The translations under genes and the position numbers were made by a program. Source: Candidatus Peregrinibacteria bacterium (GTDB taxonomy: Bacteria > Patescibacteriota > Gracilibacteria > Peribacterales > Peribacteraceae). Taken from it: a stretch of 45,658 bases of DNA. The stretch covers positions 1-45,658 of the forward strand of contig JACOTD010000075.1 in assembly GCA_016178535.1 (NCBI GenBank). The letters run 5' to 3'. The notes under the pieces are model-generated. The model had not been told where the DNA came from. It saw nothing but the letters and a program-made list of their open reading frames with translations, and did not search any database. Each line of letters starts with the position of its first letter. Within the stretch, counting starts at the first letter, position 1. This document shows positions 1 through 45,658 of the stretch, one piece after another.

Positions 1-39
1 AGGGGGCTGATGTCATGAGCATTCTTCTCTCCGTCTGCT

Positions 40-1056
40 TTACGACGTGGTGGAAGAAGCCGAACAGCTTCTATGCGGCATACAGAGCCATTGTCCAAAA
101 GTGGCAGGCTGCCTGAGCCGCAGGGTCAGTGAGCGGCTACCGTACGACATGTTGTTGTATCGCGCCGCCATTGCGCGGAGGCGCTTCAATTCGGTATCGA
201 CCATGTCCTCCAATTCCTGACGCTTCTTGAGCGCGGCGGCGAGTTCTTCCTGCGCTTGCAGATTCGAGGGATCTTCCTCGAGCGTGTGTTCGGCGGCGGC
301 GATCTGCGCCTGATTGTTCTGGAACTGGATCCCGATCGGACCCGACGCGACTCCCACCGGAAACTGATTGATCCCGATCGGGCCGCCCGGCGCCACCGTG
401 GAGAATCGGAAGCGACGCATCCTCTGGAGAGATCGTGGCGAGAGCACGATCTTGAGAAGTTTGCCGATGATTGTGATGAGGAACGTGAGTGTGGTTCTCA
501 TTTCCTTATCGTTCAACGCAGGAATGTCCTTTGCGTTGATCGCAGGATTGAGTAGGAGATTCCCCTTTCCATCGTTGCTGATGGCGTAACGCTCCGTCAG
601 AGCTCTCTGCTGCTGCAGATGCCTGAGCGCGAGATCCGGATCGCCGGAATTTTTGAATTCGGTCACAAGTTTCTGCTTCGCCTCGTCCTGCGTCTTGGAA
701 TCTGCGGCCAGCAACGCCGTCACAGCGGCATCGAGCGCTTTCTCCTTTTCCGGTGCAAGCTTCTTCACGTTCTCCGCGCCGCCTTCTTTCTTCTCATCAT
801 CTCCCAACTGCTTTTTCTTGCCATCGGATTCTTCTGCCATGAATGCCTTCCAAAAAGCATCCAATCCTCTTTTCAACCTCTCGACTCTGTCCTTCACCAT
901 TTTCTCCACATCTATGCTCATTGGGGTCTCCGGCGATTTCTCCGAACCTTTTCCTTCAGCAAACGGGCAGAGACGCTGCTCACCCCAAGGAATCGCGAAG
1001 GCATCGCTGCGATGACAGATGTTCATTGGAAGTGAGGGAATGTTGGTCTTTCCCAC
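40..1056 (-). CDS. hypothetical protein (charged, coiled-coil-like centre)
   Basis: Longest ORF here (338 codons). GTG at 1056, first ATG at 1026, TAA at 40-42. No family motif recognised. Competing + strand ORFs are short and low-complexity. Confidence 0.45.
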   Translation of the reverse strand: MGKTNIPSLPMNICHRSDAFAIPWGEQRLCPFAEGKGSEKSPETPMSIDVEKMVKDRVERLKRGLDAFWKAFMAEESDGKKKQLGDDEKKEGGAENVKKLAPEKEKALDAAVTALLAADSKTQDEAKQKLVTEFKNSGDPDLALRHLQQQRALTERYAISNDGKGNLLLNPAINAKDIPALNDKEMRTTLTFLITIIGKLLKIVLSPRSLQRMRRFRFSTVAPGGPIGINQFPVGVASGPIGIQFQNNQAQIAAAEHTLEEDPSNLQAQEELAAALKKRQELEDMVDTELKRLRAMAARYNNMSYGSRSLTLRLRQPATFGQWLCMPHRSCSASSTTS

Positions 1057-1095
1057 TATTGTACCAGATTTCTCATGTGTGAGCCATCGGGATCT

Positions 1096-1459
1096 GGTGT
1101 GTTTTGTTGGTGTTTTACCTCACCCCCAACCCCTCTCCTGCCTTTTATCGTTGGTCGTCTCGAAGTGTTTGGGAGTTTTCCTTCTGTACGAATGGCAGGA
1201 GAGGGGAATGTTTTGTAGGTTGTTTTGTTTCCTCTATCCCCCGTCCCCTTTCTCCGGGGGAGAAAGGGGGGGCCTTGATCATTGGAAATTCTCCCCTCCT
1301 CCATCGGAGGAGGGGTCGGGGGTGGAGGGAAAAACACAAACACTCCCCTCTCCTTCCTCTGATCCTTCAAGAATATCTTTCATTCCCGAAGAAAGGAGAA
1401 CCCAAGAAAAGGAGAGGGGCTGGGGGTGAGGTCACACATCAAAAACAAACAACAACCCC
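1096..1459. repeat. MITE-like array of four G-rich hairpin modules bounded by ~45-nt inverted repeats
   Basis: Units at 1096-1142 and 1196-1272 (inverted) and 1291-1353 and 1409-1459 (direct). The outer units are reverse complements (AGGAGAGGGG[C/T]TGGGGGTGAGGT...). Inner units carry CCCCTTTCTCC/GGAGAAAGGGG and CCCCTCCTCC/GGAGGAGGGG hairpins. Confidence 0.8.
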
Positions 1460-1465
1460 TATACT
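1460..1465 (+). promoter_or_regulatory. -10-like TATACT, 6 nt upstream of the nth start
   Basis: TATACT followed by CCCCCC, then GTG at 1472. The same hexamer and spacing recur at other genes in the window. Confidence 0.35.
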
Positions 1466-1471
1466 CCCCCC

Positions 1472-2131
1472 GTGACTCCCCGTATTTCCACCGACACTGT
1501 TCTCCAAAAGCTCGACGCGCTCCACAGGCCGCCGCGGACATTCCTCGACTGGGACACGCCCTTCCATCTGTTGATGGCGACGATCCTGAGCGCACAGTGC
1601 ACGGACAAGATGGTGAACCGCCTGAGTCCGAAGCTCTTCGAGAAGTATCGAACGCCCGAAGATCTCGCGCATGCGAAGATCGAAGAGCTCCAGCGCGACA
1701 TTCACTCCTGCGGCCACTTCCGCGTGAAGGCGAAGTACCTGAAGACCGCGAGCGCGATGCTCATTGAAAAGTTCAATGGAAAAGTCCCCGAGACGATGGA
1801 AGAGTTGCTGACGCTCCCCGGGGTGGGACGCAAGACCGCCGCCGTGATCCTCTATGCGGTCTTCAAGAAGAATGACGGCATCGCCGTGGATACGCACGTC
1901 TTCCGCGTCGCTCGCAGGCTTGGACTCTCGAACGGCAAAACACAAGCGAGCATCGAGAGGGATTTGATGGAGCAGACCCCTCGTGCGCAATGGGGCAAGC
2001 TCCACACGCTCCTCATCATGCACGGCCGGACGATCTGTACGGCGAGGAATCGAAAGTGCGGCACGTGCATGTTCTGCGAAGAGTGCCCGTCATCGTGGGT
2101 GAGGAGAAAGAAGGATTTGGCTAATGAATGA
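1472..2131 (+). CDS. nth: endonuclease III (DNA glycosylase/AP lyase)
   Basis: HhH-GPD motif LPGVGRKTAAVIL. C-terminal 4Fe-4S loop CTARNRKCGTCMFCEEC. 219 aa, GTG start. Confidence 0.9.
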   Translation: MTPRISTDTVLQKLDALHRPPRTFLDWDTPFHLLMATILSAQCTDKMVNRLSPKLFEKYRTPEDLAHAKIEELQRDIHSCGHFRVKAKYLKTASAMLIEKFNGKVPETMEELLTLPGVGRKTAAVILYAVFKKNDGIAVDTHVFRVARRLGLSNGKTQASIERDLMEQTPRAQWGKLHTLLIMHGRTICTARNRKCGTCMFCEECPSSWVRRKKDLANE

Positions 2132-2169
2132 GGAAATGTAAGTGCGAATGAATTCGCGTCTTCGTTTCC

Positions 2170-2201
2170 GGTTAGCCGCCGGTTTAAACCGGCGGCTAAC
2201 C
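2170..2201. terminator. perfect 32-nt palindrome between convergent genes (candidate bidirectional terminator)
   Basis: GGTTAGCCGCCGGTTT/AAACCGGCGGCTAACC, flanked by a second inverted pair GAATGAATTC...GAATTCATTC. Lies between the nth stop and the stop of the 2293-3552 gene. Confidence 0.55.
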
Positions 2202-2292
2202 GCAAGCGTTTTCCGGAATTCATTCCGGCGCTCTCGGAAGGACTGTCCGAGCAGTGCAGCGGTTACCGATTGCCTATCGACTCACGCTCTCC

Positions 2293-3552
2293 TCAAAACA
2301 TCAGCCACCCCGCCACACCCGTCTGAATCAGCGTGACGTTCAGTACCGCGAGACCCATGGCGCACGGGAGGCCGATGCTCGCCCAACGGCGGAACGAAAT
2401 CCCGTGGCGTTCCTTCAAGACGATGTTGCAGACGTTCCCCGGCACGAGTCCCACCCCCCACAGTGCGAGCGAAATGCCCAGCACCAGAACCAACGATTGC
2501 GGCATGCCCTTGTGGATTTCCAAGAGCCCCAGGAGCGCATTGTCCGCAACCGAGCTCACGGCATTGCCGAAGAACGCCGCGAGCGGGGGCAGATCGGCAA
2601 AGACGCGCGCGGCGACGGGCTTCGCCGCTTCTCCAAAGAGGAGCAGACCGAGAACGAAGAAGTAGAGCTTGGTCGTAGAGTGGAGAATCCGATCGAATTC
2701 ATGGGAGAAGTCATGCGCGTGTTCTTCGAATTCCTCCACGGCGTGGAGCGCCTCCTTCACTTCCATCACGTCCTTCTTCTGGGCCACGACTCTCTCGGCG
2801 CGATGCACGTCCTTGAGCATCCGTTCCTCGAGCGTCTCCGGGATGATGCGCGAGCGGGAGGCCAGGAATCCCGATGCGAAGGCGAGCGCCAGGATATTCA
2901 CGATGTAGATGCCGCCGAACGTACGCAGCAAATAGCCGCTTCCTTCTCCCAAGGTTTGCGCGATGAAGAGCGAGAGCGGTTCCCCCACGGTCGTGAGGAG
3001 CGCCGAGAGCCCGATCGCGGCGGCGTAGAGGATCACGCAGGGCGTGTAGTCGCGATGCGTCACATCCCGCAAAATGGCGAAGAAGAGCGCTCCGATCACC
3101 GCCATGACGACGACGGAGAGAGACCCGAGGCTGCCCGCGATGAGGGTCCAGAGGAACACCAGCACGGGTGGATGGATGGTGCGCGACCATCGTCGCAATC
3201 CTCGATGGAGAGGACGGCGCAGAAAGAGCAGGAGGAGCGAGAGCGAGAAGTAGCAGAGGATCAACACCCACGGTTCGAGGAGTAATAGGTGGAGACCGCT
3301 GCGTTGGCTGAGGAGAAGGGTCTGGACGAAGGCTCCCGTATCGAACTGCACGACGCCCAGGCTCAGCGAGAGCCAGAGGAGCCCCGCGCCCAGAAAGAGC
3401 ATGAAGTAGCCCAGTTGATCATCGATCCACCGGATACACATCGGCAGCACGATGAGCGCAACGAGGCTCCCGAGCATCGCGAGGCTCAGGAGTCGTACGG
3501 GAACGGTCCAGAATGGGTCCATCCGTTCGTCGGAAAATGATGAAAAGTTCAT
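2293..3552 (-). CDS. polytopic membrane protein, possibly DUF1646-like cation transporter
   Basis: Track ORF 2293-3813 trimmed to the ATG at 3552, which overlaps the amt stop as ATGA. Multiple hydrophobic segments flank a charged central loop. The family call is from memory of the architecture only. Confidence 0.6.
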   Translation of the reverse strand: MNFSSFSDERMDPFWTVPVRLLSLAMLGSLVALIVLPMCIRWIDDQLGYFMLFLGAGLLWLSLSLGVVQFDTGAFVQTLLLSQRSGLHLLLLEPWVLILCYFSLSLLLLFLRRPLHRGLRRWSRTIHPPVLVFLWTLIAGSLGSLSVVVMAVIGALFFAILRDVTHRDYTPCVILYAAAIGLSALLTTVGEPLSLFIAQTLGEGSGYLLRTFGGIYIVNILALAFASGFLASRSRIIPETLEERMLKDVHRAERVVAQKKDVMEVKEALHAVEEFEEHAHDFSHEFDRILHSTTKLYFFVLGLLLFGEAAKPVAARVFADLPPLAAFFGNAVSSVADNALLGLLEIHKGMPQSLVLVLGISLALWGVGLVPGNVCNIVLKERHGISFRRWASIGLPCAMGLAVLNVTLIQTGVAGWLMF

Positions 3553-5042
3553 CGGCCCGCCATGGCGGGCTGCGGCGATTTGCGTTCTGCATTGATCATG
3601 CTCATCGCCATATCGGTTGCCATGATGGATGGGAGAGGAGCGACGAAGTCCGGAGGGTAGCCGAGCGCGCCCATCTCCGGCATGTCCAGACCGGCAAGCT
3701 CGTCGGCGGCCGAGACGCGGAGCAAGCCGAATACGCCCAGGATCTTGAAGAACGCATACGAGAGGCCCCCAACCACAATCACGATGGACGCGACTTCCAG
3801 ACATTGCGACCAAATTTGCGTGTATCCGCCATAGAAGATGCCCGTGACAGGTCCTGTGACGCCGTTCCAGCCGGCGGTGTCCGGGTTGGCGTTGGCGAAG
3901 AGACCCACGGACAACACGCCCCAGATGCCGTTGAAGAAGTGCACAGGGACGGCCCCCACCGGATCATCGACTCTCCACTTCTCCAACATCATCGTCGCTC
4001 CACATACCCATATGCCTGCCACGATCCCGATGAGCGTCGCCGCCGCAGAGGATACGAAAGCACAGGGAGCGGTGATGGCGACGAGACCTGCGAGAATGCC
4101 GTTCACGGACATGGAAGGGTCGGGCTTCTTCGTCGGACCCAGGACCCACATGGTGAGCATGGCCGCCGTCCCTCCCGCGGCTCCCGCCATGAGCGTGTTG
4201 ACCGCCGCGATGGTGGCGAGGTTCCGCAGCCCTCCCGTGAAGCCCAGGGCCGACCCCGGGTTGAACCCGAACCAGCCGAAGAACAGGATGATCGCGCCGA
4301 GAACTCCGAGCGAGATGCTGTGGCCGGGGATGGCGTTCGCCGAGCCGTCCTTGTTGAATTTGCCGATGCGGGGTCCGAGCGCGATTGCTCCAGCCAGCGC
4401 CACGGCACCCCCGATCATGTGCACGACGCCCGATCCTGCAAAATCCACGGCACCATTTCCGAGACCCATCGTACGTCCCAAGTTCGCAAGCCACCCGCCT
4501 CCCCATACCCATCCGCCGACGAGCGGATAGATGAACATGCTGACCCACATGCCCATGAGGGCGAAACCGACGAATTTCAGACGTTCGGCCATTGCCCCGG
4601 TCGGGATGGTGGCCGCCGTGTCCATGAAGACCATCTGGAAGAGGAAGAATCCGAGCACCCCGACATTGGCTCCGAGTCCTGCGAGCATGAACCCGTTCCA
4701 TCCGAGCACCCCCGACCCGCCGAGGAGGAGCGGCTTCGTGAGCATGCCCGTCCAGTCGCCGAGCGAGGTGGGAGCGAAGGAGAACGCCTGCAGTCCGTGG
4801 ACGGCCGGGTAGGTGTAATTGACGCCGCCGAATTGCAGCGCGAAGCCCGTGAGCCAGTATCCAACGGCTCCGATGCAGAAGACCATCATATTCATCATCA
4901 TCGTATGCGCCACATTCTTCGCGCGGGTGAAGCCCGTTTCGACCAAGGCGAAACCGGCCTGCATGAAGAAGACCAGAAAGCCGGCCACGAGGAGCCAGAG
5001 GAGATTGACGGAGAAGAGGAGATCGGCTGCGGTCTTGTCCAT
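3549..5042 (-). CDS. amt: ammonium transporter (Amt family)
   Basis: Motifs FFMQAGFALVETG, VVHMIGGAVALAG, GWFGFNPGS, VHFFNGIWG. Start set at MDKTAADLL (5042). The upstream ATG at 5096 would translate through a perfect hairpin. Confidence 0.9.
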   Translation of the reverse strand: MDKTAADLLFSVNLLWLLVAGFLVFFMQAGFALVETGFTRAKNVAHTMMMNMMVFCIGAVGYWLTGFALQFGGVNYTYPAVHGLQAFSFAPTSLGDWTGMLTKPLLLGGSGVLGWNGFMLAGLGANVGVLGFFLFQMVFMDTAATIPTGAMAERLKFVGFALMGMWVSMFIYPLVGGWVWGGGWLANLGRTMGLGNGAVDFAGSGVVHMIGGAVALAGAIALGPRIGKFNKDGSANAIPGHSISLGVLGAIILFFGWFGFNPGSALGFTGGLRNLATIAAVNTLMAGAAGGTAAMLTMWVLGPTKKPDPSMSVNGILAGLVAITAPCAFVSSAAATLIGIVAGIWVCGATMMLEKWRVDDPVGAVPVHFFNGIWGVLSVGLFANANPDTAGWNGVTGPVTGIFYGGYTQIWSQCLEVASIVIVVGGLSYAFFKILGVFGLLRVSAADELAGLDMPEMGALGYPPDFVAPLPSIMATDMAMSMINAERKSPQPAMAGR

Positions 5043-5064
5043 AGGGAAGGGGGGAAATTGGTAG

Positions 5065-5084
5065 AGACGCCGCACGCGGCGTCT
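5065..5084 (-). promoter_or_regulatory. perfect 8-bp hairpin between glnA and amt (candidate attenuator or processing site)
   Basis: AGACGCCG-CACG-CGGCGTCT lies between the glnA stop (5103-5105) and the amt start (5042). Confidence 0.4.
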
Positions 5085-5102
5085 GAATGGATCCATGAAT
5101 GT

Positions 5103-6605
5103 TCACGCATCGAAATATTTGAAGAATTCATGCGCGGTGGGGCGCATGTTTTCATCATTCACCTCGGCGCGTTTTCCCTCGATGAAGGCGGTGAGGAACG
5201 CCTCGGAGAAGACGCCGCGAGAGGTGAGGAAGTCGTGATCCGCCTCGAGCGCATCGAGCGCTTCACCGAGGGTCGCGGGCGCGTGCTTGATCGCCGCGAG
5301 CTTCTCCGCCGCCATGTGGTAGAGGTTCTCGTCGGTGTGGTCGCCGGGCAGGAGCTCGCGCTCGATGCCGTCGAGGCCTGCGAGGAGGAGGGCGGCGAAG
5401 GTGAGGTAGGGATTGCAGATGGGATCCGGCAGTCGGAACTCCACGCGCTTGGTCTTGGGATTCGTGGAGTACATGGGAATGCGGATGGCGGCGGAGCGAT
5501 TGCGGGCGGAGTAGATGAGGTTCACCGGCGCCTCGAAGCCCGGCACGAGCCGCTTGTAGCTGTTGGTGGTGGGGTTGCCGAGCGCGCACAGCGCGCCAGC
5601 GTGCTTCAGGAGCCCCGCGATGTAGTGGAGCGCCATGGGGCTGAGTCCCGCGTACTCCTCACCCGCAAAGAGCGGCTTCCCCTCTTTCCAGAGACTCTGA
5701 TGGACGTGCATCCCCGAGCCGTTGTCGCCGAAGAGAGGCTTGGGCATGAAGGTCACGGTCTTCCCGTGCCGGTAGGCGACGTTGCGGAGGATGTACTTGT
5801 AGCGCATGAGGTGATCCGCCATCGTCACGAGCTCGTCCCGTTCCATATCGATCTCCGCTTGGCCGGCGGTCGCCACCTCATGGTGGAACGTCTCCACCTT
5901 GATGCCCGCACACTCGAGCTCGCGCACCATCTGACTGCGCAGATCCTGCTGCTTGTCGGCCGGCGAGGCGGGAAAGTATCCTTCTTTGTGCCGGATCTTG
6001 TATCCGAGATTGCCGCCTTCCTCCTCCCGCCCCGTGTTCCAGATCGCCTCATCGGAATCGACGCGGTAGAAGGCGGTGTTCACATCCTCCCCGTACTGCA
6101 CCGAATCGAAGATGAAGAACTCGGCCTCCGGCCCGAAGTACGCCGTGTCAGCCACAGTGCTCGATCGCAGAGCATCCATCGCCCGGTGCGCGATCGTGCG
6201 GGGACTGGAATCGAAGAGTTCGCCGGACACGGGGTCCTTCACGTCACAGAGGAATGAGATCGTCGTATCTGCTTTGAAGGCATCGATGATCGCGGTGCGC
6301 GGATCGGGCATGAGGAGCATGTCGGATTCCTCGATCTGCTTGAAGCCGCGGATGCTCGAGCCGTCGAAGCCTCCTCCGCTCCTCAGGACATCGGGGAGCT
6401 CGTGGACAGGCTTGCTCGTGTGCTGGAGTGTTCCGGGCACGTCGACGAAGGTGAGATCGAACATCGTGGCCTCGTGCTTCCTGGCGAAGGCGAGAACGTC
6501 TTCGACCGTCCTCATCTGCGGCGTGAAAGCGAGGTCCTGTCCGCCGATCGGACGTCGCAGGGAGAGGAGCTTCTTCTCGAGTTCCATCGCGGGAATCGGA
6601 TTCAT
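5103..6605 (-). CDS. glnA: glutamine synthetase type I
   Basis: Motifs FDGSSIRGF, GSGMHVHQSLW, NSYKRLVPGFEAP, AIRIP, EFRLPD. Start ambiguous: the ATG at 6605 is the first plausible one, and the ATG at 6515 gives the canonical N-terminus MRTVEDVLAF. Confidence 0.9.
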   Translation of the reverse strand: MNPIPAMELEKKLLSLRRPIGGQDLAFTPQMRTVEDVLAFARKHEATMFDLTFVDVPGTLQHTSKPVHELPDVLRSGGGFDGSSIRGFKQIEESDMLLMPDPRTAIIDAFKADTTISFLCDVKDPVSGELFDSSPRTIAHRAMDALRSSTVADTAYFGPEAEFFIFDSVQYGEDVNTAFYRVDSDEAIWNTGREEEGGNLGYKIRHKEGYFPASPADKQQDLRSQMVRELECAGIKVETFHHEVATAGQAEIDMERDELVTMADHLMRYKYILRNVAYRHGKTVTFMPKPLFGDNGSGMHVHQSLWKEGKPLFAGEEYAGLSPMALHYIAGLLKHAGALCALGNPTTNSYKRLVPGFEAPVNLIYSARNRSAAIRIPMYSTNPKTKRVEFRLPDPICNPYLTFAALLLAGLDGIERELLPGDHTDENLYHMAAEKLAAIKHAPATLGEALDALEADHDFLTSRGVFSEAFLTAFIEGKRAEVNDENMRPTAHEFFKYFDA

Positions 6606-6859
6606 ACCGGAGGGGGAAGGGAGGAGACAGGAACGAAACACGAGTTTTGTACGTATTCCCCCCAGAAGAACCAAGCGGCGTTGCGCACAATGTTTCTCCT
6701 GTTCTTCTTTTGAACAACAGAATGGATCGTGCTCCGCGCAAGACAATTTCCTTTGGCATAGCCGTATGATTGCCCCCTTTCTCGCCAAGACTTCCTCCGC
6801 ATTGTTCTCCGAGATTACAGATTGCCATCCGTTCCGATCTTCCTTCTCATCTCACTTCC

Positions 6860-7636
6860 ATGGCCAAGGACCTTCAACACATCATCGAATCGATCGGACT
6901 GCCGGAGAAGGAAGCCTCCTTGTACTTGGCGGGGTTGCAGTTGGGATCGGCCCCCGCATCAAGCTTCGCGAAGGCCGCTCGTCTCAACCGCATCACGACG
7001 TATCATCTTCTCGAACAGATGGTTCATGCGGGGCAGTTCACCGTGGTCCGCAAGCTCCGAGCGAAGTGGTACGCGCCCGTCTCGCCGGAATCGCTCGCCG
7101 TCGAGGCGCGCAAGCATGTCGAAACGTTCGAGCGAGTGCTCCCGGAACTCCGCTCCCTTCATGGCGCGCAGTACCGCAAGCCCCACGTGCGCTTCTTCGA
7201 GGGATGGGAGGGCGTGCGCCACGTGTACGACGACACGCTGACGGCGACGACCGAACTCCTGAACTTCGCCAACTCCGCGGCCGTTCGGGCATTCTGGCCG
7301 GAGTACGACCTCGAGTACGTCGCGCTGCGCGTGGAGCGTGGCATCCGCCTGCGAGGCATCGCGCCCGACGACGCTACGGGGCGGCGCGTGCACGGGGAGG
7401 ATCGCAAACGCCTGCGGGAGATCAGGCTCGTGCCGGCGAAGGATTTCGACTTCGGCAACGAGATCAACATCTACGATTACAAAGTGGCCATCTGCTCGTT
7501 TGGCACCGGCAGCCACGAAGACGTCTTCGGGGTCATCATCGAGAGCAAGGAAGTGGCCGAAACGCAGCGGCAGATTTTCGAGATGGCGTGGAGATACGCG
7601 AAGCGAGAGGGAGCGAGAGAGAAGAGAGCGCGATGA
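6860..7636 (+). CDS. TrmB-family HTH transcriptional regulator
   Basis: N-terminal winged-HTH typical of TrmB-like proteins (GLPEKEASLYLAGLQLGSAPASSFAKAARLNRITTYHLLEQM). Divergent from glnA. Start at MAKDLQ. Confidence 0.75.
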   Translation: MAKDLQHIIESIGLPEKEASLYLAGLQLGSAPASSFAKAARLNRITTYHLLEQMVHAGQFTVVRKLRAKWYAPVSPESLAVEARKHVETFERVLPELRSLHGAQYRKPHVRFFEGWEGVRHVYDDTLTATTELLNFANSAAVRAFWPEYDLEYVALRVERGIRLRGIAPDDATGRRVHGEDRKRLREIRLVPAKDFDFGNEINIYDYKVAICSFGTGSHEDVFGVIIESKEVAETQRQIFEMAWRYAKREGAREKRAR

Positions 7637-7641
7637 TGTTT

Positions 7642-7677
7642 CTTGGTACTTGGCACTTCGCTATTCGCACTTGGCGC
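7642..7677. repeat. single-armed heptad tandem repeat (CTTGGTA CTTGGCA CTTCGCT ATTCGCA CTTGGCG)
   Basis: Five tandem 7-mers immediately after the regulator stop codon. No clear complementary arm nearby. Confidence 0.7.
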
Positions 7678-7720
7678 TTTCTCCACTCATAGGACAATTG
7701 GCAGAAGCACGGATTTTTGC

Positions 7721-7726
7721 TATACT
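7721..7726 (+). promoter_or_regulatory. -10-like TATACT, 10 nt upstream of the ATG at 7737
   Basis: TATACTGAAACGAACGATG. Confidence 0.35.
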
Positions 7727-7736
7727 GAAACGAACG

Positions 7737-8093
7737 ATGGACATCGCCTTCCTCTCACCGAAACGATTCCTCCACACGGTGGGCTTCGCCGTCCTCGTGA
7801 GCGCGCTCGTCGTGGCTGTCACGGCGACTCTCGGGCGGGCGATGCTGAACCTGAGCGGGGCGGTCTCGACGGATCAGCAGCCGGATCTCAGCCTCTTCCT
7901 GCTCCTCCAGAAGAAAGGGGAAGACATCCGTCAATCAACCCTCCTGCGCACGAGTGAAACGAAGCGCGATTACCTCGTGCAGACGCAGAGAGGACCGAAA
8001 ATCGTGGAGCTGGAGAAAGGATCGCAACGTTGGTATGTGAAATTCGAAGAAGCGCTGCAGGAAGACAGGGCAACAACCGAGGGCAGTCGATAA
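7737..8093 (+). CDS. hypothetical membrane-anchored protein
   Basis: 118 aa. One N-terminal hydrophobic helix (FAVLVSALVVAVTATL) and a charged C-terminal part. This is the internal ATG of track ORF 7338-8093. Confidence 0.45.
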   Translation: MDIAFLSPKRFLHTVGFAVLVSALVVAVTATLGRAMLNLSGAVSTDQQPDLSLFLLLQKKGEDIRQSTLLRTSETKRDYLVQTQRGPKIVELEKGSQRWYVKFEEALQEDRATTEGSR

Positions 8094-8125
8094 AAAGGCA
8101 ATACATGTGGATCTTTCAGGAATTG

Positions 8126-8872
8126 TCACGAAGAACGATTTTGTCGATGACGAACAACGAGGAGCGGAAACACCACCACCGCGTTCCAGATCCTTTTCCA
8201 TCGCCGCGGCTCGAGCACAAGTCTCCAGAGCCACTCGAGGCCGAGATACTGAAAAACTCGAGGAGCGCGCGCACGTTCCCCGGCGAGAAAATCAAAGGTG
8301 CCCCCGACTCCCATCGCCACACGCACGCTTGGGAGGTCTTTCAGGTGATCGGCAATCCACAGATCCTGCGCCGGCGCGCCGAAGGCGACGAGGAGGAGGT
8401 GTGGAGATGCGGCGTTGATGCGGTCGATCATCGCCTGAGCGTCTTCCGATCGCGGTGAACCGGAGAAGGTTCCGACGATGCGCAACTCGAGATTCTTCGC
8501 GATGAGCGCCGCAGCCGCCATCGGTGCAATGCCCGGGGGCGCGCCGAGCAGGAAGACGGGATGATCCGCAGGGAGACGCGCACAGAGGGCATGGACCGTG
8601 TCGACACCGGTGACGCGCGCAGGGAGATTCTGGCCCGTGAAGCGCGCCATGAAGAGGAGACCCACACTGTCGGGGAGATTGAGCGCCGCGTGCTGGAGCA
8701 CACGACGGAAGGCGGCATTGCGGTGGGCCTCGACGAGCATCTCGCTGTTGGGAGTTGCGACGTGATGGGGGGCGGGATCTTCGAGAAGTGCCATGAGCCG
8801 CACAACGGCTTCGTGCGTCGTGACGGGATCGAGCGGAACGCCAAGGAGAGTGACGCGAGAGAGAGCAGACAT
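8126..8872 (-). CDS. WecB/TagA/CpsF-family glycosyltransferase
   Basis: Motifs LLGVPLDPVT, ATPNSEM, GVGGTFDFLAGERARAP, GLEWLWRLVLEP. Trimmed to the ATG at 8872 (MSALSRV). Confidence 0.85.
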   Translation of the reverse strand: MSALSRVTLLGVPLDPVTTHEAVVRLMALLEDPAPHHVATPNSEMLVEAHRNAAFRRVLQHAALNLPDSVGLLFMARFTGQNLPARVTGVDTVHALCARLPADHPVFLLGAPPGIAPMAAAALIAKNLELRIVGTFSGSPRSEDAQAMIDRINAASPHLLLVAFGAPAQDLWIADHLKDLPSVRVAMGVGGTFDFLAGERARAPRVFQYLGLEWLWRLVLEPRRWKRIWNAVVVFPLLVVRHRQNRSS

Positions 8873-8924
8873 TGGTCGAAAGATTAGCAGGGAATCCCCT
8901 TCCGCGGCTGAAGCGGTGGACGCT

Positions 8925-9683
8925 ATGCTCGATGCTGTGAAAGGAAGAATTCTTCGAATGTTGGCTCTGACGTCCTTGACGACGCTGTTCGCATGCACGG
9001 TGCAGGATCCGCTCTCGACCCCCGCGCCCAAGAGCTCTCTTTCCCCGACATTGCATCCATCCAGGAGTTCGTCGGCATCCACGAGACCCGAACTCGAGTA
9101 CGGTGATGCCGAAGCAGCGTCCTCGGGCAGCGCGCCCTCGCTCTCCATGGTCCCGGAGCGTCTGCTCGATTCCGGCCTGCTCGAAGTGGGCAATGCGGAT
9201 GCGCCGCTCGTGCTGCTCGGTCTCACGCACCACTCGTGCGCGTACTGCCGCGAGTTCTTTCAGACCGTTTTCCCGCGCCTCCTCTCCGAGGAGATCGCAA
9301 CGGGCAAGCTGCGGTACCAGATCGCGCTGCTGCCGATCCGAAAATACCCCGAAAGTGACATGCAGGCACGGGGACTCTTCTGCGCTGCAAAGCAAGGGAA
9401 GGGCCTCCTGATGCACCAAATGCTCTTCGAGCGCGGCGCAACGGACGAAGCGACCCTCCTCCTGCGCGCGCGGGAACTGCATCTGGAGAAGAAGGAATTC
9501 CGCGCATGCCTGGAGGCGAACGCCACGCAACTCGTGATGGCCGGGGAAGCGAGCCTGCCGGCGAGCTTGGGCGTGACGGTGGTGCCGACCTTCTTCCTCA
9601 ACGGAGAGAAATCCATCGGACTCCCGACGTACGCGGACATGCGCGGCAGGATCGGGGAGGCTCTCGCCAAGGGGAACCATTGA
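8925..9683 (+). CDS. DsbA/thioredoxin-fold lipoprotein
   Basis: Signal peptide with lipobox LTTLFAC. CAYC active-site motif. C-terminal VVPTFFLNG. Confidence 0.75.
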   Translation: MLDAVKGRILRMLALTSLTTLFACTVQDPLSTPAPKSSLSPTLHPSRSSSASTRPELEYGDAEAASSGSAPSLSMVPERLLDSGLLEVGNADAPLVLLGLTHHSCAYCREFFQTVFPRLLSEEIATGKLRYQIALLPIRKYPESDMQARGLFCAAKQGKGLLMHQMLFERGATDEATLLLRARELHLEKKEFRACLEANATQLVMAGEASLPASLGVTVVPTFFLNGEKSIGLPTYADMRGRIGEALAKGNH

Positions 9684-9692
9684 TCATCGATT

Positions 9693-9989
9693 CTACGATG
9701 AGGCGCATCGTGATGATGATCGCCCACCGACTCTCACGAGTTTGCGCCGTGACGTTGCGCCGGAGACAATGGTGATCGCGGAGCGAGGCACATTGCATTC
9801 TTTCGCAAGGAAGCGGATCAGCTCCGCGTTTGCAGCTCCATCTTCCGCAGCAGCCGCAAGGTCGATGCGAAGGCTGCCATCGTCCATGATGCCCTTCAGA
9901 TGTGTGCTCGAAGCGCCGGGGTGCGTGCGAATGGCGACCGTGATCGATCCTTCTGATGCAAGCCGTTCACGGAGATCGGGTGCGTTCAT
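9693..9989 (-). CDS. DUF167 (YggU-like) protein
   Basis: HPGASSTHLKG...DGAANAELIRFLAKE pattern. The ATG overlaps the trmD stop as ATGA. Confidence 0.7.
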   Translation of the reverse strand: MNAPDLRERLASEGSITVAIRTHPGASSTHLKGIMDDGSLRIDLAAAAEDGAANAELIRFLAKECNVPRSAITIVSGATSRRKLVRVGGRSSSRCASS

Positions 9990-10672
9990 ACGAGATGGTT
10001 CCTCCTCCACTCCTCGATCTTTGCATGATTCCCCGAAAGAAGAATGTCAGGAACGCGCATGCCGCGGAATTCTTCTGGGCGCGTGTAGTGGGGGTATTCC
10101 CTTTTTCGACTGAGCTTCTTCGAGAAACTTTCTTCATGAGCGGATTCCTCTTTCCCGAGCACTCCAGGCAGTTGGCGAGCGAGCGCATCGATGAGCACCA
10201 TGGCGGGGAGCTCCCCGCCCGTGAGCACGTAGTCGCCGATGGAAATCTCTTCATCGATCCATGTATCGATCACGCGCTGGTCGACGCCTTCGTAGTGCCC
10301 GCAGAGGAGGAGGATCCATTCGTGCTTCGTCGCGAGACGCTCGACCTCCGGCTGTGTGAGGCGCTTGCCGCGCGGAGAGAGGTACACACAAAGCGGCCCC
10401 CCAGACAGGACCCCTCCTCCTCCCCCGGAGGAGGGGACGGGGGTGGAGGCAATGGTTTCAATCGCCTTCACAACCGGCTCGGCCATCATCACCATTCCCG
10501 CCCCGCCGCCGTACGGACTGTCGTCGACTTGCCTGTGTCTCCCTCGGGCAAATGCGCGAATGTCATGCACATGAATCTCGAGGATCCTCTCTTCTTGCGC
10601 TCGCTGAAGGATGCTCTCGGTCAGAGGGCCTTGGAACATGGCCGGGAACAGGGTGAGGACATCGATGCGCAT
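9986..10672 (-). CDS. trmD: tRNA (guanine37-N1)-methyltransferase
   Basis: Motifs MRIDVLTLFPAMF, DDSPYGGGAGMVM, CGHYEGVDQRV, SIGDYVLTGGELPAMVLIDA. Carries an in-frame repeat insertion at 10411-10449. Confidence 0.9.
   Translation of the reverse strand: MRIDVLTLFPAMFQGPLTESILQRAQEERILEIHVHDIRAFARGRHRQVDDSPYGGGAGMVMMAEPVVKAIETIASTPVPSSGGGGGVLSGGPLCVYLSPRGKRLTQPEVERLATKHEWILLLCGHYEGVDQRVIDTWIDEEISIGDYVLTGGELPAMVLIDALARQLPGVLGKEESAHEESFSKKLSRKREYPHYTRPEEFRGMRVPDILLSGNHAKIEEWRRNHLV
10411..10449 (+). repeat. G-rich hairpin module embedded in frame in trmD
   Basis: CCCCTCCTCC-TCCCCC-GGAGGAGGGG-ACGGGGGTGGAGG, the same module as at 1291-1328. Read on the minus strand as STPVPSSGGGGGV. Confidence 0.8.
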
Positions 10673-10760
10673 GCACGCAGGATACCGGATTCGCCTGGGC
10701 GTTCTATGGGCAAACAGAACCGTTTTTACCGCATCCAAATGACGAAAAATGACAACCGTA

Positions 10761-11660
10761 TCACACCAAATCCCCCCACAGCGCGCTCACATCCTTCATC
10801 CCCACCTCTTCGACGCAGGTGGTCGTGACATCTTTTCGCGGAACGAGGCGATCGTAGAAGCTCGGGACGTCCTCGCGCTTGTAGAGAATACCCGTCGAGA
10901 TGCGCCTGGAGGTATCCACCGCGATCGCATGCGCACGATGGAGATCGGAGGGATCGTGCCCTTCCGCGTTTGCGTCGAAGCATCGCGCGAGGAGGTACTC
11001 ATGTGTGGCAAAATGGTTGTAGGTGGGGCAGGCCTGGAGGACGTCGACGAAGGCGAACCCGCAGCGCTGATGGAGAATGGCGGCTTTGAAGATTTCGGTG
11101 AGCTGCGGAATGTTCCCCGTGAAGCCGCGCGCGACGAACGTCGGCTCGAGCGCGAAGACGAACTCCATCGAACGCAGCGTGTGCTCCGGAATGCCGTTGG
11201 GTGAGGCGTTCATCGGCTGCTCCTGCCGCGTGAGCGCGCTTGCTTGCCCGAGCGTGAGGCCGTAATTGGCATTGTTGTGCAGGATGAATGTGATGGGATA
11301 GTTCGAACGAATGGCGTGGACGAGGTGACCGACCCCCTCGGAGAAGCTCGCGCCGTCGCCCCCGAAGGCGATGACGGGCACCTGCATATTCGCGAGCTTT
11401 GCGCCGGCGGCGAACGGCAGCACGCGCCCATGGAGCCCGTGTGCGCGGTAGCCGAGCAATTTATCCGACATGTTCCCGTGACAGCCGACGTCGTAGCAGA
11501 GGAGCACCTGCCACGGCGCGAGCTTCAGTTCCACGAGCGCTCGCTTGATCGCGGTCCACACACCGTAATCGCCGCACGCATCGCACCACGTGCACTGCGT
11601 TTGGCAGTGGTAGTCCTTCATGGAAGGACCGGAACCGGCAGTGTCGAGGGAGATGGGCAT
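10761..11660 (-). CDS. korB: 2-oxoacid:ferredoxin/flavodoxin oxidoreductase, beta (TPP-binding) subunit
   Basis: Motifs WCDACGDYG and GGDGASFSEG. 299 aa. Directly abuts the korA stop. Confidence 0.9.
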   Translation of the reverse strand: MPISLDTAGSGPSMKDYHCQTQCTWCDACGDYGVWTAIKRALVELKLAPWQVLLCYDVGCHGNMSDKLLGYRAHGLHGRVLPFAAGAKLANMQVPVIAFGGDGASFSEGVGHLVHAIRSNYPITFILHNNANYGLTLGQASALTRQEQPMNASPNGIPEHTLRSMEFVFALEPTFVARGFTGNIPQLTEIFKAAILHQRCGFAFVDVLQACPTYNHFATHEYLLARCFDANAEGHDPSDLHRAHAIAVDTSRRISTGILYKREDVPSFYDRLVPRKDVTTTCVEEVGMKDVSALWGDLV

Positions 11661-13460
11661 TCAATCAATGGTAGGAAATGACAATTTCGCGCGAATCAAT
11701 TCGATCAATTCATCCACGAAGAACGGCCGCCCGTCGTACTTCAGAATCTTCTCATTGATCTCCAGGCCGCACTCCTGGCGAATGAGCACCCCCAGCTGCC
11801 CCTGGTAATTCTGCTCCACGAGGATGATCTTCTTCGCCTTCTTCGCGAGTGCTTGGAGGCGCTCCGTCTTCAAGGGCCACAGATACGTAAAATGCAAATA
11901 GCCGATTCTCTTCCCGCCGAACTTCTCATCTGCAAGTGCATCCAACACTGTGTCCTTCGAGCTCCCCCATCCAACAATGAGACAATCCAATAATGGAGAC
12001 TCATTCGTAATTCGTCCTTTTCCATTTTCAATTTTCCAGAGTTCCGGCTCCGGCAAAGCCTGCTTCAAACTCTCCAGCTTCCGCATCCTCTTCTCCATCT
12101 GTTCCTTCGCGTTCTTGGCCGTCTCATCCACGGTGCCATCTGCATTGTGTTCGTCTCCCTGCGCGCAGTACGTGGCGGCGTTGGACCCGGGAAGCCACCG
12201 CAGCGAGATGCCGTCTTTGACGTTGGGATCGTAGCGATCCGTTCCCTTGAGTTCCTTCAACGCTGCAGGATCGGTGACGAGTTTTCCTCGCTCGACCTTG
12301 ACCTTCGTCTGATCGAAGGGAGTCTGCGTGTAGAGCGCCTCCGCGACCTGCTTGTCCGTGAGGACGATGACGCTGATCTGGAACTCCTCGGCCAGGTTGA
12401 ATGCGACGGGCATCAGATCGAATGCATCCTGACTGTCGCTCACGGCGAGCACGCACCGCGCAAACTCCCCGTGCGCGGTGTGGATCGCCATCAGGAGATC
12501 GCCCTGCGCGGTCCACGTGGGGAGGCCGGTGGCCGGCCCCGGGCGCTGCGCAAGCACGAAGACCGTTGGGTTTTCGAGGATGCCGTTCAAGGAAAGCGTC
12601 TCGCTCATGAGGTCGAAGCCTCCACCCGAGGTCGCGGTGAGCGCGCGCGCGCCCATGAACATCGCTCCGGTGACGATCTGCGCCGCTGTGATCTCGTCCT
12701 CCGCCTGCTTGAGAACCATGCCCGTCTGGTTCTGCAGATCGGCAATGAAGGAGAGGAGCGGACTCGACGGCGTCATCGGATACCCGGCGTACAGACGAAC
12801 GCCAGCGTGCATGGCGCCGAGCCCCATCGCCTGGCTTCCGGTCACGAGCAGGTGATCCTTCCAGACGGGATCGGAGGATGGGAGTGTGACGGAGACACGA
12901 CCGGCCGCAGGATCCGTGTACGAGAATCCTTCCTCGATGCACTTCATGTTGAGCTCCAGGAGATTCTTCTTCTTGGCGAACCGTTCGCCGACGAGCGCTT
13001 TGAGCTCGTCTTTGTCCTGTCCGAGCGCGGCCCACAGGAACGCGGCCAGGAGGACGTTGCCGAGGATCGGTTTGGCTCCGAGTCTCTTGAGGATTTCCTC
13101 GAGCGGGATCGCGATGACGGTACTCTTCCGCGAGCGGAGGAGCTTCTGATCTTCCGGAGAGAATTTCCACTCGGGTGTGAGGTGGATGAGCACTCCGCTC
13201 TCCTTCACATCCGCGAGGTTATGCTCGAGGCCGTGGTGATTGAGCGCCATGACCGCGTTGACCTTCGTCTCCGCGCTGCGGACGCGATCGTTGCTGCAAT
13301 CGAGCTGGTAGGACGCATGGCCGCCCTTGATGAGGGAGGGATACTCGCGATAACCGAACACGCAGTACCCCGCGCGCTTGAGCCCCTTGGCCACGATCTC
13401 CCCGATCGAGTTGATGCCCTGGCCGGATGCGCCGACGATTTTGAGGGAGATGCGTGTCAT
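11661..13460 (-). CDS. korA: 2-oxoacid:ferredoxin/flavodoxin oxidoreductase, fused gamma-alpha subunit
   Basis: 599 aa. N-terminal gamma-like domain (GASGQGINSIG), then alpha-domain motifs GYPMTPSSPLL and ENPTVFVLAQRPGPATGLPT. Confidence 0.9.
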   Translation of the reverse strand: MTRISLKIVGASGQGINSIGEIVAKGLKRAGYCVFGYREYPSLIKGGHASYQLDCSNDRVRSAETKVNAVMALNHHGLEHNLADVKESGVLIHLTPEWKFSPEDQKLLRSRKSTVIAIPLEEILKRLGAKPILGNVLLAAFLWAALGQDKDELKALVGERFAKKKNLLELNMKCIEEGFSYTDPAAGRVSVTLPSSDPVWKDHLLVTGSQAMGLGAMHAGVRLYAGYPMTPSSPLLSFIADLQNQTGMVLKQAEDEITAAQIVTGAMFMGARALTATSGGGFDLMSETLSLNGILENPTVFVLAQRPGPATGLPTWTAQGDLLMAIHTAHGEFARCVLAVSDSQDAFDLMPVAFNLAEEFQISVIVLTDKQVAEALYTQTPFDQTKVKVERGKLVTDPAALKELKGTDRYDPNVKDGISLRWLPGSNAATYCAQGDEHNADGTVDETAKNAKEQMEKRMRKLESLKQALPEPELWKIENGKGRITNESPLLDCLIVGWGSSKDTVLDALADEKFGGKRIGYLHFTYLWPLKTERLQALAKKAKKIILVEQNYQGQLGVLIRQECGLEINEKILKYDGRPFFVDELIELIRAKLSFPTID

Positions 13461-13470
13461 GGGATGAAAG

Positions 13471-13536
13471 GCGAATGGCGAGTTGCGAGTTACGAATCAT
13501 TCGTCACTCGTAACTCGTAATTCGTAATTCGTAATT
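13471..13536. repeat. heptad-repeat hairpin (GCGAATG/CGAGTTA/CGAATC | ATTCGTC/ACTCGTA/ATTCGTA...)
   Basis: The left arm lies in the flavodoxin-korA spacer. The right arm encodes the last ~10 codons of flavodoxin. CGAGTTACGAA pairs with TTCGTCACTCG with one mismatch. Confidence 0.85.
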
Positions 13537-13998
13537 TCCTTGTACAGTTTTCATCAACTCCTCGCCCCAGTGCTTCACTTTCTCCTCCTGCCCATACGGC
13601 TCATTGACGATCGTGAGCATCGGGATGATTTCCACGCCATGGTGTTCTGCGACGAAGGATTGCAGATGCGCCCCCGCCCCCGCCGTGTAGAAGTACCGAT
13701 CATCCCCCAGCGCGATGAGGGCGACCTTCCTGCCCGTCAGATCGACATCGTTCGCGCGATCACGAAGCAGAGCGAACATGTGCGGATTGAGCTGCCCTTC
13801 CTGCCCGCCCGTGTTCCAGGTGGAAGAGGCGAGCAAGAGCACATCGCCCGCGAGGAGATCCGCCGCTTGGGCTTCCTCCGCCCGCTTCACGAGAAGCGTC
13901 CATGTCGCGAGATCGCGGCGCAGCAGATCCGTGAGCAGACCGACCACGTACTCCGTGTGACCGCTCGTGGAGGCCTCGATGATCTGCAGAGAAGGCAC
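13504..13998 (-). CDS. flavodoxin
   Basis: FMN phosphate loop STSGHTEYV, then LLASSTWNTG. 164 aa, GTG start. The C-terminal NYELRITSYE is encoded by the repeat arm. Confidence 0.8.
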   Translation of the reverse strand: MPSLQIIEASTSGHTEYVVGLLTDLLRRDLATWTLLVKRAEEAQAADLLAGDVLLLASSTWNTGGQEGQLNPHMFALLRDRANDVDLTGRKVALIALGDDRYFYTAGAGAHLQSFVAEHHGVEIIPMLTIVNEPYGQEEKVKHWGEELMKTVQGNYELRITSYE

Positions 13999-14005
13999 GG
14001 AGCCG

Positions 14006-14011
14006 ATTGTA
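14006..14011 (-). promoter_or_regulatory. -10-like TACAAT, 7 nt upstream of the flavodoxin GTG
   Basis: The minus strand reads CTGTACAATCGGCTCCGTG. Confidence 0.35.
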
Positions 14012-14210
14012 CAGCATGGACATGGTGTCCCGGAATCACGGGGGATGTTTTCGCAGTTTTTTTATCGCCTCATTGCTTCGCTTCCTTGCGCAGGGCTTCC
14101 TCCATGACGCGCATGATGGCATGGTCTCTCGCAATGCTGTCGTCGTATTGTTGGAACGTGACCTCGAGAATGCGGGATGAACCGTCTTTTCCCTGCTGTT
14201 TGCTGCGTCG

Positions 14211-14240
14211 TCGAAAACCCAACGGTCTTCGTGCTTGCGC
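14211..14240 (+). repeat. exact 30-nt inverted copy of korA coding sequence (12548-12577)
   Basis: TCGAAAACCCAACGGTCTTCGTGCTTGCGC equals the reverse complement of 12548-12577 (korA codons for ENPTVFVLAQ). The match ends abruptly at both edges. Confidence 0.95.
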
Positions 14241-14513
14241 GCTTGGCGATCCTTCTCCTCTCGTTAGAGTGTGTGGACCGCCTGCCGCAGCGCTGTGGTT
14301 TCCGGCATCGGATGTCCTTGCGGGTTCCTCAACGCCTCGGTGGCCTGCCGGAGAATGTTTCTCTCAGGCTCGACTTTCGGCCGATCGAGTGCGGAGCGGT
14401 CCATAGAGCAGATGGGAAACGTTGATGCGATTGTACAGGACAAAAGTCTCCCACTTCCAATTCCCCTCTTGGCGCCTCCGACGATCGAATTTTCGAAGAT
14501 GCGACATTTCCTG

Positions 14514-14519
14514 TATACT
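14514..14519 (+). promoter_or_regulatory. -10-like TATACT, 8 nt upstream of the ACS ATG
   Basis: TGTATACTGTAAGGAAATG. Confidence 0.4.
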
Positions 14520-14527
14520 GTAAGGAA

Positions 14528-16603
14528 ATGAGCCTCCTCTCCCCCACCTCCATCGCCGTCATTGGGGCATCCTCCGAGGAGAAGAAAGTGGGACATGAAA
14601 TTTTCAAGAATCTCCTCACGCAGGGATACGAAGGAGACGTGTATCCGGTGAACGCGAAGCATCCCGAGATTCTTGGACGCAGAGCGTACGCATCCATCAG
14701 GGACATTCCCGGACCAATCGATTGCGCAGTGATCGTGACGCCCGCGAAGACGGTGGCGACGATTCTGGATGACTGCGGAGCGAAGGGCATGAAGACGGTC
14801 GTCGTCATCAGCGCGGGATTCGCGGAACTCGGAACCGCTGAGGGTCGCGCCATGGAAGACGAGCTCGCAGCGAAGGCGAAGGAGTATGGCATGGCGCTCG
14901 TGGGACCCAACTGCCTGGGAATCCTGCGACCGGGCATCGGGATGAACGCCTCGTTCGCGGAAGAATTGCCGGCGAGCGGATCCGTCGCGCTCTTGAGCCA
15001 ATCCGGAGCGCTCGCGGTGGCCGTGATGGACGCGGCCCCATCCTTCCATCTGGGCTTCTCGACCGTCATCAGCATGGGGAACAAAGCGACGATGGACGAG
15101 TGTGACTTCCTCGAGCTCTGCGCGGAGGATCCCCAGACGACCGTGATCGGGCTCTACCTCGAGAGCATCACGGACGGGCGGCGGTTCCTGGAAGTCGCTT
15201 CGAACGTTGCAGAAAACAAGCGCATCGTCCTCATCAAATCCGGCGTGACGGAGCACGGGAGGCAATCCGTCTCGTCGCACACGGGCGCGCTCGCGGGATC
15301 GGATGCCGCCATCGACGCCGCATGTACGCAGTGCGGGATGCACCGCGCCAGGACGATGCGGGAATTCTTGAATCTTCTCCGGGTGCTCTCCACGCAGCCC
15401 CCGCTCCCCACTCCGAACATCGCCGTCATCACGAACGCCGGTGGGCCGGGCATCCTCGCCACCGATGCCGCGGAGCAGGCGGGGCTGCAACTTCCTTCAC
15501 TCGATCACAAGAACGACCAAGCCTTGAAAGTGAAGCTCCCGCCCGCCGCGAGCACCCATAATCCCATCGACGTACTGGGGGACGCACTCGCCGATCGCTA
15601 CGGTGCGGCGATGGAAGCGGCGGCGGACGATCCGGGGATCGACGGGATCGCCGCTCTCCTCACGCCCCAGATCATGACGCCGTGCGAGGACATCGCGAGG
15701 GCGGCGGCTGCGACGAAGAAGACGCGCCCTCTCCTCCCGATCGTCGCGAGCTTCATGGGCGACAAGAACGTGCGGAAGGCGATCGCGATCCTCCAGGAAC
15801 ACGGCATCCCGAACTTCGCCTCGCCCGAGGAAGCCATCGATGCTCTGGCGACTCTGCGTCCATGTTCACGAATGACGACGCAGACGAATAGTGTCGATAT
15901 CAAGCGCCAAAGAAGCGCTCAAGCATTGCTGAACGGAACGAGCGGCCTCCTCGGTGAAGAAGCAATGGAGAAGCTCCTCGCCCTCTACGTGCTCCCGATT
16001 CCCGCGCAGACGCTCGTGCGGAAGAGAGAGGAAATTCCACGCGCGATCGAAGTGCTCGGTTTCCCGCTCATCGCGAAAATCAGCGCGCCGGAGATCCTCC
16101 ACAAGACCGACGTCGGTGGCGTGCGGGTGAACATTCGGACCATGGAAGATGCGATCTCCGCCTTCGAACACATCGTAAACACGGTCCGGAAGAACCGACC
16201 GGATGCAGCCATTCGCGGGGTGCTCTTCCAGCGCTTCCTCCCGGCCGGCGACGAGTTCATCGTCGGAGCGCTGCGGGATCCATCGTTCGGGCACCTGCTC
16301 ATGACGGGTCTCGGGGGCATCTACACCGAACTCTTCCGCGATACCGCCTTCCGCATCGCTCCCGCCGAGACTCAGGACGCCTACGCGATGCTCCAGGAAC
16401 TGAAGGCGTGGAAGCTCCTGCTCGGCATGCGCGGCAAAGAGCAAGCGGACATCGATGCGCTCGTGGACGTGATCGTGCGCACGGGGATGCTCGTCACCGA
16501 GTGCCCCCAGATCCGCGAGCTCGACTTCAACCCGGTGATCGTGGATGCAAACGGCGTGACGATCGCGGATGCGAAGGTCATTGTGGACAAGAATGACGAA
16601 TGA
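14528..16603 (+). CDS. acetyl-CoA synthetase (ADP-forming), fused alpha/beta
   Basis: 691 aa. N-terminal CoA-binding and succinyl-CoA-synthetase-like domains (SIAVIGASSEEKKVGH, LLSQSGALAV) plus a C-terminal ATP-grasp domain (PLIAKISAPEILHKTDVGGV). Confidence 0.9.
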   Translation: MSLLSPTSIAVIGASSEEKKVGHEIFKNLLTQGYEGDVYPVNAKHPEILGRRAYASIRDIPGPIDCAVIVTPAKTVATILDDCGAKGMKTVVVISAGFAELGTAEGRAMEDELAAKAKEYGMALVGPNCLGILRPGIGMNASFAEELPASGSVALLSQSGALAVAVMDAAPSFHLGFSTVISMGNKATMDECDFLELCAEDPQTTVIGLYLESITDGRRFLEVASNVAENKRIVLIKSGVTEHGRQSVSSHTGALAGSDAAIDAACTQCGMHRARTMREFLNLLRVLSTQPPLPTPNIAVITNAGGPGILATDAAEQAGLQLPSLDHKNDQALKVKLPPAASTHNPIDVLGDALADRYGAAMEAAADDPGIDGIAALLTPQIMTPCEDIARAAAATKKTRPLLPIVASFMGDKNVRKAIAILQEHGIPNFASPEEAIDALATLRPCSRMTTQTNSVDIKRQRSAQALLNGTSGLLGEEAMEKLLALYVLPIPAQTLVRKREEIPRAIEVLGFPLIAKISAPEILHKTDVGGVRVNIRTMEDAISAFEHIVNTVRKNRPDAAIRGVLFQRFLPAGDEFIVGALRDPSFGHLLMTGLGGIYTELFRDTAFRIAPAETQDAYAMLQELKAWKLLLGMRGKEQADIDALVDVIVRTGMLVTECPQIRELDFNPVIVDANGVTIADAKVIVDKNDE

Positions 16604-16659
16604 GAAAATTGAACCTTGATTCATCGCTCGAAACAGTCTCATACATACACCAAAACACC

Positions 16660-16685
16660 GCAGGCAAGTATGCCTGCTCCTCAGG
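16660..16685 (+). repeat. GCAGGCA-AGTA-TGCCTGC hairpin element, copy A
   Basis: 7-bp stem, AGTA loop and trailing TCCTCAGG. Related to copies at 27130-27157 and 38468-38496, with an A/T compensatory pair in the stem. Confidence 0.8.
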
Positions 16686-16760
16686 ATGCAAAAAAATGTA
16701 GAACCTGGGGAGCGGCCTTACTGGCCGCGGTTGAAACAAGATGTACAAAACCAATTCTCA

Positions 16761-16940
16761 TCATTCTTCATCATGCTCGAGAGGGTCTGCAATCACCCGA
16801 AGAGCAAGAACCTGAACGTGGGAGACTGCTTCATGCTAGCTTGCACCGTATGCGAGAACGCCGGGCAAGACCGGCAATTCGGCGATCCAACGGCCGTCAT
16901 CCTCCTGTTCCAATTCGATGACAAGGTTTTTGAATGGCAT
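16761..16940 (-). pseudogene. HicB-like (UPF0150) antitoxin gene with an in-frame TAG
   Basis: MPFKNLVIELEQEDDGRWIAELPVLPGVLAYGAS-TAG(16836-16838)-HEAVSHVQVLALRVIADRLEHDEE-TGA. Both halves together match the UPF0150/HicB N-domain pattern. No hicA seen nearby. Confidence 0.55.
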
Positions 16941-16946
16941 GGATAT

Positions 16947-16952
16947 AGTATA
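16947..16952 (-). promoter_or_regulatory. -10-like TATACT, 6 nt upstream of the HicB-like ATG
   Basis: The minus strand reads CCTATACTATATCCATG. Confidence 0.3.
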
Positions 16953-17055
16953 GGACATTCGACGTGTCTCTGCCACCATTTTATTCAAAGCGTATCTCGT
17001 GCTCGTTAGCGGAGACAGGAGTCATGATCGCGGATGTGAAGGGTATCGTTGAGTA

Positions 17056-17129
17056 GAATTGCGAAGGGCGATTGGCGAGTTGCGAATGATGAGGCAAATT
17101 CGCAACTCGCAAGTTGCAACTCGCAATTC
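17056..17129. repeat. heptad-repeat hairpin (TTGCGAA type)
   Basis: GAATTGCGAAGGGCGATTGGCGAGTTGCGAAT - loop - AATTCGCAACTCGCAAGTTGCAACTCGCAATTC. Lies in a divergent spacer upstream of the GT2 gene. Confidence 0.85.
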
Positions 17130-17147
17130 TCCAGTATTCTACGATCC

Positions 17148-17969
17148 ATGTCCGCCGTCTCCATCCTCATCCCGACCTACGAACCGAATCCAGAGCATCT
17201 TCGGGCGGCTCTCGAGTCGATTGTCGTTCAGACGTTCCGTGATTGGTCGGTACTGATCCACGACGATGCATCCAGAGCAGACGTCCGCGCAATCATCGAA
17301 CCATTCCTCACCGATTCCCGATTCCACTTCTCGAGAAATCCCCAGCGACTGGGAATCGGCGGCAACTGGAATGCATGCTTGAAAGAAGCAAAGGGCGAGT
17401 ACGTTCAATTCCTCTTCCAGGATGACTTGTGGGAACCGCAGTACCTCGAGCGGAGCGTGGATGTCTTGAATCGGGAATCGACCGTCGGATTCGTCGCGGC
17501 AAATCACGTGTACTCGATGGAAGGATCAGGCAACGAGAAATTGTACGATGAAGTCACCGCCGCTCGTCATGAACTGACGCCCGGCCGCCAGGACCGCATT
17601 GCCTTCCTCCGCTCGTGGATGGAACGGGGGCTGCGACCGAACATCATTGGCGAGCCGAGCTTCGTCATGCTGCGCCGATCGCTCATGGAGAAAGTCGGAT
17701 TCTTCAATACCTCAATGCGCCAGGGCCTCGATTTCGAGTACTGGATGCGCTGTCTATTGCAAGCGGACTGGCACTACCTTTCCGAACATCTTGGGACGTT
17801 CCGCGTGCACGCGGGCGGCGCGAGCGAGCGCAATCGCGCGTCCGGTGATGGGATGTTTGACCGCCTGCGCTGCTTCAAATTGCTCCTCAGAACCCTTCCT
17901 CCCAGTGATCTTCGTCGAAGCGCGTGGCGAGGAATGATTCGGTACATTCTGCATGCAATCCGGGGATAA
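17148..17969 (+). CDS. family 2 glycosyltransferase
   Basis: SILIPTYEPNPEHLRAALESIVVQTF, a DxD-like IHDDAS, and QDDLW. Start at MSAVSIL. Confidence 0.85.
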   Translation: MSAVSILIPTYEPNPEHLRAALESIVVQTFRDWSVLIHDDASRADVRAIIEPFLTDSRFHFSRNPQRLGIGGNWNACLKEAKGEYVQFLFQDDLWEPQYLERSVDVLNRESTVGFVAANHVYSMEGSGNEKLYDEVTAARHELTPGRQDRIAFLRSWMERGLRPNIIGEPSFVMLRRSLMEKVGFFNTSMRQGLDFEYWMRCLLQADWHYLSEHLGTFRVHAGGASERNRASGDGMFDRLRCFKLLLRTLPPSDLRRSAWRGMIRYILHAIRG

Positions 17970-18033
17970 AATTATTCTCTGATAGGGAAGAATTTTGACT
18001 TCCGCGCGATCGCTCTCTACCCTCCGTTCTCGT

Positions 18034-18996
18034 ATGAAGCTCAACGATCTCTTCAAGCGCGCCGTGCAGATCGGCATCGGGAGCGACCCTCGCGGCCGCA
18101 AGTCCATCGAGAAATTGCTGCAGAAGCAGAAGGACAAGATGAAGAAACTCGAGGGGAAGGAGCGCGAATTCTTCGATGAAGAGCGCACCTGGAACCCGTA
18201 CAGCGACTCCAGGATCGTCGCGGGGACGGGCGAGGAAGACGTGAAAGCGCTCTTCGTCGGCATCGATGTGGAAACGCAGGAGGTTCTACTCGCCGACCGC
18301 TTGCGGGAACGCGGCTTGAAGATCGACTGCCTCATGATCCATCATCCCGAAGGACGGGCGCTGGCGGACCTGGAGAAGGTGATGCCGCTGCAGGTGGATC
18401 TGCTCGCGCTCCACGGAGTGCCGGTGAACCACAGCGAAGCGCAGATCCGTCCGCGGATGGAGAAAGTGTGGCGCGCGATCCACGCCGATAACCTCTTCCG
18501 GACCGAACGCACTGCGCAGCTCCTGGGATTTTCCGCCTTCTGCTGCCACACGATCACGGACAATCTCGTGTGGGAACTCATGGGGAAGACGATCTGCAAG
18601 AAGCAGTTCGATTGCCTGGATGACATCGTGAACGCCATCCGCGAGATCCCGGAATACACGCACTACGCAAAGAAGGGCAACCCGCCGATCATCGTCCACG
18701 GAACGGGTTCTGGGCGTCCGGGCAAGATCGCAGCGACGGAATTCACGGGCGGCACGAACGGCCCTGAGGAATTCTTGAAGGAACAATCGCTCGCGGGTGT
18801 GGGAACGATCCTCACGATGCACGCAACGGAGAAGACCCTCGAGCAGGCCAAAGAACACCATGTGAACATGATCCAGTGCAGCCACATGGCCTCCGACACG
18901 ATCGGGATGAATCTCCTCCTCGACAAATTATCGAAGGTCGAGAAAAAATTGACGGTTGTGGAAGCATCGGGATTCGTCCGAGTCAAAAGAAACTGA
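18034..18996 (+). CDS. NIF3-like (DUF34) metal-binding protein
   Basis: LMIHHPEG and a C-terminal CSHMASDTIG pattern resembling NIF3/YbgI family. 320 aa from the ATG at 18034 (the track ORF starts at a TTG at 17995). Confidence 0.55.
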   Translation: MKLNDLFKRAVQIGIGSDPRGRKSIEKLLQKQKDKMKKLEGKEREFFDEERTWNPYSDSRIVAGTGEEDVKALFVGIDVETQEVLLADRLRERGLKIDCLMIHHPEGRALADLEKVMPLQVDLLALHGVPVNHSEAQIRPRMEKVWRAIHADNLFRTERTAQLLGFSAFCCHTITDNLVWELMGKTICKKQFDCLDDIVNAIREIPEYTHYAKKGNPPIIVHGTGSGRPGKIAATEFTGGTNGPEEFLKEQSLAGVGTILTMHATEKTLEQAKEHHVNMIQCSHMASDTIGMNLLLDKLSKVEKKLTVVEASGFVRVKRN

Positions 18997-19013
18997 ACGG
19001 TTGCATCATGCAT

Positions 19014-19080
19014 CGTTGCTTGTTCGCTTGTTGTCTTGATGAGTGGAAAAAAACGAGCAACGAGCGAACCAGCGAACAAA
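19014..19080. repeat. octamer-repeat hairpin (GTTGCTT GTTCGCTT GTTGTCTT | AGCAACG AGCGAACC AGCGAACA)
   Basis: Arms are built from tandem ~8-mers that are mutually complementary. Lies in the tandem spacer after the NIF3-like gene. Confidence 0.8.
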
Positions 19081-19120
19081 ACTCAATCGCTCCGTATTCT
19101 TCATACTGTTCCAACACTGC

Positions 19121-19126
19121 TATAAT
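19121..19126 (+). promoter_or_regulatory. -10 consensus TATAAT, 9 nt upstream of the ATG at 19136
   Basis: CTGCTATAATCGTTTTCCAATG. Confidence 0.4.
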
Positions 19127-19135
19127 CGTTTTCCA

Positions 19136-20080
19136 ATGGCCAAAAAACGCCCCCCCACCGGTTTCTCCTTCCTCGCCGATGCCTGGGAATTCTCCCGCAA
19201 GCAACCGGCGCTGAGCGCTGTCGTCCTCTGGTTCTTCATCCTGCCGTGGACAGCGATGGATCTGCTTTCGCGCCTCACGAGCGACAATGACCTCTTCGAC
19301 GGAACAGCACTCCATGCGTTCCTCGCAAAGAATGATCCGCACAACATCGTCGTGACCATTCTCACTCTCGGGCTGATTGTCCTGACGGTCTGGGGCACCG
19401 CGAGCATCCTCTTCGTTGCGCGGCGGATGATCGGAAACCGCGCGGGCCGATCGCGCACCTCCTTCCTCGCCGTGCAGAAGCAGTCGCGCGCGCTCGTCTG
19501 GCCGCTGATCCTCACATCGCTCCTGCGCACGTGCATCACGATCGAGTGGGGGCTGCTCTTCTTGATTCCCGCGCTCTTCGTGCTGCTCCAAAAATCCGGC
19601 TCCGCGCTCATCAGAAACGTCGGGGCTCTGCTGAGTGATGGCGACGCGACGTCGTTGATCGCCCACACGAAGGAAGTAGCGGTCGCAACCCCTCTCCTCT
19701 TCATGCTTTTCCCGCTCCTCATCCCCGCAATCCTCTACAGAATCCGCACGAGCTTTTTCGCGGTCGCCCTCATCGCGGAAGATCTGCGACTGCGTGCCGC
19801 ATTGCGGCAGAGCGCGCGGGTGGTGAAGGGAAAATTCTGGTACGCGGTCCGCTGTCTCCTGATCATGGCCGTCGTCTGGATTCTCCCGGCGAAGATCCTC
19901 TCGATGATCCTCCAATCGCTCATCGAGCGGCATGCGCCTTCCCTCATCCTCATCAGCGACATTCTTGGAAATACCTTCGACGGAGCCTCGACACTGTTGT
20001 TCCTGCTGAGCCTCACCGCCCTCTACGGCGCTTTGCGGGAGCCGAGGGTGGAGACGGTCGCTCCACCAAAGAGCGACTGA
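19136..20080 (+). CDS. hypothetical polytopic membrane protein
   Basis: 314 aa. Several hydrophobic helices (VVLWFFILPW, IVVTILTLGLIVLTVWG, LLFLIPALFVLL and others). Start at MAKKRPP. Confidence 0.6.
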   Translation: MAKKRPPTGFSFLADAWEFSRKQPALSAVVLWFFILPWTAMDLLSRLTSDNDLFDGTALHAFLAKNDPHNIVVTILTLGLIVLTVWGTASILFVARRMIGNRAGRSRTSFLAVQKQSRALVWPLILTSLLRTCITIEWGLLFLIPALFVLLQKSGSALIRNVGALLSDGDATSLIAHTKEVAVATPLLFMLFPLLIPAILYRIRTSFFAVALIAEDLRLRAALRQSARVVKGKFWYAVRCLLIMAVVWILPAKILSMILQSLIERHAPSLILISDILGNTFDGASTLLFLLSLTALYGALREPRVETVAPPKSD

Positions 20081-20153
20081 AGAATGAAGATGTACACTGA
20101 AGAAAACATGCTCAAACTCGCCTACCTCGACCGCGACCGCTCGCTCCTCTTCC

Positions 20154-20501
20154 TCACGCCATCACCTCTTTGACGATCTTCTCGAACACGGTCGGTTCGT
20201 GGATGGCCAGCTCACTGAGAACCTTCCGATTGAGGCCGACCTTCTTGGCCGTGAGCGCTTTGACGAACTGCGAGTACCGAATGCCGTGCGAACGCAAAGC
20301 GGCATTGAGCCGCGTGATCCAGAGAGCGCGGAAGTCGCGCTTCTTCAGGCGGCGATCTCTGTAGGCGTTCACCCCGGCGCGGATGACCGCTTCGTTCGCT
20401 TTCACAAACGTCGAGTGCCGCATGCCGCGGTATCCCTTCGCAAGCTTGCGAATCTTTTTGTGCCTTCGGTGGCGGACGATGCCTCTCTTAACGCGGACCA
20501 T
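20154..20501 (-). CDS. rplT: 50S ribosomal protein L20
   Basis: MVRVKRGIVRHRRHKKIRKLAKGYRG...; 115 aa. Confidence 0.95.
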   Translation of the reverse strand: MVRVKRGIVRHRRHKKIRKLAKGYRGMRHSTFVKANEAVIRAGVNAYRDRRLKKRDFRALWITRLNAALRSHGIRYSQFVKALTAKKVGLNRKVLSELAIHEPTVFEKIVKEVMA

Positions 20502-20564
20502 AATTGCAATTGATAGAAAATAATTATTGCTCTGAGAGCGGCCATACTTGGCCGCGACAATGGA

Positions 20565-20759
20565 TTACAAATTCGGCACCAATGCCGAGAGCCGCCTGAG
20601 ATCGGTGGGATGGGCGATGATCGTGCGGTCGAGGCGCTTCTGGCGCTTGTTCTTCTGCAGGAGGAGGTGATTGCGTCCTCGCCGCTTGAACGCAAGTTTT
20701 CCGCTCCCCGTTTTTCGGAGTCGCTTCTTGGCACCGCTGTGGGATTTCATCTTGGGCAC
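20565..20759 (-). CDS. rpmI: 50S ribosomal protein L35
   Basis: (GTG)PKMKSHSGAKKRLRKTGSGKLAFKRRGRNH. The GTG at 20757-20759 restores the canonical MPKMK N-terminus. Confidence 0.9.
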   Translation of the reverse strand: MPKMKSHSGAKKRLRKTGSGKLAFKRRGRNHLLLQKNKRQKRLDRTIIAHPTDLRRLSALVPNL

Positions 20760-20760
20760 G

Positions 20761-20904
20761 GGCGAGCAAGTATAGGAAGTTTCATGGCCAATGCAAAGCA
20801 AAATTTGCTCCAGAGGAAAGTGGATCAGTGGTTCAGTGTTCAGAGAAATGACCACTACCATGACTCTGAACCGCTGAACTCTGTACACTGTACTCTTGCT
20901 CGCC
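20761..20904 (-). promoter_or_regulatory. structured infC-rpmI spacer (outer 10-bp stem enclosing a heptad-repeat hairpin)
   Basis: GGCGAGCAAG (20761-20770) pairs with CTTGCTCGCC (20895-20904). The inner arms are 20826-20845 and 20864-20883 (TTCAGTG repeats). The outer stem ends 1 nt from the rpmI start codon. Confidence 0.55.
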
Positions 20905-20919
20905 TCCGGACAACAACGA

Positions 20920-21408
20920 TCATCGCTTGGGTCGGAGGATCGTGATGAACTGGTCCCCCTGCCGCTTGATCTCCTGCTCAATCTCGGCTCTATCGAGGAG
21001 CCCATTGATCATGCCCTTGAGTTTGTCGATGGCGTACTCCTTGTTGGAGAGCTCACGGCCGCGCAGCCGCACCGAGAACTTCACGAGGTGGCGTTCGGCG
21101 AGGAATTCCCGCGCGCGCTGCGAGAGACGGTCCAAATCGTGCCGATCGGTGCGGAAGCCGAACCGCAGCATCTTCACCTCCACCTGCTTGCTGTGGCTGC
21201 GCTGCTTCTTCTCCTTCTTCTGCAATTGGTAGAGGAAGTGCCCGAACTCCGCGATCTTCACGACGGGCGGGACGGCCTTGGGGGAGACTTCGATCAAGTC
21301 GAGTTCCGCCGCGCGCGCCCGCTCGAGGGCGACGCTCGTCGGGAGCACTTCGGCTTTGCCCCCATCGGAAACGAGCATCACCTCCGGCACGCGGATCTGC
21401 TCATTCAT
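20920..21408 (-). CDS. infC: translation initiation factor IF-3
   Basis: MNEQIRVPEVMLVSDGG, DLIEVSPKAVPPVVKIAEFGHFLYQ, and a C-domain KMLRFGFRTDRHDL. Conserved infC-rpmI-rplT order. Confidence 0.9.
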   Translation of the reverse strand: MNEQIRVPEVMLVSDGGKAEVLPTSVALERARAAELDLIEVSPKAVPPVVKIAEFGHFLYQLQKKEKKQRSHSKQVEVKMLRFGFRTDRHDLDRLSQRAREFLAERHLVKFSVRLRGRELSNKEYAIDKLKGMINGLLDRAEIEQEIKRQGDQFITILRPKR

Positions 21409-21509
21409 GCGTGGGCGTCGCTCCTGGTGTTTGTGACGATGGTCGAACCGATGACGTTGTCGCAGAGAGGACAGGGGAAGAGATGTGAAAAGTATAGCCT
21501 TTCCGAGGA

Positions 21510-21578
21510 GAATTGCGAAAGGCGAATGGCAAGTTGCGAATGAATGACCAATCCCCAAATCGCAACTCGCCCTTCGCC
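21510..21578. repeat. heptad-repeat hairpin (TTGCGAA type) with CCAATCCCCA in the loop
   Basis: GAATTGCGAAAGGCGAATGGCAAGTTGCGAATG - AATGACCAATCCCC - AAATCGCAACTCGCCCTTCGCC. Confidence 0.85.
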
Positions 21579-21617
21579 TGCCCTGAGTTATATCGAAGGG
21601 CATTTCGCACATCGTGC

Positions 21618-22484
21618 TCATTTCCTCCCGTACGCCCCCCCCAGAAACGAGACCTTCTCCCATCCCTGATCCGCGGTCTTCTCGATCGTCACATCCCGCG
21701 CGCGCAGGAACGGCAGCGGCCAGAGCTTCGCCTGGAGGAGTGCGTCGCCCATTTTCCCGCCAAGGAGCGACTGCACCTCTTCGAGGATCGACTCATGGAC
21801 AATCGTGCGGAGTGTTTGGTCAAAGCTCTCATCGGCGACGGCGTGAGCGAGGCGGTCGACCGCCTGCGCATCGCGCGCGAAGGTGAAGAGATCCATGCGG
21901 AGGAATTGCTCGAGCGAGACGATGCTCGAGGGATGCTGCGCCTCCACCGACGAGATGAGTTCCTGGATCTGCGAGGCTGTGAGAGTATCGGACACGGTGA
22001 GGAGCCCGGAGATCCGCAGCAGCGAAAGCGCGGCCTTCAACCCTTCATCACGCACGATCATCGTGAAGTGCAACGGCAACACGTTGACGGTCTGACCCGA
22101 AATAGTCTCCTCGCGAGGATCCAGAATGGTGATGGGAGAGAGGTCGCGGAGCATCCTCTGAGAACGCAGGTGAGTCTGGAGCACATCGAAGACGGCGAGG
22201 ACGCGGGTGCGATCGATCTTGGAAGGGAGCACGAAAACGTGCAATCGTTCGGCTTGCGATCCGGTATGGAGATCCCCTGCGCTCGCGACGTCGATCTCCT
22301 GCGCGAGGAGCGTGCTTCGATGCTGGAGCGCCGTGACGTCGGCTGCGAGCGGCAGGCCTTGATCGCGCGCATCGCGGATGGCGACCGTCTGCCTCCCGAT
22401 CAATTGCCCCGAGAGAACCAGGAAGAGCGCGCCCGTGAGCGCGAGGAGGGAGTGCAAACGCCGTTGGTGGAAGAGAGAGATCAT
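21618..22484 (-). CDS. hypothetical bitopic membrane protein (PilO-like topology)
   Basis: 288 aa. One N-terminal TM helix (LLALTGALFLVLSG), then a soluble domain. ATGA overlap with the upstream gene. Confidence 0.55.
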   Translation of the reverse strand: MISLFHQRRLHSLLALTGALFLVLSGQLIGRQTVAIRDARDQGLPLAADVTALQHRSTLLAQEIDVASAGDLHTGSQAERLHVFVLPSKIDRTRVLAVFDVLQTHLRSQRMLRDLSPITILDPREETISGQTVNVLPLHFTMIVRDEGLKAALSLLRISGLLTVSDTLTASQIQELISSVEAQHPSSIVSLEQFLRMDLFTFARDAQAVDRLAHAVADESFDQTLRTIVHESILEEVQSLLGGKMGDALLQAKLWPLPFLRARDVTIEKTADQGWEKVSFLGGAYGRK

Positions 22485-23083
22485 CGCAGGTGAAGGGTGA
22501 GCGAAAAGGGAGAATGCGGACCGGTTGCGGGATCATCTTCACGTGTGAAGACGGGATTGGGAATGTCGGCGATCTCCGGGAGTTTCGTCAGCTGATCGAC
22601 GAAGGCCGCGAGCAACGTCATGCAGTGGGGACCGACATGCCGTACGTCGCCCTCGAGAACGAGCAGCTTCTGATCCGCACGGTACGCCGAACGATCGAGG
22701 TGAATGGCATCGGGGACGGAGGTGAGAGATGCCGCCTGCGCGAGGATCTTTCGTTGCAGCAACGAGAGATCCCCTTCCCCCGCCCGCGCCGCCTTGAGGG
22801 CATCGTAGATCGCATCCTGGAGCGGGAGCAGAAGCATCTCGCGCCGTTGAACCTGCGTGTGCACGTGCGCCGTGAGCTGCGAGCGACGTATGCGGAGCTG
22901 ATCGATGGAGGAGAGCGATCCGTCCGCCTCGATGCGCGTGAGACGCGGAAGGAGCGTTGCCGACGCAACAATCAGGAGAGACGTGAGCGATCCCGCAAAG
23001 AGGAAGAGCGGCAGCGAGACTCGCTCAAGAATTCCGCATGTGCGCACCGTGGGTGCCGTGTCTGGAGCAGGAAGCATGTTCAT
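22481..23083 (-). CDS. hypothetical bitopic membrane protein (PilN-like topology)
   Basis: 200 aa. N-terminal TM helix (LPLFLFAGSLTSLLIVASATLL), a coiled segment, and a C-terminal LVLEGDVRHVG...FSLTLHL. Confidence 0.55.
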   Translation of the reverse strand: MNMLPAPDTAPTVRTCGILERVSLPLFLFAGSLTSLLIVASATLLPRLTRIEADGSLSSIDQLRIRRSQLTAHVHTQVQRREMLLLPLQDAIYDALKAARAGEGDLSLLQRKILAQAASLTSVPDAIHLDRSAYRADQKLLVLEGDVRHVGPHCMTLLAAFVDQLTKLPEIADIPNPVFTREDDPATGPHSPFSLTLHLR

Positions 23084-23113
23084 GTGTTTTCCTTATAGTA
23101 TAGCAGAAAGAAG

Positions 23114-23193
23114 GACGATTTACGAGTTACAGAATTACGAATTACGAATGAAAACCCGATACTCCAATCCCCATTCGTAATTCGTAAATCGTC
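23114..23193. repeat. heptad-repeat hairpin (TTACGAA type) with CCAATCCCCA in the loop
   Basis: GACGATTTACGAGTTACAGAATTACGAATTACGAATG - loop with CCAATCCCCA - ATTCGTAATTCGTAAATCGTC. Lies in a divergent spacer upstream of prfB. Confidence 0.85.
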
Positions 23194-23259
23194 ATTGCCC
23201 AAACATGCTTTTCTTCCACCAATCCTCTACACTCCAAGCATTCCATTTCCCCCTTTCCC

Positions 23260-24361
23260 GTGGAAGAGCTCATCAAGAAACTGCTGGAGCTGCTGTCGGC
23301 CGTGAACACGGGCAAGGACTCTCTTTGAGCAGAGGAACGTTCCACGCAGGATCACGGCGATGGAGACGCGCACGCAGGACCCGAATATGTGGCGGGATCA
23401 GAAGCGCGCCAATGAGCTCTTCGCTCTGCTGCGAACGCTGAAGAAGCAATGGGAGCCCGTGCAGGAGCTGAAGAAAAAGATCGAAGAACTCCTGGAACTC
23501 TCGAAGTTCCCGGAGATCCAGACGAATGCGAACGACTTTGAGGAATTCACGCGCGACGTGGAGAGGGCGGAGCAGCAATGGAAGAAACTCGAAGCGCAGC
23601 TGTACCTCGGCGGCGAGTTTGATAGCAACAACTGCTACCTCACGGTCTCGGGCGGGGCGGGCGGGACGGAGGCGCAGGATTGGGCGGCGATGCTCCTCAG
23701 AATGGAGCTGCGCTACTGCGAGCGCAGAGGATGGGAGACGAACCTGCTCGAGAAGACCGACGGTCAGGAGGCCGGCATCAAATCCGCGACGATCCACGTC
23801 CTCGGCGAGATGGCGTACGGACATTTGAAATGCGAGAAGGGCACGCACCGGCTCGTGCGGCTCTCCCCCTTCAACGCCAAGAATCTCCGCCAAACGAGCT
23901 TCGCGTTGGTCGAAGTGCTTCCGGAGATCGCGGAAACCAAGGAGATCGAGATCGACCCGAACGAGCTCCGGGTGGATACGTACAGGAGCGGGGGGGCGGG
24001 CGGTCAGAACGTGAACAAGGTGGAGACCGCCGTGCGCATCACGCATCTCCCCACCGGCATTGTCGTCGCCTGCCAGACCGAACGGAGCCAATTGCAGAAC
24101 CGCGCACAGGCCATGAACATGCTCCGCGCGAAGCTGCTGGAGAAGAAGCGCGGCGAGGAGATGGCGCAGAAGAAGGAATTGAAGGGGGCCTCCCAGAGCG
24201 CGGACTTCGGACAGCAGATCAGAAGCTACGTCCTCCATCCCTATCAGATGGTGAAGGACCTGCGCACGGACGTGGAGACGAGCGACACAACGGGAGTGCT
24301 CGATGGAGATCTCCAGCAGTTCATCGATGCCGAATTGAAGCGGGAGGCGGGAATTGCCTGA
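23260..24361 (+). CDS. prfB: peptide chain release factor 2 (programmed +1 frameshift)
   Basis: Frame 0 runs from GTG 23260 to CTT TGA at 23323-23328, with AAGGA upstream. Skipping T 23326 joins the frame encoding [14 protein letters not shown] (RLSPFN) and GGQ (GGAGGQNVN). Confidence 0.9.
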
Positions 24362-24469
24362 TGCTGATGGGAGCATGTCACCCTGAGTAGCACCGCGGTG
24401 CGTATCGAAGGGCGACATGCGAAGATGCTCTCTTTGCAGAAATCAGAGCACTTCAAGTAGTATTTCCCC

Positions 24470-24628
24470 ATGCCTTTGCAGCACACTCGACGGACGGTGA
24501 TCCTCTTCTGCGCGATCATCGTGATCCTTTTCGCGACGGCAGCCTTCGAGATGCAGGCGCTGCGCGCGAGCACGGCGAGATTGGGGGCGATGCAACAAGC
24601 GGCGATGCCGGCGGCGCAGAAAAAATAA
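24470..24628 (+). CDS. small hypothetical membrane protein (52 aa)
   Basis: ATG...TAA ORF below the track cutoff: MPLQHTRRTVILFCAIIVILFATAAFEMQ... with one TM helix. Weak evidence only. Confidence 0.3.
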   Translation: MPLQHTRRTVILFCAIIVILFATAAFEMQALRASTARLGAMQQAAMPAAQKK

Positions 24629-24635
24629 TGCGCAC

Positions 24636-24665
24636 AAAAAAAGCGCCCCGCCTTCGCGAAGCGCT
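24636..24665 (-). terminator. intrinsic terminator after the histone-fold gene
   Basis: The minus strand reads AGCGCTTCGCGAAGGCGGGGCGCT, then TTTTTTT (a run of 7), 14 nt after the stop at 24679. Confidence 0.6.
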
Positions 24666-24678
24666 CCCGAGCGCAGAT

Positions 24679-24849
24679 TTACAAATCGTATCCGCGGACC
24701 GTGACGCGACCGTTGTCCTTGGCGCGCTTTGCGGCCATCTTCACTGCCTCCTCGAGGTAGGCGGATGCGGCCTCCGGGAAGTCACCGGCGGTCATCATGC
24801 CGTGCTTCTTGAGCAGTTCCTTGAGAGCCGAGGCGACGACGTAACTCAT
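24679..24849 (-). CDS. histone-fold protein (short, alpha3-truncated bacterial histone / DUF1931-like)
   Basis: 56 aa: MSYVVASALKELLKKHGMMTAGDFPEAASAYLEEAVKMAAKRAKDNGRVTVRGYDL. Aligns by eye to archaeal HMf alpha1-L1-alpha2-L2, including the GR-x-T-[VI]...D signature. Confidence 0.6.
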   Translation of the reverse strand: MSYVVASALKELLKKHGMMTAGDFPEAASAYLEEAVKMAAKRAKDNGRVTVRGYDL

Positions 24850-24890
24850 AGAAATGGGGTAAAATGGATAAAACAGAGCGATTCTAGGGA

Positions 24891-25199
24891 TCAGAAGGAT
24901 CGAAGCAAGTGAAATTTCTTCATCTTGCGGTCTACTTCGCAAGCTTCGTAGACCCAAGATGCATGGACCAGAAGTGTCTTTTTGCAAAAGCATAGCCCGA
25001 TCCTGCTTTCAAATTCTTCTGCTCGTTGACGATCGTTCAATGGTACAACTACTTCGATTTGCCACGGTACCTGTGGTGCAGTTGTTTTCGTAAGGCCGCG
25101 ATGATGTTCATCCATGCGCGCACGGACATCTTTCGCAGTAAATCCTGCGTAGGTCATCACCGGATTCTTGATGCTTCTGAGGAGGTAGACGTGATACAT
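24891..25199 (-). CDS. GIY-YIG domain protein (UPF0213-like)
   Basis: MYHVYLLRS...YAGFT...RMDEHH...PW..VV...A...E pattern. The track ORF 24891-25340 is trimmed because its N-terminus is the tRNA. Confidence 0.7.
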   Translation of the reverse strand: MYHVYLLRSIKNPVMTYAGFTAKDVRARMDEHHRGLTKTTAPQVPWQIEVVVPLNDRQRAEEFESRIGLCFCKKTLLVHASWVYEACEVDRKMKKFHLLRSF

Positions 25200-25240
25200 G
25201 CTCCCACGGTAGCCAATTCTGCGTAGCTTGCGAAGCAGAA

Positions 25241-25331
25241 TGGCGGTGGGAGAGGGATTCGAACCCTCGAACCCCTTGTGGGGGTTACGCGATTTCGAGT
25301 CGCGCGCCTTCGACCGCTCGGCCATCCCACC
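25241..25331 (-). tRNA. tRNA-Ser (anticodon CGA), CCA encoded
   Basis: GGTGGGATGGCCGAGCGGTCGAAGGCGCGCGACTCGAAATCGCG-long variable arm-GGGTTCGAATCCCTCTCCCACCGCCA. Acceptor stem, CGCGA/TCGCG anticodon stem and T-arm all pair. Confidence 0.9.
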
Positions 25332-25422
25332 AAAAAGCATTCTACAGCATAACGTCCTCTTTGATGATGTTCGCCTGAGTCCTCGCGCGCGCGCCCCTGT
25401 ATTCCTGTCCCTTGTCTTCCCG

Positions 25423-26364
25423 TCACCCCCTCCGCATCTCCGGCTCCAGATACGGAACTCCCAGAGCCGCGTAGATGTCTTCTTCCTCTTTGCTCGCGAT
25501 CATCTTCTCTCCTTCGAAGAGACCGTACTCGCTCAGCTTCCACCCGCGGTCGATGGCGCGCTTGCGCAGCGTGATGTTGTGCTCTTTGTCGCCCGTGAAG
25601 TAGAGCAGCGCGCTCCCCCACTGCGCTTTCTTCACAAAACGAACATCGACTCTCAAACCAGATTGCAGATTGAACGAGAGCTTTCGCTCCCCGTGCGCCA
25701 CCACCTCGCGGACGATGGGAAGCGCGGCAATGGCATCGGAGATCTTCTTGGCATTCCTCGTGACAACGATGATGTCGAGGTCGCCGATCGTTTCTTTGTT
25801 GCGCCGGTACGATCCCGCGATCTCCGCGCGCTCCACGCCCTCGACGCCGCGAACCGTCTTCAACAGCATCTCGGCATCGGCTTCAATTTCTCCGCGAGGG
25901 AATCGCCTCGAGCGTTCCGCCACGTTCCTGGCATTCGCGAGGATCTTCTGCTCGATGACATCCGAGAAGCGGGGAAGCGCCCTGAGCTTCCCCTTCTGCG
26001 CCGCGGCAATGAGCTGAGGAACCGTCGTGATGCCGAGTGTTTGCAGTTGCCGCACGCGCTTGGGACCCAGATCCTCCACTTCCATGAGTTCCGCAGAAAG
26101 TCCACCCTGCGCGGCGAGCAGTTCATCCAGATGATGGATGCGTCCCGTCTGCACGAATTCGATGATCTTCCCCGCAATCGCCTCCCCGATCCCCGGCAAT
26201 TCCATCAATTTCTTCTTGTCCGCGATGAGCGAGACATCCCTCGGCACATCCTCCACCACCTGCGCGGCCCTGCGGTACGCCGCCGGCTTGAACGCCACTC
26301 CCTGCTCATCGAGCAGCGCAGCGATCTGGCGCAATTGCCCTGCGAGCTGATGATTGAGAGTCAT
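25423..26364 (-). CDS. family X DNA polymerase (Pol beta-like core, no PHP domain)
   Basis: HhH motifs (LPGIGEAIAGKI, GPKRVRQL) and the nucleotidyltransferase motif GSYRRNKETIGDLDIIVV. 313 aa. Confidence 0.85.
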   Translation of the reverse strand: MTLNHQLAGQLRQIAALLDEQGVAFKPAAYRRAAQVVEDVPRDVSLIADKKKLMELPGIGEAIAGKIIEFVQTGRIHHLDELLAAQGGLSAELMEVEDLGPKRVRQLQTLGITTVPQLIAAAQKGKLRALPRFSDVIEQKILANARNVAERSRRFPRGEIEADAEMLLKTVRGVEGVERAEIAGSYRRNKETIGDLDIIVVTRNAKKISDAIAALPIVREVVAHGERKLSFNLQSGLRVDVRFVKKAQWGSALLYFTGDKEHNITLRKRAIDRGWKLSEYGLFEGEKMIASKEEEDIYAALGVPYLEPEMRRG

Positions 26365-26411
26365 CGAAAGGACATTTTACACCTCAATCAACAAACCGAA
26401 AGATGAGCCGT

Positions 26412-27014
26412 TTATTGCACATAATCAGCATATTCATCTTCTTCATATCTCGCACGACTTGGTCTTTTCTTGCCTTTGTTCAGAGCTTTGGAGGAGCCAT
26501 TTGAAATGCTCAATCTTCTGATCCTATTGCGAATTGTCTTTGCAGCTGCCGGGATAACAATGCCATTTCCCACTTTGGATTGTTGAATAAGTTGTTCGAC
26601 TGCTTCCCATTCCGAAAGAAGTAAATCGGTGCTCTCTGGATATTGATGGGAAAGCTCACTGACTCTCTGCGTTAATTCAACGCGGAGAGTATCCAATGCG
26701 ACAGTCGTCTCTTTTTCTCCTTGCTCCTGTTGTATCGTGCCAACCGAATCATCTACATATCCCATCTGTAAAGAATTGAGATGGACATCCGATTCCTCGA
26801 GTATTGTCCTGATTTTTTTAGCACGAGCATCTCGAGAATTGTATCGCCAAGGTTCTTTGAGTCTGTGTCCCAAACCCTTCTGAATCATCTGAGTCTCCAG
26901 TGCTTTCATCTCTTCACAAGTAGTCAGTGGACGTGCGACTTCCATGCCGTCGTAAGCAACGGCGCTTTCAACGCGAGACATAGAATGTAAGAAAAGAGAT
27001 GTACCGCTCCACAA
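26412..27014 (-). CDS. hypothetical protein (visibly lower GC than neighbours)
   Basis: 200-codon ORF. Acidic, coiled centre and a basic tail (KGKKRPSRARYEEDEY). No motif recognised. The start could be at 26981. Confidence 0.5.
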   Translation of the reverse strand: MWSGTSLFLHSMSRVESAVAYDGMEVARPLTTCEEMKALETQMIQKGLGHRLKEPWRYNSRDARAKKIRTILEESDVHLNSLQMGYVDDSVGTIQQEQGEKETTVALDTLRVELTQRVSELSHQYPESTDLLLSEWEAVEQLIQQSKVGNGIVIPAAAKTIRNRIRRLSISNGSSKALNKGKKRPSRARYEEDEYADYVQ

Positions 27015-27114
27015 GTACAGAGCGGAAACGGCGACATTCTAAGGATGAGAAACCAAGAGTCAACTTTCGAGAGAGATGCTTCGAAGATTTCCTCTCTGTG
27101 AAGAGGAAAAACAC

Positions 27115-27171
27115 CACTGGGCAAGGGTCGCGGGCAAGTATGCCCGCTCCTCAGGGGATAAAATTACTTTC
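27115..27171 (+). repeat. GCGGGCA-AGTA-TGCCCGC hairpin element, copy B
   Basis: CACTGGGCAAGGGTCGCGGGCAAGTATGCCCGCTCCTCAGGGGATAAAATTACTTTC. Closely related over roughly 55 nt to the reverse complement of 38454-38510 (scattered mismatches). Confidence 0.85.
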
Positions 27172-27180
27172 GAAGATTCT

Positions 27181-27217
27181 TCATTCGTAATTCGTAATTC
27201 GTCACTCGTAAATCGTC
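27181..27217. repeat. single-armed heptad repeat (ATTCGTA type)
   Basis: CATTCGTAATTCGTAATTCGTCACTCGTAAATCGTC. Its reverse complement is about 32/36 identical to the left arm at 23114-23150. Lies just 3' of ahcY. Confidence 0.85.
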
Positions 27218-27224
27218 ATTCCCG

Positions 27225-28478
27225 TCACGTCCCCTCCTCCCAACTCGACAAATACTTCTTCTGCTCGTCAGTGAGAGTGTCGATCGTGAGTCCCATCGCC
27301 TCAAGCTGGAGGTGTGCGATGAAGTCGTCGATTGCGGGCGGGAGCGTGATGACGCCGGGAGCGAGCTTCCCTTTGTTCTTCACGAGGTACTCGCACGCGT
27401 GCGCCTGGCCGCAGAAGGAGAGGCTCATCACTTCGCTCGGGTGGCCCTCCGCCGAAGCGAGATTCACGAGACGCCCTTCGCCGGCGACGTAGAGGATGTT
27501 GCCCGAGGGGAGAAGGTACTCGTCGAGGTAGTGGCGCACCCGGCGCTTGCGGCGCGCATTCTTCTCGAGCGCCTGGAGATCGATCTCGCAGTCGAAGTGG
27601 CCGGAATTCGCGAGGACGACGCCGTCCTTCATGCGTTCCATGTGCTCCAGGCGGATCACGTGAATGTCGCCCGTGACGGTGATGAAGAGATCCCCGAGCG
27701 GGGTGGCCTCCGCCATCGGCATCACGCGGTGCCCGTCCATCGCCGCCTGGAGCGCGGCGAACGCGTCGACTTCCGTGACGATCACCTGCGCGCCGAGCCC
27801 CTGCGCGCGCAGCGCAACGCCCTTGCCGCAGCTCCCGTACCCGAGGACGACGATCGTCTTCCCGGCGATGAGGAGGCCCGTCGAGCGGAGGATGCCGTCG
27901 ATGGTCGACTGGCCCGTGCCGTAGTAGTTGTCCATCAGGTGTTTGGTCTTGTTGTCGTTCACCGCGATCATGGGGATCGTGAGGACGCCGTCGCGCTGCA
28001 TCGAACGGAGCCGGATGATGCCCGTCGTCGTCTCCTCGCAGCCGCCGAGCATGGAGGGAAGAAGATCGGCATGCTTGCGGTGGATCTCGGAGACCAGATC
28101 GCAGCCGTCGTCGATCGTGATCTGCGGCTGCGTTTCGATCACAGCGCCCAGGAACCGGTAGTAATCCTCGGTGCTCTCACCCCTGTAGGCCCACACTCTC
28201 ACATTCTTCTCCTCCGCGAGAGCCGCAGCGACGTCATCCTGCGTGCTCAAGGGATTGCAGCCCGTGATTGCGACCTCGGCGCCGCCTGCGGTGAGGGTGG
28301 AGACGAGGACGGCCGTCTCTTTGGTGACATGCAGCGCCATGCCGATCGTGAGACCGACGAAGGGCTTCTCCTTGCGGAAGCGCTCGCGTACTGTGAGGAG
28401 CGCGCCCATGCGCTTCTCCGCGAGTTCAATGTTCAAACGACCTTGAGGGGCCAGGGAGGGATCTGTGACGTGGGACAT
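27225..28478 (-). CDS. ahcY: adenosylhomocysteinase (short ~417-aa form)
   Basis: Motifs TKETAVL, CNPLSTQDDVAAAL, NAD site VLGYGSCGKGVA, NSGHFDCEID. Start at MSHVTDP. Confidence 0.9.
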   Translation of the reverse strand: MSHVTDPSLAPQGRLNIELAEKRMGALLTVRERFRKEKPFVGLTIGMALHVTKETAVLVSTLTAGGAEVAITGCNPLSTQDDVAAALAEEKNVRVWAYRGESTEDYYRFLGAVIETQPQITIDDGCDLVSEIHRKHADLLPSMLGGCEETTTGIIRLRSMQRDGVLTIPMIAVNDNKTKHLMDNYYGTGQSTIDGILRSTGLLIAGKTIVVLGYGSCGKGVALRAQGLGAQVIVTEVDAFAALQAAMDGHRVMPMAEATPLGDLFITVTGDIHVIRLEHMERMKDGVVLANSGHFDCEIDLQALEKNARRKRRVRHYLDEYLLPSGNILYVAGEGRLVNLASAEGHPSEVMSLSFCGQAHACEYLVKNKGKLAPGVITLPPAIDDFIAHLQLEAMGLTIDTLTDEQKKYLSSWEEGT

Positions 28479-28480
28479 AC

Positions 28481-28573
28481 GAAATTGAAAATGGATACTT
28501 GAAAATTGAACATGAGGGAAGCTACTCTTGCAATACGCAGAATTGTCAATTATCAATTGTCCATTGTCAATTC
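28481..28573. repeat. imperfect repeat hairpin (TTGAAAA / TTGTCAA units)
   Basis: The left arm GAAATTGAAAATGGATACTTGAAAATTGAAC matches the reverse complement of the right arm GAATTGTCAATTATCAATTGTCCATTGTCAATTCC at about 24/30. The right arm overlaps the kinase stop. Confidence 0.7.
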
Positions 28574-29518
28574 CGGGAGTCTCTCCCCATACGTCTCCTC
28601 CGCTCTGCCGAAAATGTCATCGATGTCCACGTGATCGAGGAGCGTGCCTTCCCTCTCCACGACGAAGGAGGCGATGGAAGCGCCCAGCATCCCGCACTGC
28701 CGAAGGTCCCATCCTGAAGCGAGGCCTGCGAGAACTCCAGCGCGCAGTGCATCGCCCGCCCCCGTGGGGTTCACCAGAGCATCCGGCCTGCAGGCCGGGA
28801 GGATGATCGCCGGTTCCTTGCGGCGGTAGATCGTGAGGCCTTCTTCCCCGGCAGTGACGATGAGGAGAGGAGTGAGATCGAGGAGTTTGCTCGTGGAAAC
28901 TCCGACCTTCTCGGAGAGGAGGCTCCATTCGTAGGTGTTGGCAATCACTCCGGCGGCGCCCTCGATGGCACTGACGAGTTCATCGCGGCTGAGAGCGATC
29001 ACCTGCTGCCCCGGATCGAAGAGGTAGGGCACCTTCCACACGCGGCACCAGCGGACGGCCTGCATCATCGCGGTCGGATCGCGCGGGCTCACAATGGCAT
29101 GGACGAACTCTTCGCGCTGATCGGCGAGATCTGCCGGCCAGGAGGCATGGGCATCCGCGCCCGGGTGGAAGAAGGCGATCTGCCGCTCGCCGGTATCGGT
29201 CCCGATGATCGCCGTCGCCGTCACGCAGTCCGAGCGCACTTCAATGCGCGAGGTGTCGATGCCGCGCTCACGAAGCAGCGCGAGGTACGCCTCGCCATCG
29301 GCGCCGACGGAGGAGACGAGGAGAGGATTCTGGACGAGCAATTTCAAATTCCACGCGATGTTGGCGCCCGTGCCGCCGTGGTGTCGCGCGAAGTGCGGGC
29401 TGAAGAACGAGACGGAGAGATGCTCCAGATCCGAGGGATCGATGGCATCGCGGAATGACCCGTCGTAGCCGAGGAGGAGATCGTAGGCGATGGAACCGGT
29501 GACCAAAATATGCGTCAT
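28553..29518 (-). CDS. PfkB-family carbohydrate/nucleoside kinase (adenosine-kinase-like by context)
   Basis: Motifs HHGGTGANIAWN and C-terminal NPTGAGDALRAG. Start at MTHILVTGS (alternative ATG at 29527). Upstream of ahcY on the same strand. Confidence 0.8.
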   Translation of the reverse strand: MTHILVTGSIAYDLLLGYDGSFRDAIDPSDLEHLSVSFFSPHFARHHGGTGANIAWNLKLLVQNPLLVSSVGADGEAYLALLRERGIDTSRIEVRSDCVTATAIIGTDTGERQIAFFHPGADAHASWPADLADQREEFVHAIVSPRDPTAMMQAVRWCRVWKVPYLFDPGQQVIALSRDELVSAIEGAAGVIANTYEWSLLSEKVGVSTSKLLDLTPLLIVTAGEEGLTIYRRKEPAIILPACRPDALVNPTGAGDALRAGVLAGLASGWDLRQCGMLGASIASFVVEREGTLLDHVDIDDIFGRAEETYGERLPELTMDN

Positions 29519-29543
29519 GGAATTCATGATACCATGGGATCCC

Positions 29544-30956
29544 ATGCGCATCGCCGTCATTGGCACCGGCTACGTCGGGCTCGTCTCCGCCGCCTGCTTC
29601 GCGGAACTGGGACACCACGTCACGGGCGCGGATATCGACGAGGCGAAGATCGCGATGCTGAAGGAAGGGAAGAGCCCCATCTACGAGCCGGGGCTTGAAG
29701 AATTGATCGCACGAGGACTCAAGAGCGGCCTCCTGCACTTCACGACCGACGTGAAGGAATGTCTCCCCGAGGTCCAGATCCTCTTCTCCGCCGTCGCAAC
29801 GCCGCCCAACGAAGATCGCAGCGCCGACCTGCAGGCGGTGTTCACCGTCGCGAGGACGGTCGCGGAACACGTCGATCACGATCTGGTCTTCGTGAACAAA
29901 TCGACCGTTCCCGTCGGCACCGGGAAGAAGTGCGAAGCGCTCATGGCCGAGATCCTCAAAAAGCGCGACCTGAACGTCTCAATCCCCGTCGTCAGCAATC
30001 CCGAATTCCTCCGCGAGGGAATGGCCGTGGGAGACACATTGATGCCGGATCGGATCGTGGTGGGAGTCAATGGAAACAATAGAGAAATTACGAATGACGA
30101 GTTGCGAGTTGCGAATGGAACTCGTAATTCGCAATTCGTAACTCGTAATTCATTCAATGCCTCAGCATTGATGGAAGAGCTCTACCGCCCCGTCACCCGC
30201 GTCGGCAAGCCCCTTCTCTTCATGAGTCGCGAGAGCGCGGAGATCGTGAAGTATGCGAGTAACGCGTTCCTGGCGACGAAAATCAGCTTCATCAACATGC
30301 TGACCGAATTCTGCGAGAAGACGGGGGCCAACATCCGCGATATCGCGCGCGGCATGGGCTTGGATGACCGCATCGGGCCGCGGTTCCTGCACGCCGGCAT
30401 CGGGTACGGCGGCAGCTGCTTCCCCAAAGATGTGAAGGCTCTCCTCGCGATGGCCAAGGAACACGGATTCGATTTCAGCATCGTCGAAGCGACCGACCGC
30501 ATCAACACGCGCCAGCGTCATCGCTTCTTCGAGAACATTCTGAAGACGCTCACGCCGAAGTCGACGGTCGCGATCTGGGGCCTTGCCTTCAAGCCCAAGA
30601 CCGACGACATGCGCGAGGCGCCGAGTTTGGATCTGCTTCGGAAGCTCGTTGATGAGGGGCACACCGTGAAGGCATACGATCCCGCCGCTGAGGAGAATGC
30701 GAGAAAACTGCTTCCAGAAATAAGCTCCTCACCAACAATGGAGTCAAACATCCTTTATCTCCATTCATCCATCGCAGCTGCAAGAGATGCGGATGCCATC
30801 GTACTTCTCACGGAGTGGGATGAATTTCGTGGCGTCGACCTCCATGAAGTTGCCAAGACTATGAAAGGGAAAGATCTCTTCGACGGCCGGAACGTCTACG
30901 AGCCGACCGAGGTGCGCGCGGCGGGGCTCGTCTACCATGGGATTGGGATCGTCTGA
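29544..30956 (+). CDS. ugd: UDP-glucose 6-dehydrogenase
   Basis: Motifs MRIAVIGTGYVGLV, NPEFLREG, GIGYGGSCFPKD. Contains a ~24-aa in-frame repeat insertion. Confidence 0.9.
   Translation: MRIAVIGTGYVGLVSAACFAELGHHVTGADIDEAKIAMLKEGKSPIYEPGLEELIARGLKSGLLHFTTDVKECLPEVQILFSAVATPPNEDRSADLQAVFTVARTVAEHVDHDLVFVNKSTVPVGTGKKCEALMAEILKKRDLNVSIPVVSNPEFLREGMAVGDTLMPDRIVVGVNGNNREITNDELRVANGTRNSQFVTRNSFNASALMEELYRPVTRVGKPLLFMSRESAEIVKYASNAFLATKISFINMLTEFCEKTGANIRDIARGMGLDDRIGPRFLHAGIGYGGSCFPKDVKALLAMAKEHGFDFSIVEATDRINTRQRHRFFENILKTLTPKSTVAIWGLAFKPKTDDMREAPSLDLLRKLVDEGHTVKAYDPAAEENARKLLPEISSSPTMESNILYLHSSIAAARDADAIVLLTEWDEFRGVDLHEVAKTMKGKDLFDGRNVYEPTEVRAAGLVYHGIGIV
30083..30154. repeat. heptad-repeat hairpin embedded in frame in ugd
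   Basis: GAAATTACGAATGACGAGTTGCGAGTTGCGAATGG AA CTCGTAATTCGCAATTCGTAACTCGTAATTCATTC, translated as EITNDELRVANGTRNSQFVTRNSF. Confidence 0.85.
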
Positions 30957-31278
30957 GAGAAGCGGCTTGCAACATCAACAAATGATGCGCCTTATCCAAG
31001 GCGAGTTCCCGGAGTTGCTTGAAGGTCATGTCTGAAGCTCGCTCTGCTCCGGGATCATGCTCAAGCAAAGCATCCGCCACTGCGACGATCATGTCTGGAT
31101 CGGCAAACGCAACGTCACGTCCATCGATCGCAACGGAGAGTTTTGAATCGTTGTTCAGTGCTCGGCGAAGATTCGCAATCAGCTGTTGACGGACATCCTT
31201 GATAGCTGAAGTGCGAACTTTTGCATCAGGGTGGATCTCAGAAGATGAGCACGAAGGCGGAGGCGTGAGAATGGCCAT
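30859..31278 (-). CDS. hypothetical protein (possible antitoxin-like; doubtful 3' end)
   Basis: ATG at 31278 (MAILTPPP). Lower-GC spacer. The last ~33 codons are Arg-rich and overlap the 3' end of ugd, so the true end is uncertain. Confidence 0.3.
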   Translation of the reverse strand: MAILTPPPSCSSSEIHPDAKVRTSAIKDVRQQLIANLRRALNNDSKLSVAIDGRDVAFADPDMIVAVADALLEHDPGAERASDMTFKQLRELALDKAHHLLMLQAASLRRSQSHGRRAPPRAPRSARRRSGRRRDLSLS

Positions 31279-31380
31279 AGGGAAGAGCTTTGCATTGTGT
31301 CGAAAAACCACTGCGAAGCAAGCAAAAAGAGTCATGAAGCTGCTTTTCTCCACCTGATTGGTTAAAATTCCCCTACCTCT

Positions 31381-32328
31381 ATGAAAATCCTTCTGACCGG
31401 TAGCGCCGGATTCATCGGCTTCCATACGGCCCAGGCGCTCCTCGCGCGGGGAGATGACGTCATCGGCCTGGACAACATGAGCCCCTACTACGATCCAACA
31501 TTGAAGGAGGCGAGATTGAAGTTACTCGAGGGGAAGAAGGGATTCACCTTCATCCGCGGCGACATTCTGGATCGTGAGACAGTCAAGAAATGCATGGAGG
31601 GAACGGATCGCGCGTGCCATTTGGCGGCCCTCGCGGGCGTGCGCTACTCCTTCGAGCATCCCGAGGAATACATCGCCACGAACATCCGGGGCTTCTTCAA
31701 CGTCCTCGATGAGGCGAGGATCCAGAAGATCCCCGGCGTGGTCTATGCCTCAAGCAGTTCCGTGTACGGCGACGCGAAGAAGTTCCCGGCCAAGGAGAGC
31801 GACCCGACGGACGCCCAAGTCTCGCTCTACGGCATGACGAAGAAGGACAACGAACTCCTCGCGCACACGTACCACCGGCTCTACGGCATTCCGGTGACGG
31901 GGCTGCGGTTCTTCACGGTCTACGGTCCATGGGGCCGCCCGGACATGGCGCTCTTCCTCTTCACCGACGCCCTCCTCCACGGCCATCCCCTCTCCATCTT
32001 CGGCGAGGGCAAGATGCAGCGCGACTGGACCTCCGTCGATGACATCGTGAGCGGGATCGTTGCAGCAATCGACAAAAACTTCGACGAAGAAATCTTCAAT
32101 CTCGGCTGCGGCCGAAAGGAAGAATTGATGGATTTCGTGAAGATCATTGAGGAATCCTGCGGCAAAGAAGCGACGAAGGAATTCCTCCCCATGCAACCCG
32201 GCGACGTTCGCGTGACCTCCGCCGACATTTCCAAAGCCAAGCGGATGCTCGGCTACGAACCCAAGACGATGATCAGGGAGGGAGTGCCGAAGTTCATTCA
32301 GTGGTACAGAGAGTATTACGCGTTATAG
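31381..32328 (+). CDS. NAD-dependent epimerase (UDP-glucuronate 4-epimerase-like)
   Basis: Motifs MKILLTGSAGFIGFH, SSSSVYG, YGMTKKDNE. Next to ugd. Confidence 0.85.
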   Translation: MKILLTGSAGFIGFHTAQALLARGDDVIGLDNMSPYYDPTLKEARLKLLEGKKGFTFIRGDILDRETVKKCMEGTDRACHLAALAGVRYSFEHPEEYIATNIRGFFNVLDEARIQKIPGVVYASSSSVYGDAKKFPAKESDPTDAQVSLYGMTKKDNELLAHTYHRLYGIPVTGLRFFTVYGPWGRPDMALFLFTDALLHGHPLSIFGEGKMQRDWTSVDDIVSGIVAAIDKNFDEEIFNLGCGRKEELMDFVKIIEESCGKEATKEFLPMQPGDVRVTSADISKAKRMLGYEPKTMIREGVPKFIQWYREYYAL

Positions 32329-32331
32329 AAA

Positions 32332-32392
32332 ACAAGGAGTACAAGGAGTACAAAGAATAGAGAACGTTGTATTCCTTGTCTTCCTTGTCTTC
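32332..32392. terminator. nonamer-repeat hairpin between convergent genes
   Basis: ACAAGGAGTACAAGGAGTACAAAG - loop - TTGTATTCCTTGTCTTCCTTGTCTTC. Same architecture as the heptad hairpins. No U-tract. Confidence 0.5.
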
Positions 32393-32400
32393 TTCGTTCG

Positions 32401-32835
32401 TCATCCAGCAACCACCACCGCCCCCTCCTGCACTTCCTTCTTGACCTTCAAACCGATCACGTCGCCCTTCTTCGCCTTGGCGATCGGCTGGTGTTCCATT
32501 TGCATGGAGGAGACGCGCTGCGTGAGAACGTGCTCGCCCTTCTTGAGGAGAACGGTGTCTCCGAGCTTGAGCGGCGCGTTCAGATCCACGATCGCCACGC
32601 CGATCTTGTCGTAGTAGTGAACGACTTTGCCCAGCAGCTTCTCGGTCACTTTCTTCGAAGCCGATGTGACCGTCTTCTTCTTGGCCACGGTCATGACGCG
32701 GGATTTCTTCCTGGGCGGGGACTTCTTCGAAACGACCTTCTTCGCCGCGGCGCGGCTCATTTTTTTCTTCTTCATGCTCTTCGGCTTCTTGGTCATCTTC
32801 TTGGAAATAGTTTTCTTCATCGTGCGCTTGGGCAT
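32401..32835 (-). CDS. Lys-rich tail fused to an EF-Tu-domain-2-like beta-barrel (translation elongation factor-like protein)
   Basis: The N-terminal ~65 aa are K/A/S-rich (MPKRTMKKTISKKMTKKPKSMKKKK...). The C-terminus is GKVVHYYDKIGVAIVDL...GDTVLLKKGEH...SMQMEHQPIAKAKKGDVIGLKV. Confidence 0.65.
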   Translation of the reverse strand: MPKRTMKKTISKKMTKKPKSMKKKKMSRAAAKKVVSKKSPPRKKSRVMTVAKKKTVTSASKKVTEKLLGKVVHYYDKIGVAIVDLNAPLKLGDTVLLKKGEHVLTQRVSSMQMEHQPIAKAKKGDVIGLKVKKEVQEGAVVVAG

Positions 32836-32954
32836 GGCAGAGGGGGGAACGATTCGTATGCTACCCCTGGATTCCAGACAGGCAAGAGTGCATCGGAGTG
32901 GTTTTTTCGTAGAAATTCATGGAGGAGACGACTGTGATCATTGCGTCAAGCGAG

Positions 32955-32960
32955 TATACT
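32955..32960 (+). promoter_or_regulatory. -10-like TATACT, 6 nt upstream of the HEPN ATG at 32967
   Basis: GAGTATACTGCAACCATG. Supports 32967 rather than 32919 as the start. Confidence 0.35.
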
Positions 32961-32966
32961 GCAACC

Positions 32967-33344
32967 ATGTCACGAGACGAGGTCATTGCTCACTGGCGAA
33001 AAGGTGCCCGGCAAGCACTGGAACTCGCCGGTGCCGCACATGAACGTTGCATCTATTCCCTCGCTCTCTTCCATTGCAATCTTGCGGTTGAAAAAGCTCT
33101 CAAGGCGGCATTCATCAAGGATAATGACCAAGAGCCCCCGTACACGCACAACCTCGTCGCCGTTGCGCAGAAATTGAAGCGCCCATGGACCAAGGCGCAG
33201 CTCAATGAACTGGCCGAGCTCTCGAAGTACGCCGTCGCCGCGCGCTACGACGATCCTCTGTGGATGGAGCAGGAGGCCACCGCAGCAAAGTCGCAGTTCT
33301 GGATGGAAAAGGCGCGAATCTATTTCTCCCTCTTGGATGTATGA
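32967..33344 (+). CDS. HEPN domain protein
   Basis: ALFHCNLAVEKALKAAFI...THNLVAVAQKL...AARYDD pattern. The stop overlaps the next ATG as ATGA. Confidence 0.8.
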   Translation: MSRDEVIAHWRKGARQALELAGAAHERCIYSLALFHCNLAVEKALKAAFIKDNDQEPPYTHNLVAVAQKLKRPWTKAQLNELAELSKYAVAARYDDPLWMEQEATAAKSQFWMEKARIYFSLLDV

Positions 33345-33652
33345 ACAATCGCAAAGGCCTTTCCACGGCTCTCCGATTCAAGAATGCTCTTCTTCAGCAA
33401 GGATATCCCGTGGAGCAGGTTCTTCTCTTTGGATCGCATGCAAAGGGAACGCAGCGTCAGAAGAGCGATATCGACGTCGCCGTTATCTGTAAACCATTCC
33501 TGCCGACGCGAATGGATGAAATGGGAAAATTCTGGATTGTCGCGAGCGACGTTGACCTGCGCATCGAGCCGATTTGCCTCCACCCCGAAGACTTCGATGA
33601 GAAGTATTCAACGATTATTCAGGAGGTGAAAAGGACGGGCATTGCTGTGTAA
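33341..33652 (+). CDS. minimal nucleotidyltransferase (MNT)
   Basis: LLFGSHAKGTQRQKSDIDVAV (the GS-x9-D-x-D motif). 103 aa. Confidence 0.8.
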   Translation: MNNRKGLSTALRFKNALLQQGYPVEQVLLFGSHAKGTQRQKSDIDVAVICKPFLPTRMDEMGKFWIVASDVDLRIEPICLHPEDFDEKYSTIIQEVKRTGIAV

Positions 33653-33675
33653 AAAGAGAGCGCCGCTGGTCCGGA

Positions 33676-34848
33676 TCACTTCCGCACCCACGCCTCCACC
33701 GGCGCAGTTGGGAGCCTCTTCCACTCGATCGAATCCAAGGGCGGATCGCAGGGGCTCAGGCACACAACCGCCTGGGCCTCGGCCAGATGGTGAGGCGCGT
33801 AGTGACGCACGGGGACGGCGCTCTCGAATTCCCACTCGTGCCCGAACGAGCCGGCGATCATCAGGTCGCCTGTTTTCTGCTTCGTCGCGATGGCCCGCAT
33901 CGTCGCGCGCGCCGGGCCGGGAACGCGCGAGGGTGGGGAGAGGGAGGTGAGGATGCCGGCGGCGGCTGCGAAGCACGCCAGCAGCGGAAACGAATGAGGA
34001 TGGTGCCTCTCGGCGCAGAGGGAAGCGACTCCCGCGACGAAGAGCGGCGTGAAGAGCACGGCGTTGTACTCGCGCCGGGCGAAGAGGACGTAGAGCGTCG
34101 TAAGGAGGAACGCCGCGAGGAGCGAACGATCCCTCGACCGGAGGATTCCCCACGTTCCGACTGCGCTGATGAGGAGGCTCCCCCCGAGCATCCAATCGCG
34201 CGCGAAGTCCCATGCTCGCTGCGAGAGCAGGAGAGCTCCCGACGGATCGTGCACCAGGAAACTCGCGAGCGAGATCGGATTGCTGAGGGCGTAGAGCGCG
34301 AGGAGCAGGATCGGGACTCCGATGATGCAGGCGATCCGCTCCTTCGATCGGAGGAGCCTCCAGACGAGCGGCGTGTAGAGGACGGCTTGGTAGGCGGTGA
34401 AGAGCGACGTGAGCCAGAAGACAGCGATCCATCCACCGAAGCGCTCGAGGAGATCCCGCCGCGAGGCGAGCCAGAGGAGCACCAGCGCTTCCACTGCCGT
34501 GACGGGCGCGAGAACGATGCTCCCCGCCTGCAGCAGCACGCCGGTGGAGAGCAGCCACGCGCCGCAGGCAAGCATTCGATCGGGGAGGTGATGGTCGCGC
34601 GCCATGTCCCACACGAACCAGACGGATTGCGCGAGGAGCGATGCGAGGAGCACGCGCCAGAGCATCTCCTGGAAGGGAATGAACTCCGTGGAGTGGATGA
34701 TCCATCGCAGGAGCGGCGGATGCGGATAGGGAATATTGAGGAGATACTTCGCCTCGTCCGTGCGCACGCCCCCCAGCGCTTGCAGGTTCGCGAGGAGCAG
34801 GGCGTAGAGTTCGAGGAGAGCACTGATGATCAGGATCCGCTGGCGCAT
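33676..34848 (-). CDS. GT-C-type membrane glycosyltransferase (GT39/PMT- or ArnT-like)
   Basis: About 10 hydrophobic helices. First-loop motif GGVRTDEAKYLLNIPYPHPPL. Start at MRQRILII. Confidence 0.6.
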   Translation of the reverse strand: MRQRILIISALLELYALLLANLQALGGVRTDEAKYLLNIPYPHPPLLRWIIHSTEFIPFQEMLWRVLLASLLAQSVWFVWDMARDHHLPDRMLACGAWLLSTGVLLQAGSIVLAPVTAVEALVLLWLASRRDLLERFGGWIAVFWLTSLFTAYQAVLYTPLVWRLLRSKERIACIIGVPILLLALYALSNPISLASFLVHDPSGALLLSQRAWDFARDWMLGGSLLISAVGTWGILRSRDRSLLAAFLLTTLYVLFARREYNAVLFTPLFVAGVASLCAERHHPHSFPLLACFAAAAGILTSLSPPSRVPGPARATMRAIATKQKTGDLMIAGSFGHEWEFESAVPVRHYAPHHLAEAQAVVCLSPCDPPLDSIEWKRLPTAPVEAWVRK

Positions 34849-35144
34849 GGCTGGAGGATGTGGGAAGAGAGCATGAGGACGTAGCAAAGCGAAGGATCGC
34901 AGCCGCGGAGATGAGGCCGATACAGGAATCGGATCTGTGTGGAACTCACCTGGCGCAGATCGATATCGGAGAGGAGCCAGCCGTGCTCATGCGAAAGACG
35001 CTCAAGGGAGGATCGGACGTTCGCGCGCACGGAGGACGACGTGTAGAGCGGCAGGAGAAATCCGATGCGGATGAGAAGAAAAAACCCGATCACGCTGCAG
35101 AGCGCGACGAAGAGATGCCATTGGAAACGGAGAAGAAAGCACAT
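34830..35144 (-). CDS. small hypothetical membrane protein
   Basis: ATG at 35144 (MCFLLRFQWHLFVALCSVIGFFLLI...). Overlaps the downstream GT-C start by 19 nt. Confidence 0.4.
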   Translation of the reverse strand: MCFLLRFQWHLFVALCSVIGFFLLIRIGFLLPLYTSSSVRANVRSSLERLSHEHGWLLSDIDLRQVSSTQIRFLYRPHLRGCDPSLCYVLMLSSHILQPCASGS

Positions 35145-35195
35145 GATCGGATATCGGAATACTAGAGGACGGGAATGGAGAGGCAATGGAAGTCA

Positions 35196-35255
35196 CCCCT
35201 TTCTCCCCCGGAGAAAGGGGACGGGGGATAGAGGCAAACAAACAACCTACAAAAC
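35196..35255 (+). repeat. G-rich hairpin module (near-identical to the reverse complement of 1213-1272)
   Basis: CCCCTTTCTCC-CCC-GGAGAAAGGGG-ACGGGGGATAGAGG-CAAACAAACAACCTACAAAAC. Confidence 0.9.
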
Positions 35256-35256
35256 C

Positions 35257-36342
35257 CTACACCCTCCACGTGAACATCCTGCTCATCGTGTAATTCCAGA
35301 TCATGCCCACGAGCGCCCCGAGCGCGACGGCGGGGACGATGCCAAGGGAACGCGACAAGAGATGCGCCGTCACGGCGTAGTTCGCGAACGCACCGAAGAG
35401 GCAGGCGACGTTGTAGCGCAGGAAACCGAGGATGGCGCCGCCGCCCTCAAGCCGCACGGGCGCGACGGTCCAGACGTTGTTGAGCAGAAAGTTGAAGAGG
35501 ATTGCTCCTTCGATCCCGGCCAGCAACGGAACGGAGAGACCGAGGAAGCGCGCATCGAAAGCGATGAGCGTGGAGCACACGAGGTAGATGCCGAGATTGA
35601 CCGCCACCCCGAGCGCGCCGACGAGGCAGTACTTCACGAAGGTGAGCGGCACGTAGCGCCCGAGGCAGGCTTCGTACAGATACTCGAGGAATTCGATCTG
35701 CACTCTCCGCGAGAGCTTGCTTTCCCCGTGTCGGCGATTGGAGAACGTGAAGGGCACTTCGCGGACGGGTGTTGCGCGCGACACGTGCATCAGGAGATCG
35801 AGGAGGATCTTGAATCCCTTGGGGTTGAGACGAGGCAGGACTTCCTCGAACGTCGAGCGATGAATGGCGAAGAAGCCGCTCATGGGATCCTTCACGGTGA
35901 CCCTGCAGAGCCGGATCGCAAATGCAGTTGCGAAGCGGCTCATGACATGCCGCCGCTCGTCCCACTGCCCGATACTCCCGCCCTCCGCGTACCGTGACCC
36001 GATCGCAAGCCCGCCGTTCGTCGTGACGGCATGGGCGAGCTTCGGAAGAATCCCCATGTCGTGCTGACCGTCCGCATCCATCACCGCAAGCACATCGCCT
36101 TTCGCAGCCAGGAATCCCTCGATGACCGCGGAGGAGAGTCCTCTCCGCCCGATCCTCCGTAGAACGTGCACGTGAGCATCGTCCTTTGAAATCCCCCGTG
36201 CCGCTTTCCACGTCCGATCCGGAGAATCGTCGTCGACGATGATGATCTCGAAGGACATGCCGCCCAGCGCCCGCTCGATCTGGGGAACGAGCTCGGGGAG
36301 ATTCTGAGCCTCATTGTAGGTGGGGAGGATGAGGGAGAGCAC
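35257..36342 (-). CDS. polyprenyl-phosphate sugar synthase (Dpm1-like GT2) fused to a GtrA-like membrane domain
   Basis: Motifs LILPTYNEAQNL, IIIVDDDSPDRTW, MDADGQHD. Four C-terminal TM helices. GTG start at 36342 proposed; the only ATG (36483) would read through a repeat hairpin. Confidence 0.8.
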   Translation of the reverse strand: MLSLILPTYNEAQNLPELVPQIERALGGMSFEIIIVDDDSPDRTWKAARGISKDDAHVHVLRRIGRRGLSSAVIEGFLAAKGDVLAVMDADGQHDMGILPKLAHAVTTNGGLAIGSRYAEGGSIGQWDERRHVMSRFATAFAIRLCRVTVKDPMSGFFAIHRSTFEEVLPRLNPKGFKILLDLLMHVSRATPVREVPFTFSNRRHGESKLSRRVQIEFLEYLYEACLGRYVPLTFVKYCLVGALGVAVNLGIYLVCSTLIAFDARFLGLSVPLLAGIEGAILFNFLLNNVWTVAPVRLEGGGAILGFLRYNVACLFGAFANYAVTAHLLSRSLGIVPAVALGALVGMIWNYTMSRMFTWRV

Positions 36343-36390
36343 GGAAAGAGTGTAACAGGGATTGGATGAAAGCGGAGAGCCCGCTACGAT

Positions 36391-36495
36391 GAACGCGTTT
36401 CTGGTTTTTCGTTTTTCGTTTTCCTTGTCGATCGTGGAAAGAAACGAGAAACGCCTGCCCGTCGAAGTCGGAAAAACGAGCAACGAAAACGTTTC
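36391..36495. repeat. repeat hairpin (CGTTTTT / AAAAACG units) in a divergent spacer
   Basis: CGTTTCTGGTTTTTCGTTTTTCGTTTTCC ... GGAAAGAAACGAGAAACGC ... GGAAAAACGAGCAACGAAAACGTTTC. Confidence 0.8.
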
Positions 36496-36516
36496 TTCCC
36501 GTCCTCTTTCAGCCCA

Positions 36517-37431
36517 ATGCGAGTATTGGTTACAGGATCATCGGGGACCATCGGCACGCGGCTCTGCGAGAAGCTCCTTGAACGGGGGCAGCAAGTCTGC
36601 GGCGTCGATTGGGTTCCCAACAGGTGGCAGCAGACAGTGAACGCCGTGACGACGACGATCGATCTGCGCTCGTGGGAAGCGCTCGAGCGTTGGGACGCTC
36701 CGACGGACATCGACGCCATCGTCCACCTCGCGGCGAACGCGCGGGTCTACGAACTCGTGGAACATCCGAACCGGGCGCGGGACAATTTTTTGACGCTCTT
36801 TACTGTGCTCGAGTTCGCACGAGAACGCGGCATCAAACGTGTGCTCTTCGCCTCCTCGCGCGAGTGCTACGGCAATGCGGATTACGAGCGGTACACCGAA
36901 GATCTCGTGCGGGTGGAGAACTGCGAGAGCCCGTACACCGCGAGCAAGCTCGGGGGCGAGGCGTTCGTTCATGCGTACACGCGTTGCTACGGCATCGATC
37001 ACGTCCTCCTGCGCTTCTCAAACGTCTACGGAATGTACGACGATTCCAACCGCGTCATTCCCCTCTTCATCCGCCAGGCACGCGCGAACGAGCCGCTGAC
37101 GATCTTCGGAGAGGGAAAATGCCTCGATTTCACCCACATCGACGACACCGTCGCCGGGATCATCGCCGCTCTCGACCGCTTCGAGACGGCCAAGAACGAT
37201 ACGTACAACATCGCCTACGGCGAAGGAACGACGATTCTGAAACTCGCGGAAGATGTGATCCGCCTCACCGGAAGTTCCTCGACGATCGCAATGGAAGAAC
37301 CTCGCACCGGGGAAGTGATCCGTTACATCGCGGACATTTCCAAAGCGAAGCGGGTGCTTGGGTACGATCCCAAGGTTCCGTTCGAAGAAGGAATCAGGAA
37401 GACGGTGGAGTGGTATCAGCAACATTCGTAA
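36517..37431 (+). CDS. NAD-dependent epimerase/dehydratase (SDR)
   Basis: Motifs MRVLVTGSSGTIGTRL and the catalytic YTASK. 304 aa. Confidence 0.85.
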   Translation: MRVLVTGSSGTIGTRLCEKLLERGQQVCGVDWVPNRWQQTVNAVTTTIDLRSWEALERWDAPTDIDAIVHLAANARVYELVEHPNRARDNFLTLFTVLEFARERGIKRVLFASSRECYGNADYERYTEDLVRVENCESPYTASKLGGEAFVHAYTRCYGIDHVLLRFSNVYGMYDDSNRVIPLFIRQARANEPLTIFGEGKCLDFTHIDDTVAGIIAALDRFETAKNDTYNIAYGEGTTILKLAEDVIRLTGSSSTIAMEEPRTGEVIRYIADISKAKRVLGYDPKVPFEEGIRKTVEWYQQHS

Positions 37432-38788
37432 AGATCTCGACGAACGCGATAACGCCCCCCTCAATCAACAGCAACAACGGCGCGAGCAGCACGCGATGGA
37501 ACGATTCCTGGTTGTAGAGCCCACTGACTTCGCCGGTGCAAAAGAAGATGACGAACGCGAAGACCATCGCAAGGAGCCCCCAGAGGAGCGGAATCGGCAG
37601 CCGGGGGAGGATTTTCAGAAAACGGAGAGTGAAGAGAATCACGAGACAAAACGGAATGATGTACCACGCTATGCCGAAGGAGCCCTCGGTACCCATGTAA
37701 AAGAACCCCAGAGGAATCGCGGAGAAGTGGAATTCGAATCCTCTGTTATGCGGACTCAGGAGCATGTGGTGGAGCTTCACGAAGAGCGGCCAGGGCAGGG
37801 CGAAGAGGAAGAGCGGGAGAACCTGCCACGGGATCTTCCGGCGCTCGATCATCGAGGAGCCGAGCCACAGAAGGAACCAGAACCCGATGCCTTCGTAGAA
37901 CCCTTCAAGCTTGGTCCAGGCGGAGGCGATGACGAGCATTGCCGAGAGCGCGAGCGACGCGCAATCCTCCAGCCGTATCCCCCGCTCGAGCAGGAAGGCC
38001 GAGAGGAGGAAGTACTGGATCAGATGAATGTCACCGAAGCCCTGACCCAGATGCACGGTGACCAGCGGCACGCTCGTGAGGGCCGTGATCATGACGAGCG
38101 CGATGAAGGCGCCGTGATCGCGCCGCACGAGGAGGAAGAGCGCGAGAAAGCTCGAGAGGGAAAGGAGGAAGGTTGCTGCATTCGCGGCAGTATCGTGCCA
38201 TCCCCTGAGCGGGAGCATGAAGACGATCTGGAGGGCATGCAGGAGAATCGGGTACTGCGGCTTCACGACTCCTTCGGTCAGCAGAGTGCCAGCCGAGAGC
38301 ATTGCGCGCGAGCGGAGATTCCAATTGGAGACGGTGTCGATGTACGAACTTGGGAGAATCAACGCATGCGTGGAGGCAACGAAGAACGTCGCCGTGAGAG
38401 AAATCATACAAAGAGCAACGACGATCCATTGGAAAGATGACCATGAAATCCCTGAAAATATTGTTATCCCCCGAGGAGCGGGCATACTTGCCCGCGGAGC
38501 CTGCCCAGAGAAACATTCCGATCGATCCTCTCGATTTCTCTGACCCATCCACAACCAAACGACCAACATCCCCACAAGCAAAGCGTGTCCCATCCCGATC
38601 GTCCCCGCATTCCACCGCAATCCACTCGCGTCGATCGCGAAGAAGAGCAGGGCATTCAGCAGAGCGGCGATGGGGTAGCCCAGCGCAAGGGAGATTGCCC
38701 TCTCGAGACGAGGAAACGCGATGCGCAGGAAGAGCGTTCCTTCCAGAATGAGCAGCATCGCCGTGAGGCAGAAGAGAAGGACAGACAT
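37394..38788 (-). CDS. polytopic membrane protein (glycan polymerase/ligase or GT-C-like, unassigned)
   Basis: 464 aa from the ATG at 38788 ([12 protein letters not shown]), overlapping the upstream stop as TGATG. More than 10 hydrophobic helices. Contains an in-frame copy of the GCGGGCA element. Confidence 0.65.
   Translation of the reverse strand: MSVLLFCLTAMLLILEGTLFLRIAFPRLERAISLALGYPIAALLNALLFFAIDASGLRWNAGTIGMGHALLVGMLVVWLWMGQRNREDRSECFSGQAPRASMPAPRGITIFSGISWSSFQWIVVALCMISLTATFFVASTHALILPSSYIDTVSNWNLRSRAMLSAGTLLTEGVVKPQYPILLHALQIVFMLPLRGWHDTAANAATFLLSLSSFLALFLLVRRDHGAFIALVMITALTSVPLVTVHLGQGFGDIHLIQYFLLSAFLLERGIRLEDCASLALSAMLVIASAWTKLEGFYEGIGFWFLLWLGSSMIERRKIPWQVLPLFLFALPWPLFVKLHHMLLSPHNRGFEFHFSAIPLGFFYMGTEGSFGIAWYIIPFCLVILFTLRFLKILPRLPIPLLWGLLAMVFAFVIFFCTGEVSGLYNQESFHRVLLAPLLLLIEGGVIAFVEIFTNVADTTPPSS
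38454..38510 (-). repeat. GCGGGCA-AGTA-TGCCCGC hairpin element, copy C, in frame inside a CDS
   Basis: The reverse complement reads CTCTGGGCAGGCTCCGCGGGCAAGTATGCCCGCTCCTCGGGGGATAACAATATTTTC. Translated as SGQAPRASMPAPRGITIF. Confidence 0.85.
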
Positions 38789-40026
38789 CAGCGTGACGGG
38801 GAGAAGCGGACGAGGACGCCGCCGTGCGGGAAGGTCTGGAGAATCGTCCCGGGACGATGGAGACCGTCGCAGACGAACTCCCCGCGATAGAACTGCCACT
38901 CGTGCAGAGTCGCGATGGCGAATGCGGCGCGCCGCCATACCTGCTCGGAGGGAAACGCATCCGCGGGGAAGAGAAGGTAACGGAGGATCTTCGCCTCGAC
39001 GCCGTGATTGCGTCCGCACACCGCGGCCACCGTGCCGGGAGTGAGAGTCGCCTGTGAACGGAGCGCATCCGCGGCGAGATAGACATCTCCCGTTCCTCCG
39101 TAGACGTGTTCCGTTTCCCATCGCTGCACCTGGACAAGTGACGATGCAAAAGCATCCGGCAGAAAACGCAGTTGGTAGAGCCCGAGGAAGATGATCGTAA
39201 CCAACAGGAAATGTCTGAGCGCGCCCGCTTGTGGTGAGCCTGGCCGAACCATCCACGGGTGCGCCTTGAACGGGTGCGGCCATTGTTGCAATGATGATCG
39301 CGACCCCTGCCCAGAGGAATTTCCCGAATGATGTTCCCGAATGGATTTCCACAGCATCAAAAGATCAACCACCGCCACAAGAACCGCCATCGCGACGAAT
39401 CCCACCCCCAGAATGAACGCCAAGGACATCCCGCCGACGACATACCCCCGCAGCACGCTCTGGGACGACACCTGCCACGGCTCGCTTCTGCGAAGTTGGA
39501 CAAGCATCGACCATGCGCGATCGGCGAGATTCCCCCGGTCCTCCACCGCAATCGTCCGGAGGTTCACCGGCTGATCTCCGCGCTGGAACAGATACAGAAC
39601 GGCCCCCGCGCCGCGCGGTTTCCATCCGGGAAGGGCGCGCAACGAGAGCACGGCTTCTTGGTTTGTCCCGGGGGGGAGGACGCTCACGAGGAGATTCGCA
39701 TCGTTGTAGCCTTGCGCAAGGGCGGCATCCGCGACGGCGTAGAGGACGGGAACGGGGAGGGCGGCGGAGTAGCGGATGCGCAGCTGCGTTCCGGGGAGGG
39801 GCAGAACCTCATGACGTGACTGAGTGTCTTGATGCGCAGAGGGATGCAGGACGCGCTCGACAAGAGTCGTGACCTGTTCGCCGCTCGTGACGATCGTCGA
39901 TGGAACCTCCCGCGGATCGGGCGGCGTGCGCAGCAAGAACATCACGAGCGTTGCCGCCCCCAGGCACAGAACCAAGACCGAGAACACGAGGATGGACCGC
40001 CGAGCGCGTGAAGAGGATGTCATCAT
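38788..40026 (-). CDS. hypothetical membrane protein
   Basis: 412 aa. N-terminal TM helix ([21 protein letters not shown]), a central TM helix ([21 protein letters not shown]) and one more. ATGA overlap with the upstream gene. Confidence 0.6.
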
Positions 40027-41732
40027 GCGGACTTTCCCTCATGGTAATCCATCTCGAGGTTGACCTCCCACAGATTGGACTTGTCGCTGCGACCGGCAAT
40101 GATATTGTCCACCGCCGTCATCGCCGTGAGCATGCTGTGATCCTGATTGTTGTACCGGTGCATGCCGTTTCTGCCGATGAGGAAGAGATTGGGAACGGTC
40201 TCGACGAAATCCCGCACCACGCCGATCTGCTCGTAGCTGCCGATGTAGGCGGGGTAGGCCTTGGGCATGCGCAGCACACAGGCATCGAGGACGTCTGAGC
40301 GGCGCAGGAATCCGATCGTCTCCATCTCACGAATCCCGAGCTGAATGATCTCCCGATCGGGCTGCACCCACAGATCGCCGCCCTCGTTGACGAAGTACTC
40401 GAGCCCGATCCACACGGTGTTCCTGCGATCGGCGACCATGTACGGGCTCCAGTTGTTGAAAATCTGCACTCTCCCCACGCGCACCCCTCCGTCCTGGATG
40501 TAGATCCAATTATCCGGCACGCGCGCGGCAGGATTCTTCCCCTTCTCCCGCACGTGGAGGCTCTTCACGAGCAAACCGACGGTGAGGAAATCGCGGTAGT
40601 GGAGACCCTCGGCCACCTCCACGACGCGCGAGGGCGGATGCGGGCGCATCATCCCGATCAGGTGCTTGATCGGCATCGTGGAGAAGAAGAAGTCACAGGG
40701 AACCCGTTCGATCTCGCCCGTGTCGGCATTCTCGATCTCGACGCTCGTCACGCGACCGGCTGTCAGGTGCACGCCGCTGACCCTCCGCCGCATCCGGACT
40801 TCTCCGCCGCATTTCCGGATGTGGTCGGTCACCGTCTCCCACATCTGTCCCGGCCCGAACTTGGGATAGTGGAACCGCGTGATGAGGCTCGTCTCGCGCT
40901 CCTGCTGCGCCTTCTGAAAATCGCTGCTGAGGAGATCTTTGACCGCATGGACGATAGCCCGCTTGAGCGAGAGGCCTTTGATCCGCTGCGCGCCCCAGTC
41001 CGCGCGGATCTGATCGCACGGCACGCCCCACACCTTCTCCGTGTAGTCCTTGAAGAACGTCTCGTAGAGGCGCACGCCGAAGCGGTTGGTGAAGAAGGCA
41101 TCGAGGTACGTTTCGTCGCGGATGGGAAACATCTGCGCCTTCACGTAACTCAGACCGATGAGGAAGGTGTTGAGGAGTCCGAGCCTGCGCGCGACCGTCA
41201 GCGTGATGCCGATGGGGTACGGGAAGAAGTGCCGACGGTAGAAGATGCGCGAAAGACGGGGACGTTGGAGCATGACGGCATCCTCTTTTCCGGGATCGGG
41301 GGCATTTCTCTTGATTGCAGGTGACAATGAATGAGTTACGAATTCCGATTTACGAGTTACGAATTGGTCCGGCTTTCGTAATTCGTAACTCGTAACTCGT
41401 AATTCCTCAGGGATGCATTCTTTACACAAATACTCCACAGTCACCTCCGCCACATACTCAATCTCATGTCCTTTCTCCGCCGTATCCGCCGAAGGTGAAC
41501 CTTGCGGAGGGAGGATGTTGAACCACCACTGCATCACGCGTTCGCTCTTGCTGAAGAACCGATGCCCCCCGATGTCGATGCGGTTGCCCTTGTAGTTGAA
41601 GGTCTGCGCGATCCCGCCGATCGCGGCTGTCTCCTCCAGCACGATCGGATGGATGTCCGTACGCTTGAGGAGTTCGTAGGCGGCGGTGAGGCCGGCGGGG
41701 CCGGCCCCTGCGATGATGGCAATTTTTTTCAT
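40023..41732 (-). CDS. FAD/NAD(P)-binding oxidoreductase (amine-oxidase / UDP-galactopyranose-mutase-like fold)
   Basis: N-terminal [20 protein letters not shown]...LEETAAIGG dinucleotide fold. C-terminal [14 protein letters not shown]. Contains an in-frame hairpin insertion. Confidence 0.8.
41329..41406. repeat. heptad-repeat hairpin embedded in frame in the FAD oxidoreductase gene
   Basis: GAATGAGTTACGAATTCCGATTTACGAGTTACGAATTGG - TCCGGCT - TTCGTAATTCGTAACTCGTAACTCGTAATTCC. The sense strand encodes [27 protein letters not shown]. Confidence 0.85.
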
Positions 41733-41822
41733 GGAAAATCGGAAGCAATGGTACAGGGAAATGTCCAAACAGTCGCAACGGGAAGCTCCCTTCAATCGTC
41801 AGAAAAATTGTGGAATCGTGGA

Positions 41823-41839
41823 GCGCCCCTTCGGGGCGC
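41823..41839. other. GC-rich hairpin with a UUCG-type loop in the gmd-oxidoreductase spacer
   Basis: GCGCCCC-TTC-GGGGCGC (C-UUCG-G on the + strand). Confidence 0.5.
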
Positions 41840-41848
41840 GTTCCTGGT

Positions 41849-42895
41849 TCATTGAACTTTCAGATCCACTCCTTCCTCTTCGCAATCCGCTTCCAGCATG
41901 ATCTTCGCGAGCTCCTCGACCGTCGTCTTCGCCTCCCACCCGAGTTCTTTCTTGGCCTTGGAAGCATCGCCGAGCAGGAAGTCGACTTCAGAAGGACGGT
42001 AGTAGTGCGGATCCACCGCGACGATCGTCTTGCCTGTGCGCGCATCGACGTAGATTTCCTCTTTGTTCTTGCCGCGACGATCGAACGGGATGCGCGCATG
42101 ACGCAAGCACATCTCCAGGAATTCCCGCACCGAGGCCGTCCTCCCCGTGGCGAGAACGAAGTCTTGAGGTTTTTCCTGCTGCATCATCTTCCACATGCCC
42201 CAAACGAACTCCGGCGCGTAGCCCCAGTCGCGCCGGGCCTCGAGGTTCCCGAGGTAGAGACACTGCTGCTTGCCCGCGAGGATGCGTGCGAGCGAGAGCG
42301 TGATCTTGCGCGTGACGAAGTTTTCGCCTCTCCGCGGAGATTCGTGGTTGAAGAGGATGCCGTTGACGGCGTAGATCCCGTAGCTCTCGCGGTAGTTGCG
42401 GGTGAGGTAGAACGCGTACGCCTTTGCGCAGCCGTAGGGACTCCGGGGATAGAACGGCGTCGCTTCGTCCTGACGATCCTCCTGCGCAAGTCCGTAGAGC
42501 TCGCTCGAACTTGCCTGGTAGAAACGGGAGGCGACCCCGCTCGTGCGCAGCGCCTCGAGCAGACGCGTGGTCCCCACTCCCGTGATGTCGCCGGTGTACT
42601 CCGGCATGTCGAAGCTGACGCCAACATGACTCTGTGCCGCCAGGTTGTAGATTTCATCGGGCCGGACTGTCTGGAGAACGTGGCCGAGTGAACTCGAGTC
42701 TCCCAAGTCACCGTAGTGGAGGCTGATGGGGAGCCTCGGCGCATTCACGTCGCTGAAGAGGTGATCGATGCGCCCGCGGTTGAAGGTGGACGCCCGCCGC
42801 ACGAGACCGTGCACCTCGTAGCCCTTCTGGAGCAAGAGTTCCGCGAGGTACGAACCGTCTTGACCTGTAATCCCTGTAATCAACGCACGCTTCAT
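41849..42895 (-). CDS. gmd: GDP-mannose 4,6-dehydratase
   Basis: Motifs [60 protein letters not shown]. Confidence 0.92.
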
Positions 42896-42923
42896 AGGAG
42901 AAGAATACAGCAACATGCCGAAT

Positions 42924-43111
42924 TGGTGGAGCGTGGGGGAATCGAACCCCGCTCCGCGGTTCTCAAGACGCGGAGGCCAACCTGGCCACGCCCCATAACT
43001 CGGCTGTACGATCGTACACCATTCTTCTTGACGCTCGCAAGGCTAAGAGGGTATGCTGACAATGGTTCTCAAGACGCGGATGGCCTTCCGGGCCAATCGA
43101 ATTCCCGCCCC
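42924..43111 (-). ncRNA. ssrA: tmRNA-like gene (ssrA), unusually short (~188 nt)
   Basis: 5' GGGGCGGGAAUUCGAU..., 3' ...GGAGCGGGGUUCGAUUCCCCCACGCUCCACCA. The acceptor stem has a G3:U70 pair. UCCGCG/CGCGGA forms a P2-like helix. One frame is open to a UGA at 42963-42965. Confidence 0.6.
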
Positions 43112-43148
43112 CGTAAAGGCGGGTTTTTCGTTGGTGTGTAAAAATAGC

Positions 43149-43154
43149 TACACT
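43149..43154 (+). promoter_or_regulatory. -10-like TACACT, 10 nt upstream of the ATG at 43165
   Basis: GCTACACTATGTTGGCTTATG. Confidence 0.3.
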
Positions 43155-43164
43155 ATGTTGGCTT

Positions 43165-44430
43165 ATGAAAGAGACTATTTGCATCGTCGGGCTGGGTTAC
43201 GTCGGTCTTCCCCTCGCCCATGCGTTCGCCAAGGCGGGATACGAAACACTCGGGTACGACATTGCGGAGAAGCGAATCGGGGAACTGCGCCGGGGACATG
43301 ACCGCACGCGTGAACTCAACGAAAAACAATTGAAGGAAGTGACGATGACCTTCAGTGCCGATTCGGAGATCCTCGAGAGAGCAGACATCATCATCATGGC
43401 TCTCCCCACTCCCGTGGACGCAGAGAACAAGCCGGATCTCTCTCCCGTGGAGAGTGCATCGAAGACGGTGGGGAAACATCTGAAGAAGGGCGCCATCGTC
43501 GTCTACGAATCGACGGTGTATCCGGGCACGACCGAGGAGATCTGCGGACCGATCCTCGAGAAAGAATCCGGGCTTGTCTGCGGCAAGGATTTTTTCCTCG
43601 GCTACTCCCCCGAGCGCATCAACCCCGGGGACAAGGAGCACACGGTGACGAAGATCGTGAAGGTGGTGGCGGGGCAGGACGAGAAAACGACGGACGTCCT
43701 CTGCGAGCTCTATAGCTCCGTGATCACGGCCGGCGTTCACCGCGCCCCGAGCGTCAAAGTGGCCGAGATGGCCAAGGCGATCGAGAACGCCCAGCGCGAC
43801 TTGAACATTGCCTTCATGAACGAAATCGCGCTCCTGAGCAACAAGATCGGCATCAAGACCAAGGACGTGCTCGCGGCGGCGGCGACCAAGTGGAACTTCC
43901 TTCCGTTCAAGCCGGGGCTCGTCGGCGGTCACTGCATCGGCGTTGATCCGTACTATCTGGTGGAGAAGGCCCGGCAACTCGGAATGGAGACGCACGTGAT
44001 CGATGCGGGGCGGCAGATCAACGATCGCATGAGCAAGGAAGTGGCGATGCAGGTGCTCAATGCACTGGATGTGTCTCCGGCTAAAGCCCGGATCCTCGTC
44101 CTGGGGCTCACCTTCAAAGAAAACATTCCCGATACGAGGAACAGCAAATCCATGGACGTGGTTCATCATCTGCAAAGCGCCGGCTGCGCGGTCGAGGTCA
44201 ACGATCCGTACGTGAGCGACGAAGAGCTCAAACGCATGGAGATGACGACGGGAGCATGCGAAGAGAATCGCTACGATGCCGTCGTCTTCCTTGCGCCGCA
44301 CCGGGAATACCTCGCAGATGTTCAGGGGATGATCAACGCCGTGAAGAAGGGTGGAGTCTTCTACGATCTTAAATCGCTCGTCGATAGGGACACAATCGAG
44401 AGGGCGGGGAGAAGGTACGTGGCGCTATGA
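43165..44430 (+). CDS. nucleotide-sugar dehydrogenase (UDP-N-acetyl-hexosamine dehydrogenase, TviB/WecC/Cap5O-like)
   Basis: Motifs ICIVGLGYVGLPLAHAFA, ESTVYPGTTEE, GGHCIGVDPYY. 421 aa. Confidence 0.9.
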   Translation: MKETICIVGLGYVGLPLAHAFAKAGYETLGYDIAEKRIGELRRGHDRTRELNEKQLKEVTMTFSADSEILERADIIIMALPTPVDAENKPDLSPVESASKTVGKHLKKGAIVVYESTVYPGTTEEICGPILEKESGLVCGKDFFLGYSPERINPGDKEHTVTKIVKVVAGQDEKTTDVLCELYSSVITAGVHRAPSVKVAEMAKAIENAQRDLNIAFMNEIALLSNKIGIKTKDVLAAAATKWNFLPFKPGLVGGHCIGVDPYYLVEKARQLGMETHVIDAGRQINDRMSKEVAMQVLNALDVSPAKARILVLGLTFKENIPDTRNSKSMDVVHHLQSAGCAVEVNDPYVSDEELKRMEMTTGACEENRYDAVVFLAPHREYLADVQGMINAVKKGGVFYDLKSLVDRDTIERAGRRYVAL

Positions 44431-44565
44431 AATCGGAATTGATAAAAAGATTGAGTGCGCTATGCTCACGACTGATTCCGTCTCTTCTTGAATAATGTGT
44501 TTACGATTTTTTCGACACAAGTAACTGCTCTCGGAGATGCAGCGAGTACGCACATACGTCATTTC

Positions 44566-45658
44566 ATGAATAGCAGAGGAGGAAAGTTCCTTCAATACGC
44601 TATCGTCGGGGTTCTGCTGCTGGCATGTGCAGTGGAGATCTGGCCCATTGCATGGAGTATTCGCGCTGAATTTCATGCGACAGTTTGGGACTTTTTAGTC
44701 GGCGGGAGAGCGATACTGAATGGCTACATCCCCTACAAGGATCATCTCGATGTAAAAGCTCCCGGGGTGTTGTTCCTCGGAGCCTTTTCTCTACTCGTCA
44801 CGGGAGATGGGCGATTCGAGTGGGCTCTCAAGATCGTCATGATGCTCGCGGTCCCGGTACTGATGATGGTTCTTACCTCTCGAGAGACGCGCGCTCGGGA
44901 TTGGTTCAGGCGCTGGTTGCTCATCGCATCCGCTTTTTTGATCGGCTCCGAATTCACGCTCTACGCACTCAAGCGTGGCGGCGACAACGGGAACAATGCC
45001 GAGCCTTTCGGGATTTTTTTTGCACTCTTGTATCTCCTTGTCATTGCCTGGGATCGACAAAAAATGTCGTACTTGCGAGTCGGCCTGGCATCCTTCTTCA
45101 TGCTCTGCACGATTGGGATAAAGGAACCATTTCTCTTCATTTTGCTTGCGATGAATCTCCTGCTTGCCCGAGATGTTCGTTTCTTTCTCCGCTCCTTCCT
45201 GATCCCTCTTGCCATCTCTCTCATATCGGGAACTCTCATCCTTGCCTGCTTGGGATACCTTTGGGCTTACCTGAGGGTCGATATTCCAACGGTCCTGTAT
45301 GACCGTATTCCCTCGGACCAGTCCGTCTTCGTGCGCGGTCTGATGGTCGCCAAAGTCCTGCGAGGAGTGACGATGTATTCTCCGGTGCCGATGCTGGGAT
45401 ACGCAATCTTTTCTCTCTGGGCTCTTCATCCTCTCTATAAATTCGCGGAGAGATGGTGGCTCCTGGTACTGTCGGTGGCGGGGGTCGTACTCTTGACGTA
45501 TTGCACTTCCTTCACCGCGGGTAATTCCCGATTCCCACGCCTAGCCCGGTGGCGCTCTGGCGAGGATTCCCTGCAGTTGCTTCTCAAACAGCGATCTCCC
45601 CTCCGTTCGCCACCGCGTTACTTCTGCAATGACAGTGGAGAGAGAGAACGCAGGAAGC
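44566..45658 (+). CDS. GT-C-like polytopic membrane protein, 3' end outside the window
   Basis: ATG at 44566, hand-translated as open to the window end (364 codons). It is absent from the track because no stop is reached. First-loop motif GYIPYKDHLDVKAPGVLFL. Many TM helices. Confidence 0.6.
   Translation, partial: MNSRGGKFLQYAIVGVLLLACAVEIWPIAWSIRAEFHATVWDFLVGGRAILNGYIPYKDHLDVKAPGVLFLGAFSLLVTGDGRFEWALKIVMMLAVPVLMMVLTSRETRARDWFRRWLLIASAFLIGSEFTLYALKRGGDNGNNAEPFGIFFALLYLLVIAWDRQKMSYLRVGLASFFMLCTIGIKEPFLFILLAMNLLLARDVRFFLRSFLIPLAISLISGTLILACLGYLWAYLRVDIPTVLYDRIPSDQSVFVRGLMVAKVLRGVTMYSPVPMLGYAIFSLWALHPLYKFAERWWLLVLSVAGVVLLTYCTSFTAGNSRFPRLARWRSGEDSLQLLLKQRSPLRSPPRYFCNDSGERERRK

Follow-up and report, generated by a model that had tools for sequence, protein, structure and literature searches.

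A cluster of candidate intrastrand triplex modules upstream of nth in a Candidatus Peregrinibacteria genome

A modular array in a divergent intergenic region

The stretch of DNA analysed here (45,658 nucleotides of a Candidatus Peregrinibacteria contig, hereafter the window) contains a divergent intergenic region at 1057-1471, which lies between a minus-strand open reading frame (40-1056) without a match in a Pfam scan and nth (1472-2131), in which the HhH-GPD domain is recognised by Pfam. The GTG at 1472 is the first possible nth start after an in-frame stop, and the nth product on record is shorter and begins at an internal ATG. For the products of the nth, amtB and UDP-glucose dehydrogenase ORFs of the window, as delimited here, no exactly matching gene was found on record. 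Most of the intergenic region upstream of nth is occupied by an array of four hairpin modules and one 23-nt spacer (1096-1459, 364 bp), in which two inverted modules are followed by two direct ones, and in this layout the sequence is just as the original prediction had described it. Throughout, a module is read in the orientation hairpin, then G box, then tail, and its arms are named Y (the C/T arm), R (the G/A arm) and H (the mirror or third arm, which is the G box). The features of the region are as follows.

1096-1206, minus strand: module A, subtype 1 with a long loop, 10 triads, 0 mismatches; arms Y 1206-1194 CCCCTCTCCTGCC, R 1142-1130 GGCAGGAGAGGGG, H 1126-1117 GGGGTGAGGT; loop 1193-1143, loop 2 1129-1127 (ttG), A/C-rich tail 1116-1096
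1207-1269, minus strand: module B, subtype 3, 11 triads, 0 mismatches; arms Y 1269-1259 CCCCTTTCTCC, R 1255-1245 GGAGAAAGGGG, H 1241-1231 GGGGATAGAGG; loop 1258-1256 (ccc), loop 2 1244-1242 (acG), tail 1230-1207
1270-1292, no strand: doublet spacer between B and C, 23 nt, GGGCCTTGATCATTGGAAATTCT
1293-1344, plus strand: module C, subtype 2, 10 triads, 0 mismatches; arms Y 1293-1302 CCCCTCCTCC, R 1306-1315 GGAGGAGGGG, H 1319-1328 GGGGTGGAGG; loop 1303-1305 (atc), loop 2 1316-1318 (tcG), tail 1329-1344
1207-1344, B on the minus and C on the plus strand: head-to-head doublet B+C, about 138 nt
1345-1459, plus strand: module D, subtype 1 with a long loop, 11 triads, 1 mismatch; arms Y 1345-1355 CCCCTCTCCTT, R 1409-1419 AAGGAGAGGGG, H 1423-1433 GGGGTGAGGTC; loop 1356-1408, loop 2 1420-1422 (ctG), tail 1434-1459
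1460-1465, plus strand: TATACT hexamer, a candidate -10 element, with the nth GTG start (1472) 6 nt downstream

A repeat search recovered the hairpins that had been claimed for the modules. The two inner ones are perfect, with 11 bp in B (inverted repeat I11) and 10 bp in C (I16), each closed by a 3-nt loop, while D has an 11-bp stem (I12) around a 53-nt loop and A a perfect stem of 13 bp (I5, scored in the search as 16 nt at 94%) around a loop of about 50 nt; as the search delimits them, the loops of these two measure 45-53 nt. The same search returned an outer inverted repeat that pairs 1095-1139 with 1410-1454 over 45 nt at 82%. The motif GGGGNNGGGGG occurs seven times in the window against an expectation of 0.43, with four of the seven occurrences inside the array. 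The regular expression first offered for the G box holds only approximately, as the length of the box varies with the subtype (TGAGG, TGGAGG or ATAGAGG). ORFs of 104-136 aa cross the array and are spurious.

It had also been proposed that the array supplies upstream promoter context to nth and ends 1 nt before TATACT. The latter is incorrect by one position, as the hexamer begins directly after the array. With a divergently oriented gene upstream and no room left between the array and TATACT, the nth promoter must overlap the array, and the spacing of the candidate -10 hexamer would fit a leaderless or near-leaderless nth mRNA. A promoter scan of 850-1650 detected no sigma-70-like promoter pair and no -35 partner, and a terminator scan gave one weak terminator-like site at 1085-1099, on the left edge of the array. 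What stands of the proposal is thus the position of the array, together with the conservation of the stretch from the R arm of D through TATACT that is described below, and what does not is a recognisable sigma-70-like pair.

A third arm that mirrors the purine arm

The earlier reading overlooked how the G box relates to the stem. The box is, in every module, a mirror copy of the 3' stem arm, in which G stays G and A either stays A or is replaced by T. Given this relation, the C/T arm, the G/A arm and the mirror arm together make up a class II purine-motif intrastrand triplex motif. By the ITxF definition, such a motif carries on one strand the order 5'-pyrimidine arm, purine arm, reverse-Hoogsteen arm-3', with the third arm antiparallel, and its triads are G.G-C, A.A-T and T.A-T (PMC4666352). 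We wrote a triplex-motif finder that accepts a stem only if it is perfectly Watson-Crick paired over 8 nt or more and has a homopurine 3' arm, and that allows the third arm one mismatch at most and the second loop 1-6 nt. In the window it found six modules (A-F), each built of 10-11 triads, with 3 nt in the second loop; in five of them every triad matches. One overlapping artefact was reported as well. The same finder gave no motif in 100 dinucleotide-preserving shuffles of the window. The two modules outside the array are these.

10411-10449, plus strand: copy E, subtype 2, core only; Y 10411-10420, R 10427-10436, H 10440-10449
35196-35256, plus strand: copy F, subtype 3 with tail; Y 35196-35206, R 35210-35220, H 35224-35234, tail to about 35256

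All six show the ITxF arm order and triads (PMC4666352). That definition also limits size, allowing 6-15 nt for the stem, no more than one mismatched triad and 1-6 nt for either loop (PMC4666352). B, C, E and F lie within these limits, with 10-11 nt in the stem, 3-6 nt in the first loop and 3 nt in the second, whereas A and D, with first loops of 53-57 nt, exceed the limit for that loop, and this would weaken their folding.

The six modules fall into three subtypes, between which the Y, R and H arms all change together.

Subtype 1 (Y, R, H): CCCCTCTCC, GGAGAGGGG, GGGGTGAGG
Subtype 2 (Y, R, H): CCCCTCCTCC, GGAGGAGGGG, GGGGTGGAGG
Subtype 3 (Y, R, H): CCCCTTTCTCC, GGAGAAAGGGG, GGGGATAGAGG

The covariation that had been predicted for the two stem arms is therefore borne out, and it extends to the third. 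A wider view of the mirror relation came from a hairpin-first survey of all DNA retrieved for the analysis, in which a perfect stem of at least 9 bp with a homopurine 3' arm was required and every instance chosen by our own search patterns was left out, giving 137 loci with 59 distinct R arms. A mirror arm with at most one mismatch accompanied the hairpin at 113 of the 137 loci (perfect at 85 of them), and at all loci but one it was confined to one side of the hairpin. When each hairpin was instead combined with the downstream sequence of another hairpin type, the match was perfect in 4% and had at most one mismatch in 25%. The substitutions in the third arm are ordered as well: opposite the A nearest the second loop T is found more often than A, and the next A is mostly retained. 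Roughly 0.5 Mb around the nth genes of unrelated bacteria (80 loci from a metagenome scan with Nth as the query, the relatives all at 52% identity or less, taken as negative background) contained one such hairpin and no motif. Two other relations of the third arm were considered and rejected. As a direct repeat of the R arm it fits far worse than as a mirror, with 16 perfect cases among the 137 loci. If it were instead to pair with the C/T arm by Watson-Crick bonds in place of the R arm, in the manner of a switch, every subtype would show two mismatches and one wobble in 9-11 positions, whereas the mirror relation is fitted perfectly. The modules thus very probably belong to the class II intrastrand triplex repeats, with a three-arm architecture that is maintained rather than accidental.

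The closest characterised relative is the BoxC repeat of E. coli. Hoyne and Maher (2000, 2002) rediscovered it as the PIT element, and Holder et al. (2015; PMC4666352), who cite their work, gave it the name TM_ECO. It is a class II G/C-rich intrastrand triplex motif with the consensus 5'-CCCTCNCCC N3-6 GGGNGAGGG N3 GGGNGAGGG, and the published case for it consists of in vitro folding, abundance relative to scrambled genomes and locus variability. An oligonucleotide forms a triplex in vitro by CD and NMR, with a quadruplex excluded, and the repeat is tied to locally elevated sequence variability (PMC4666352); arrest of polymerase in vitro has also been described for it. The triplex went undetected by in vivo DMS footprinting, and no promoter, terminator or conjugation effect was seen (PMC4666352). 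TM_ECO is always intergenic as reported, it forms closely spaced inverted pairs at five loci, always of its type A with its type B, and BLAST by Holder et al. found the motif without association with mobile genetic elements; cyanobacteria carry G/C-rich motifs of the class in abundance (PMC4666352).

The modules of the window share with TM_ECO the arm order (C/T, loop, G/A, 3-nt loop, mirror G/A/T), the A-to-T substitution in the third arm, a similar stem length (10-11 nt against 9 nt in TM_ECO), a multi-copy and mostly intergenic occurrence, the close inverted pairing of two different types and the association with variable or rearranged loci. They are, however, not TM_ECO itself. A regular-expression search for the literal consensus gave 0 matches on both strands of the window, and the arm sequences CCCCTCTCC, CCCCTCCTCC and CCCCTTTCTCC differ from CCCTCNCCC. 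Further, the modules occur in a CPR bacterium, whose genome is small, they end in a tail of about 20 nt that is rich in A and C, their doublets have a defined 23-nt spacer, two of them have loops of about 50 nt, and copies lie in frame inside trmD (in the window) and murD (in the sister genome), unlike the intergenic repeats of E. coli. The sequences would be expected to fold as their E. coli relative does, and such folding may be of importance in the cell.

Copies in the sister genome and across phyla

The relatives of TrmD and Nth place the organism in Candidatus Peregrinibacteria/Peribacteria (CPR). The species is also represented by the metagenome-assembled genome (MAG) GCA_016200245.1, and a sister species by the MAG GCA_016201685.1 (JACQCJ01), whose Nth is 90% identical. 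Within the window, copy E lies in frame in trmD, a minus-strand gene, where it encodes part of a variable loop (...ASTPVPSSGGGGG...), and the loop sequence at this position in the trmD of the sister species is unrelated. Copy F, to which module B is almost identical, occupies the gap that separates a GT2/GtrA gene (35257-36483, minus strand), whose stop codon it adjoins, from the next gene on that strand, with a remnant of the doublet spacer upstream of it. The unit of B, spacer and C recurs at no fewer than 10 non-syntenic sites in JACQCJ01, at 84-92% identity over 100-138 nt (BLAST). Aligned, these doublets consist of a G/T-rich tail of about 20-28 nt, an inverted subtype 3 module, the 23-nt spacer in one of two variants, a direct subtype 2 module and an A/C-rich tail; the tails keep their composition (AAAC-like) and not their sequence or length, and the flanks beyond them are unrelated to each other. 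One doublet, at locus L148, lies in frame in the C-terminal part of the murD ORF. Another site of the sister genome, L141, holds A, B and C, including the long loop of A, in the absence of D, and adjoins a long unrelated ORF (789-2225) rather than nth. No match to the B+C doublet was obtained by BLAST against plasmids with the low-complexity filter on. What recurs is the single module or the B+C doublet, so the 364 bp form a BIME-like cluster of modules rather than one mobile element.

The nth locus of the sister species (L313) further shows how the array is divided in age. Nucleotide homology between the two species begins exactly at 1409, the first base of the R arm of D, and continues through nth at 88% overall. 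L313 keeps a decayed R arm, the third arm, the tail and TATACT (the last three at about 91% over 44 nt), and upstream of its nth there is no A, B or C, nor the pyrimidine arm of D. The hexamer is conserved there 9 nt before an ATG, against 6 nt before the GTG in the window. The comparison of relatives suggested in the original prediction thus leaves only the 3' half of D and TATACT in common, and synteny breaks at this point. The 3' half of D is old, with the remainder of the array either species-specific or lost in the sister. Upstream of nth, JACQCJ01 has different ORFs without homology to ORF 40-1056, and the DNA that flanks its nth maps to 27.0-28.6 kb of the window in inverted orientation; with the homology starting at the R arm of D, this places the array at a rearrangement breakpoint, and the link with rearrangement is drawn from this one breakpoint. 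The intergenic region of JACQCJ01 also carries automatic gene calls of 225 and 62 aa, both without Pfam matches and spurious.

The family is not restricted to this lineage. A degenerate core pattern was found in more than 120 IMG/VR contigs, and most of the matches listed are subtype-1 cores with a loop of 4-7 nt. The exact subtype-3 core GGAGAAAGGGGNNGGGGGATAGAGG occurs in at least 109 stretches of species-representative genomes; among the matches listed are an Oscillatoriaceae cyanobacterium with dozens of copies and other cyanobacteria, at least seven Peregrinibacteria/Peribacteria MAGs and other Patescibacteria, Flavobacteriales, Bacteroidia (one a closed 4.2-Mb chromosome), the isolate Runella limosa DSM 17973, Chloroflexi, Anaerolineae, Fimbriimonadaceae (Armatimonadota), Desulfobulbus (Desulfobacterota) and Leptospirales. 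With further copies in the window, in JACQCJ01, in IMG/VR and in many phyla, the element is a repeat and by no means unique to the contig. The subtype-3 arms are letter-identical between phyla, while both loops and both flanks are lineage-specific and repeated within each lineage, which rules out contamination. That discrete subtypes are identical between phyla suggests sequence-specific recognition by some factor, for which structure alone would be insufficient.

A more ambitious reading follows from this distribution, namely that the triplex core itself (about 37-40 nt, in a few discrete subtypes) is the unit propagated or regenerated by a conserved mechanism specific to both sequence and structure. 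It fits the identity of subtype 3 in CPR bacteria, cyanobacteria, Bacteroidota, Chloroflexi, Armatimonadota and Desulfobacterota, the core-only copy in frame in trmD, and a family that thrives in a genome region without a visible transposase. Such a mechanism is a tentative and rather improbable suggestion at present; were it true, it would define a new class of mobile DNA by its triple-helical fold.

Competing readings and the proposed explanation

A kinship with the REP, BIME and REPIN families deserves consideration, as the modules are likewise short palindromic units that are non-autonomous, are joined into inverted doublets of non-identical unit types and gather in intergenic clusters. 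The folded single strand would then be recognised by a structure-specific enzyme, a RAYT or another HUH/Y1 transposase, and the third arm would be a protein-recognition or guide feature rather than a triplex strand. The head-to-head doublets of two subtypes with a short spacer, as in REPINs and BIMEs, the clustering of modules and the identity of discrete subtypes between phyla despite differing loops and flanks, which points to sequence-specific recognition, would all suit it. REPs, however, have no third mirror arm, and a mirror repeat is meaningless to a protein that reads duplex DNA, whereas a purine-motif triplex requires it, down to the A-to-T change that is tolerated. Neither a RAYT nor any other HUH/Y1 gene is seen in the window, in contrast to RAYT-mobilised REPs, and TM_ECO is without mobile-element association by BLAST (PMC4666352). 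On this evidence a REP-like origin is unlikely.

The original prediction had called the 364-bp array MITE-like and had compared its outer inverted repeats of about 45 nt with MITE termini. Taken as a single MITE, the 364 bp would depend on a DDE transposase that is encoded at another place and acts in trans. The outer inverted repeat does exist at 82%, the size is suitable, and the region folds far better than shuffles (z = -6.9). The repeat, however, arises from A and D sharing a subtype and facing opposite ways, and does not represent MITE termini. The 364-bp unit is never repeated whole, what recurs being single modules and the 138-nt doublet, L141 lacks D, and the orthologous site in the sister genome has only the 3' half of D. 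Target-site duplications, expected at 1095 and 1460, were found neither there nor around 11 doublet copies, at boundaries that the low-complexity tails blur, and neither the sequence nor the length of the tails is constant, as would be expected of termini bound by a transposase. The absence of a transposase, which had been claimed, holds well: the roughly 25 ORFs of the window and the gene calls of the same-species contigs contain housekeeping domains only, with no transposase, integrase or reverse transcriptase domain among them, and no cognate autonomous transposon with matching ends lies within the 45.7-kb window. A single MITE is thus very unlikely and already largely refuted. Like MITEs and the Rickettsia palindromic elements (RPEs), the modules are small, structured, multi-copy and without coding capacity; they differ from both in showing no target-site duplications, variable low-complexity termini, no sequence relation and a conserved part that is the triplex core and not the ends. 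RPEs are known as palindromic elements tolerated in frame in loops of essential proteins, as are the trmD and murD copies here.

That the modules act at the level of RNA, as transcript-stabilising or attenuating hairpins or as a small RNA with an effect on nth or on its divergent neighbour, is scarcely probable. Their GC-rich hairpins are strong, the C/T arms look like anti-Shine-Dalgarno and the G/A arms like Shine-Dalgarno sequences, and copy F lies just past a stop codon. Against this, an Rfam 15 search of the array in both gathering and E-value modes gave nothing credible and no family at the gathering threshold, the only matches being microRNA hairpin models far below it; no U tract follows any hairpin on either strand, no terminator is predicted inside the array, and modules occur in both orientations and within coding sequence. 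PIT elements, moreover, have no promoter or terminator activity, and purine-motif triplexes reportedly do not form in RNA (PMC4666352). Finally, G-quadruplexes that regulate nth, for which several G4-G5 runs and many possible two-tetrad patterns speak, are hardly credible, given that the potential is weak, with no canonical (G3+ N1-7)x4 motif predicted on either strand of 1096-1459, that a perfectly complementary C-rich arm sequesters one G-rich arm, that the mirror covariation would be left unexplained, and that the closest relative, TM_ECO, is a triplex by NMR, which excluded a quadruplex (PMC4666352).

The explanation that we favour, with a probability of roughly 0.7, is that the modules are class II purine-motif intrastrand triplex elements within a dispersed, non-autonomous repeat family of the BoxC, PIT or TM kind. 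Each module comprises a C/T arm, a short or long loop, a complementary G/A arm, a 3-nt loop and a G/A/T arm that mirrors the G/A arm. Whenever the G-rich strand becomes single-stranded, be it while serving as lagging-strand template, inside a transcription bubble or through extrusion driven by supercoiling, the first two arms could pair by Watson-Crick bonds, and the third could fold back antiparallel into the major groove to form reverse-Hoogsteen G.G-C, A.A-T and T.A-T triads. The folds computed with ViennaRNA, which cannot model triplexes, cover the hairpins only. That the fold arises in cells, transiently in single-stranded DNA, and causes polymerase stalling and rearrangement is a tentative proposal, with the odds somewhat against it.

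In the Peregrinibacteria lineage, each module has an A/C-rich (AAAC-like) tail, unlike subtypes join head-to-head, and modules pile up in clusters. The region 1096-1459 is such a cluster, in which the doublet B+C has a long-loop module of subtype 1 on either side, A on the left and D on the right. The oldest module, D, now provides the sequence that immediately precedes the candidate -10 element of nth, and the array marks a point at which gene order was rearranged. Its relation to nth is positional, and the consequence for the gene is that its promoter-proximal DNA derives from an old module, and probably nothing more.

BoxC repeats have been known since the 1990s. The natural three-way covariation between subtypes described here provides comparative evidence that the three-arm architecture is maintained. 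The CPR lineage adds to this a defined doublet unit, spacer and tails included, that can be followed from one sister genome to the other, and copies that are read through in frame in essential genes. In practical terms, arrays of this kind lie at synteny breakpoints and give rise to spurious ORFs in automatic gene calling.

Modules within coding sequences

One copy of the three-arm repeat is found away from the array and inside a gene:

10411-10449, within trmD (minus-strand gene, 9986-10738): core-only subtype-2 module that keeps the reading frame and codes for part of TrmD's variable loop

The core is translated in that loop as ASTPVPSSGGGGG, and no difference is seen in this module among three independent assemblies of the species. 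In trmD of the sister species (MAG GCA_016201685.1, JACQCJ01), the position of the module is taken by an unrelated loop of 72 nt that has a 14-nt tandem duplication inside it (locus L315, 1020-1260). Peptides of the form SPSP...GEG or PSPRRGRG are present in the TrmD loops of several other Peribacteria and look like translated modules.

Moreover, the sister genome carries a whole doublet of the B+C type (head-to-head subtype-3 and subtype-2 modules), together with its tail, which is read through in frame in the C-terminal domain of MurD (locus L148, 41-589, contig JACQCJ010000008.1). The insertion point lies between ...REAIAAN and IPIVLLSTASPSYGMF..., and with the doublet taken out, the L148 sequence matches TIGR01087 murD at E = 5e-8.

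Gene order, assembly and the start of nth

The two sister genomes have unlike gene order around nth (window versus the sister nth locus L313, 1569-5598). The AdoHcyase region stands beside nth in JACQCJ01 but is inverted in the window, at 27.0-28.6 kb (about 26999-28578). The first breakpoint falls exactly at module D (1409), and the second is close to a local dip in G+C, 0.50 at 26-27 kb. Three further features of the window are without apparent connection to the repeats:

25244-25331, minus strand: tRNA, 88 nt
25423-26364: gene for a pol beta-like DNA polymerase of family X
32919-33344: HEPN-domain protein gene

Two contigs of one NCBI MAG match the window, one at 98.9% (L314, window 1572-5688) and the other at 99.99% (L001, window 5304-20672), a disparity that suggests strain heterogeneity in the bin. 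The first base of the L314 contig lies 113 nt downstream of the array, possibly an assembly break due to the repeats.

The probable start codon of nth is the GTG at 1472, just past TATACT, and translation from there gives an N-terminus that aligns with the sister protein of 232 aa (window 1460-1574). The public nth record (P0122) is of 185 aa and begins at an internal ATG.

Cores elsewhere and spurious reading frames

Copies of the cores elsewhere lie at the following loci:

L124-L232, e.g. L177 5374-5578
L097 1748-2830

Among the matches listed in the first set, the subtype-3 core is identical in many phyla, with flanks that differ by lineage. The cyanobacterial MAG DVDU01 holds this core in dozens of copies with a conserved 3' flank of 45 nt, and additionally four copies in a tandem array with a period of 60 nt. 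Further, one IMG/VR contig carries seven copies of subtype 1, spaced mostly about 72 nt apart.

The array itself is crossed on both strands by ORFs of 104-136 aa (window 1019-1475), with translations such as ...PSPFSGGERGG..., and gene calling on the intergenic region of the sister (L313 4805-5814) yields two 'genes' that lack annotation. Repeats like these can be a source of spurious hypothetical proteins.

Follow-up and report, generated by a model that had tools for sequence, protein, structure and literature searches.

The hairpin at positions 13471-13536 of a 45,658-nt stretch of DNA from a Candidatus Peregrinibacteria bacterium (the window, i.e., the whole stretch that was analysed) raises the question of what kind of sequence builds its stem from tandem short repeats, and how stems of this kind came to stand at many places in a single contig. 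The host is a groundwater bacterium of the candidate phyla radiation (CPR), and its genome is probably small, judging by related Peribacteria, in which genome size is ~1.25 Mb. The answer favored here, to which we would give about an even chance of being right, is that these loci are small non-coding palindromic repeat elements with tandem-array arms that have been propagated by copying within this Peregrinibacteria genome. We read them as comparable to REP elements, MITEs, and the cyanobacterial STRR repeats.

A sequence-only reading of the window had listed 13 such loci, and on checking the window all 13 coordinates proved to contain the architecture and the units described. Ten of them are strong hairpins with arms of tandem 7-, 8-, or 9-nt units; the other three comprise two single arrays (7642 and 27181) and a cluster of three arrays (36391). 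Inverted paired arrays are found at 11 of the 13 loci, with a period that is mostly 7 nt, 8 nt at one or two loci, and 9 nt at one. A detector that accepted ungapped inverted repeats of at least 14 Watson-Crick pairs with a loop of up to 60 nt returned 11 hairpins in the window, ten of them with an arm period of 7, 8, or 9, and 40 dinucleotide shuffles of the window yielded a mean of 0.7 hairpins, none with periodic arms. The eleventh detected hairpin is a palindrome at 2169-2202, whose arms do not have any of these periods. The family A pattern, four tandem copies of RCGARTK, has six matches in the window versus 0.00 expected, and the family is present at eight loci within 45 kb. When each locus was folded as single-stranded DNA and compared with 200 dinucleotide shuffles, the ten hairpins had z-scores of -2.1 to -7.5; the fold was no better than that of the shuffles at 7642 (z = -0.5), 27181 (z = -0.5), and 36391 (z = -0.2).

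The flagged hairpin (13471..13536; family A, z = -6.2) joins a left arm at 13471-13497, GCGAATG GCGAGTT GCGAGTT ACGAAT, to a right arm at 13499-13536, ATTCGTC ACTCGTA ACTCGTA ATTCGTA ATTCGTA ATT. Its right arm supplies the last 10 codons and the TGA of a flavodoxin gene (13504..13998, minus strand), and the hairpin lies 10 nt from the start of an oxidoreductase gene (11661..13460, minus strand). Three further family A hairpins lie in spacers. The one at locus 17056 (17055..17130; 27/33 paired, z = -7.5) directly follows a duplicated 3' end of an acetyl-CoA synthetase gene (17018-17065) and is situated 18 nt upstream of a glycosyltransferase gene start (17148, plus strand); that at 21510..21579 (z = -4.3) is 39 nt past the stop of gene 21618..22484 (minus strand); and that at locus 23114 (23111..23196; z = -5.9) occupies a divergent spacer between 22481..23077 (minus strand) and a release-factor gene (23360, plus strand). 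A loop motif, CCAATCCCC, common to the last two was rejected as a feature, being no more frequent than expected by chance in the window.

Other units are found at the remaining intergenic hairpins. The hairpin at 19014..19080, with 8-nt units GTTCGCTT / AGCGAAC (z = -2.1), begins 17 nt past a stop at 18996 (plus strand), and that at 20826..20883, with units GTTCAGT / CTGAAC (z = -3.6), lies in the infC-rpmI spacer, 36 nt past the infC stop (minus-strand genes). Locus 28481 (28483..28572; units TTGAAAA / TTGTCAA, z = -4.7) covers the last six codons and the stop of a PfkB gene (28553..29518, minus strand) and ends 2-4 nt before the start of the AdoHcy hydrolase gene (28478). Locus 32332 (32327..32393; 9-nt units CAAGGAGTA, z = -5.4) fills a convergent spacer and, taken as 32332-32392, is 3 nt past an epimerase stop (32328) and 8 nt past the stop of gene 32401..32835 (minus strand). 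The first of the two single arrays (7642..7677) is a tandem-repeat (TRF) call of ~5 CTTGGYA units, 5 nt 3' of the stop of gene 6860..7636 (plus strand) and with no complementary partner within 200 nt. The second (27181..27221) consists of five to six family A units, ATTCGTA, with a partner of at most one unit, and lies 3-7 nt past the AdoHcy hydrolase stop at 27225 (minus strand), the larger distance applying when its end is taken as 27217; the description of both as single-armed was thus accurate. The cluster at 36391..36495 comprises one CGTTTTT array (36396-22) and two complementary arrays that form no clean single hairpin, in a divergent spacer upstream of an epimerase gene (36517, plus strand). 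Strands were assigned to the two copies within coding sequences (CDSs) and to none of the other loci.

Both copies that had been placed inside CDSs are indeed there. The family A hairpin at 30083..30154 (plus strand, 72 nt; z = -5.9 and -6.8 in two foldings) inserts 24 codons (REITNDELRVANGTRNSQFVTRNS) in frame into a UDP-glucose 6-dehydrogenase (UGD) gene (29544..30956, plus strand). The insert adds 24 residues relative to solved structures, where it faces a gap against 2y0e, and is absent from orthologues having an 8-residue loop; in the predicted model, residues 179-202 have a pLDDT below 50 and the rest is confident. The peptides encoded at this site are unrelated between genomes. The second in-frame copy (locus 41329, 41326..41419, minus strand; family A, z = -6.1) lies in an amine-oxidase-like CDS (40023..41795, minus strand) between the motifs EYLCxEC and KRxAPDP, in a segment that is variable within a protein otherwise 75% identical, and in the related genome L128 the orthologue has, at this position, a hairpin built from another unit. 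Both loci were examined for compensatory changes where an in-frame stop had to be avoided, and neither supports selection on pairing: at 41329, the TAA to GAA change that opened the frame, the only in-frame stop removal traced, left an uncompensated stem mismatch, and the CAA/TTG pair at 30083 is a variant common in family A. This mismatch runs against the earlier proposal that the fold is what is conserved. Within clusters of at least 90% identity the hairpin-encoded peptide is nearly invariant, with a single one-residue loop indel, so turnover is slow, with no sign of ongoing activity, which counts against the copying interpretation.

Further evidence comes from comparison of these positions across genomes. 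The observation that the shape persists as the sequence changes extends beyond the window, since orthologous positions in other Peregrinibacteria hold hairpins with unrelated units. Five slots are conserved: the PfkB 3' end, the epimerase 3' end, the UGD loop, the amine-oxidase loop, and the spacer between GT2 and epimerase genes. The PfkB and convergent epimerase 3' slots are filled by unrelated sequences in the window, L128, and L321, and the GT2-epimerase slot of cluster 36391 is also filled in L128; genomes with common slots are ~70% identical in protein. Sharing of hairpin 6-mers averages a Jaccard index of 0.063 within a genome versus 0.017 between genomes (permutation p < 1/5000), and pairs of hairpins in the same slot of different genomes average 0.013. 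Similarity between the two in-CDS hairpins is 0.24 in the window and 0.17 in L128, whereas at the same site across genomes the in-CDS value is 0.0. Hairpin sequence depends on the genome rather than on the site. Sharing reaches the level of whole elements in L128, where two ~150-nt elements 4.6 kb apart, each with an outer stem and periodic inner arms and each adjoining a stop codon, match at 91% over 114 nt, a stretch that takes in the loop and the outer flanks. The most similar pair in the window is formed by the left arms at 17051-17089 and 21505-21543, which are 90% alike over 39 nt. Because sequence tracks the genome and whole elements recur at separate loci, copying or conversion is indicated instead of selection for the fold, which the sequence-only reading had implied. 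A position that is conserved while its sequence is genome-specific leaves only inter-locus copying or conversion as a mechanism. Slots common to ~70%-identical genomes would also be expected if a hairpin were needed there, which counts against this interpretation.

In the proposed mechanism, whole elements or arm sequences would be copied from locus to locus by a transposition-like process or by gene conversion between copies, giving each genome its own unit families. Replication slippage within an arm would alter the number of units and generate unit variants; in keeping with this, the two arms of single elements differ in unit number, and in the UGD element of L127 the right arm is a perfect fourfold repeat, whereas the left arm opposite it has diverged. 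The arms would have been largely complementary from the outset, as inverted copies, and one may at times have been renewed from the other through intra-strand template switching, a process that makes and maintains hairpins (PMC8794818). We infer that the surviving copies are nearly neutral, persisting only at sites of low harm, namely past or over stop codons, which they may sometimes provide, in divergent spacers, and, when in frame, in disordered surface loops of enzymes. Elements that are transcribed would form 20-35 bp stems lacking a U-tract, and any effects on mRNA ends would be secondary. A more specific and decidedly tentative version holds that copying in Peregrinibacteria is directed by hairpins, such that resident hairpins are overwritten with the current unit family of the genome and fixed slots, two of them within conserved enzymes, persist as hairpins for very long times. 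If true, this would constitute a tiny element of a new type, mobile or self-homogenising, that keeps a 7-nt register and has a putative enzyme behind it, and might extend to many other phyla and their viruses.

Hallmarks of conventional transposition were looked for and not seen: no target-site duplication flanks the family A or L128 copies, no defined termini were seen for the hairpin elements, no pairs of empty and filled sites were seen among the genomes compared, and Pfam scans of 37 ORFs revealed no transposase or other mobility gene in the window. The hairpins found at the PfkB and epimerase 3' ends in the window, L128, and L321 are missing from L126, where the flanks are too diverged to define empty sites. 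Strain-level variation was not seen, L321 and L322 being identical. A split UGD gene in L323 was rejected as evidence, L323 being a long-read contig full of frameshifts.

The principal alternative is that the hairpins function as RNA stem-loops and that their fold is under selection, acting as U-less terminators, protectors of 3' ends against exonucleases, or RNase III sites between cistrons, with the tandem-repeat arms being merely the route by which stems evolve. Elements are found in tandem, convergent, and divergent spacers as well as in two CDSs, as had been described, and eight of the 11 intergenic copies lie over a stop codon or within 40 nt after one; in seven of eight co-directional spacers the element is closer to the upstream stop than to the downstream start, and the arrays of Xanthomonas have the same position bias (PMC4692102). 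Filling of the PfkB and epimerase 3' slots by unrelated sequences in three genomes is also what selection for a fold would produce, and the window has no excess of canonical terminator-like sites (23 versus 17.1 and 22 versus 15.4 expected). That the loci lack U-tracts was borne out, none of the 13 being recognised as a terminator of the hairpin-plus-T-run kind. The elements might act as stem-loops at mRNA 3' ends, but copies also stand in divergent spacers (23114 and 36391), within probable operons 2-10 nt upstream of the next start codon (13471 and 28481), and in two CDSs, in which termination or RNase III cleavage would do damage. Single-armed arrays exist as well, and selection for a fold offers no account of why unrelated slots in one genome have the same unit. 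With both strands folded, no strand preference of wobble pairs was consistent with gene strand: the G-U versus A-C asymmetry agrees at four loci, disagrees at two, and is symmetric or unassignable at the rest, so that it is unusable as evidence for an RNA role. The view that the arms place stops in all three frames did not hold as a property of the family and was rejected, as this is true only of the arms of 13471 and 41329, and at five loci both arms are free of stop codons. On balance, selection for an RNA fold seems a rather unlikely primary explanation.

A less probable alternative regards the hairpins as a purely local mutational by-product, grown in place by slippage and template switching, with neither transfer nor function. 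Several features of the arms accord with growth of this kind. Period 7 dominates, as it does among over-represented heptamer repeats elsewhere (PMC4692102); hairpins are documented to arise by template switching (PMC8794818, PMC5941160); and the element often fills the spacer right up to the stop codon. Arms are of unequal length, and single-armed arrays and perfect sub-arrays occur. It also counts against the copying interpretation that a number of units are represented at a single place in the window, so that the status of the loci as a family rests mainly on family A and the L128 elements. Growth in place fails, however, to explain distant loci that are alike over whole elements, loops and non-periodic flanks included, units that are common within a genome and not between genomes at the same slot, and the fact that in each genome the in-CDS hairpins of two different genes belong to the same family. 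We consider it unlikely as a sufficient explanation, and propagation by copying remains preferred.

It is more improbable still that the units are 7-nt-register sites for a genome-specific DNA- or RNA-binding protein, the inverted layout exposing both strands; candidates would include an OB-fold or cold-shock-type protein, a nucleoid protein, or a recombinase that moves the elements. Such a protein would agree with sequence following the genome, the TTGACA-like units of 28481 yield a promoter-like match, and a cold-shock protein that binds one heptamer per monomer has been discussed for the TAACTGA repeats (PMC4679880). At least seven unrelated unit types of three lengths coexist in 45 kb, however, a diversity too great for a single binding protein; no protein emerged as a candidate, and the in-CDS copies have no obvious use as binding sites. 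The last reading, that the repeats are assembly or chimeric artefacts, recalls that short-read assemblers can be misled by short repeats and is already refuted for practical purposes, given base-for-base agreement over the repeats in three independent assemblies (the NCBI MAG contig, L001, has two base differences from the window, neither within repeats, and two Logan assemblies from separate runs match it with 100% identity over 28481, 30083, and 32332), the reading frame kept by the in-CDS copies, and the same architecture in many unrelated isolates and MAGs among the matches listed.

The architecture is thus not confined to this contig: it occurs in related genomes, in many phyla among the matches listed, and in about a hundred viral contigs. 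Tandem-arm hairpins turn out to be a little-studied and widespread type of repeat, and those described here behave like small selfish palindromic repeats. Tandem heptamer repeats have served for decades as fingerprinting markers in cyanobacteria, and we know of no explanation for their spread or their role. The window offers a compact system for studying how tandem heptamers spread and act: the paired hairpin form dominates in it, and two copies are locked in frame in conserved enzymes, so that orthologous sites can be traced across the lineage. In view of the many phyla and viral contigs, a general mechanism would bear on annotation (false C-termini, split genes), and also on mRNA-end biology where classical terminators are lacking and on the entry of selfish DNA into proteins. 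The hairpin architecture itself is not entirely new; the novelty lies in its CPR host, in the slots conserved within genes, and in a turnover specific to each genome.

The suggestion that these hairpins belong to no described repeat class survives in part: an Rfam search at gathering score matched only a tRNA-Ser and no hairpin locus, yet there are precedents in the paired inverted heptamer arrays of Xanthomonas (PMC4692102), the heptamers of cyanobacteria and Beggiatoaceae (PMC4679880), and the in-frame palindromes of Rickettsia (PMC10969869). Like Rho-independent terminators, the elements include stem-loops just past a stop and one between convergent genes, but they have much longer stems (20-35 bp), no T-run, and additional positions in divergent spacers, before start codons, and in CDSs. 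Unlike phase-variable contingency repeats, they exhibited no variation in unit number between close strains in the assemblies compared.

REP and REPIN sequences are short, imperfect, high-copy palindromes of 3' UTRs and intercistronic spacers that have genome-specific sequences and, although they lack a U-tract, affect mRNA stability. The sequence of a REP is fixed and non-repetitive, begins with a conserved 5' head, and is tied to a REP-flanked RAYT gene (IS200/IS605-like), whereas the present elements have tandem-array arms and no conserved 5' head, and the window has no RAYT gene. Alignment of family A reveals only unit-level and partial unit-order similarity, with no common head, and the in-register identity of 0.76 versus 0.66 after a 7-nt shift, a comparison biased by arm ends, may at most suggest a higher-order arrangement of units. 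The cyanobacterial STRR sequences are heptanucleotide repeats, to be compared with the small dispersed repeats of Elhai. Tandem TAACTGA heptamers are dispersed in Beggiatoaceae, cyanobacteria, and Bacteroidetes; in a Beggiatoa genome, one case in 170 sets is inverted, and arrays lie mostly just upstream of start codons (PMC4679880). The present loci resemble STRR and TAACTGA repeats in being tandem heptamers at many sites of one genome with lineage-specific units, and in a patchy distribution across phyla, some of which are common to the present survey among the matches listed. They depart from these mostly direct arrays in that 11 of the 13 loci are inverted pairs, mostly near stop codons, and from STRR in that the best protein hits and synteny point to a host among the Peregrinibacteria and not the cyanobacteria, and in that the units differ from named STRR units.

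Some MITEs favor the 3' UTRs of ORFs, and Rickettsia palindromic elements (RPE) are found in frame in unrelated metabolic genes (reviewed in PMC10969869). As with MITEs, the present repeats are non-autonomous and palindromic, and the ~150-nt L128 element is of MITE dimensions; unlike MITEs, they showed no target-site duplications or conserved termini, and most copies are only 55-95 nt. They share with the Rickettsia elements a palindrome placed in frame at structurally tolerant positions of conserved protein genes, but RPE sequence is kept at a given site, whereas here both the site sequence and the peptide are replaced between genomes.

In Xanthomonas, paired inverted GGGAATC heptamer arrays have been described (Rehm et al., 2015; PMC4692102), with 70-75 cases per genome in which two arrays face each other and could form a stem-loop or cruciform. 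Approximately 90% of those arrays are intergenic, at a mean of 28 nt from the upstream ORF and far nearer to it than to the downstream one; most have ~4 units, and lengths vary among related species (PMC4692102). The present elements have in common with them the heptamer arms, the close opposite-strand pairs, and intergenic copies that are nearer to the upstream ORF end. The Xanthomonas arrays use a single G-rich unit that has been studied for quadruplex formation, whereas many unrelated 7-, 8-, and 9-nt units occur here, and G-tracts are absent from them (RCGARTK, TTGAAAA, CGTTTTT, CAAGGAGTA, and others), which excludes quadruplex formation. The present elements are further set apart by their CPR host, their in-frame copies within CDSs, and their conserved slots, which are occupied in each genome by genome-specific sequence.

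The hairpin feature of the window is real, abundant and structurally distinctive. Tandem Repeats Finder reported arrays of period 7, 8 or 9 at all 13 listed loci, named here by their start positions, and RNA folding of each locus gave long stems; the sequence-only reading described the elements accurately, including the single arrays at 7642 and 27181. The element at 13471-13536 reads GCGAATG GCGAGTT GCGAGTT ACGAAT-C-ATTCGTC ACTCGTA ACTCGTA ATTCGTA ATTCGTA ATT, and belongs to the commonest unit family, family A (RCGARTK), whose degenerate four-unit pattern has 6 matches in the window against 0.00 expected. A detector of ungapped inverted repeats (at least 14 Watson-Crick pairs, loop of at most 60 nt) found 11 hairpins in the 45.7 kb, ten of them with arms of period 7, 8 or 9, the eleventh being a plain palindrome (2169-2202); 40 dinucleotide-preserving shuffles of the window gave a mean of 0.7 hairpins and none with periodic arms. 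When folded as single-stranded DNA, 10 loci were better than 200 dinucleotide shuffles (z -2.1 to -7.5), while the two single arrays and 36391, in which a single CGTTTTT array precedes two arrays complementary to it (z = -0.2), were not. The plain palindrome is the perfect core of an 80-nt spacer-less palindrome (2146-2225) between the gene for a HhH-GPD glycosylase and its neighbour; the palindrome's arms are 80% complementary and not periodic, and its outer ends, GAATGAATTC...GGAATTCATTC, are similar to family A flanks.

Gene context, taken from the deposited gene calls, an ORF list and Pfam, revealed a bias toward stop codons, with 8 of the 11 intergenic loci lying over a stop codon or no more than 40 nt downstream of one. 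Elements lie 5 nt (7642), 17 nt (19014), 36 nt (20826), 39 nt (21510) and 7 nt (27181) past a stop, and 32332 lies 3 nt and 8 nt past the stops of two convergent genes. Those at 13471 and 28481 overlap the last codons of the flavodoxin and PfkB genes, respectively, and provide their stop codons, the Pfam domains of both proteins finishing well upstream. Of eight co-directional spacers, seven hold their element closer to the upstream stop than to the downstream start. The exception, 17056, is directly 3' of a duplicate (17018-17065, 75% identity) of the acetyl-CoA synthetase 3' terminus (48 nt, 16553-16600), beyond a ~465-nt segment, and was probably also stop-adjacent before that insertion. 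A short ORF in this segment looks HicB-like by eye but has no Pfam match, and the real stop codon of acetyl-CoA synthetase is inside family A-like sequence (GACGAATGA).

Other copies occupy different positions. The loci 23114 and 36391 are situated in divergent spacers, and some copies lie within probable operons, the following start codon being 2-10 nt away (flavodoxin/oxidoreductase, PfkB/AdoHcy hydrolase and infC/rpmI). A scan for hairpin-plus-T-run terminators called none of the 13 loci, and the window shows no clear excess of terminator-like sites (23 vs 17.1 +/- 4.6; 22 vs 15.4 +/- 3.6). By consensus match only, ATTGACA units of the 28481 hairpin yield a 10/12 sigma-70-like site at 28542-28570 on the minus strand (TTGACA, 17-nt spacer, GACAAT), shortly before the AdoHcy hydrolase start, and a TTCGCA unit of 21510 doubles as a -35-like box, with a TATACT -10, upstream of infC. 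A toxin-antitoxin-like HEPN/nucleotidyltransferase gene pair (32919-33652, plus strand) adjoins the 32332 hairpin region. The window also encodes a family X (beta-like) DNA polymerase (25423-26364, minus strand), a gap-filling type known for slippage, whose gene is also found in the syntenic regions of two related genomes (L128 and L321).

Two hairpins are inserted in frame within enzyme genes. That at 30083-30154 codes for 24 residues of UDP-glucose 6-dehydrogenase (UGD), and alignment to the solved Burkholderia UGD is interrupted exactly there (query 176 to 206 = chain 184 to 192). In an AlphaFold model of the protein (mean pLDDT 82, pTM 0.80), residues 179-202 fall below pLDDT 50, between a strand and a helix. 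The hairpin at 41329-41406 lies in the sole poorly aligned segment of an amine-oxidase-like protein that is otherwise 75% identical in a three-way alignment. In both, the unit that would give an in-frame TAA is a variant (CAA or GAA); at 41329, this change leaves a stem mismatch.

Comparison with related genomes indicated that positions are kept while sequences are replaced. The best homologues of the window's UGD are named Candidatus Peregrinibacteria, Peribacteria or Peribacteraceae, and the gene order is common to such MAGs; the GC content of the window, ~59%, agrees with the 58.5% of complete Peribacteria genomes, which were described with no mention of such repeats (PMC4736985). Judged by these names and this synteny, the window most likely belongs to a groundwater member of the Peregrinibacteria (CPR). 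Across 53 UGD homologues of Peregrinibacteria type, the loop that follows PDRIVVG has either a basic 8 residues or an insertion of up to ~45 residues resembling translated heptamer arms. All long inserts for which DNA was examined fold as periodic-armed hairpins with a different unit each time: ACGAGTT in the window, GGACAGT in L126, GCTATGA/CTCACAG in L127, AGCGGTC in L128, GAGTTAC in L137, GGNAATC in L139 (430-516) and GCAATTG in L321. Fold z ranges from -2.8 to -6.8 in the first six, and orthologues with short loops lack a hairpin fold. Other slots, that is, orthologous positions carrying a hairpin in several genomes, are the amine-oxidase site (hairpin in L128, one-armed array in L127), the PfkB and epimerase 3' ends (window, L128 and L321) and the GT2/epimerase divergent spacer (window and L128), and here too the units are unrelated between genomes. 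The closest relative, L126 (81% UGD identity), has the UGD hairpin and lacks those at the PfkB and epimerase 3' ends. Within protein clusters at ≥90% identity, the hairpin-encoded peptide is nearly invariant, the one change seen being a single-residue indel in a hairpin loop, and no difference separates two assemblies from a single Hainich groundwater population; the elements are not hypermutable contingency repeats.

Sequence follows the genome rather than the slot. For 27 elements from five genomes, 6-mer content gave a mean Jaccard index of 0.063 for same-genome pairs (19% above 0.1) and 0.017 for different-genome pairs (1.2% above 0.1), a difference reached in none of 5000 label permutations; same-slot pairs across genomes scored 0.013. 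The two in-CDS hairpins score 0.24 within the window and 0.17 within L128, compared with 0.0 at the same site across genomes. L128 also contains two inverted copies, 4.6 kb apart (8205-8360 and 12941-13090), of a palindromic composite element of ~150 nt, whose outer stem is non-periodic and whose inner arms consist of 8-nt units (CGTTTAYT). The copies match at 91% over a 114-nt stretch that takes in the loop and outer stem, and both begin directly after a stop codon; a third, partial copy is at 21311-21389. Two stretches of the window, 17051-17089 and 21505-21543, agree at 90%, and the family A alignment gives a hint that unit variants follow a shared order. The within-genome sharing and the L128 copies imply that loci transfer information to one another, through copying of a transposition-like kind or through conversion, unless a genome-specific factor constrains them all.

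The favored reading, held with about even confidence, is a population of small palindromic repeats that would be copied or converted from locus to locus and reshaped by slippage, that template switching may maintain as self-complementary, and that would survive where harmless, whether at a stop codon, in a divergent spacer or within a disordered loop of a protein. Pfam identified no mobility genes in the window, and neither an empty site nor a target duplication came to light. The main rival, which we consider unlikely, holds that the 3'-end slots require a stem in order to form or protect transcript ends. The position bias toward stop codons and the conservation of slots fit that proposal; the in-CDS, divergent-spacer and start-codon-adjacent copies and the units shared within a genome do not fit, and strand-specific wobble pairing gives no support. 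The earlier suggestion that the fold is what is conserved, read as selection on it, has only partial support. Purely local growth is less probable still, since independent growth at each site cannot yield genome-specific sharing, and it explains less. A binding-site array likewise explains less and is improbable. Assembly artefact is excluded by a second MAG contig (JACQFC010000068.1, GCA_016200245.1), which has 2 mismatches over 5304-45658, neither in a repeat, and by Logan assemblies of two separate runs, identical over 27886-35215 and 42917-45548 and covering three hairpins.

The repeats extend beyond this lineage. In one-genome-per-species contigs, the four-unit family A pattern occurs in >120 stretches among the matches listed, whose hosts include Verrucomicrobia, Bacteroidota, Chloroflexota, Acidobacteriota, Planctomycetota and Nostocales, among others, and many of the surrounding 8-kb loci carry further hairpins with other heptamer units. 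It also occurs in 112 IMG/VR stretches of putatively viral contigs (L209-L320). Heptamer-armed hairpins are common there: the 964 kb contain 98 hairpins with periodic arms, the period being 7 in 82, and several contigs have at least three sites. Periodic-armed hairpin density is 2.2 per 10 kb in the window (10 in 45.7 kb), 0.78 in Peregrinibacteria-like metagenome loci chosen through UGD (8 in 103 kb) and 0.14 in UGD loci of other phyla (8 in 591 kb).

The window holds other repeats as well. A second dispersed family of GC-rich hairpins (CCTCCTCC..GGAGGAGGGG..) occurs at 1095-1454, 10353-10452 and 35196-35267; 1198-1269 and 35196-35267 are 89% complementary over 72 nt, 1295-1331 and 10416-10452 are 89% identical, and 1095-1139 and 1410-1454 form 45-nt inverted repeats flanking a ~270-nt segment, with a MITE-like look. 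A third small family (16658-16685, 27117-27178 and 38447-38508; copies 82-89% alike) has a stem-loop GCGGGCAAGTATGCCCGC then TCCTCAGG, one copy being directly left of the 27181 array. The 36-nt stretch 12548-12583, in the 2-oxoacid:ferredoxin oxidoreductase CDS, is 94% complementary to 14205-14240, which lies in the spacer upstream of flavodoxin at a distance of 1.6 kb; the match may reflect antisense pairing or a gene fragment. An ARAGORN tRNA call with a four-base anticodon (tgag) at 42924-42994 on the minus strand had no Rfam support at gathering score and is probably false.

The STRR repeats and Elhai's small dispersed repeats, both of cyanobacteria, are relevant comparisons for the hairpins. 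Xanthomonas genomes each contain 183-186 GGGAATC arrays, of which ~90% are intergenic, at a mean distance of 28 nt from the upstream ORF, with 70-75 cases of two facing arrays forming potential stem-loops (Rehm et al.; PMC4692102); the L139 UGD-loop unit, GGNAATC, is close to this unit. TAACTGA direct repeats in Beggiatoaceae, cyanobacteria and Bacteroidetes lie mostly just upstream of start codons, with one inverted case (MacGregor; PMC4679880). Palindromic repeats of Rickettsia are inserted in frame in metabolic genes, and some MITEs prefer 3'-UTRs (PMC10969869); template switching is able to create and homogenise hairpin arms (PMC8794818, PMC5941160). Given the Xanthomonas, Beggiatoaceae and Rickettsia precedents, the architecture is not new, and the earlier proposal of an undescribed class is only partly supported. 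Rfam has no family matching the repeats. What appears to be undescribed is their presence in a CPR host, their many different units, the slots conserved within genes and the turnover specific to each genome. The elements represent a variant, apparently undescribed so far, within a known repeat type that is still little understood.

Follow-up and report, generated by a model that had tools for sequence, protein, structure and literature searches.

Here we report that short palindromes built of tandem heptanucleotides, lying in frame within protein-coding genes of a Candidate Phyla Radiation (CPR) bacterium, are probably replaceable, translated cassettes, drawn from dispersed heptad families and accommodated at fixed permissive loops. 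The stretch of DNA analyzed, referred to as the window, is 45.7 kb long and belongs to a member of the Peribacteria/Peregrinibacteria with a genome GC content of 59%. One of its palindromes interrupts ugd, the gene for UDP-glucose 6-dehydrogenase. The unexpected part is the behavior of this site as a hot spot at which one cassette is replaced by another.

The host gene is intact. The ugd reading frame (29544..30956, + strand; a second possible ATG lies upstream at 29490) encodes a protein with all three Pfam UDPG_MGDP_dh domains (3/3) that matches the structure of Burkholderia BceC (PDB 2y0e) with E = 2e-120. Its AlphaFold2 model has a mean pLDDT of 84.7 and a TM score of 0.86 to BceC. Every column that is invariant among 81 orthologues is retained, including the catalytic cysteine motif GGSCFPKD, and GC3 is 0.74, a coding-type value. 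With its invariant residues kept, coding GC3 and a confident fold, ugd is not a pseudogene, a possibility that the initial annotation of this DNA had named.

Within this gene, a segment of some 22-25 codons (REITNDELRVANGTRNSQFVTRNS, give or take flanking residues; 30081..30155, + strand) has been inserted, its boundaries being uncertain by a few codons. It is marked by gaps in alignments with PDB chains and orthologues, by low GC and pLDDT, and by a drop in identity to the L001 sequence discussed below. Query residues 177-205 stand opposite only residues 185-191 of the 2y0e chain, leaving about 22 extra residues, and the alignment to solved structures stops at query 176/chain 184 and restarts at query 206/chain 192. 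Compared with orthologues of 435/436 aa the excess is about 25 residues; roughly half of 120 close Ugd homologues are 435-436 aa long and read VGxNGDD-WAKELMEELY without interruption. Distant relatives (Bacteroidota, archaea and others, 43-51% identity) are also free of the segment, to judge from matches that span about 1290-1317 nt; the metagenome scan with the Ugd alignment, which used generic patterns and returned mostly outgroups of 43-47% identity, is usable only as a source of such insert-free controls.

In solved structures, this position is the short turn joining the last beta-strand of the NAD-binding domain to the following helix. In the AlphaFold2 model the insert falls between strand 171-174 and helix 206-218, with pLDDT below 50 at residues 180-202, consistent with a surface loop, disordered and about 22-25 residues long, that is almost certainly translated, because it is open in the host frame only. 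These results bear out the insertion read in the initial annotation: about 24 extra residues replace the short linker of homologues (2y0e and the 435-aa orthologues), they form a low-pLDDT loop at the end of the NAD domain, about half of the 120 homologues provide empty sites, and the absence of a homologous segment from the 43-51% identical outgroups upholds insertion.

This loop has been filled many times. In an alignment of 120 Ugd sequences from Peribacteria/Peregrinibacteria, core position 179 carries 5-42 extra residues in 56 (about 47%), and the other indel sites are filled in 1-2 of 120 sequences each. Orthologues share no conserved peptide at this position; how filled and empty alleles scatter was followed on a neighbor-joining tree, which is crude. 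Large inserts at this site, where their DNA was read, are mostly tandem-repeat arrays and in most cases palindromic. Their units differ among loci: GTGGACA/TGTCCAC in L001, GCGACGA/CGTCGCC in L003, GATGGCA/CTGCCAT in L007, AGCCACT/GCCAGAG in L021, GCTATGA/CTCACAG in L163, AGCGGTC/GCTGACA in L164, and a one-armed CAAAGCT array in L012. L165 has a palindrome of other units again, and further unit types exist. The insert is thus no private event of this ugd, with the same site filled in 56 of 120 orthologues and with an unrelated palindrome there in L001.

A second gene of the window behaves similarly. At 41333..41405 (- strand), a copy of the same heptad family encodes 27 residues deep within an amine-oxidase-like protein (gene at 40023..41795, - strand), and this protein is filled at one site, after YLCPEC, in 52/120 sequences. 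One family per genome fills both in-frame sites in the window and in L164, but the L001/L167 genome has different families at its two sites, and family concordance within a genome was rejected as a rule.

The whole ugd element, 65-75 bp in size, is a single palindrome. Two arms of 29 nt, 83% complementary and each with a period of 7, are separated by a 7-nt gap. The left arm (30086..30114, + strand) comprises the heptads TTACGAA TGACGAG TTGCGAG TTGCGA and the right arm (30122..30150, + strand) TCGTAAT TCGCAAT TCGTAAC TCGTAAT. The loop between them, ATGGAAC (30115..30121, + strand), sits in a context, GCGAATGGAA, that is common to the inserts of L166 and L082. GC in the hairpin region is 0.40-0.45, against about 0.6 in the remaining gene. 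As RNA, the + strand folds with a minimum free energy of -37.2 kcal/mol (z = -8.1; 0/200 shuffles equally stable) and the - strand with -29.5 kcal/mol.

Such stability could reflect a functionally selected mRNA or DNA hairpin, acting in ribosome pausing at a domain boundary, in RNase processing or as an internal attenuator. The better folding of the ugd sense strand fits this explanation, as do the preservation of the hairpin while the peptide is not preserved, and the fact that many lineages have the same site filled in two genes belonging to a single polysaccharide cluster. We nevertheless consider it unlikely, given that about half of the orthologues, close ones included, are empty and that the preferred strand is inconsistent, about 4 of 12 filled sites folding better in sense and 7 in antisense. 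Selection at the RNA level, as it might be read from G:U strand asymmetry, was rejected on the same grounds, since no consistent sense-strand preference extends over the filled sites; a function of the hairpin in mRNA is not supported by these comparisons, because the folding asymmetry has no consistent tie to the coding strand. The ugd hairpin has no T-tract of the kind that follows the GC-rich stem of an intrinsic terminator and was not flagged by the terminator scan, and an Rfam 15 covariance-model search gave zero matches; a terminator or known RNA family was rejected as its identity on these grounds.

The units of the ugd hairpin are dispersed. The heptad family TTACGAR / YTCGTAA is present in at least six copies in the 45.7 kb, and the pattern TCGYAAYTCGYAAY, allowing at most one mismatch, has 24 matches in the window, with 0.22 expected. 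Besides the two in-frame copies, the family is found between the POR and flavodoxin genes (13462..13536), upstream of a GT2 gene as a GCGAGTT/TCGCAA subtype (17058..17130), and in an intergenic copy with a long loop (23115..23196); a one-armed ATTCGTA array (27176..27221) lies just 3' of the ahcY stop codon. The window also holds palindromes of other 7-, 8- and 9-nt units. Most window palindromes are located at gene ends, and two of them provide terminal codons, namely those of flavodoxin (NYELRITSYE and stop, from the 13462..13536 copy) and of PfkB (ELTMDN and stop). The POR gene itself contains a one-armed heptad tract, in frame.

Similar arrays are frequent elsewhere. We counted 128 arrays of period 7-9 in 483 kb from 28 Peribacteria loci, 28 of them within coding-like ORFs that extend 60 codons or more to either side, in at least five different genes. 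Directly upstream of ugd, heptad arrays are found in seven species, with differing units. A TCGTAAY heptad array was found in 100 IMG/VR contigs of 29-70% GC, about 10% of them rich in HIP1 (cyanobacteria-like), and some have the same hairpin form. On the strength of these 100 contigs, TCGTAAY-type unit families are not private to the Peribacteria lineage.

The key comparison is with the closest genome, L001/L167 (GCA_016201685.1), in which the flanks of the ugd site are 87-93% identical to those of the window (third codon positions 0.71-0.83) and an unrelated palindrome occupies the exactly matching place. Scored in 45-nt windows of the alignment, identity is 0.8-0.98 in upstream and central ugd, 0.47-0.53 at 30084-30173, and 0.93 from 30174. 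A second block that diverges from L001 lies further downstream in ugd, at 30624-30900. The units at the orthologous intergenic site between epimerase and GT2-GtrA are likewise not the same in the window as in L167.

The opposite is seen in L166. Its ugd flanks are only 72% identical, with third positions saturated (0.40-0.44), and its insert has the same layout of 4+4 heptads and the loop context GCGAATGRAA; the insert core is about 80% identical in columns counted by eye, and a global alignment of the complete 93-nt insert region gives an identity of 0.67. The left arm of the L082 insert is 27/33 identical, also counted by eye. These alignments show that insert similarity is uncoupled from host-gene similarity, because closely similar flanks accompany an unrelated insert in L001 and distant flanks accompany a similar one in L166. 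At the divergence of L001, judging from the flanks, point mutation or slippage cannot have turned ACGAGTT into GTGGACA.

This sharp replacement bears directly on an origin in situ, in which 7-mer slippage and template-switch inverted duplication, starting from host sequence where the DNA is fragile or palindromic, would produce the palindromes with no mobile element. Several observations are consistent with it. GAGCTC...GAGCTC just downstream of the ugd insert is a candidate palindromic spot, AATGG/GGAAA-like host motifs are present in the loops of the window, L001 and L007, one-armed arrays occur, and neither target-site duplications nor a transposase were found in the window. The units of L003 and L012 moreover resemble flanking host codons: in L003 the host GGCGACGAG runs on into GCGACGA heptads, and the L012 unit CAAAGCT is similar to AAAGAGCTC. 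This resemblance is suggestive of local seeding or microhomology-guided integration, a minority view among the readings of these units; as a general origin, host-seeded or microhomology-derived units were rejected, being seen in L003 and L012 only. An in-situ origin as a whole appears improbable, because one heptad family is shared by at least six unlinked loci of the window, by other Peribacteria and by the 100 IMG/VR contigs, and because an entirely different unit, sharply bounded, is present in a relative whose flanks are about 90% identical, a change for which slippage and point mutation would be too slow.

Whatever their origin, the inserts are kept readable. The ORF 29490/29544..30956 translates through the ugd insert as ...VGVNGNNREITNDELRVANGTRNSQFVTRNSFNASALMEELYRP..., and this codon reading confirms the in-frame repeat palindrome and the peptide quoted for it in the initial annotation. 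Of the four right-arm positions, three are TAA triplets (at 30125, 30139 and 30146), all out of frame, and the fourth, the one heptad at which TAA would terminate translation, is an in-frame CAA (Gln; 30132..30134, + strand), just as the initial annotation described. Across 26 filled sites in two genes, insert length is a multiple of three at 26/26, and stops per frame number 0, 27 and 37, with zero in the host frame. In the L164 insert, the heptad that could give an in-frame TGA reads TCA. By these counts, we show that purifying selection holds the insert frame open, which the initial annotation had proposed from the ugd copy and which the GAA of the second gene copy, described below, also bears out.

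The same annotation saw the CAA as a TAA edited to keep the gene open, a direction that should probably be reversed. Every right-arm heptad of the homologous inserts in two other Peribacteria, L166 and L082, reads CGCAA, TCGCAA is a common variant of the heptad family, and the inner left-arm heptads of the ugd copy, TTGCGA, are the exact complement of CGCAA; for these reasons an ancestral CAA is the likelier state. All four right-arm positions may once have been CAA. The three out-of-frame heptads would then have changed to the genome-dominant CGTAA, creating G:T mismatches, and the constrained in-frame one was probably retained. The in-frame CAA pairs with TTG at 30102-30104, which had been viewed as a matching, compensatory change in the facing arm. 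We rejected this candidate, as TTGCGA occurs twice in the left arm and G-rich left arms are general in other copies.

Stop removal may be a better description of the second copy. On the sense strand of the 41333-41405 element there are three TAA triplets, all out of frame, and its sole in-frame position reads GAA, within a TCGGAA that is unique among the 44 family heptads listed. This unique, uncompensated change fits removal of a stop.

A stable hairpin within a coding region is a typical context for translational bypassing, as in T4 gene 60 and the mitochondrial 'byps', and an insert that is skipped by ribosomes or removed from the RNA would never reach the protein. Bypassing or excision is disfavored because skipped segments would escape the constraint on frame and stops, and here the insert at each of the 26 filled sites has a length divisible by three and is free of stops in the host frame alone, with in-frame stop positions specifically altered in three inserts; we thus regard an untranslated insert as very improbable. 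A pseudogene or assembly artifact, which the metagenome-assembled source contig and the mis-called second hairpin gene might suggest, is hardly credible in view of the intact ORF with its invariant residues, coding GC3 and confident fold, of a 6,071-nt stretch spanning ugd that recurs with 100% identity in a separate Logan assembly record, and of the same phenomenon in dozens of independent MAGs.

Returning to replaceable cassettes as the favored explanation, we propose that conserved repeat families supply palindromes that enter, leave or replace one another time and again at a few sites where proteins tolerate them. In coding regions their survival would be restricted to permissive loops, and the insert peptide would be a passenger of DNA that is selfish or structurally selected. 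Mobility is inferred from distribution only, because target-site duplications and defined ends are not convincing: in the flanks of six copies inspected there was no convincing target-site duplication, common flanking motif or defined end, CAAT flanking the ugd copy only and other flanks merely extending the palindrome. Among the genes of the 45.7-kb window there is no transposase, RAYT or reverse transcriptase gene. Movement could proceed by hairpin- or ssDNA-directed transposition or recombination, a route that would fit the absence of convincing target-site duplications. More tentatively, and as a prospect we hold to be doubtful, Peribacteria may possess an undescribed system, hairpin- or ssDNA-directed and working without target-site duplications, by which tandem-heptad palindromes are written or exchanged at fixed addresses in the genome, loops of essential enzymes included. 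Such a system may perhaps also exist in many other lineages, among them cyanobacteria with shared heptads.

Palindromic repeats in frame within housekeeping genes are known from Rickettsia, where the Rickettsia palindromic elements (RPE; Ogata et al. 2000, as outlined in PMC10969869) are about 100-150 bp long, Rickettsia-specific, have a conserved peptide per family and include intergenic copies. Our observations resemble these in that dispersed palindromes lie in frame in unrelated housekeeping genes, leave the ORF open and yield a product apparently compatible with the fold. The ugd element differs in its 65-75 bp size, its tandem-heptad arms, its unconserved peptide and its host, and different families occupy one ugd site across species, which amounts to a hot spot with replacement. 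To our knowledge, no exchange of an RPE insertion for another family at a given site has been reported. The analogy to RPE drawn in the initial annotation can thus be maintained for behavior, in-frame insertion with the ORF kept, and not for membership in the families RPE-1 to RPE-10, where size, heptads, host and peptide depart from RPE as described.

Cyanobacteria offer a second parallel. Tandem heptanucleotide repeats (STRR) were reportedly described there by Mazel and coworkers in 1990, and small dispersed repeats of cyanobacteria are said to have been treated by Elhai and coworkers in 2008. STRR are tandem 7-nt units of several families per genome, described for heterocystous cyanobacteria, mostly intergenic and in some cases forming hairpins; published units are CCCCAGT, TTGGTCA and CAACAGT. 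The window repeats are likewise dispersed tandem heptanucleotides of several families, and the TCGTAAY/TTACGAR hairpin itself is present in HIP1-rich (cyanobacteria-like) IMG/VR contigs, but the host here is a CPR bacterium and the unit sequences differ. We know of no description of STRR that are palindromic, read in frame and translated within conserved loops of proteins, and that turn over from species to species.

REP, BIME and REPIN sequences, associated with RAYT (Y1) transposases, are extragenic, imperfect palindromes of 20-40 nt with conserved GTAG or CGTC heads (PMC3116915, PMC3733652). They share with the window elements a short, multi-copy palindromic form, several families per genome, a position at gene ends and freedom from target-site duplications. 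In contrast, the window elements have no GTAG/CGTC head at their ends, two copies are intragenic, and REPs lack an internal tandem period. Enterobacteria are known to carry, at one and the same intergenic position, sequences specific to each species. The lack of a RAYT among the window genes concerns 45.7 kb of a genome that is probably about 1.2 Mb, the size of that of Ca. Peribacter riflensis (PMC4736985).

Intragenic MITEs such as ERIC, BOX and QMITE1 give in-frame fusions (PMC10969869) and, as small non-autonomous repeats open to read-through within host ORFs, also invite comparison. MITEs, however, have terminal inverted repeats, target-site duplications and an IS origin, none of which was found for the window elements, and there is no IS element in the 45.7-kb window. 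Bypass elements, the yeast mitochondrial 'byps' and the T4 gene 60 segment, are likewise short hairpin-forming inserts within coding sequences; being skipped by the ribosome, they need not be in frame or stop-free, whereas the Peribacteria inserts always are.

We found no description in the literature of such elements in Peribacteria or CPR, and the Peribacteria genome paper reports nothing beyond indels between strains, tens of base pairs long, in twelve proteins (PMC4736985). With our findings, selfish DNA inside protein genes, known from Rickettsia, has a counterpart of different architecture in the Candidate Phyla Radiation. The findings indicate that certain protein loops can persist as landing pads over long times while the DNA they hold turns over much faster than the surrounding gene. 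Intragenic hairpins mislead gene callers, as in the amine-oxidase-like gene of the window, which the source annotation cut to a 416-aa product, and hairpin inserts inflate the apparent diversity of proteins in CPR metagenomes. Heptad families common to several phyla hint at a possibly widespread mechanism that generates or mobilizes repeats. If a system for writing and swapping them does exist, these 'nano-cassettes' would constitute a novel class among mobile or templated elements, beyond an RPE-like curiosity.

The heptad family that interrupts ugd has another hairpin copy lying in frame in the window, at 41333-41405 within an amine-oxidase-like gene (40023..41795, minus strand); its in-frame stop position carries TCGGAA, a unique variant. 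This insert site is a hot spot as well, being filled in 52 of 120 amine-oxidase-like orthologues. The sole product given by the source gene caller for this gene (P0234, 416 aa) starts beyond the hairpin. In the closest genome (locus L167), the amine-oxidase gene contains the octamer GTTCAGNG family in frame.

Other short-unit palindromes or arrays are present in the window at 20811-20900, 32332-32392, 36396-36460 and 7642-7679, with the octamer GTTCAGNG, the nonamer ACAAGGAGT, CGTTTTT and CTTGGCA as units. Intergenic stretches 1241-1330 and 2141-2230 hold non-tandem palindromes that are very stable (-65 and -58 kcal/mol over 110 nt), a perfect GGTTAGCCGCCGGTTTAAACCGGCGGCTAACC among them.

Repeats also contribute to coding regions elsewhere in the window. 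In the POR alpha gene (11661..13460, minus strand), an in-frame tract of heptads with a single arm (three copies of TGGAAAA and two of ACGAATT; 11990-12040) codes for ELWKIENGKGRITNE, which falls between POR_N and PFOR_II in the domain order. The last codons and stop of the flavodoxin gene (...NYELRITSYE*) come from repeat array 13462-13536, and those of the PfkB gene (...ELTMDN*) from repeat array 28541-28572.

Within the C-terminal domain of ugd, a block at 30624-30900 is low in GC and diverges strongly from its counterpart in the closest genome (locus L001), to which the gene is elsewhere 84-96% identical; identity is 0.24 across 30714-30758. It may represent another segment that has been replaced. 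At 43165-44430 the window encodes a second UDPG/GDP-mannose dehydrogenase paralogue (421 aa), in which all three Pfam domains are colinear. Directly downstream of the GDP-mannose dehydratase gene lies a tRNA-like element (42924-42995, minus strand), to which ARAGORN assigns a 4-nt anticodon and which scores 27 bits against the Rfam tRNA-Sec model, below the gathering threshold. The window further contains a HEPN/nucleotidyltransferase pair (32919-33652) and a GIY-YIG ORF adjoining tRNA-Ser and a PolX-family polymerase (24891-26364).

In-frame tandem-heptad palindromes are found in other Peribacteria, in an ORF of about 700 aa (L002, 15152-15221) and in an ADP-forming acetyl-CoA synthetase gene (L163, 2001-2029). 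TCGTAAY/TTACGAR heptad arrays like those of the window occur in 100 contigs of the IMG/VR viral catalogue spanning 29-70% GC (L168-L267; for example L174, L213, L219 and L202), and some of the arrays form hairpins directly upstream of ribosome-binding sites. About 10% of the contigs are HIP1-rich and cyanobacteria-like.

Follow-up and report, generated by a model that had tools for sequence, protein, structure and literature searches.

The gene for an FAD/NAD(P)-dependent oxidoreductase lies on the minus strand of a 45,658-nucleotide stretch of Candidatus Peregrinibacteria DNA (contig JACOTD010000075.1), the whole of which is called the window here (Table 1). The gene is part of a single uninterrupted open reading frame (40023..41795, minus strand), whose mechanical start is a TTG at 41795. 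It carries Pfam matches to NAD_binding_8 and Amino_oxidase, and its 119 orthologues at 72-83% identity all belong to Peregrinibacteria/Peribacteraceae. A PDB sequence search aligned residues 158-432 with the UDP-galactopyranose mutase (UGM) of A. fumigatus (E = 3e-12), and by this sequence comparison the enzyme is a distant relative of the eukaryote-type UGM. The match covers residue 158 onward only, and the insert described below is not placeable on the solved structure. The gene belongs to a surface-glycan cluster with ugd, GDP-mannose dehydratase, GT2 and GtrA.

The hairpin and its host gene

Just after a CxxC motif of the oxidoreductase, the sequence encoding a loop forms a hairpin (window 41333-41405) with 31-nt arms that are 84% complementary and a loop of 11 nt. 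Both arms consist of tandem heptamers, TTACGAR in the one and YTCGTAA in the other. The sense strand (minus) reads TGC ATC CCT GAG GAA TTA CGA GTT ACG AGT TAC GAA TTA CGA AAG CCG GAC CAA TTC GTA ACT CGT AAA TCG GAA TTC GTA ACT CAT TCA TTG TCA, and in the orthologue alignment the flanks on both sides are highly conserved in one frame.

Since the unit is 7 nt long, every third YTCGTAA puts a TAA in frame. The third unit of the 3′ arm occupies this position (41732-41345 = 387 = 3 x 129), and the consensus TAA would be an in-frame stop there; the codon is GAA instead. The TAAs of units 1, 2 and 4 are intact and out of frame, and the 5′ arm contains no stop in any of the three frames. The G of unit 3 stands opposite an A in the other arm and is uncompensated. 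A sequence-only reading had described a hairpin in an FAD oxidoreductase with CGGAA in place of CGTAA at the in-frame position and three intact, out-of-frame TAAs, and had seen the same pattern in ugd. The sequence is as claimed in both genes: the ugd copy has TTCGCAA as its in-frame unit and keeps all three out-of-frame TAAs.

The RNA fold of the hairpin has an energy of -31.7 kcal/mol (z = -4.67), with none of 200 shuffles as good, and the DNA fold gives z = -5.2. The register of the minimum free energy fold is slipped by one unit. Two candidate identities were rejected. An intrinsic terminator does not fit, as no heptamer hairpin is found among the 25 terminator-like sites in 12000-31000 and the stems have about 40% GC and no T tail. 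A known structured RNA does not fit either: the hairpin matches in Rfam are all below threshold, namely plant and animal miRNA hairpins at 15-25 bits against gathering thresholds of 51-135, and a tRNA is the sole match over the window.

The same sequence was recovered in an independent assembly. The Logan contig L206 (SRR12113389) is identical in 4858/4858 bases, including CGGAA. This contig starts at the exact outer edge of the hairpin, and its gene call (P0116) is shortened to 416 aa. Compared with orthologues in the base state, the window gene has an extra coding segment (Table 1), the boundaries of which are approximate, as the neighbouring residues vary too. An AF2 model based on 29 orthologues gives a pLDDT of 33-37 at residues 111-140, against a mean of 61.8 and with surroundings that are low too; so poor a model is weak evidence. 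The insertion is probably a disordered surface loop. Because the gene is intact, transcription and translation of the hairpin are expected, giving an insertion of 28 residues.

Table 1. Positions in the window of the oxidoreductase gene, the parts of its hairpin and other copies of the repeat family.
Feature	Position	Strand	Details
FAD/NAD(P)-dependent oxidoreductase gene, 569 aa	40023..41732	minus	ORF, Pfam, orthologues, PDB sequence search
5′ arm on mRNA	41375..41405	minus	tandem TTACGAR units, GAATTACGAGTTACGAGTTACGAATTACGAA
Loop	41364..41374	minus	sense strand AGCCGGACCAA; the other window copies do not have the same loop
3′ arm on mRNA	41333..41363	minus	YTCGTAA units: TTCGTAA CTCGTAA ATCGGAA TTCGTAA CTC
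Unit 3 of 3′ arm, ATCGGAA	41343..41349	minus	codon 130 = GAA (41345-41343)
Extra coding segment relative to base-state orthologues	41319..41402	minus	residues 111-138, 84 nt, a multiple of 3
ugd sister copy, in frame	30088..30150	plus	in ugd 29541..30956, between the Pfam N-terminal and central domains
Copy between flavodoxin and POR genes	13470..13538		flavodoxin ORF 13504..13998(-) enters the right arm
Intergenic copy, long 24-nt loop	23115..23200		A-type unit at the end of each arm, ATCGTCA / ATCGTCC
Intergenic copy, TTGCGAR/YTCGCAA variant	17065..17130		just upstream of the GT2 glycosyltransferase gene
One-armed array, five YTCGTAA-type units	27176..27218	plus	directly 3′ of the S-adenosylhomocysteine hydrolase (ahcY) stop codon
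One-armed composite array, GAAAATK then TTACGAA units	12004..12040	minus	in frame in pyruvate:ferredoxin oxidoreductase (POR)

The repeat family and its in-frame stops

The hairpin belongs to a family that recurs throughout the window. When up to 2 mismatches are allowed, TTCGTAAYTCGTAA is matched 25 times in the window, where 0.17 matches are expected. Period 7 is the sole enriched period, with 13 arrays, while periods 5, 6 and 8 have none and period 9 has 2. After merging, 11 period-7 arrays remain in 45.7 kb; loci of other phyla, 1.25 Mb in all, have 28, which makes the window about 11-fold denser. In some lineages (L002-L005) such repeats are practically absent. The typical window copy is an inverted pair of short arrays and not a direct repeat. 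At least 7 copies align across 4+4 units with the common termini GA(R)GAAATTACGA...TCGTAAYTCAT. Three to four of the about nine copies lie within genes, three being inside and one overlapping the 3′ end of a gene. The flavodoxin frame that enters its neighbouring copy ends in ...GNYELRITSYE*, with a TGA stop given by the unit variant TTCGTCA in reverse complement. The array in POR lies between POR_N and PFOR_II and encodes LWKIENGKGRITNES. These comparisons support the view that the oxidoreductase hairpin is one member of a dispersed repeat family, situated within an otherwise conserved gene.

The loss of the in-frame TAA needs a more cautious interpretation. An intact frame across three or more units must lack an in-frame TAA, and the pattern is thus survivorship and not independent evidence. 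Units of the window that are free of this constraint keep TAA in 19/37 cases and have another sequence in 18/37. The third unit is a non-TAA unit of the A type in two other copies (ATCGTCA in that at 23 kb, ATCGCCC in that at 17 kb), and none of the five A-initial units in the window has TAA; for these reasons the source copy of the oxidoreductase hairpin may never have had a TAA at unit 3. In favour of a private change in the oxidoreductase, GAA is absent from all other units of the window and is uncompensated in the opposite arm. The in-frame CAA of ugd is a common variant of the family and pairs with the opposite arm at the G of TTGCGAG; it looks inherited rather than the product of a rescue mutation. 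The earlier proposal that the elements are tolerated through point changes is thereby undercut, and the rescue argument is weak.

Two loops occupied repeatedly in Peribacteria

The length of the oxidoreductase loop is hypervariable across the orthologues. Of 119, 31 (26%) have a short base state, e.g. LCPECSPDGKTVKVTMKDV, and 84 (about 70%) have longer segments; on a neighbour-joining tree, short and long forms are intermingled. The whole segment is absent from homologues of about 50% identity in other phyla. About 10 Peribacteria loci are among the matches listed in the protein-alignment contig scan, the others, at about 50% identity, having been used as outgroup only. By this comparison the segment is not part of the ancestral protein. 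With the family excess in the window, the enrichment of period 7 alone, the short base state of 31 orthologues and the lack of the segment in the distant homologues, it is well supported that elements of this kind invade coding regions, as the sequence-only reading held. Conservation in distant homologues, which that reading had named as counter-evidence, is not seen.

At the DNA level the same site is filled with different heptamers in different genomes: CGGTTCA units in L081, GTTGCAG in L083, AGACATG in L010, TTGCGAA in L207, GC-rich units in L002, and both GAAAATK and ATTCTCA in L085, where the two arrays are not complementary. The base-state orthologues have no obvious 7-nt seed at the site. 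At the peptide level, 17/85 long oxidoreductase inserts pass a hairpin test (p <= 0.01) as against 1/120 control segments; the power of this test is low, a DNA-verified hairpin (P0001) giving p = 0.14, and the counts are lower bounds. In-frame hairpins of like kind occur in many independent MAGs from different studies.

A second site of this kind is found in ugd. Base spacing is seen in 51/112 orthologues, and the rest have +1 to +42 aa at one point, with a frequent +5-aa class that may consist of excision footprints. Three genomes have a TTRCGAA-family hairpin at this point, and another has one of the GGACAGT kind. With the same test, 10/25 ugd inserts are positive against 1/92 control segments. 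On this sequence evidence, insertions have struck the oxidoreductase loop and the ugd loop repeatedly across Peribacteria, and both are hot spots. The two cases put forward by the sequence-only reading are real in-frame hairpins; they are not isolated accidents.

The same unit family is present at both sites in the window, in SRR15669520 (DNA level) and in P0018/P0132 (peptide level). The closest relative, GCA_016201685.1 (81-83% identity), has different heptamer families at both the oxidoreductase and the ugd site, which requires two independent replacements or some conversion process. In L083 an in-gene and an intergenic copy, 5 kb apart and in opposite orientation, have 30 nt in common, including the asymmetric loop AAAAGCGATT; this match is sequence evidence that speaks for copying rather than local origin. 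An epimerase loop carries heptamer arrays in L083 and L007 and none in the window, with no net change in length. Local slippage or conversion explains these equal-length arrays more easily than insertion does.

A metagenome-wide scan for TCGTAAYTCGTAAYTC found at least 120 contigs of highly mixed environments and GC contents. Among the matches listed, 15/147 elements are of the hairpin type, and the set is unusable as a genome-wide census of the family. All ORF-embedded arrays of at least 3 units among these matches are read in the direction that has no stops; this must be so on logical grounds and does not count as evidence.

Origin of the hairpin and relation to known repeats

We consider it likely that the oxidoreductase hairpin is a copy of a family of small repeats dispersed in Peribacteria, which is replaced rapidly at a few permissive sites. 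In such an element a variable loop would separate about four tandem heptamers from roughly as many reverse-complement ones. Its persistence in a gene would call for a site that tolerates the residues, an added length that is a multiple of 3, and no stop unit in frame. The last would require every third unit of the YTCGTAA arm to be a variant that lacks TAA. Here this unit is ATCGGAA, which would have been picked from the abundant unit variants of the family or have arisen when a T changed to G. That other lineages have hairpins of other heptamer families in the loop, or an empty loop, would reflect rapid gain, loss and replacement and not a single accident. The family most likely spread through some mechanism that copies the hairpin, and slippage and template switching within the hairpin would have altered the arrays later. 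No target-site duplication or sharp element boundary can be defined in the aligned copies, the boundaries being fuzzy, and no transposase or RAYT-like gene was identified among the scanned ORFs of the 45.6-kb contig, several of which have no Pfam match. TTAC is the target of IS608. A link to an IS200/IS605-type TnpA was considered for this reason; such a link would apply to only one unit family.

A broader version of this proposal is possible and is put forward tentatively. Peribacteria, and perhaps other CPR bacteria, may harbour active, so far undescribed heptamer-hairpin micro-elements with a fast turnover, which are homogenised within each genome and recolonise a few permissive enzyme loops. 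The reasons are that the same family is present at both sites of a genome, that the closest relative carries different families at both, and that about 50-70% of the orthologues are occupied at one exact position. The driver would be an unknown hairpin-specific copying activity or conversion between copies.

The alternative that comes closest is origin on the spot. A 7-nt seed would have been amplified by slippage and inverted by intra-strand template switching at the site itself, no pre-formed insertion would be involved, and the likeness between copies would stem from a genome-wide mutational bias. An excess of heptanucleotides is known in many bacterial genomes and has been put down to polymerase slippage in the accounts given by PMC4679880 and PMC4692102. 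The one-armed arrays in POR and 3′ of ahcY, the equal-length epimerase loops, the different unit families of close relatives at the same site and the slipped register of the fold are also in keeping with it. Nevertheless, the 30-nt match in L083 spans a non-repetitive, asymmetric loop, the window copies align end to end with common termini and a common order of units, including the A-type third or terminal unit, and the base-state orthologues offer no obvious seed. We therefore regard local origin as unlikely.

The hairpin itself could instead be selected as a gene-specific structure of the mRNA or DNA. It might, for instance, make translation pause for folding, admit RNase III to control the mRNA level or mark a site of recombination, and its sequence would be free to change as long as pairing is kept. 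In many orthologues of two genes, hairpins of unrelated sequence share one codon position, and the stems are strong (z = -4.7), as would be expected under such selection. Yet 26% of the oxidoreductase orthologues and about 50% of those of ugd lack an insertion, the same elements also turn up across intergenic DNA and in other genes, the arrays of L085 do not pair, no Rfam family matches, and the stop-avoiding G weakens the stem uncompensated. A structural function is very improbable in view of these points. Still less probable is a phase-variation switch, with the enzyme turned on and off by frameshifts whenever slippage adds or removes a 7-nt unit. Seven is not divisible by 3, and a surface-glycan cluster is a typical setting for such switches, but an arm has at most 2 consecutive identical units in an imperfect array, the two assemblies are identical, and no variation in array length is seen in the paired assemblies of two other species (L084/L085 and L082/L083), an N-gap aside. 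An assembly chimera, or a dead gene with an accidentally open frame, could account for the break of the second assembly at the hairpin edge and its shortened gene call, but it is hardly credible for a hairpin that lies mid-contig, is reproduced base for base in L206, has analogues in many independent MAGs and is flanked on both sides by highly conserved sequence in one frame.

As a copy of a dispersed family, the hairpin can be compared with several known repeats. The Rickettsia palindromic elements (RPEs; Ogata et al. 2000, reviewed in PMC10969869) are elements of about 100-150 bp in defined families, each encoding a conserved peptide, as the review describes them. In that account they too are palindromic repeats dispersed between genes and, unusually often, in frame in unrelated housekeeping or metabolic genes. 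The host frame is kept, the element is translated as an extra peptide, which is predicted here, and orthologues without the element exist; both kinds occur in small, reduced genomes. The RPEs so described are not tandem heptamers, whereas the elements here are about 70-85 bp of 7-nt units, with lineage-specific sequence and peptides. One loop is struck repeatedly across lineages here, and a relationship to the RPEs in sequence is not expected.

Tandem heptanucleotides are known as long simple-sequence repeats (LSSR), such as the cyanobacterial STRR of Calothrix/Nostoc, GGGAATC of Xanthomonas and TAACTGA of Beggiatoaceae (PMC4692102, PMC4679880). The excess in many bacterial genomes was attributed to polymerase slippage by Mrazek et al. 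2007, as cited in the same two papers. These LSSR/STRR repeats likewise have tandem 7-nt units, a strongly over-represented period, a genome-specific unit and a mostly intergenic location. Inverted arrangements able to form stem-loops were noted for Xanthomonas, and the stop-codon content of TAACTGA limits its overlap with genes, as here (PMC4692102, PMC4679880). They differ in being mainly intergenic direct repeats, whereas the present copies are inverted pairs with a large share in genes. We found no report in the literature of heptanucleotide repeat arrays in a CPR bacterium.

REP/REPIN-RAYT systems and MITEs resemble the present family as short, non-coding, hairpin-forming dispersed repeats with families within a genome (PMC3116915, PMC10969869), and in signs of copying between loci, here in L083. 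REPs differ in lying outside genes, in their conserved 5′ tetranucleotide and in having a cognate RAYT; the present copies occur in genes, and no RAYT was seen in the window. MITEs have terminal inverted repeats, a target-site duplication and a parent IS. The heptamer-hairpin element is an inverted repeat as a whole, and no flanking direct repeat is visible in the aligned copies. Internal heptamer periodicity is a feature of neither. The oxidoreductase hairpin resembles known kinds, namely heptanucleotide arrays and Rickettsia-like in-frame palindromic elements.

When small repeats enter essential or metabolic genes in frame, selfish or mutationally generated DNA gives rise to new protein sequence by a rare and direct route, with Rickettsia as the textbook case. 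The phenomenon is now seen in a CPR bacterium whose genome is about 1 Mb in size, and hairpins built of 7-nt units link the excess of heptamer repeats with in-frame palindromic elements. Two conserved enzymes in which different unit families occupy the same codon position in half or more of hundreds of orthologues provide a natural experiment on the rates of gain and loss, on the tolerance of loops to insertion and on the homogenisation of repeats within a genome. In practice, hairpins of this kind break assemblies, shorten gene calls, as with P0116 on L206, and inflate the apparent divergence of proteins in CPR genomes. If the micro-element proposal is true, these repeats would be a steady source of lineage-specific peptide insertions in streamlined genomes.

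The hairpin, its host gene and its repeat family

Nucleotides 41333–41405 of the window, an entire contig of 45,658 nt, form an inverted repeat in which tandem heptamers make up both arms. The arms are 31 nt long and 84% complementary, with an 11-nt spacer. The RNA fold of the sense (minus) strand is −31.7 kcal/mol (z = −4.67) and the DNA fold has z = −5.2; no shuffle was as good in either case. The sequence-only reading, that the hairpin is encoded in frame in an FAD oxidoreductase, is borne out by the uninterrupted ORF 40023..41795 (minus) that contains it. Translation almost certainly begins with the ATG at 41732, giving a product of 569 aa.

The N-terminus of the oxidoreductase is a NAD_binding_8/Amino_oxidase Rossmann fold, and among proteins of solved structure the eukaryote-type UDP-galactopyranose mutases are nearest in sequence (E about 3e-12, residues 158–432). 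Close orthologues all come from Candidatus Peregrinibacteria/Peribacteraceae (CPR bacteria). The neighbours, ugd-family dehydrogenases, a GDP-mannose-dehydratase-like gene, GT2/GtrA glycosyltransferases and epimerases, indicate a surface-glycan cluster. With a mean pLDDT of 61.8 the AlphaFold2 model is of poor quality, and the 33–37 of the insert is compatible with a disordered loop without proving one. Just past the start of the GDP-mannose-dehydratase-like gene, ARAGORN places a tRNA-like gene whose anticodon has four bases (tgag) at 42924–42994 (minus), for which Rfam gave no confirmation at gathering score; on tRNA-Ser(CGA) at 25241–25331 both agree.

The sequence TTCGTAAYTCGTAA, with at most two mismatches, occurs 25 times in the window versus 0.17 expected. 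Thirteen arrays have period 7, none has period 5, 6 or 8, and two have period 9. The family copies can be aligned along their full length of 4+4 units and share their termini and unit order. The last ~10 codons of the flavodoxin ORF (NYELRITSYE) are element-derived, and the unit variant TTCGTCA, read on the complementary strand, supplies its TGA stop. The GAAAATK unit in the gene for pyruvate:ferredoxin oxidoreductase (POR) belongs to a family also found at the oxidoreductase site of another locus, L085. The minus strand of the AATTGTC/TTGACAA array gives the scan's top sigma-70-like match (TTGACA-17-GACAAT, 10/12), because the unit itself includes TTGACA.

Heptamer hairpins and arrays in the window
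Feature	Position	Location	Units or product
Oxidoreductase hairpin	41333–41405	oxidoreductase gene, 40023..41732 (minus)	plus-strand arms GAGTTACGAATTCCGATTTACGAGTTACGAA and TTCGTAATTCGTAACTCGTAACTCGTAATTC
ugd copy	30088–30150	ugd, 29541..30956	CTCGTAA, TTCGCAA (in frame), TTCGTAA, CTCGTAA
23 kb copy	23115–23200	intergenic	
17 kb copy	17065–17130	intergenic	
Family hairpin	13470–13538	directly upstream of POR start codon (13460); flavodoxin ORF 13504..13998 (minus) extends into right arm	
One-armed composite array	12004–12040	in frame in POR, 11661..13460 (minus), between POR_N and PFOR_II	GAAAATK + TTACGAA; encodes LWKIENGKGRITNES
One-armed array		3' of ahcY	
Array	28541–28568	junction of pfkB-kinase and S-adenosylhomocysteine hydrolase genes	AATTGTC / TTGACAA
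Array	36397–36426	between divergent GT2-GtrA (35257..36483, minus) and epimerase (36517..37431, plus) genes	GTTTTTC

Stop codons within the units

The sense strand reads GAA TTA CGA GTT ACG AGT TAC GAA TTA CGA AAG CCG GAC CAA TTC GTA ACT CGT AAA TCG GAA TTC GTA ACT CAT, and the 3' arm consists, in order, of TTCGTAA, CTCGTAA, ATCGGAA and TTCGTAA. The GAA of ATCGGAA is codon 130 (41345–41343; 41732 − 41345 = 387 = 3 × 129), a position at which the consensus unit would yield in-frame TCG-TAA. The remaining three TAAs are intact and out of frame. The sequence is thus as claimed (CGGAA for CGTAA), and ugd follows the same pattern, its in-frame unit lacking TAA and its other three units carrying it.

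The further claim, that the elements are tolerated through point changes, is not supported as it stands. A 7-nt unit moves the frame by one, and every third YTCGTAA gives an in-frame TAA; the TTACGAR arm has no stop in any frame. An intact ORF across at least three units must therefore have a non-TAA unit there, so that the lack of an in-frame TAA is the precondition for seeing such a case at all. Among the units of the window free of coding constraint, only 19 of 37 keep TAA, and the other 18 do without it (variants CAA, TCA, CCA and TCC). TAA is present in 0/2 in-frame versus 6/6 out-of-frame units (Fisher p = 1/28 = 0.036), a contrast that is suggestive but small. Unit 3 of the oxidoreductase arm is likewise A-initial without TAA in the 23 kb (ATCGTCA) and 17 kb (ATCGCCC) copies, and all five A-initial units of the window lack TAA; the source copy may thus never have had a stop there. 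In ugd the in-frame CAA was probably inherited, since this variant is frequent and is base-paired across the stem to the G of TTGCGAG. What speaks for a point change is that GAA is unique among ~45 units and uncompensated in the opposite arm, which is what a private substitution would look like. Stops in frame are certainly selected against; a later point mutation may have rescued the oxidoreductase copy.

Insertion in the oxidoreductase and ugd genes

In 119 orthologues (72–83% identical) the segment that separates EYLCPEC from APDPEKED ranges from almost nothing to ~70 residues, and the sequence around it is nearly invariant. A short base state is found in 31 (e.g. LCPECSPDGKTVKVTMKDV, LCPECSEGKPEKRA, LCRDCAPEGETHVKRP) and longer segments in 84. 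Compared with sequences like the orthologue P0013, the window has 28 extra residues (111–138), or 84 nt. The segment is not conserved in distant homologues: those of ~50% identity from many other phyla, among the matches listed, lack the entire CxxC loop. Judged by these alignments, the heptamer segment is an insertion, and the proposal that the elements invade coding regions is well supported.

At the same codon position, other heptamer hairpins were found at the DNA level. The units are CGGTTCA in L081 (83% identical protein), GTTGCAG in L083, AGACATG/CTCAAGT in L010 and TTGCGAA/TGAAGAA in L207; L002 has a GC-rich hairpin, and L085 two non-complementary arrays (GAAAATK, ATTCTCA). A peptide-only test asked whether complementary DNA could encode both halves of an insert (p <= 0.01). 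It was significant for 17/85 long oxidoreductase inserts versus 1/120 control segments, and for 10/25 long ugd inserts versus 1/92 controls. The test has little power, DNA-verified hairpins such as that of L081 scoring only p = 0.14, so that the 17/85 is a lower bound. In a neighbour-joining tree with the variable segment left out, occupied and empty oxidoreductase forms are interleaved, and alike insert types, e.g. GLRTED...PKSQVPSPKS, recur in several clades. For ugd, 51/112 orthologues have the base spacing (GVNGDDHARKIMEELY) and the others +1 to +42 residues at a single point, where three genomes (window, L208, L209) carry hairpins of the TTRCGAA family and another, L210, a GGACAGT hairpin. 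The oxidoreductase loop is an insertion hot spot, and ugd behaves likewise. Exactly +5 residues are seen in 13/112 ugd orthologues (e.g. GINGDAVSDRLDAKAL, GINGKAHSYNLTAKSL); this class could represent footprints after hairpin loss.

Origin of the arrays and known repeats

The in-gene copy of L083 shares a 30-nt stretch (one mismatch), the asymmetric loop AAAAGCGATT included, with an oppositely oriented intergenic copy 5 kb off. This match and the end-to-end alignment of the window copies favour copying. The same unit family occupies both gene sites in the window and in sample SRR15669520 (L207/L208) at the DNA level, and in P0018/P0132 at the peptide level; in the closest relative (GCA_016201685.1) both sites are occupied by other families. 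Two accounts fit this pattern: whichever family is active may colonise sites repeatedly, or copies may be homogenised with one another.

Besides copying, local processes clearly act at heptamer arrays. The arrays in POR and 3' of ahcY are one-armed, the MFE fold of the oxidoreductase hairpin is in a register slipped by one unit, and an epimerase loop holds arrays in L083 and L007 at a length equal to the non-repetitive loop of the window. The latter are TGTGAGC (L083 17656–17687) and TTTCAGC (L007 4437–4461), reading ..ALIAHSSQLTAD.. and ..KLKAESYNLKAD.. for ..ALERWDAPTDID.. in the window gene (36517..37431) with no net length change, which is hard to account for by simple insertion. Array load differs sharply among Peribacteria lineages, from 0 in 12–22 kb (L002–L005) to 4–11 in comparable or smaller stretches (window, L007, L010, L083, L085), suggesting lineage-specific activity.

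Phase variation at the hairpin is unlikely, as the units are imperfect and the few paired assemblies compared show no length variants. An intrinsic terminator (no T tract; heptamer hairpins absent from the terminator-like sites of a scan of 12000–31000), a known RNA family (no Rfam match for the hairpin at gathering score) and an assembly artefact were rejected, the last because L206 (SRR12113389), an independent Logan assembly, agrees with the window at all of 4858 bases, CGGAA included, and many independent MAGs carry such elements. Position 1 of L206, a second assembly of the same organism, is window 41404, exactly the outer edge of the hairpin, and this break accounts for a truncated 416-aa database gene call (P0116). 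Heptamer hairpins thus fragment assemblies and distort gene calls.

Heptanucleotide repeats are over-represented in many bacteria, e.g. STRR in Calothrix/Nostoc, GGGAATC in Xanthomonas, inverted arrangements included, and TAACTGA in Beggiatoaceae, whose stop codons within the unit were noted to restrict gene overlap (PMC4692102, PMC4679880). The window element likewise consists of heptamer arrays, but these are arranged as a hairpin, frequently translated, and in a CPR lineage. Palindromic repeats that lie in frame within metabolic genes characterise the Rickettsia RPEs (PMC10969869), which the window element resembles while being built of heptamer arrays; it joins the two sets of features. 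Such repeats go unmentioned in a paper on the complete genomes of Peribacteria, and a literature search combining Peregrinibacteria/Peribacteria with repeat terms yielded no description of them. Hairpins built in the same way from other units (e.g. GAGATCT, CGGACGA, GGCAGGA, GAAGACC) lie at L050 1264–1328 and 4985–5122, L039 897–961 and L067 947–1046, on contigs that bear the labels Thermoguttaceae, Acidobacteria and Gemmatimonadaceae, so that this architecture extends beyond CPR bacteria. That different unit families repeatedly fill identical loop positions is what merits following up.

Follow-up and report, generated by a model that had tools for sequence, protein, structure and literature searches.

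Does the locus near the end of the window (the whole stretch of DNA analysed, 45,658 nt) encode one miniature tmRNA, or do its parts belong to different genes? Almost all bacteria carry a tmRNA, of highly stable architecture; forms that lack the message are known chiefly from organelles, one phage and a few database entries. The initial annotation proposed a single RNA of about 188 nt (43111-42924, minus strand) with an outer GGGGCGG acceptor strand, a PK1-like pseudoknot and a non-canonical tag frame. We found that the locus probably represents two oppositely transcribed small RNA genes instead, a reading to which we give a probability of about 0.68. Both genes would diverge from an overlapping promoter region of ~60 bp, and we infer that both are expressed. 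Gene 1 (minus strand, mature 42994-42924) would produce a 71-nt alanine-type tmRNA-like RNA without anticodon or message, and gene 2 (plus strand, ~43064-43128) a small RNA of ~65 nt ending in an intrinsic terminator.

This architecture is common to 12 loci, the window and 11 homologous species-level MAGs, nearly all of them from Candidatus Peribacteria/Peregrinibacteria (CPR). Comparison of these 12 sequences, a sample from a single lineage, shows both folds as well as the promoter and terminator signals and the co-variation of the two RNAs; the transcript ends given below are predicted. Because every homologue was found by searching for one fixed pattern of 27 nt at the 3' end, covariation cannot appear in the T-arm or in the 3' strand of the acceptor. 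The host genome of the locus has a GC content of ~60% and is of the free-living CPR type.

The element that links the two genes is the 17-mer TCCGCGTCTTGAGAACC. It occurs, as had been reported, in two exact copies at 42958-42974 and 43064-43080; the tmRNA-like element is on the minus strand. No further match with up to three mismatches was found within the window, where 0.29 would be expected by chance. The duplication extends beyond these 17 nt: a stretch of ~32 nt in the 5' half recurs with a few changes. The inner copy lies in the RNA of gene 1, the tRNA-like RNA (TLD), whose parts are as follows.

42924-42994, minus strand: tmRNA-like tRNA-like RNA (TLD), 71 nt, from ARAGORN, Rfam RF00023, the fold z-score and pair counts in 12 loci
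42994-42988 and 42934-42928, minus strand: acceptor strands, 7/7 paired, with G3:U70
within 42986-42976, minus strand: D-like stem of 3 bp
42975-42952, minus strand: 7-bp arm with a 10-nt loop, including 17-mer copy B (42974-42958)
42950-42936, minus strand: T-arm
42927-42924, minus strand: ACCA

The inner GGGGCGU strand (42994-42988) pairs at 7/7 positions with G3:U70, giving a compact 71-nt tRNA-like fold with a z-score of -2.19. The same acceptor stem, 7/7 with G3:U70, was present in all 12 loci. Across the 12 homologues, 95.6% of the cells in this fold were paired, compared with ~52% in slid-partner controls, and compensatory changes were found in six of the seven pairs of the 7-bp arm. 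The arm loops measure 8-10 nt across loci, the T-loop is UUCGAUU, and the T-stem has only four invariant pairs, the fifth being C·C in the window. ACCA is encoded, with discriminator A73 followed by CCA. The initial annotation correctly recognized that the domain is tRNA-like and of the alanine type, with G3:U70 and CCA encoded, and that it is far too small for the tmRNA pseudoknots; the tmRNA-like 3' end GGAGCGGGGUUCGAUUCCCCCACGCUCCACCA and the UCCGCG/CGCGGA helix are also present. Neither helix H2 nor PK1-PK4 fits into the 71-nt RNA, and no reading frame or stop codon within it is conserved among the 12 loci.

Covariance models place this RNA with tmRNA. The Rfam tmRNA model RF00023 matched the window with 22.6 bits over exactly the 71 nt, and eight homologues with 18.4-38.9 bits, with 322 model positions deleted in every case. 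It was the best Rfam family for the 69-71-nt piece in 9/9 loci tested (18-39 bits), and its match never reached the outer copy. The gathering score of 47 bits was not reached in the window or in the eight homologues, and at gathering thresholds Rfam returned only ordinary tRNAs from the window and the 11 other loci. The tRNA model RF00005 stayed below its own threshold on the TLD in every locus. ARAGORN reported no tmRNA in the window and loci; it calls the 71-nt span 'tRNA-???' with a 4-base anticodon, and its mislabels at these loci include tRNA-Ser as well as tRNA-???. An ordinary tRNA-Ala was considered and rejected on the 10-nt loop, the missing variable region and the absence of an RF00005 match (at least 29 bits needed). 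A BLAST search of the 71-mer against phage genomes gave only marginal T-arm matches to phage tRNAs. With a length of 71 nt, alanine acceptor features, neither anticodon nor tag, and a better fit to the tmRNA than to the tRNA model, the RNA has the characters of the tmRNA-like RNAs that lack a coding sequence (CDS). We infer that it is a tRNA-like RNA of the tmRNA type that would be charged with alanine.

The TLD would be made as a precursor with a short leader and trailer paired to each other. The elements around it are listed here.

42917-42923, minus strand: trailer strand AUUCGGC, directly after CCA, pairing with the leader; complementary in 11/12 loci
42995-43004, minus strand: leader GCCGAGUUAU of the TLD precursor
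43004-42997, minus strand: leader helix strand GCCGAGUU
43011-43040, minus strand: predicted TLD promoter, with -35 TTGCGA (43040-43035), an 18-nt spacer and -10 TACGAT (43016-43011)
43005-43018, no strand assigned: perfect palindrome TGTACGATCGTACA, overlapping the predicted TLD -10 and 9 nt upstream of the small RNA -35

The trailer starts 0-1 nt past CCA, and leader and trailer show compensatory variants (GCCGAG/UUCGGC, GCCGCC/GGCGGC, GCCACCGC/GCGGUGGC and UGCCUU/AAGGCA). At the twelfth locus, L010, an insertion of 1338 bp displaces the trailer. Transcription of the TLD is predicted to start at ~43004, 7 nt past the TACGAT hexamer. The arrangement of TTGnnn, 17-18 nt and TACGAT also occurs in L007, L010 and L012, and is weaker or unclear elsewhere; we hold this promoter prediction, clear in only four loci, with low to moderate confidence. 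The palindrome was present in 9/12 module loci (eight exact copies and one, L008, with a single mismatch) and was found neither in the rest of the window nor in 178 fetched loci. It may be a binding site for a regulator.

On the opposite strand, the outer copy of the 17-mer lies at the start of the predicted second gene.

43064-43128, plus strand: predicted antisense small RNA, ~65 nt, from terminator, promoter and layout in 12 loci
43064-43080, plus strand: unpaired 5' seed of the small RNA, reverse complement of 17-mer copy A and perfect complement of TLD nt 21-37
43082-43094, plus strand: hairpin GGCCUUCCGGGCC of the small RNA
43095-43101, plus strand: AAUCGAA, complement of the TLD T-loop
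43104-43123 and 43124-43128, plus strand: terminator hairpin and U5, found by terminator prediction
43028-43057, plus strand: small RNA promoter, with -35 TTGACG (43028-43033), an 18-nt spacer and -10 TATGCT (43052-43057)

The small RNA is predicted to have its own promoter and its own intrinsic terminator in 12/12 loci. In the window the promoter ends 6 nt ahead of 43064. A sigma-70-like match ending 5-8 nt ahead of the seed was found in 8/12 loci, compared with 0.02 expected from the background rate under the same criteria, and the remaining four loci have a weaker TTG...TAnnnT at the same position; the sequence between the hexamers is not conserved. An intrinsic terminator, a GC hairpin followed by U4-8, was detected on the plus strand of all 12 loci, and in each locus the seed is followed by the hairpin, by AUCGAA and by the terminator with its tail of U4-8. 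On the TLD strand the terminator region reads simply as an A-run and then a hairpin. The part that had been taken for the 5' half of the mini-tmRNA carries, in every locus, a predicted promoter and intrinsic terminator of the opposite strand. Most predicted folds of the small RNA leave its 5' seed unpaired, and the complement of the TLD T-loop is kept at 6-7/7 positions in all 12 loci. Fold energies of the two strands of this region are weakly informative: the sense strand had the lower energy in 8/12 loci, with a mean difference of -0.9 kcal/mol. Inspection of the 12 sequences revealed no conserved reading frame or stop codon in the small RNA. Spurious ORFs cross these loci, among them a 141-aa frame without a Pfam match in the window and frames that translate the T-arm in homologues. 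The next gene downstream of the small RNA in the window, at 43165, encodes a UDP-sugar dehydrogenase.

Over its 5' 17-30 nt the small RNA is complementary to the tmRNA-like RNA, and the two co-vary across loci. The pairing covers the TLD loop and the 5' strand of its arm, with 17 perfect pairs in the window, and continues less perfectly through the D-like stem to ~30 nt. The duplicated 17-mer does matter, as the initial annotation supposed. The reverse complement of the outer copy would target the inner one. Duplex energies averaged -43.3 kcal/mol for cognate and -23.6 kcal/mol for non-cognate pairs, with only three of 132 non-cognate pairs matching the weakest cognate pair. After the cost of unfolding both partners, the net gain in cofolding was -16.6 kcal/mol for cognate pairs vs -2.0 kcal/mol for non-cognate ones. 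The arm sequence varies by species, and the small RNA tracks the arm. Moreover, the transitions between the two DNA copies are asymmetric: in the small RNA:TLD duplex, 25 of them preserve a G·U wobble and four would give A·C, counts that are phylogenetically non-independent. Gene conversion or a shared third strand is disfavoured because neither predicts this asymmetry. The two copies are paralogues, and homogenisation could explain some of the cognate similarity, although the wobble asymmetry argues against it. The pattern indicates that the complementarity of the small RNA to the TLD is maintained by compensatory change. A further complementarity joins the 5' strand of the small RNA terminator to TLD nt 1-6 in 10/12 loci.

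The consequence of this pairing is likely to be control of the tmRNA-like RNA by loop-initiated strand invasion. The 5' end of the small RNA would dock on the exposed 10-nt loop of the TLD. The invading RNA would then displace the arm's own 3' strand because it carries the same CGCGGA, and invasion would unfold the body of the tRNA-like RNA. The outcome might be control of the amount of RNA usable by protein partners or the ribosome, or marking of the RNA for a double-strand RNase.

The surroundings of the module are not shared. Gene neighbourhoods differ among the 12 loci, and no protein neighbour is conserved across them. No SmpB gene lies near the module in the 12 loci, and a tblastn search with two SmpB sequences over the 45.7-kb window and the loci of 6-8 kb gave nothing credible; one match in L013 (E = 0.004) proved spurious when inspected. 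A metagenome scan used the pattern GGGGCGTG-N{38,56}-GGGTTCGATTCCC, which excludes the true gap of this TLD family (37 nt); the matches listed were ordinary tRNAs and did not include the family, and on viral contigs the same pattern returned tRNA-like genes and a few short tmRNA-like sequences. With the gap corrected, the viral contigs gave two matches, both unrelated phage sequences.

We weighed these results against other explanations. A single 188-nt mini-tmRNA draws on the resemblance of the outer segment (GGGGCGG and GAAUUCGAU) to a canonical tmRNA 5' end, which obliges the two-gene reading to make the extra assumption that this end is a relic. The outer strand also pairs with ACGCUCC at 6/7 positions in the window and four other loci, and PMC11915505 gives three 'Standard NoCDS' Patescibacteria instances that might be such loci. 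But the outer acceptor GGGGCGG (43111-43105) leaves a G·A mismatch at pair 7 in the window, and across the 12 loci it pairs at 5-6/7 positions, never 7/7, while the inner strand always pairs at 7/7. The first or second outer pair is mismatched in 7/12 loci, and two loci have A3:U70. The fold of the full 188 nt is no better than shuffles (z = +0.24), and both ARAGORN and the Rfam tmRNA model select the 71-nt form over it. The crossing pairs UCUUGA/UCAAGA and ACCAUU/AAUGGU can indeed be drawn in the window, but they are neither conserved nor covarying in homologues: the PK1 energy is the same (-5.9 kcal/mol) for cognate and non-cognate partners, and the conserved -35 box, read as its reverse complement, gives the arm UCAAGA. 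Similarly, the tag frame is present in the window but is not conserved; it crosses the acceptor strand, and only three of the 12 loci retain its stop, which in those three falls in the arm loop. The A-run and hairpin ahead of the RNA have no role on the minus strand, and the outer copy, once taken for an alternative partner of CGCGGA inside one RNA, is best read as part of a separate antisense RNA. We therefore regard the single 188-nt RNA as highly improbable. Base-paired two-piece tmRNAs exist in alpha- and beta-proteobacteria and cyanobacteria. On this precedent, the small RNA:TLD duplex might itself be the active form, a descendant of a split tmRNA in which a 17-30-bp helix replaces H2 and which acts with SmpB in tag-less rescue. 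The co-variation implies that pairing is selected, the acceptor/T-arm minihelix can survive an invasion limited to the arm and D-like stem, and the small RNA keeps complements to the T-loop (6-7/7 in 12/12 loci) and to TLD nt 1-6. Full pairing that includes nt 1-6 and the T-loop, however, destroys the acceptor stem and builds no tRNA-like shape; the small RNA lacks a conserved reading frame or stop codon, and SmpB is not encoded close to any of the 12 loci. This explanation is unlikely.

We consider all of the remaining explanations very remote. If the outer copy were a functionless, decaying remnant of a tandem duplication or an old att site, its promoter and terminator signals would be coincidental. 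Integration at the gene's 3' end does occur, as the 1338-bp insertion in L010 is flanked by a GCTCCACCA repeat, and two Logan contigs break off precisely there. But the duplicated part is the 5' half, whereas integrases copy the 3' end; the layout is constant in 12 diverged species while the sequence between the copies varies; the copies have changed together, with a wobble bias in one direction; and promoter and terminator are found in 12/12 loci. The 17-mer had no match in viral contigs, and so there is no sign of a phage attP. A larger direct-repeat or att-site remnant was rejected on the same evidence. The plus-strand RNA could alternatively be a 5' leader or attenuator of the downstream gene, sensing the TLD through base pairing, loosely in the manner of a T-box, and so gating the terminator: the next gene past the terminator is co-directional in 9/12 loci, and the terminator 5' strand complements TLD nt 1-6 in 10/12. 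The genes found downstream are unrelated, though (UDP-sugar dehydrogenase, tRNA-Pro, MsrA-like, SOD-like and LepA-like). Three of the 12 loci have a convergent neighbour, the next gene can lie as far as 360-520 nt away, a complement to the NCCA end is not conserved, and the dehydrogenase gene of the window has its own promoter-like hexamers past the terminator. Finally, the 71-nt RNA might be a dedicated non-ribosomal alanine carrier, for cell-wall cross-bridges or lipid aminoacylation, with the small RNA as its regulator and no tmRNA ancestry. AlaRS requires G3:U70 alone and the anticodon is dispensable, which suits such a role, as do the abundant envelope sugar-nucleotide genes in the window and some loci, and the T-stem with just four conserved pairs, unusual for an EF-Tu-binding RNA. 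Against this, in every locus tested the Rfam model for tmRNA outscored the one for tRNA; among the flanking ORFs inspected, none was noted as a gene of the Fem/MurM or aaPGS type, and the neighbourhood is not conserved.

On the two-gene reading, the TLD comes close to the CDS-less tmRNA-like RNAs, which include the jakobid mitochondrial (RF02544), ~65-nt plastid, mycobacteriophage DS6A mini-tmRNA and 'Standard NoCDS' forms (PMC11915505). Like these, it consists of the TLD only (~65-90 nt), with a G3:U70 acceptor, a T-arm and a CCA that is encoded or added; anticodon, tag frame and pseudoknots are missing, and covariance models favour tmRNA over tRNA. It differs in residing in a CPR genome rather than an organelle or phage, in its D-like stem of 3 bp and 7-bp arm closed by a 10-nt loop, and in the co-evolving antisense small RNA gene that always adjoins it, a partner that we did not find described for these forms. 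With canonical one-piece tmRNA (ssrA, RF00023) it shares the 5' GGGGCGU and 3' GGGGUUCGAUUCCCCCACGCUCCACCA, the alanine identity elements and the use of the gene's 3' end as an insertion site (L010), but it has 71 nt instead of 300-400 nt, lacks H2, PK1-4, resume codon and tag, and at 18-39 bits stays below the gathering score of 47. Two-piece permuted tmRNAs (RF01849-51, RF04321) similarly comprise two RNAs that could base-pair beside a tRNA-like domain. Those pieces derive from one processed precursor, whereas the RNAs here come from opposite strands with separate promoters, both acceptor strands lie inside the 71-nt RNA, and a coding piece is lacking; RF04321 matched only 15 nt of the T-loop in the window (10.9 bits, E = 7). 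The small RNA in turn resembles the regulators of ColE1 RNA I/RNA II, R1 CopA/CopT and RyeA/SdsR in being small, terminator-ended and encoded side by side with its target. In control of the ColE1/CopA type pairing begins, as proposed here, between a single-stranded end or loop and an exposed loop of the structured target, and the duplex then extends. The target here differs in being tRNA-like and presumably aminoacylatable, not a primer, mRNA or regulator. Furthermore, the small RNA arises from a neighbouring paralogous copy and not from the opposite strand of its target, so that complementarity must be kept by co-evolution. A TLD/small RNA pair of this kind was not found in the searchable literature; the nearest remark concerns a possible absence of the tag frame in '9FT-COMBO-53-11 sp001772805' (PMC11915505).

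For annotation, such loci escape or are miscalled by ARAGORN and by the curated thresholds of Rfam. A message-less form with a co-evolving partner RNA in every sampled species would offer a natural system for the function and control of tag-less tmRNA, and for CPR bacteria the pair would be among the few conserved small-RNA regulatory pairs proposed. Tentatively, and with more doubt than confidence, we suggest that Peribacteria may have replaced canonical tmRNA by a message-less alanyl-tRNA-like RNA and a co-evolving small RNA that gates it or assembles with it into a split rescue RNA. If true, the near-universal ribosome-rescue RNA of bacteria would have a new form, one that for the first time includes an RNA partner acting in trans.

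On the minus strand, where all parts of the region read 5' to 3', the locus is laid out in this order:

A-run and GC hairpin, CCCGCC-UUUACGGG-GGCGGG
AAUUCGAUU, after the GC hairpin
small hairpin, GGCC-CGGAA-GGCC
43080-43064, minus strand: copy A of a 17-mer, UCCGCGUCUUGAGAACC
spacer of ~45 nt
perfect palindrome, UGUACGAUCGUACA
GCCGAGUUAU, between the palindrome and the inner GGGGCGU
42994-42924, minus strand: 71-nt tRNA-like domain (TLD), GGGGCGU GGCCAGGUUGGCC UCCGCGUCUUGAGAACC GCGGA GC GGGGUUCGAUUCCCC C ACGCUCC ACCA, with copy B of the 17-mer in its arm
AUUCGGC, immediately after ACCA

As previously reported, the 17-mer repeat is exact, and the window has no third copy; the acceptor stem could therefore use either of two 5' strands, an outer and an inner one. 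The inner GGGGCGU pairs with ACGCUCC at 7/7 positions, including G3:U70, so that the tmRNA-like acceptor described in the initial annotation holds for this strand, but not for the outer GGGGCGG on which it was drawn, which pairs at 6/7.

To find relatives, we used the 27-nt 3' end as a search pattern against a set with a single genome for each GTDB species and obtained 11 loci. Nine come from genomes named Candidatus Peribacteria, Peribacteraceae or Peregrinibacteria; the other two are a 'Patescibacteria group' genome and a MAG labelled Gammaproteobacteria. The order of parts is identical in 11/11 loci despite different flanking genes, which indicates that the element is a conserved, self-contained module of the Peribacteria CPR lineage. 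The comparison thus covers 12 sequences, all retrieved by a fixed 3' pattern.

The initial annotation had proposed one ~188-nt mini-tmRNA with a PK1-like pseudoknot and a tag. The fold of this long form was no better than that of shuffled sequences (z = +0.24), whereas the 71-nt cloverleaf-like fold was (z = -2.19). When ARAGORN was run, it called the 71-nt piece alone, as 'tRNA-???' with a 4-base anticodon. Rfam gave no match at curated thresholds. In E-value mode, its tmRNA model was the best family and matched exactly the 71-nt piece, but its score of 22.6 bits fell short of the threshold of 47, and 322 model positions were deleted; the tRNA model scored lower. With the window included, the tmRNA model was the best family in 9/9 loci tested (18-39 bits). 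Across the 12-sequence alignment, 95.6% of cells in the cloverleaf-like structure were paired, compared with ~52% for slid partners, and both sides changed in 6/7 pairs of the long arm and 2/3 pairs of the D-like stem. GGGGCGU, the 5' strand of the acceptor, lay outside the search pattern and was invariant; the invariance of the acceptor 3' strand and T-arm is uninformative because both were in the pattern. The arm loop has 8-10 nt and does not form an ordinary anticodon loop. Leader and trailer are complementary just outside the acceptor stem in 11/12 loci, with compensatory variants.

The other proposed elements fared less well. The tag frame runs through the acceptor strand and has its stop within the arm loop in just 3/12 loci, and no conserved reading frame or stop codon was found between copy A and the arm in the 12 loci. 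The crossing helices of PK1 showed no covariation and reached -5.9 kcal/mol for cognate and non-cognate pairs alike; the UCAAGA arm corresponds, in reverse complement, to a conserved -35 box. Overall, the earlier observation was partly confirmed and its interpretation partly supported: a tmRNA-like RNA stands, but the 188-nt form, PK1 and tag are not supported. On this comparative evidence, the predicted 71-nt RNA is genuine, tmRNA-like in type and message-less. It departs from canonical tmRNAs in message, pseudoknots and Rfam score, and belongs to the loose class of tag-less tmRNA-like RNAs.

The single locus lacking leader-trailer pairing (L010) carries a 1338-bp insertion directly after CCA (L010:4032-5370), flanked by a 9-nt direct repeat, GCTCCACCA, past which the normal trailer AATTCGGCA picks up again. 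This position indicates that the 3' end of the gene serves as an insertion site, as in tRNA/tmRNA genes. The insertion holds a 100-aa RelB-antitoxin-family ORF (Pfam E = 1.1e-11) and, on the opposite strand, a 156-aa ORF without a Pfam match. Two Logan contigs from different runs, L001 (SRR12113389) and L002 (SRR12113411), carry the window's own sequence, and both stop within 7 nt of the gene's 3' end (L001:1-30, L002:1-30; window 42917-42922). Such ends may reflect strain variation or insertions there.

The predicted signals indicate that the outer half of the proposed mini-tmRNA belongs to the plus strand. Read on that strand, the GC hairpin runs into a U4-8 tail in 12/12 loci, as in a standard intrinsic terminator; on the minus strand an A-run precedes the hairpin and no U-run follows it. 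The first base of the copy A reverse complement lies 5-8 nt past the end of a sigma-70-type promoter (window, TTGACG-18-TATGCT; L006, TTGACA-18-TATAAT; L007, TTGACT-16-TATAAT). Strict criteria recognized this promoter in 8/12 loci, where the background rate predicts 0.02, and the other four have TTG...TAnnnT at the same position. Among the four closest relatives the hexamers alone are conserved in this stretch, and the spacer is not. The outer 'acceptor' strand forms 5-6 of 7 pairs with ACGCUCC and never all seven in the 12 loci, with pair 1 or 2 broken in seven and A3:U70 in two; its partner in every case is the other half of the terminator hairpin. The predicted plus-strand transcripts (43064-43128 in the window) measure 53-68 nt and share one layout in all loci: the first 12-17 nt are unpaired and lead to a hairpin of 4-7 bp, which is followed by a conserved AUCGAA motif and the terminator.

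The arm sequence diverges widely between species, yet each predicted small RNA has a 5' end complementary to the arm of its own species. The complementarity runs from the loop 3' side through the arm 5' strand into the D-like stem (TLD nt ~7-38), and is 17 nt and perfect in the window, 25-30 nt with wobbles in other loci. Cognate duplexes reached -36 to -53 kcal/mol, compared with a non-cognate mean of -23.6, and 3 of 132 non-cognate pairs attained the worst cognate value. After unfolding of both partners the net gain was -16.6 kcal/mol for cognate and -2.0 for non-cognate pairs.

Cognate similarity alone is indecisive, because the DNA copies are paralogues and homogenisation could produce it. 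Symmetric transitions are expected if the copies were homogenised or if both paired with a common third strand, whereas pairing of the copy A reverse complement with copy B predicts a wobble bias. That bias is exactly what we observed: in 25 of 29 transition differences, which are not phylogenetically independent, copy A has C or A at positions where the TLD has U or G, and a G·U or U·G wobble is retained in the duplex; the other four are of the opposite kind and would give A·C. The 25:4 asymmetry argues against homogenisation as the sole source of the similarity. The comparison shows selection for complementarity between the two predicted RNAs, which co-evolve. In addition, AUCGAA complements the invariant T-loop at 6-7 of 7 positions in 12/12 loci, its variants AAUUGAA and AAUCGGA being wobble-compatible, and the terminator 5' strand is complementary to TLD nt 1-6 in 10/12 loci. 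These complements may be either in use or relics.

The two genes have back-to-back overlapping promoters, with -35 boxes at 43028-43033 (plus) and 43040-43035 (minus); that of the TLD is clear in four loci only. Between the two genes lies the 14-nt perfect palindrome TGTACGATCGTACA (43005-43018), present in 9/12 module loci (TGTACN4GTACA, one mismatch in L008); 178 fetched loci and the rest of the window gave no other occurrence. The palindrome, a possible operator, shares bases with the predicted -10 of the TLD promoter. Both overlaps suggest further transcriptional coupling of the genes.

Several loci carry additional features. A tRNA-Pro(CGG) lies ~60 nt past the small-RNA terminator, oriented like the small RNA (L003:7709-7785, L008:5503-5579), and an extra conserved hairpin, GGACGTTCCACAGGGGTGTGGAACGTC-like, just past it in two others (approximately L004:4260-4300, L009:4090-4130). 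In L006 the stretch from the small-RNA promoter to the palindrome is longer by ~130 nt (L006:7300-7570); the additional sequence includes a 21-codon frame (AAKKLKNGKKIERKYRDLLAP*) on the TLD strand. In the window, a 141-aa ORF (42716-43141, plus), antisense to the start of a GDP-mannose dehydratase gene, spans the whole module without matching any Pfam family; the ORF is probably spurious. Frames translating the T-arm (…GSIPPRST…) recur in homologues and could be miscalled as genes. Past the terminator, TTGGTG-17-TATGTT (43133-43167) ends 5 nt before the ATG of a UDP-glucose/GDP-mannose dehydrogenase-family gene (43165-44430), whose mRNA may be leaderless or nearly so. The only further RNA gene detected in the window was an ordinary tRNA-Ser(CGA) with a long variable arm (25241-25331, minus; Rfam tRNA 58.7 bits).

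The closest known objects to the TLD are tag-less tmRNA-like RNAs: jakobid mitochondrial tmRNA, ~65-nt plastid forms and the mini-tmRNA of phage DS6A, which inhibits host tmRNA; the 2025 tmRNA database also holds three 'Standard NoCDS' Patescibacteria entries (PMC11915505). We incidentally found short tmRNA-like sequences of 76-91 nt in metagenome and viral contigs:

L073:3251-3333, D-loop GGAUUUCGAC
L113:806-888, D-loop GGAUUUCGAC
L029:7461-7551, minus strand
L158:1483-1558
L166:1616-1694

All five start with GGGGCGUGA and end in CUCCACC(A/G). A search of 400 nt around them showed no repeat of the RNA body (5' half or arm); in L029, 12 nt of the T-arm alone recur, 267 nt upstream. Our literature search found no such antisense partner described for any tmRNA-like RNA. 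The predicted partner resembles classical loop-initiated antisense control, but is encoded by a neighbouring paralogous copy rather than by the target's opposite strand.

In the mechanism we infer, the free 5' end of the small RNA would dock on the 10-nt loop as a toehold, displace the arm 3' strand, which is displaceable because the small RNA carries the same CGCGGA, and go on to unwind the D-like stem. Such invasion would undo the fold of the RNA body, although the minihelix of acceptor and T-arm may survive it. Our best guess is that the pairing sets how much tRNA-like RNA is available for use, or directs this RNA to a double-strand RNase. Alternatively, the active species may be the duplex itself, which would then descend from tmRNA in split form. 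As to origin, it is plausible, if speculative, that a standard ssrA gene left its former 5' end as the outer copy, now transcribed backwards, which would explain its tmRNA-like GAAUUCGAU, and that a 5' half duplicated beside the 3' end gave the compact TLD gene. Comparison of the loci shows two predicted folds and two sets of predicted transcription signals, and a conserved pair of predicted small RNA genes in Peribacteria is the description that fits the locus best.
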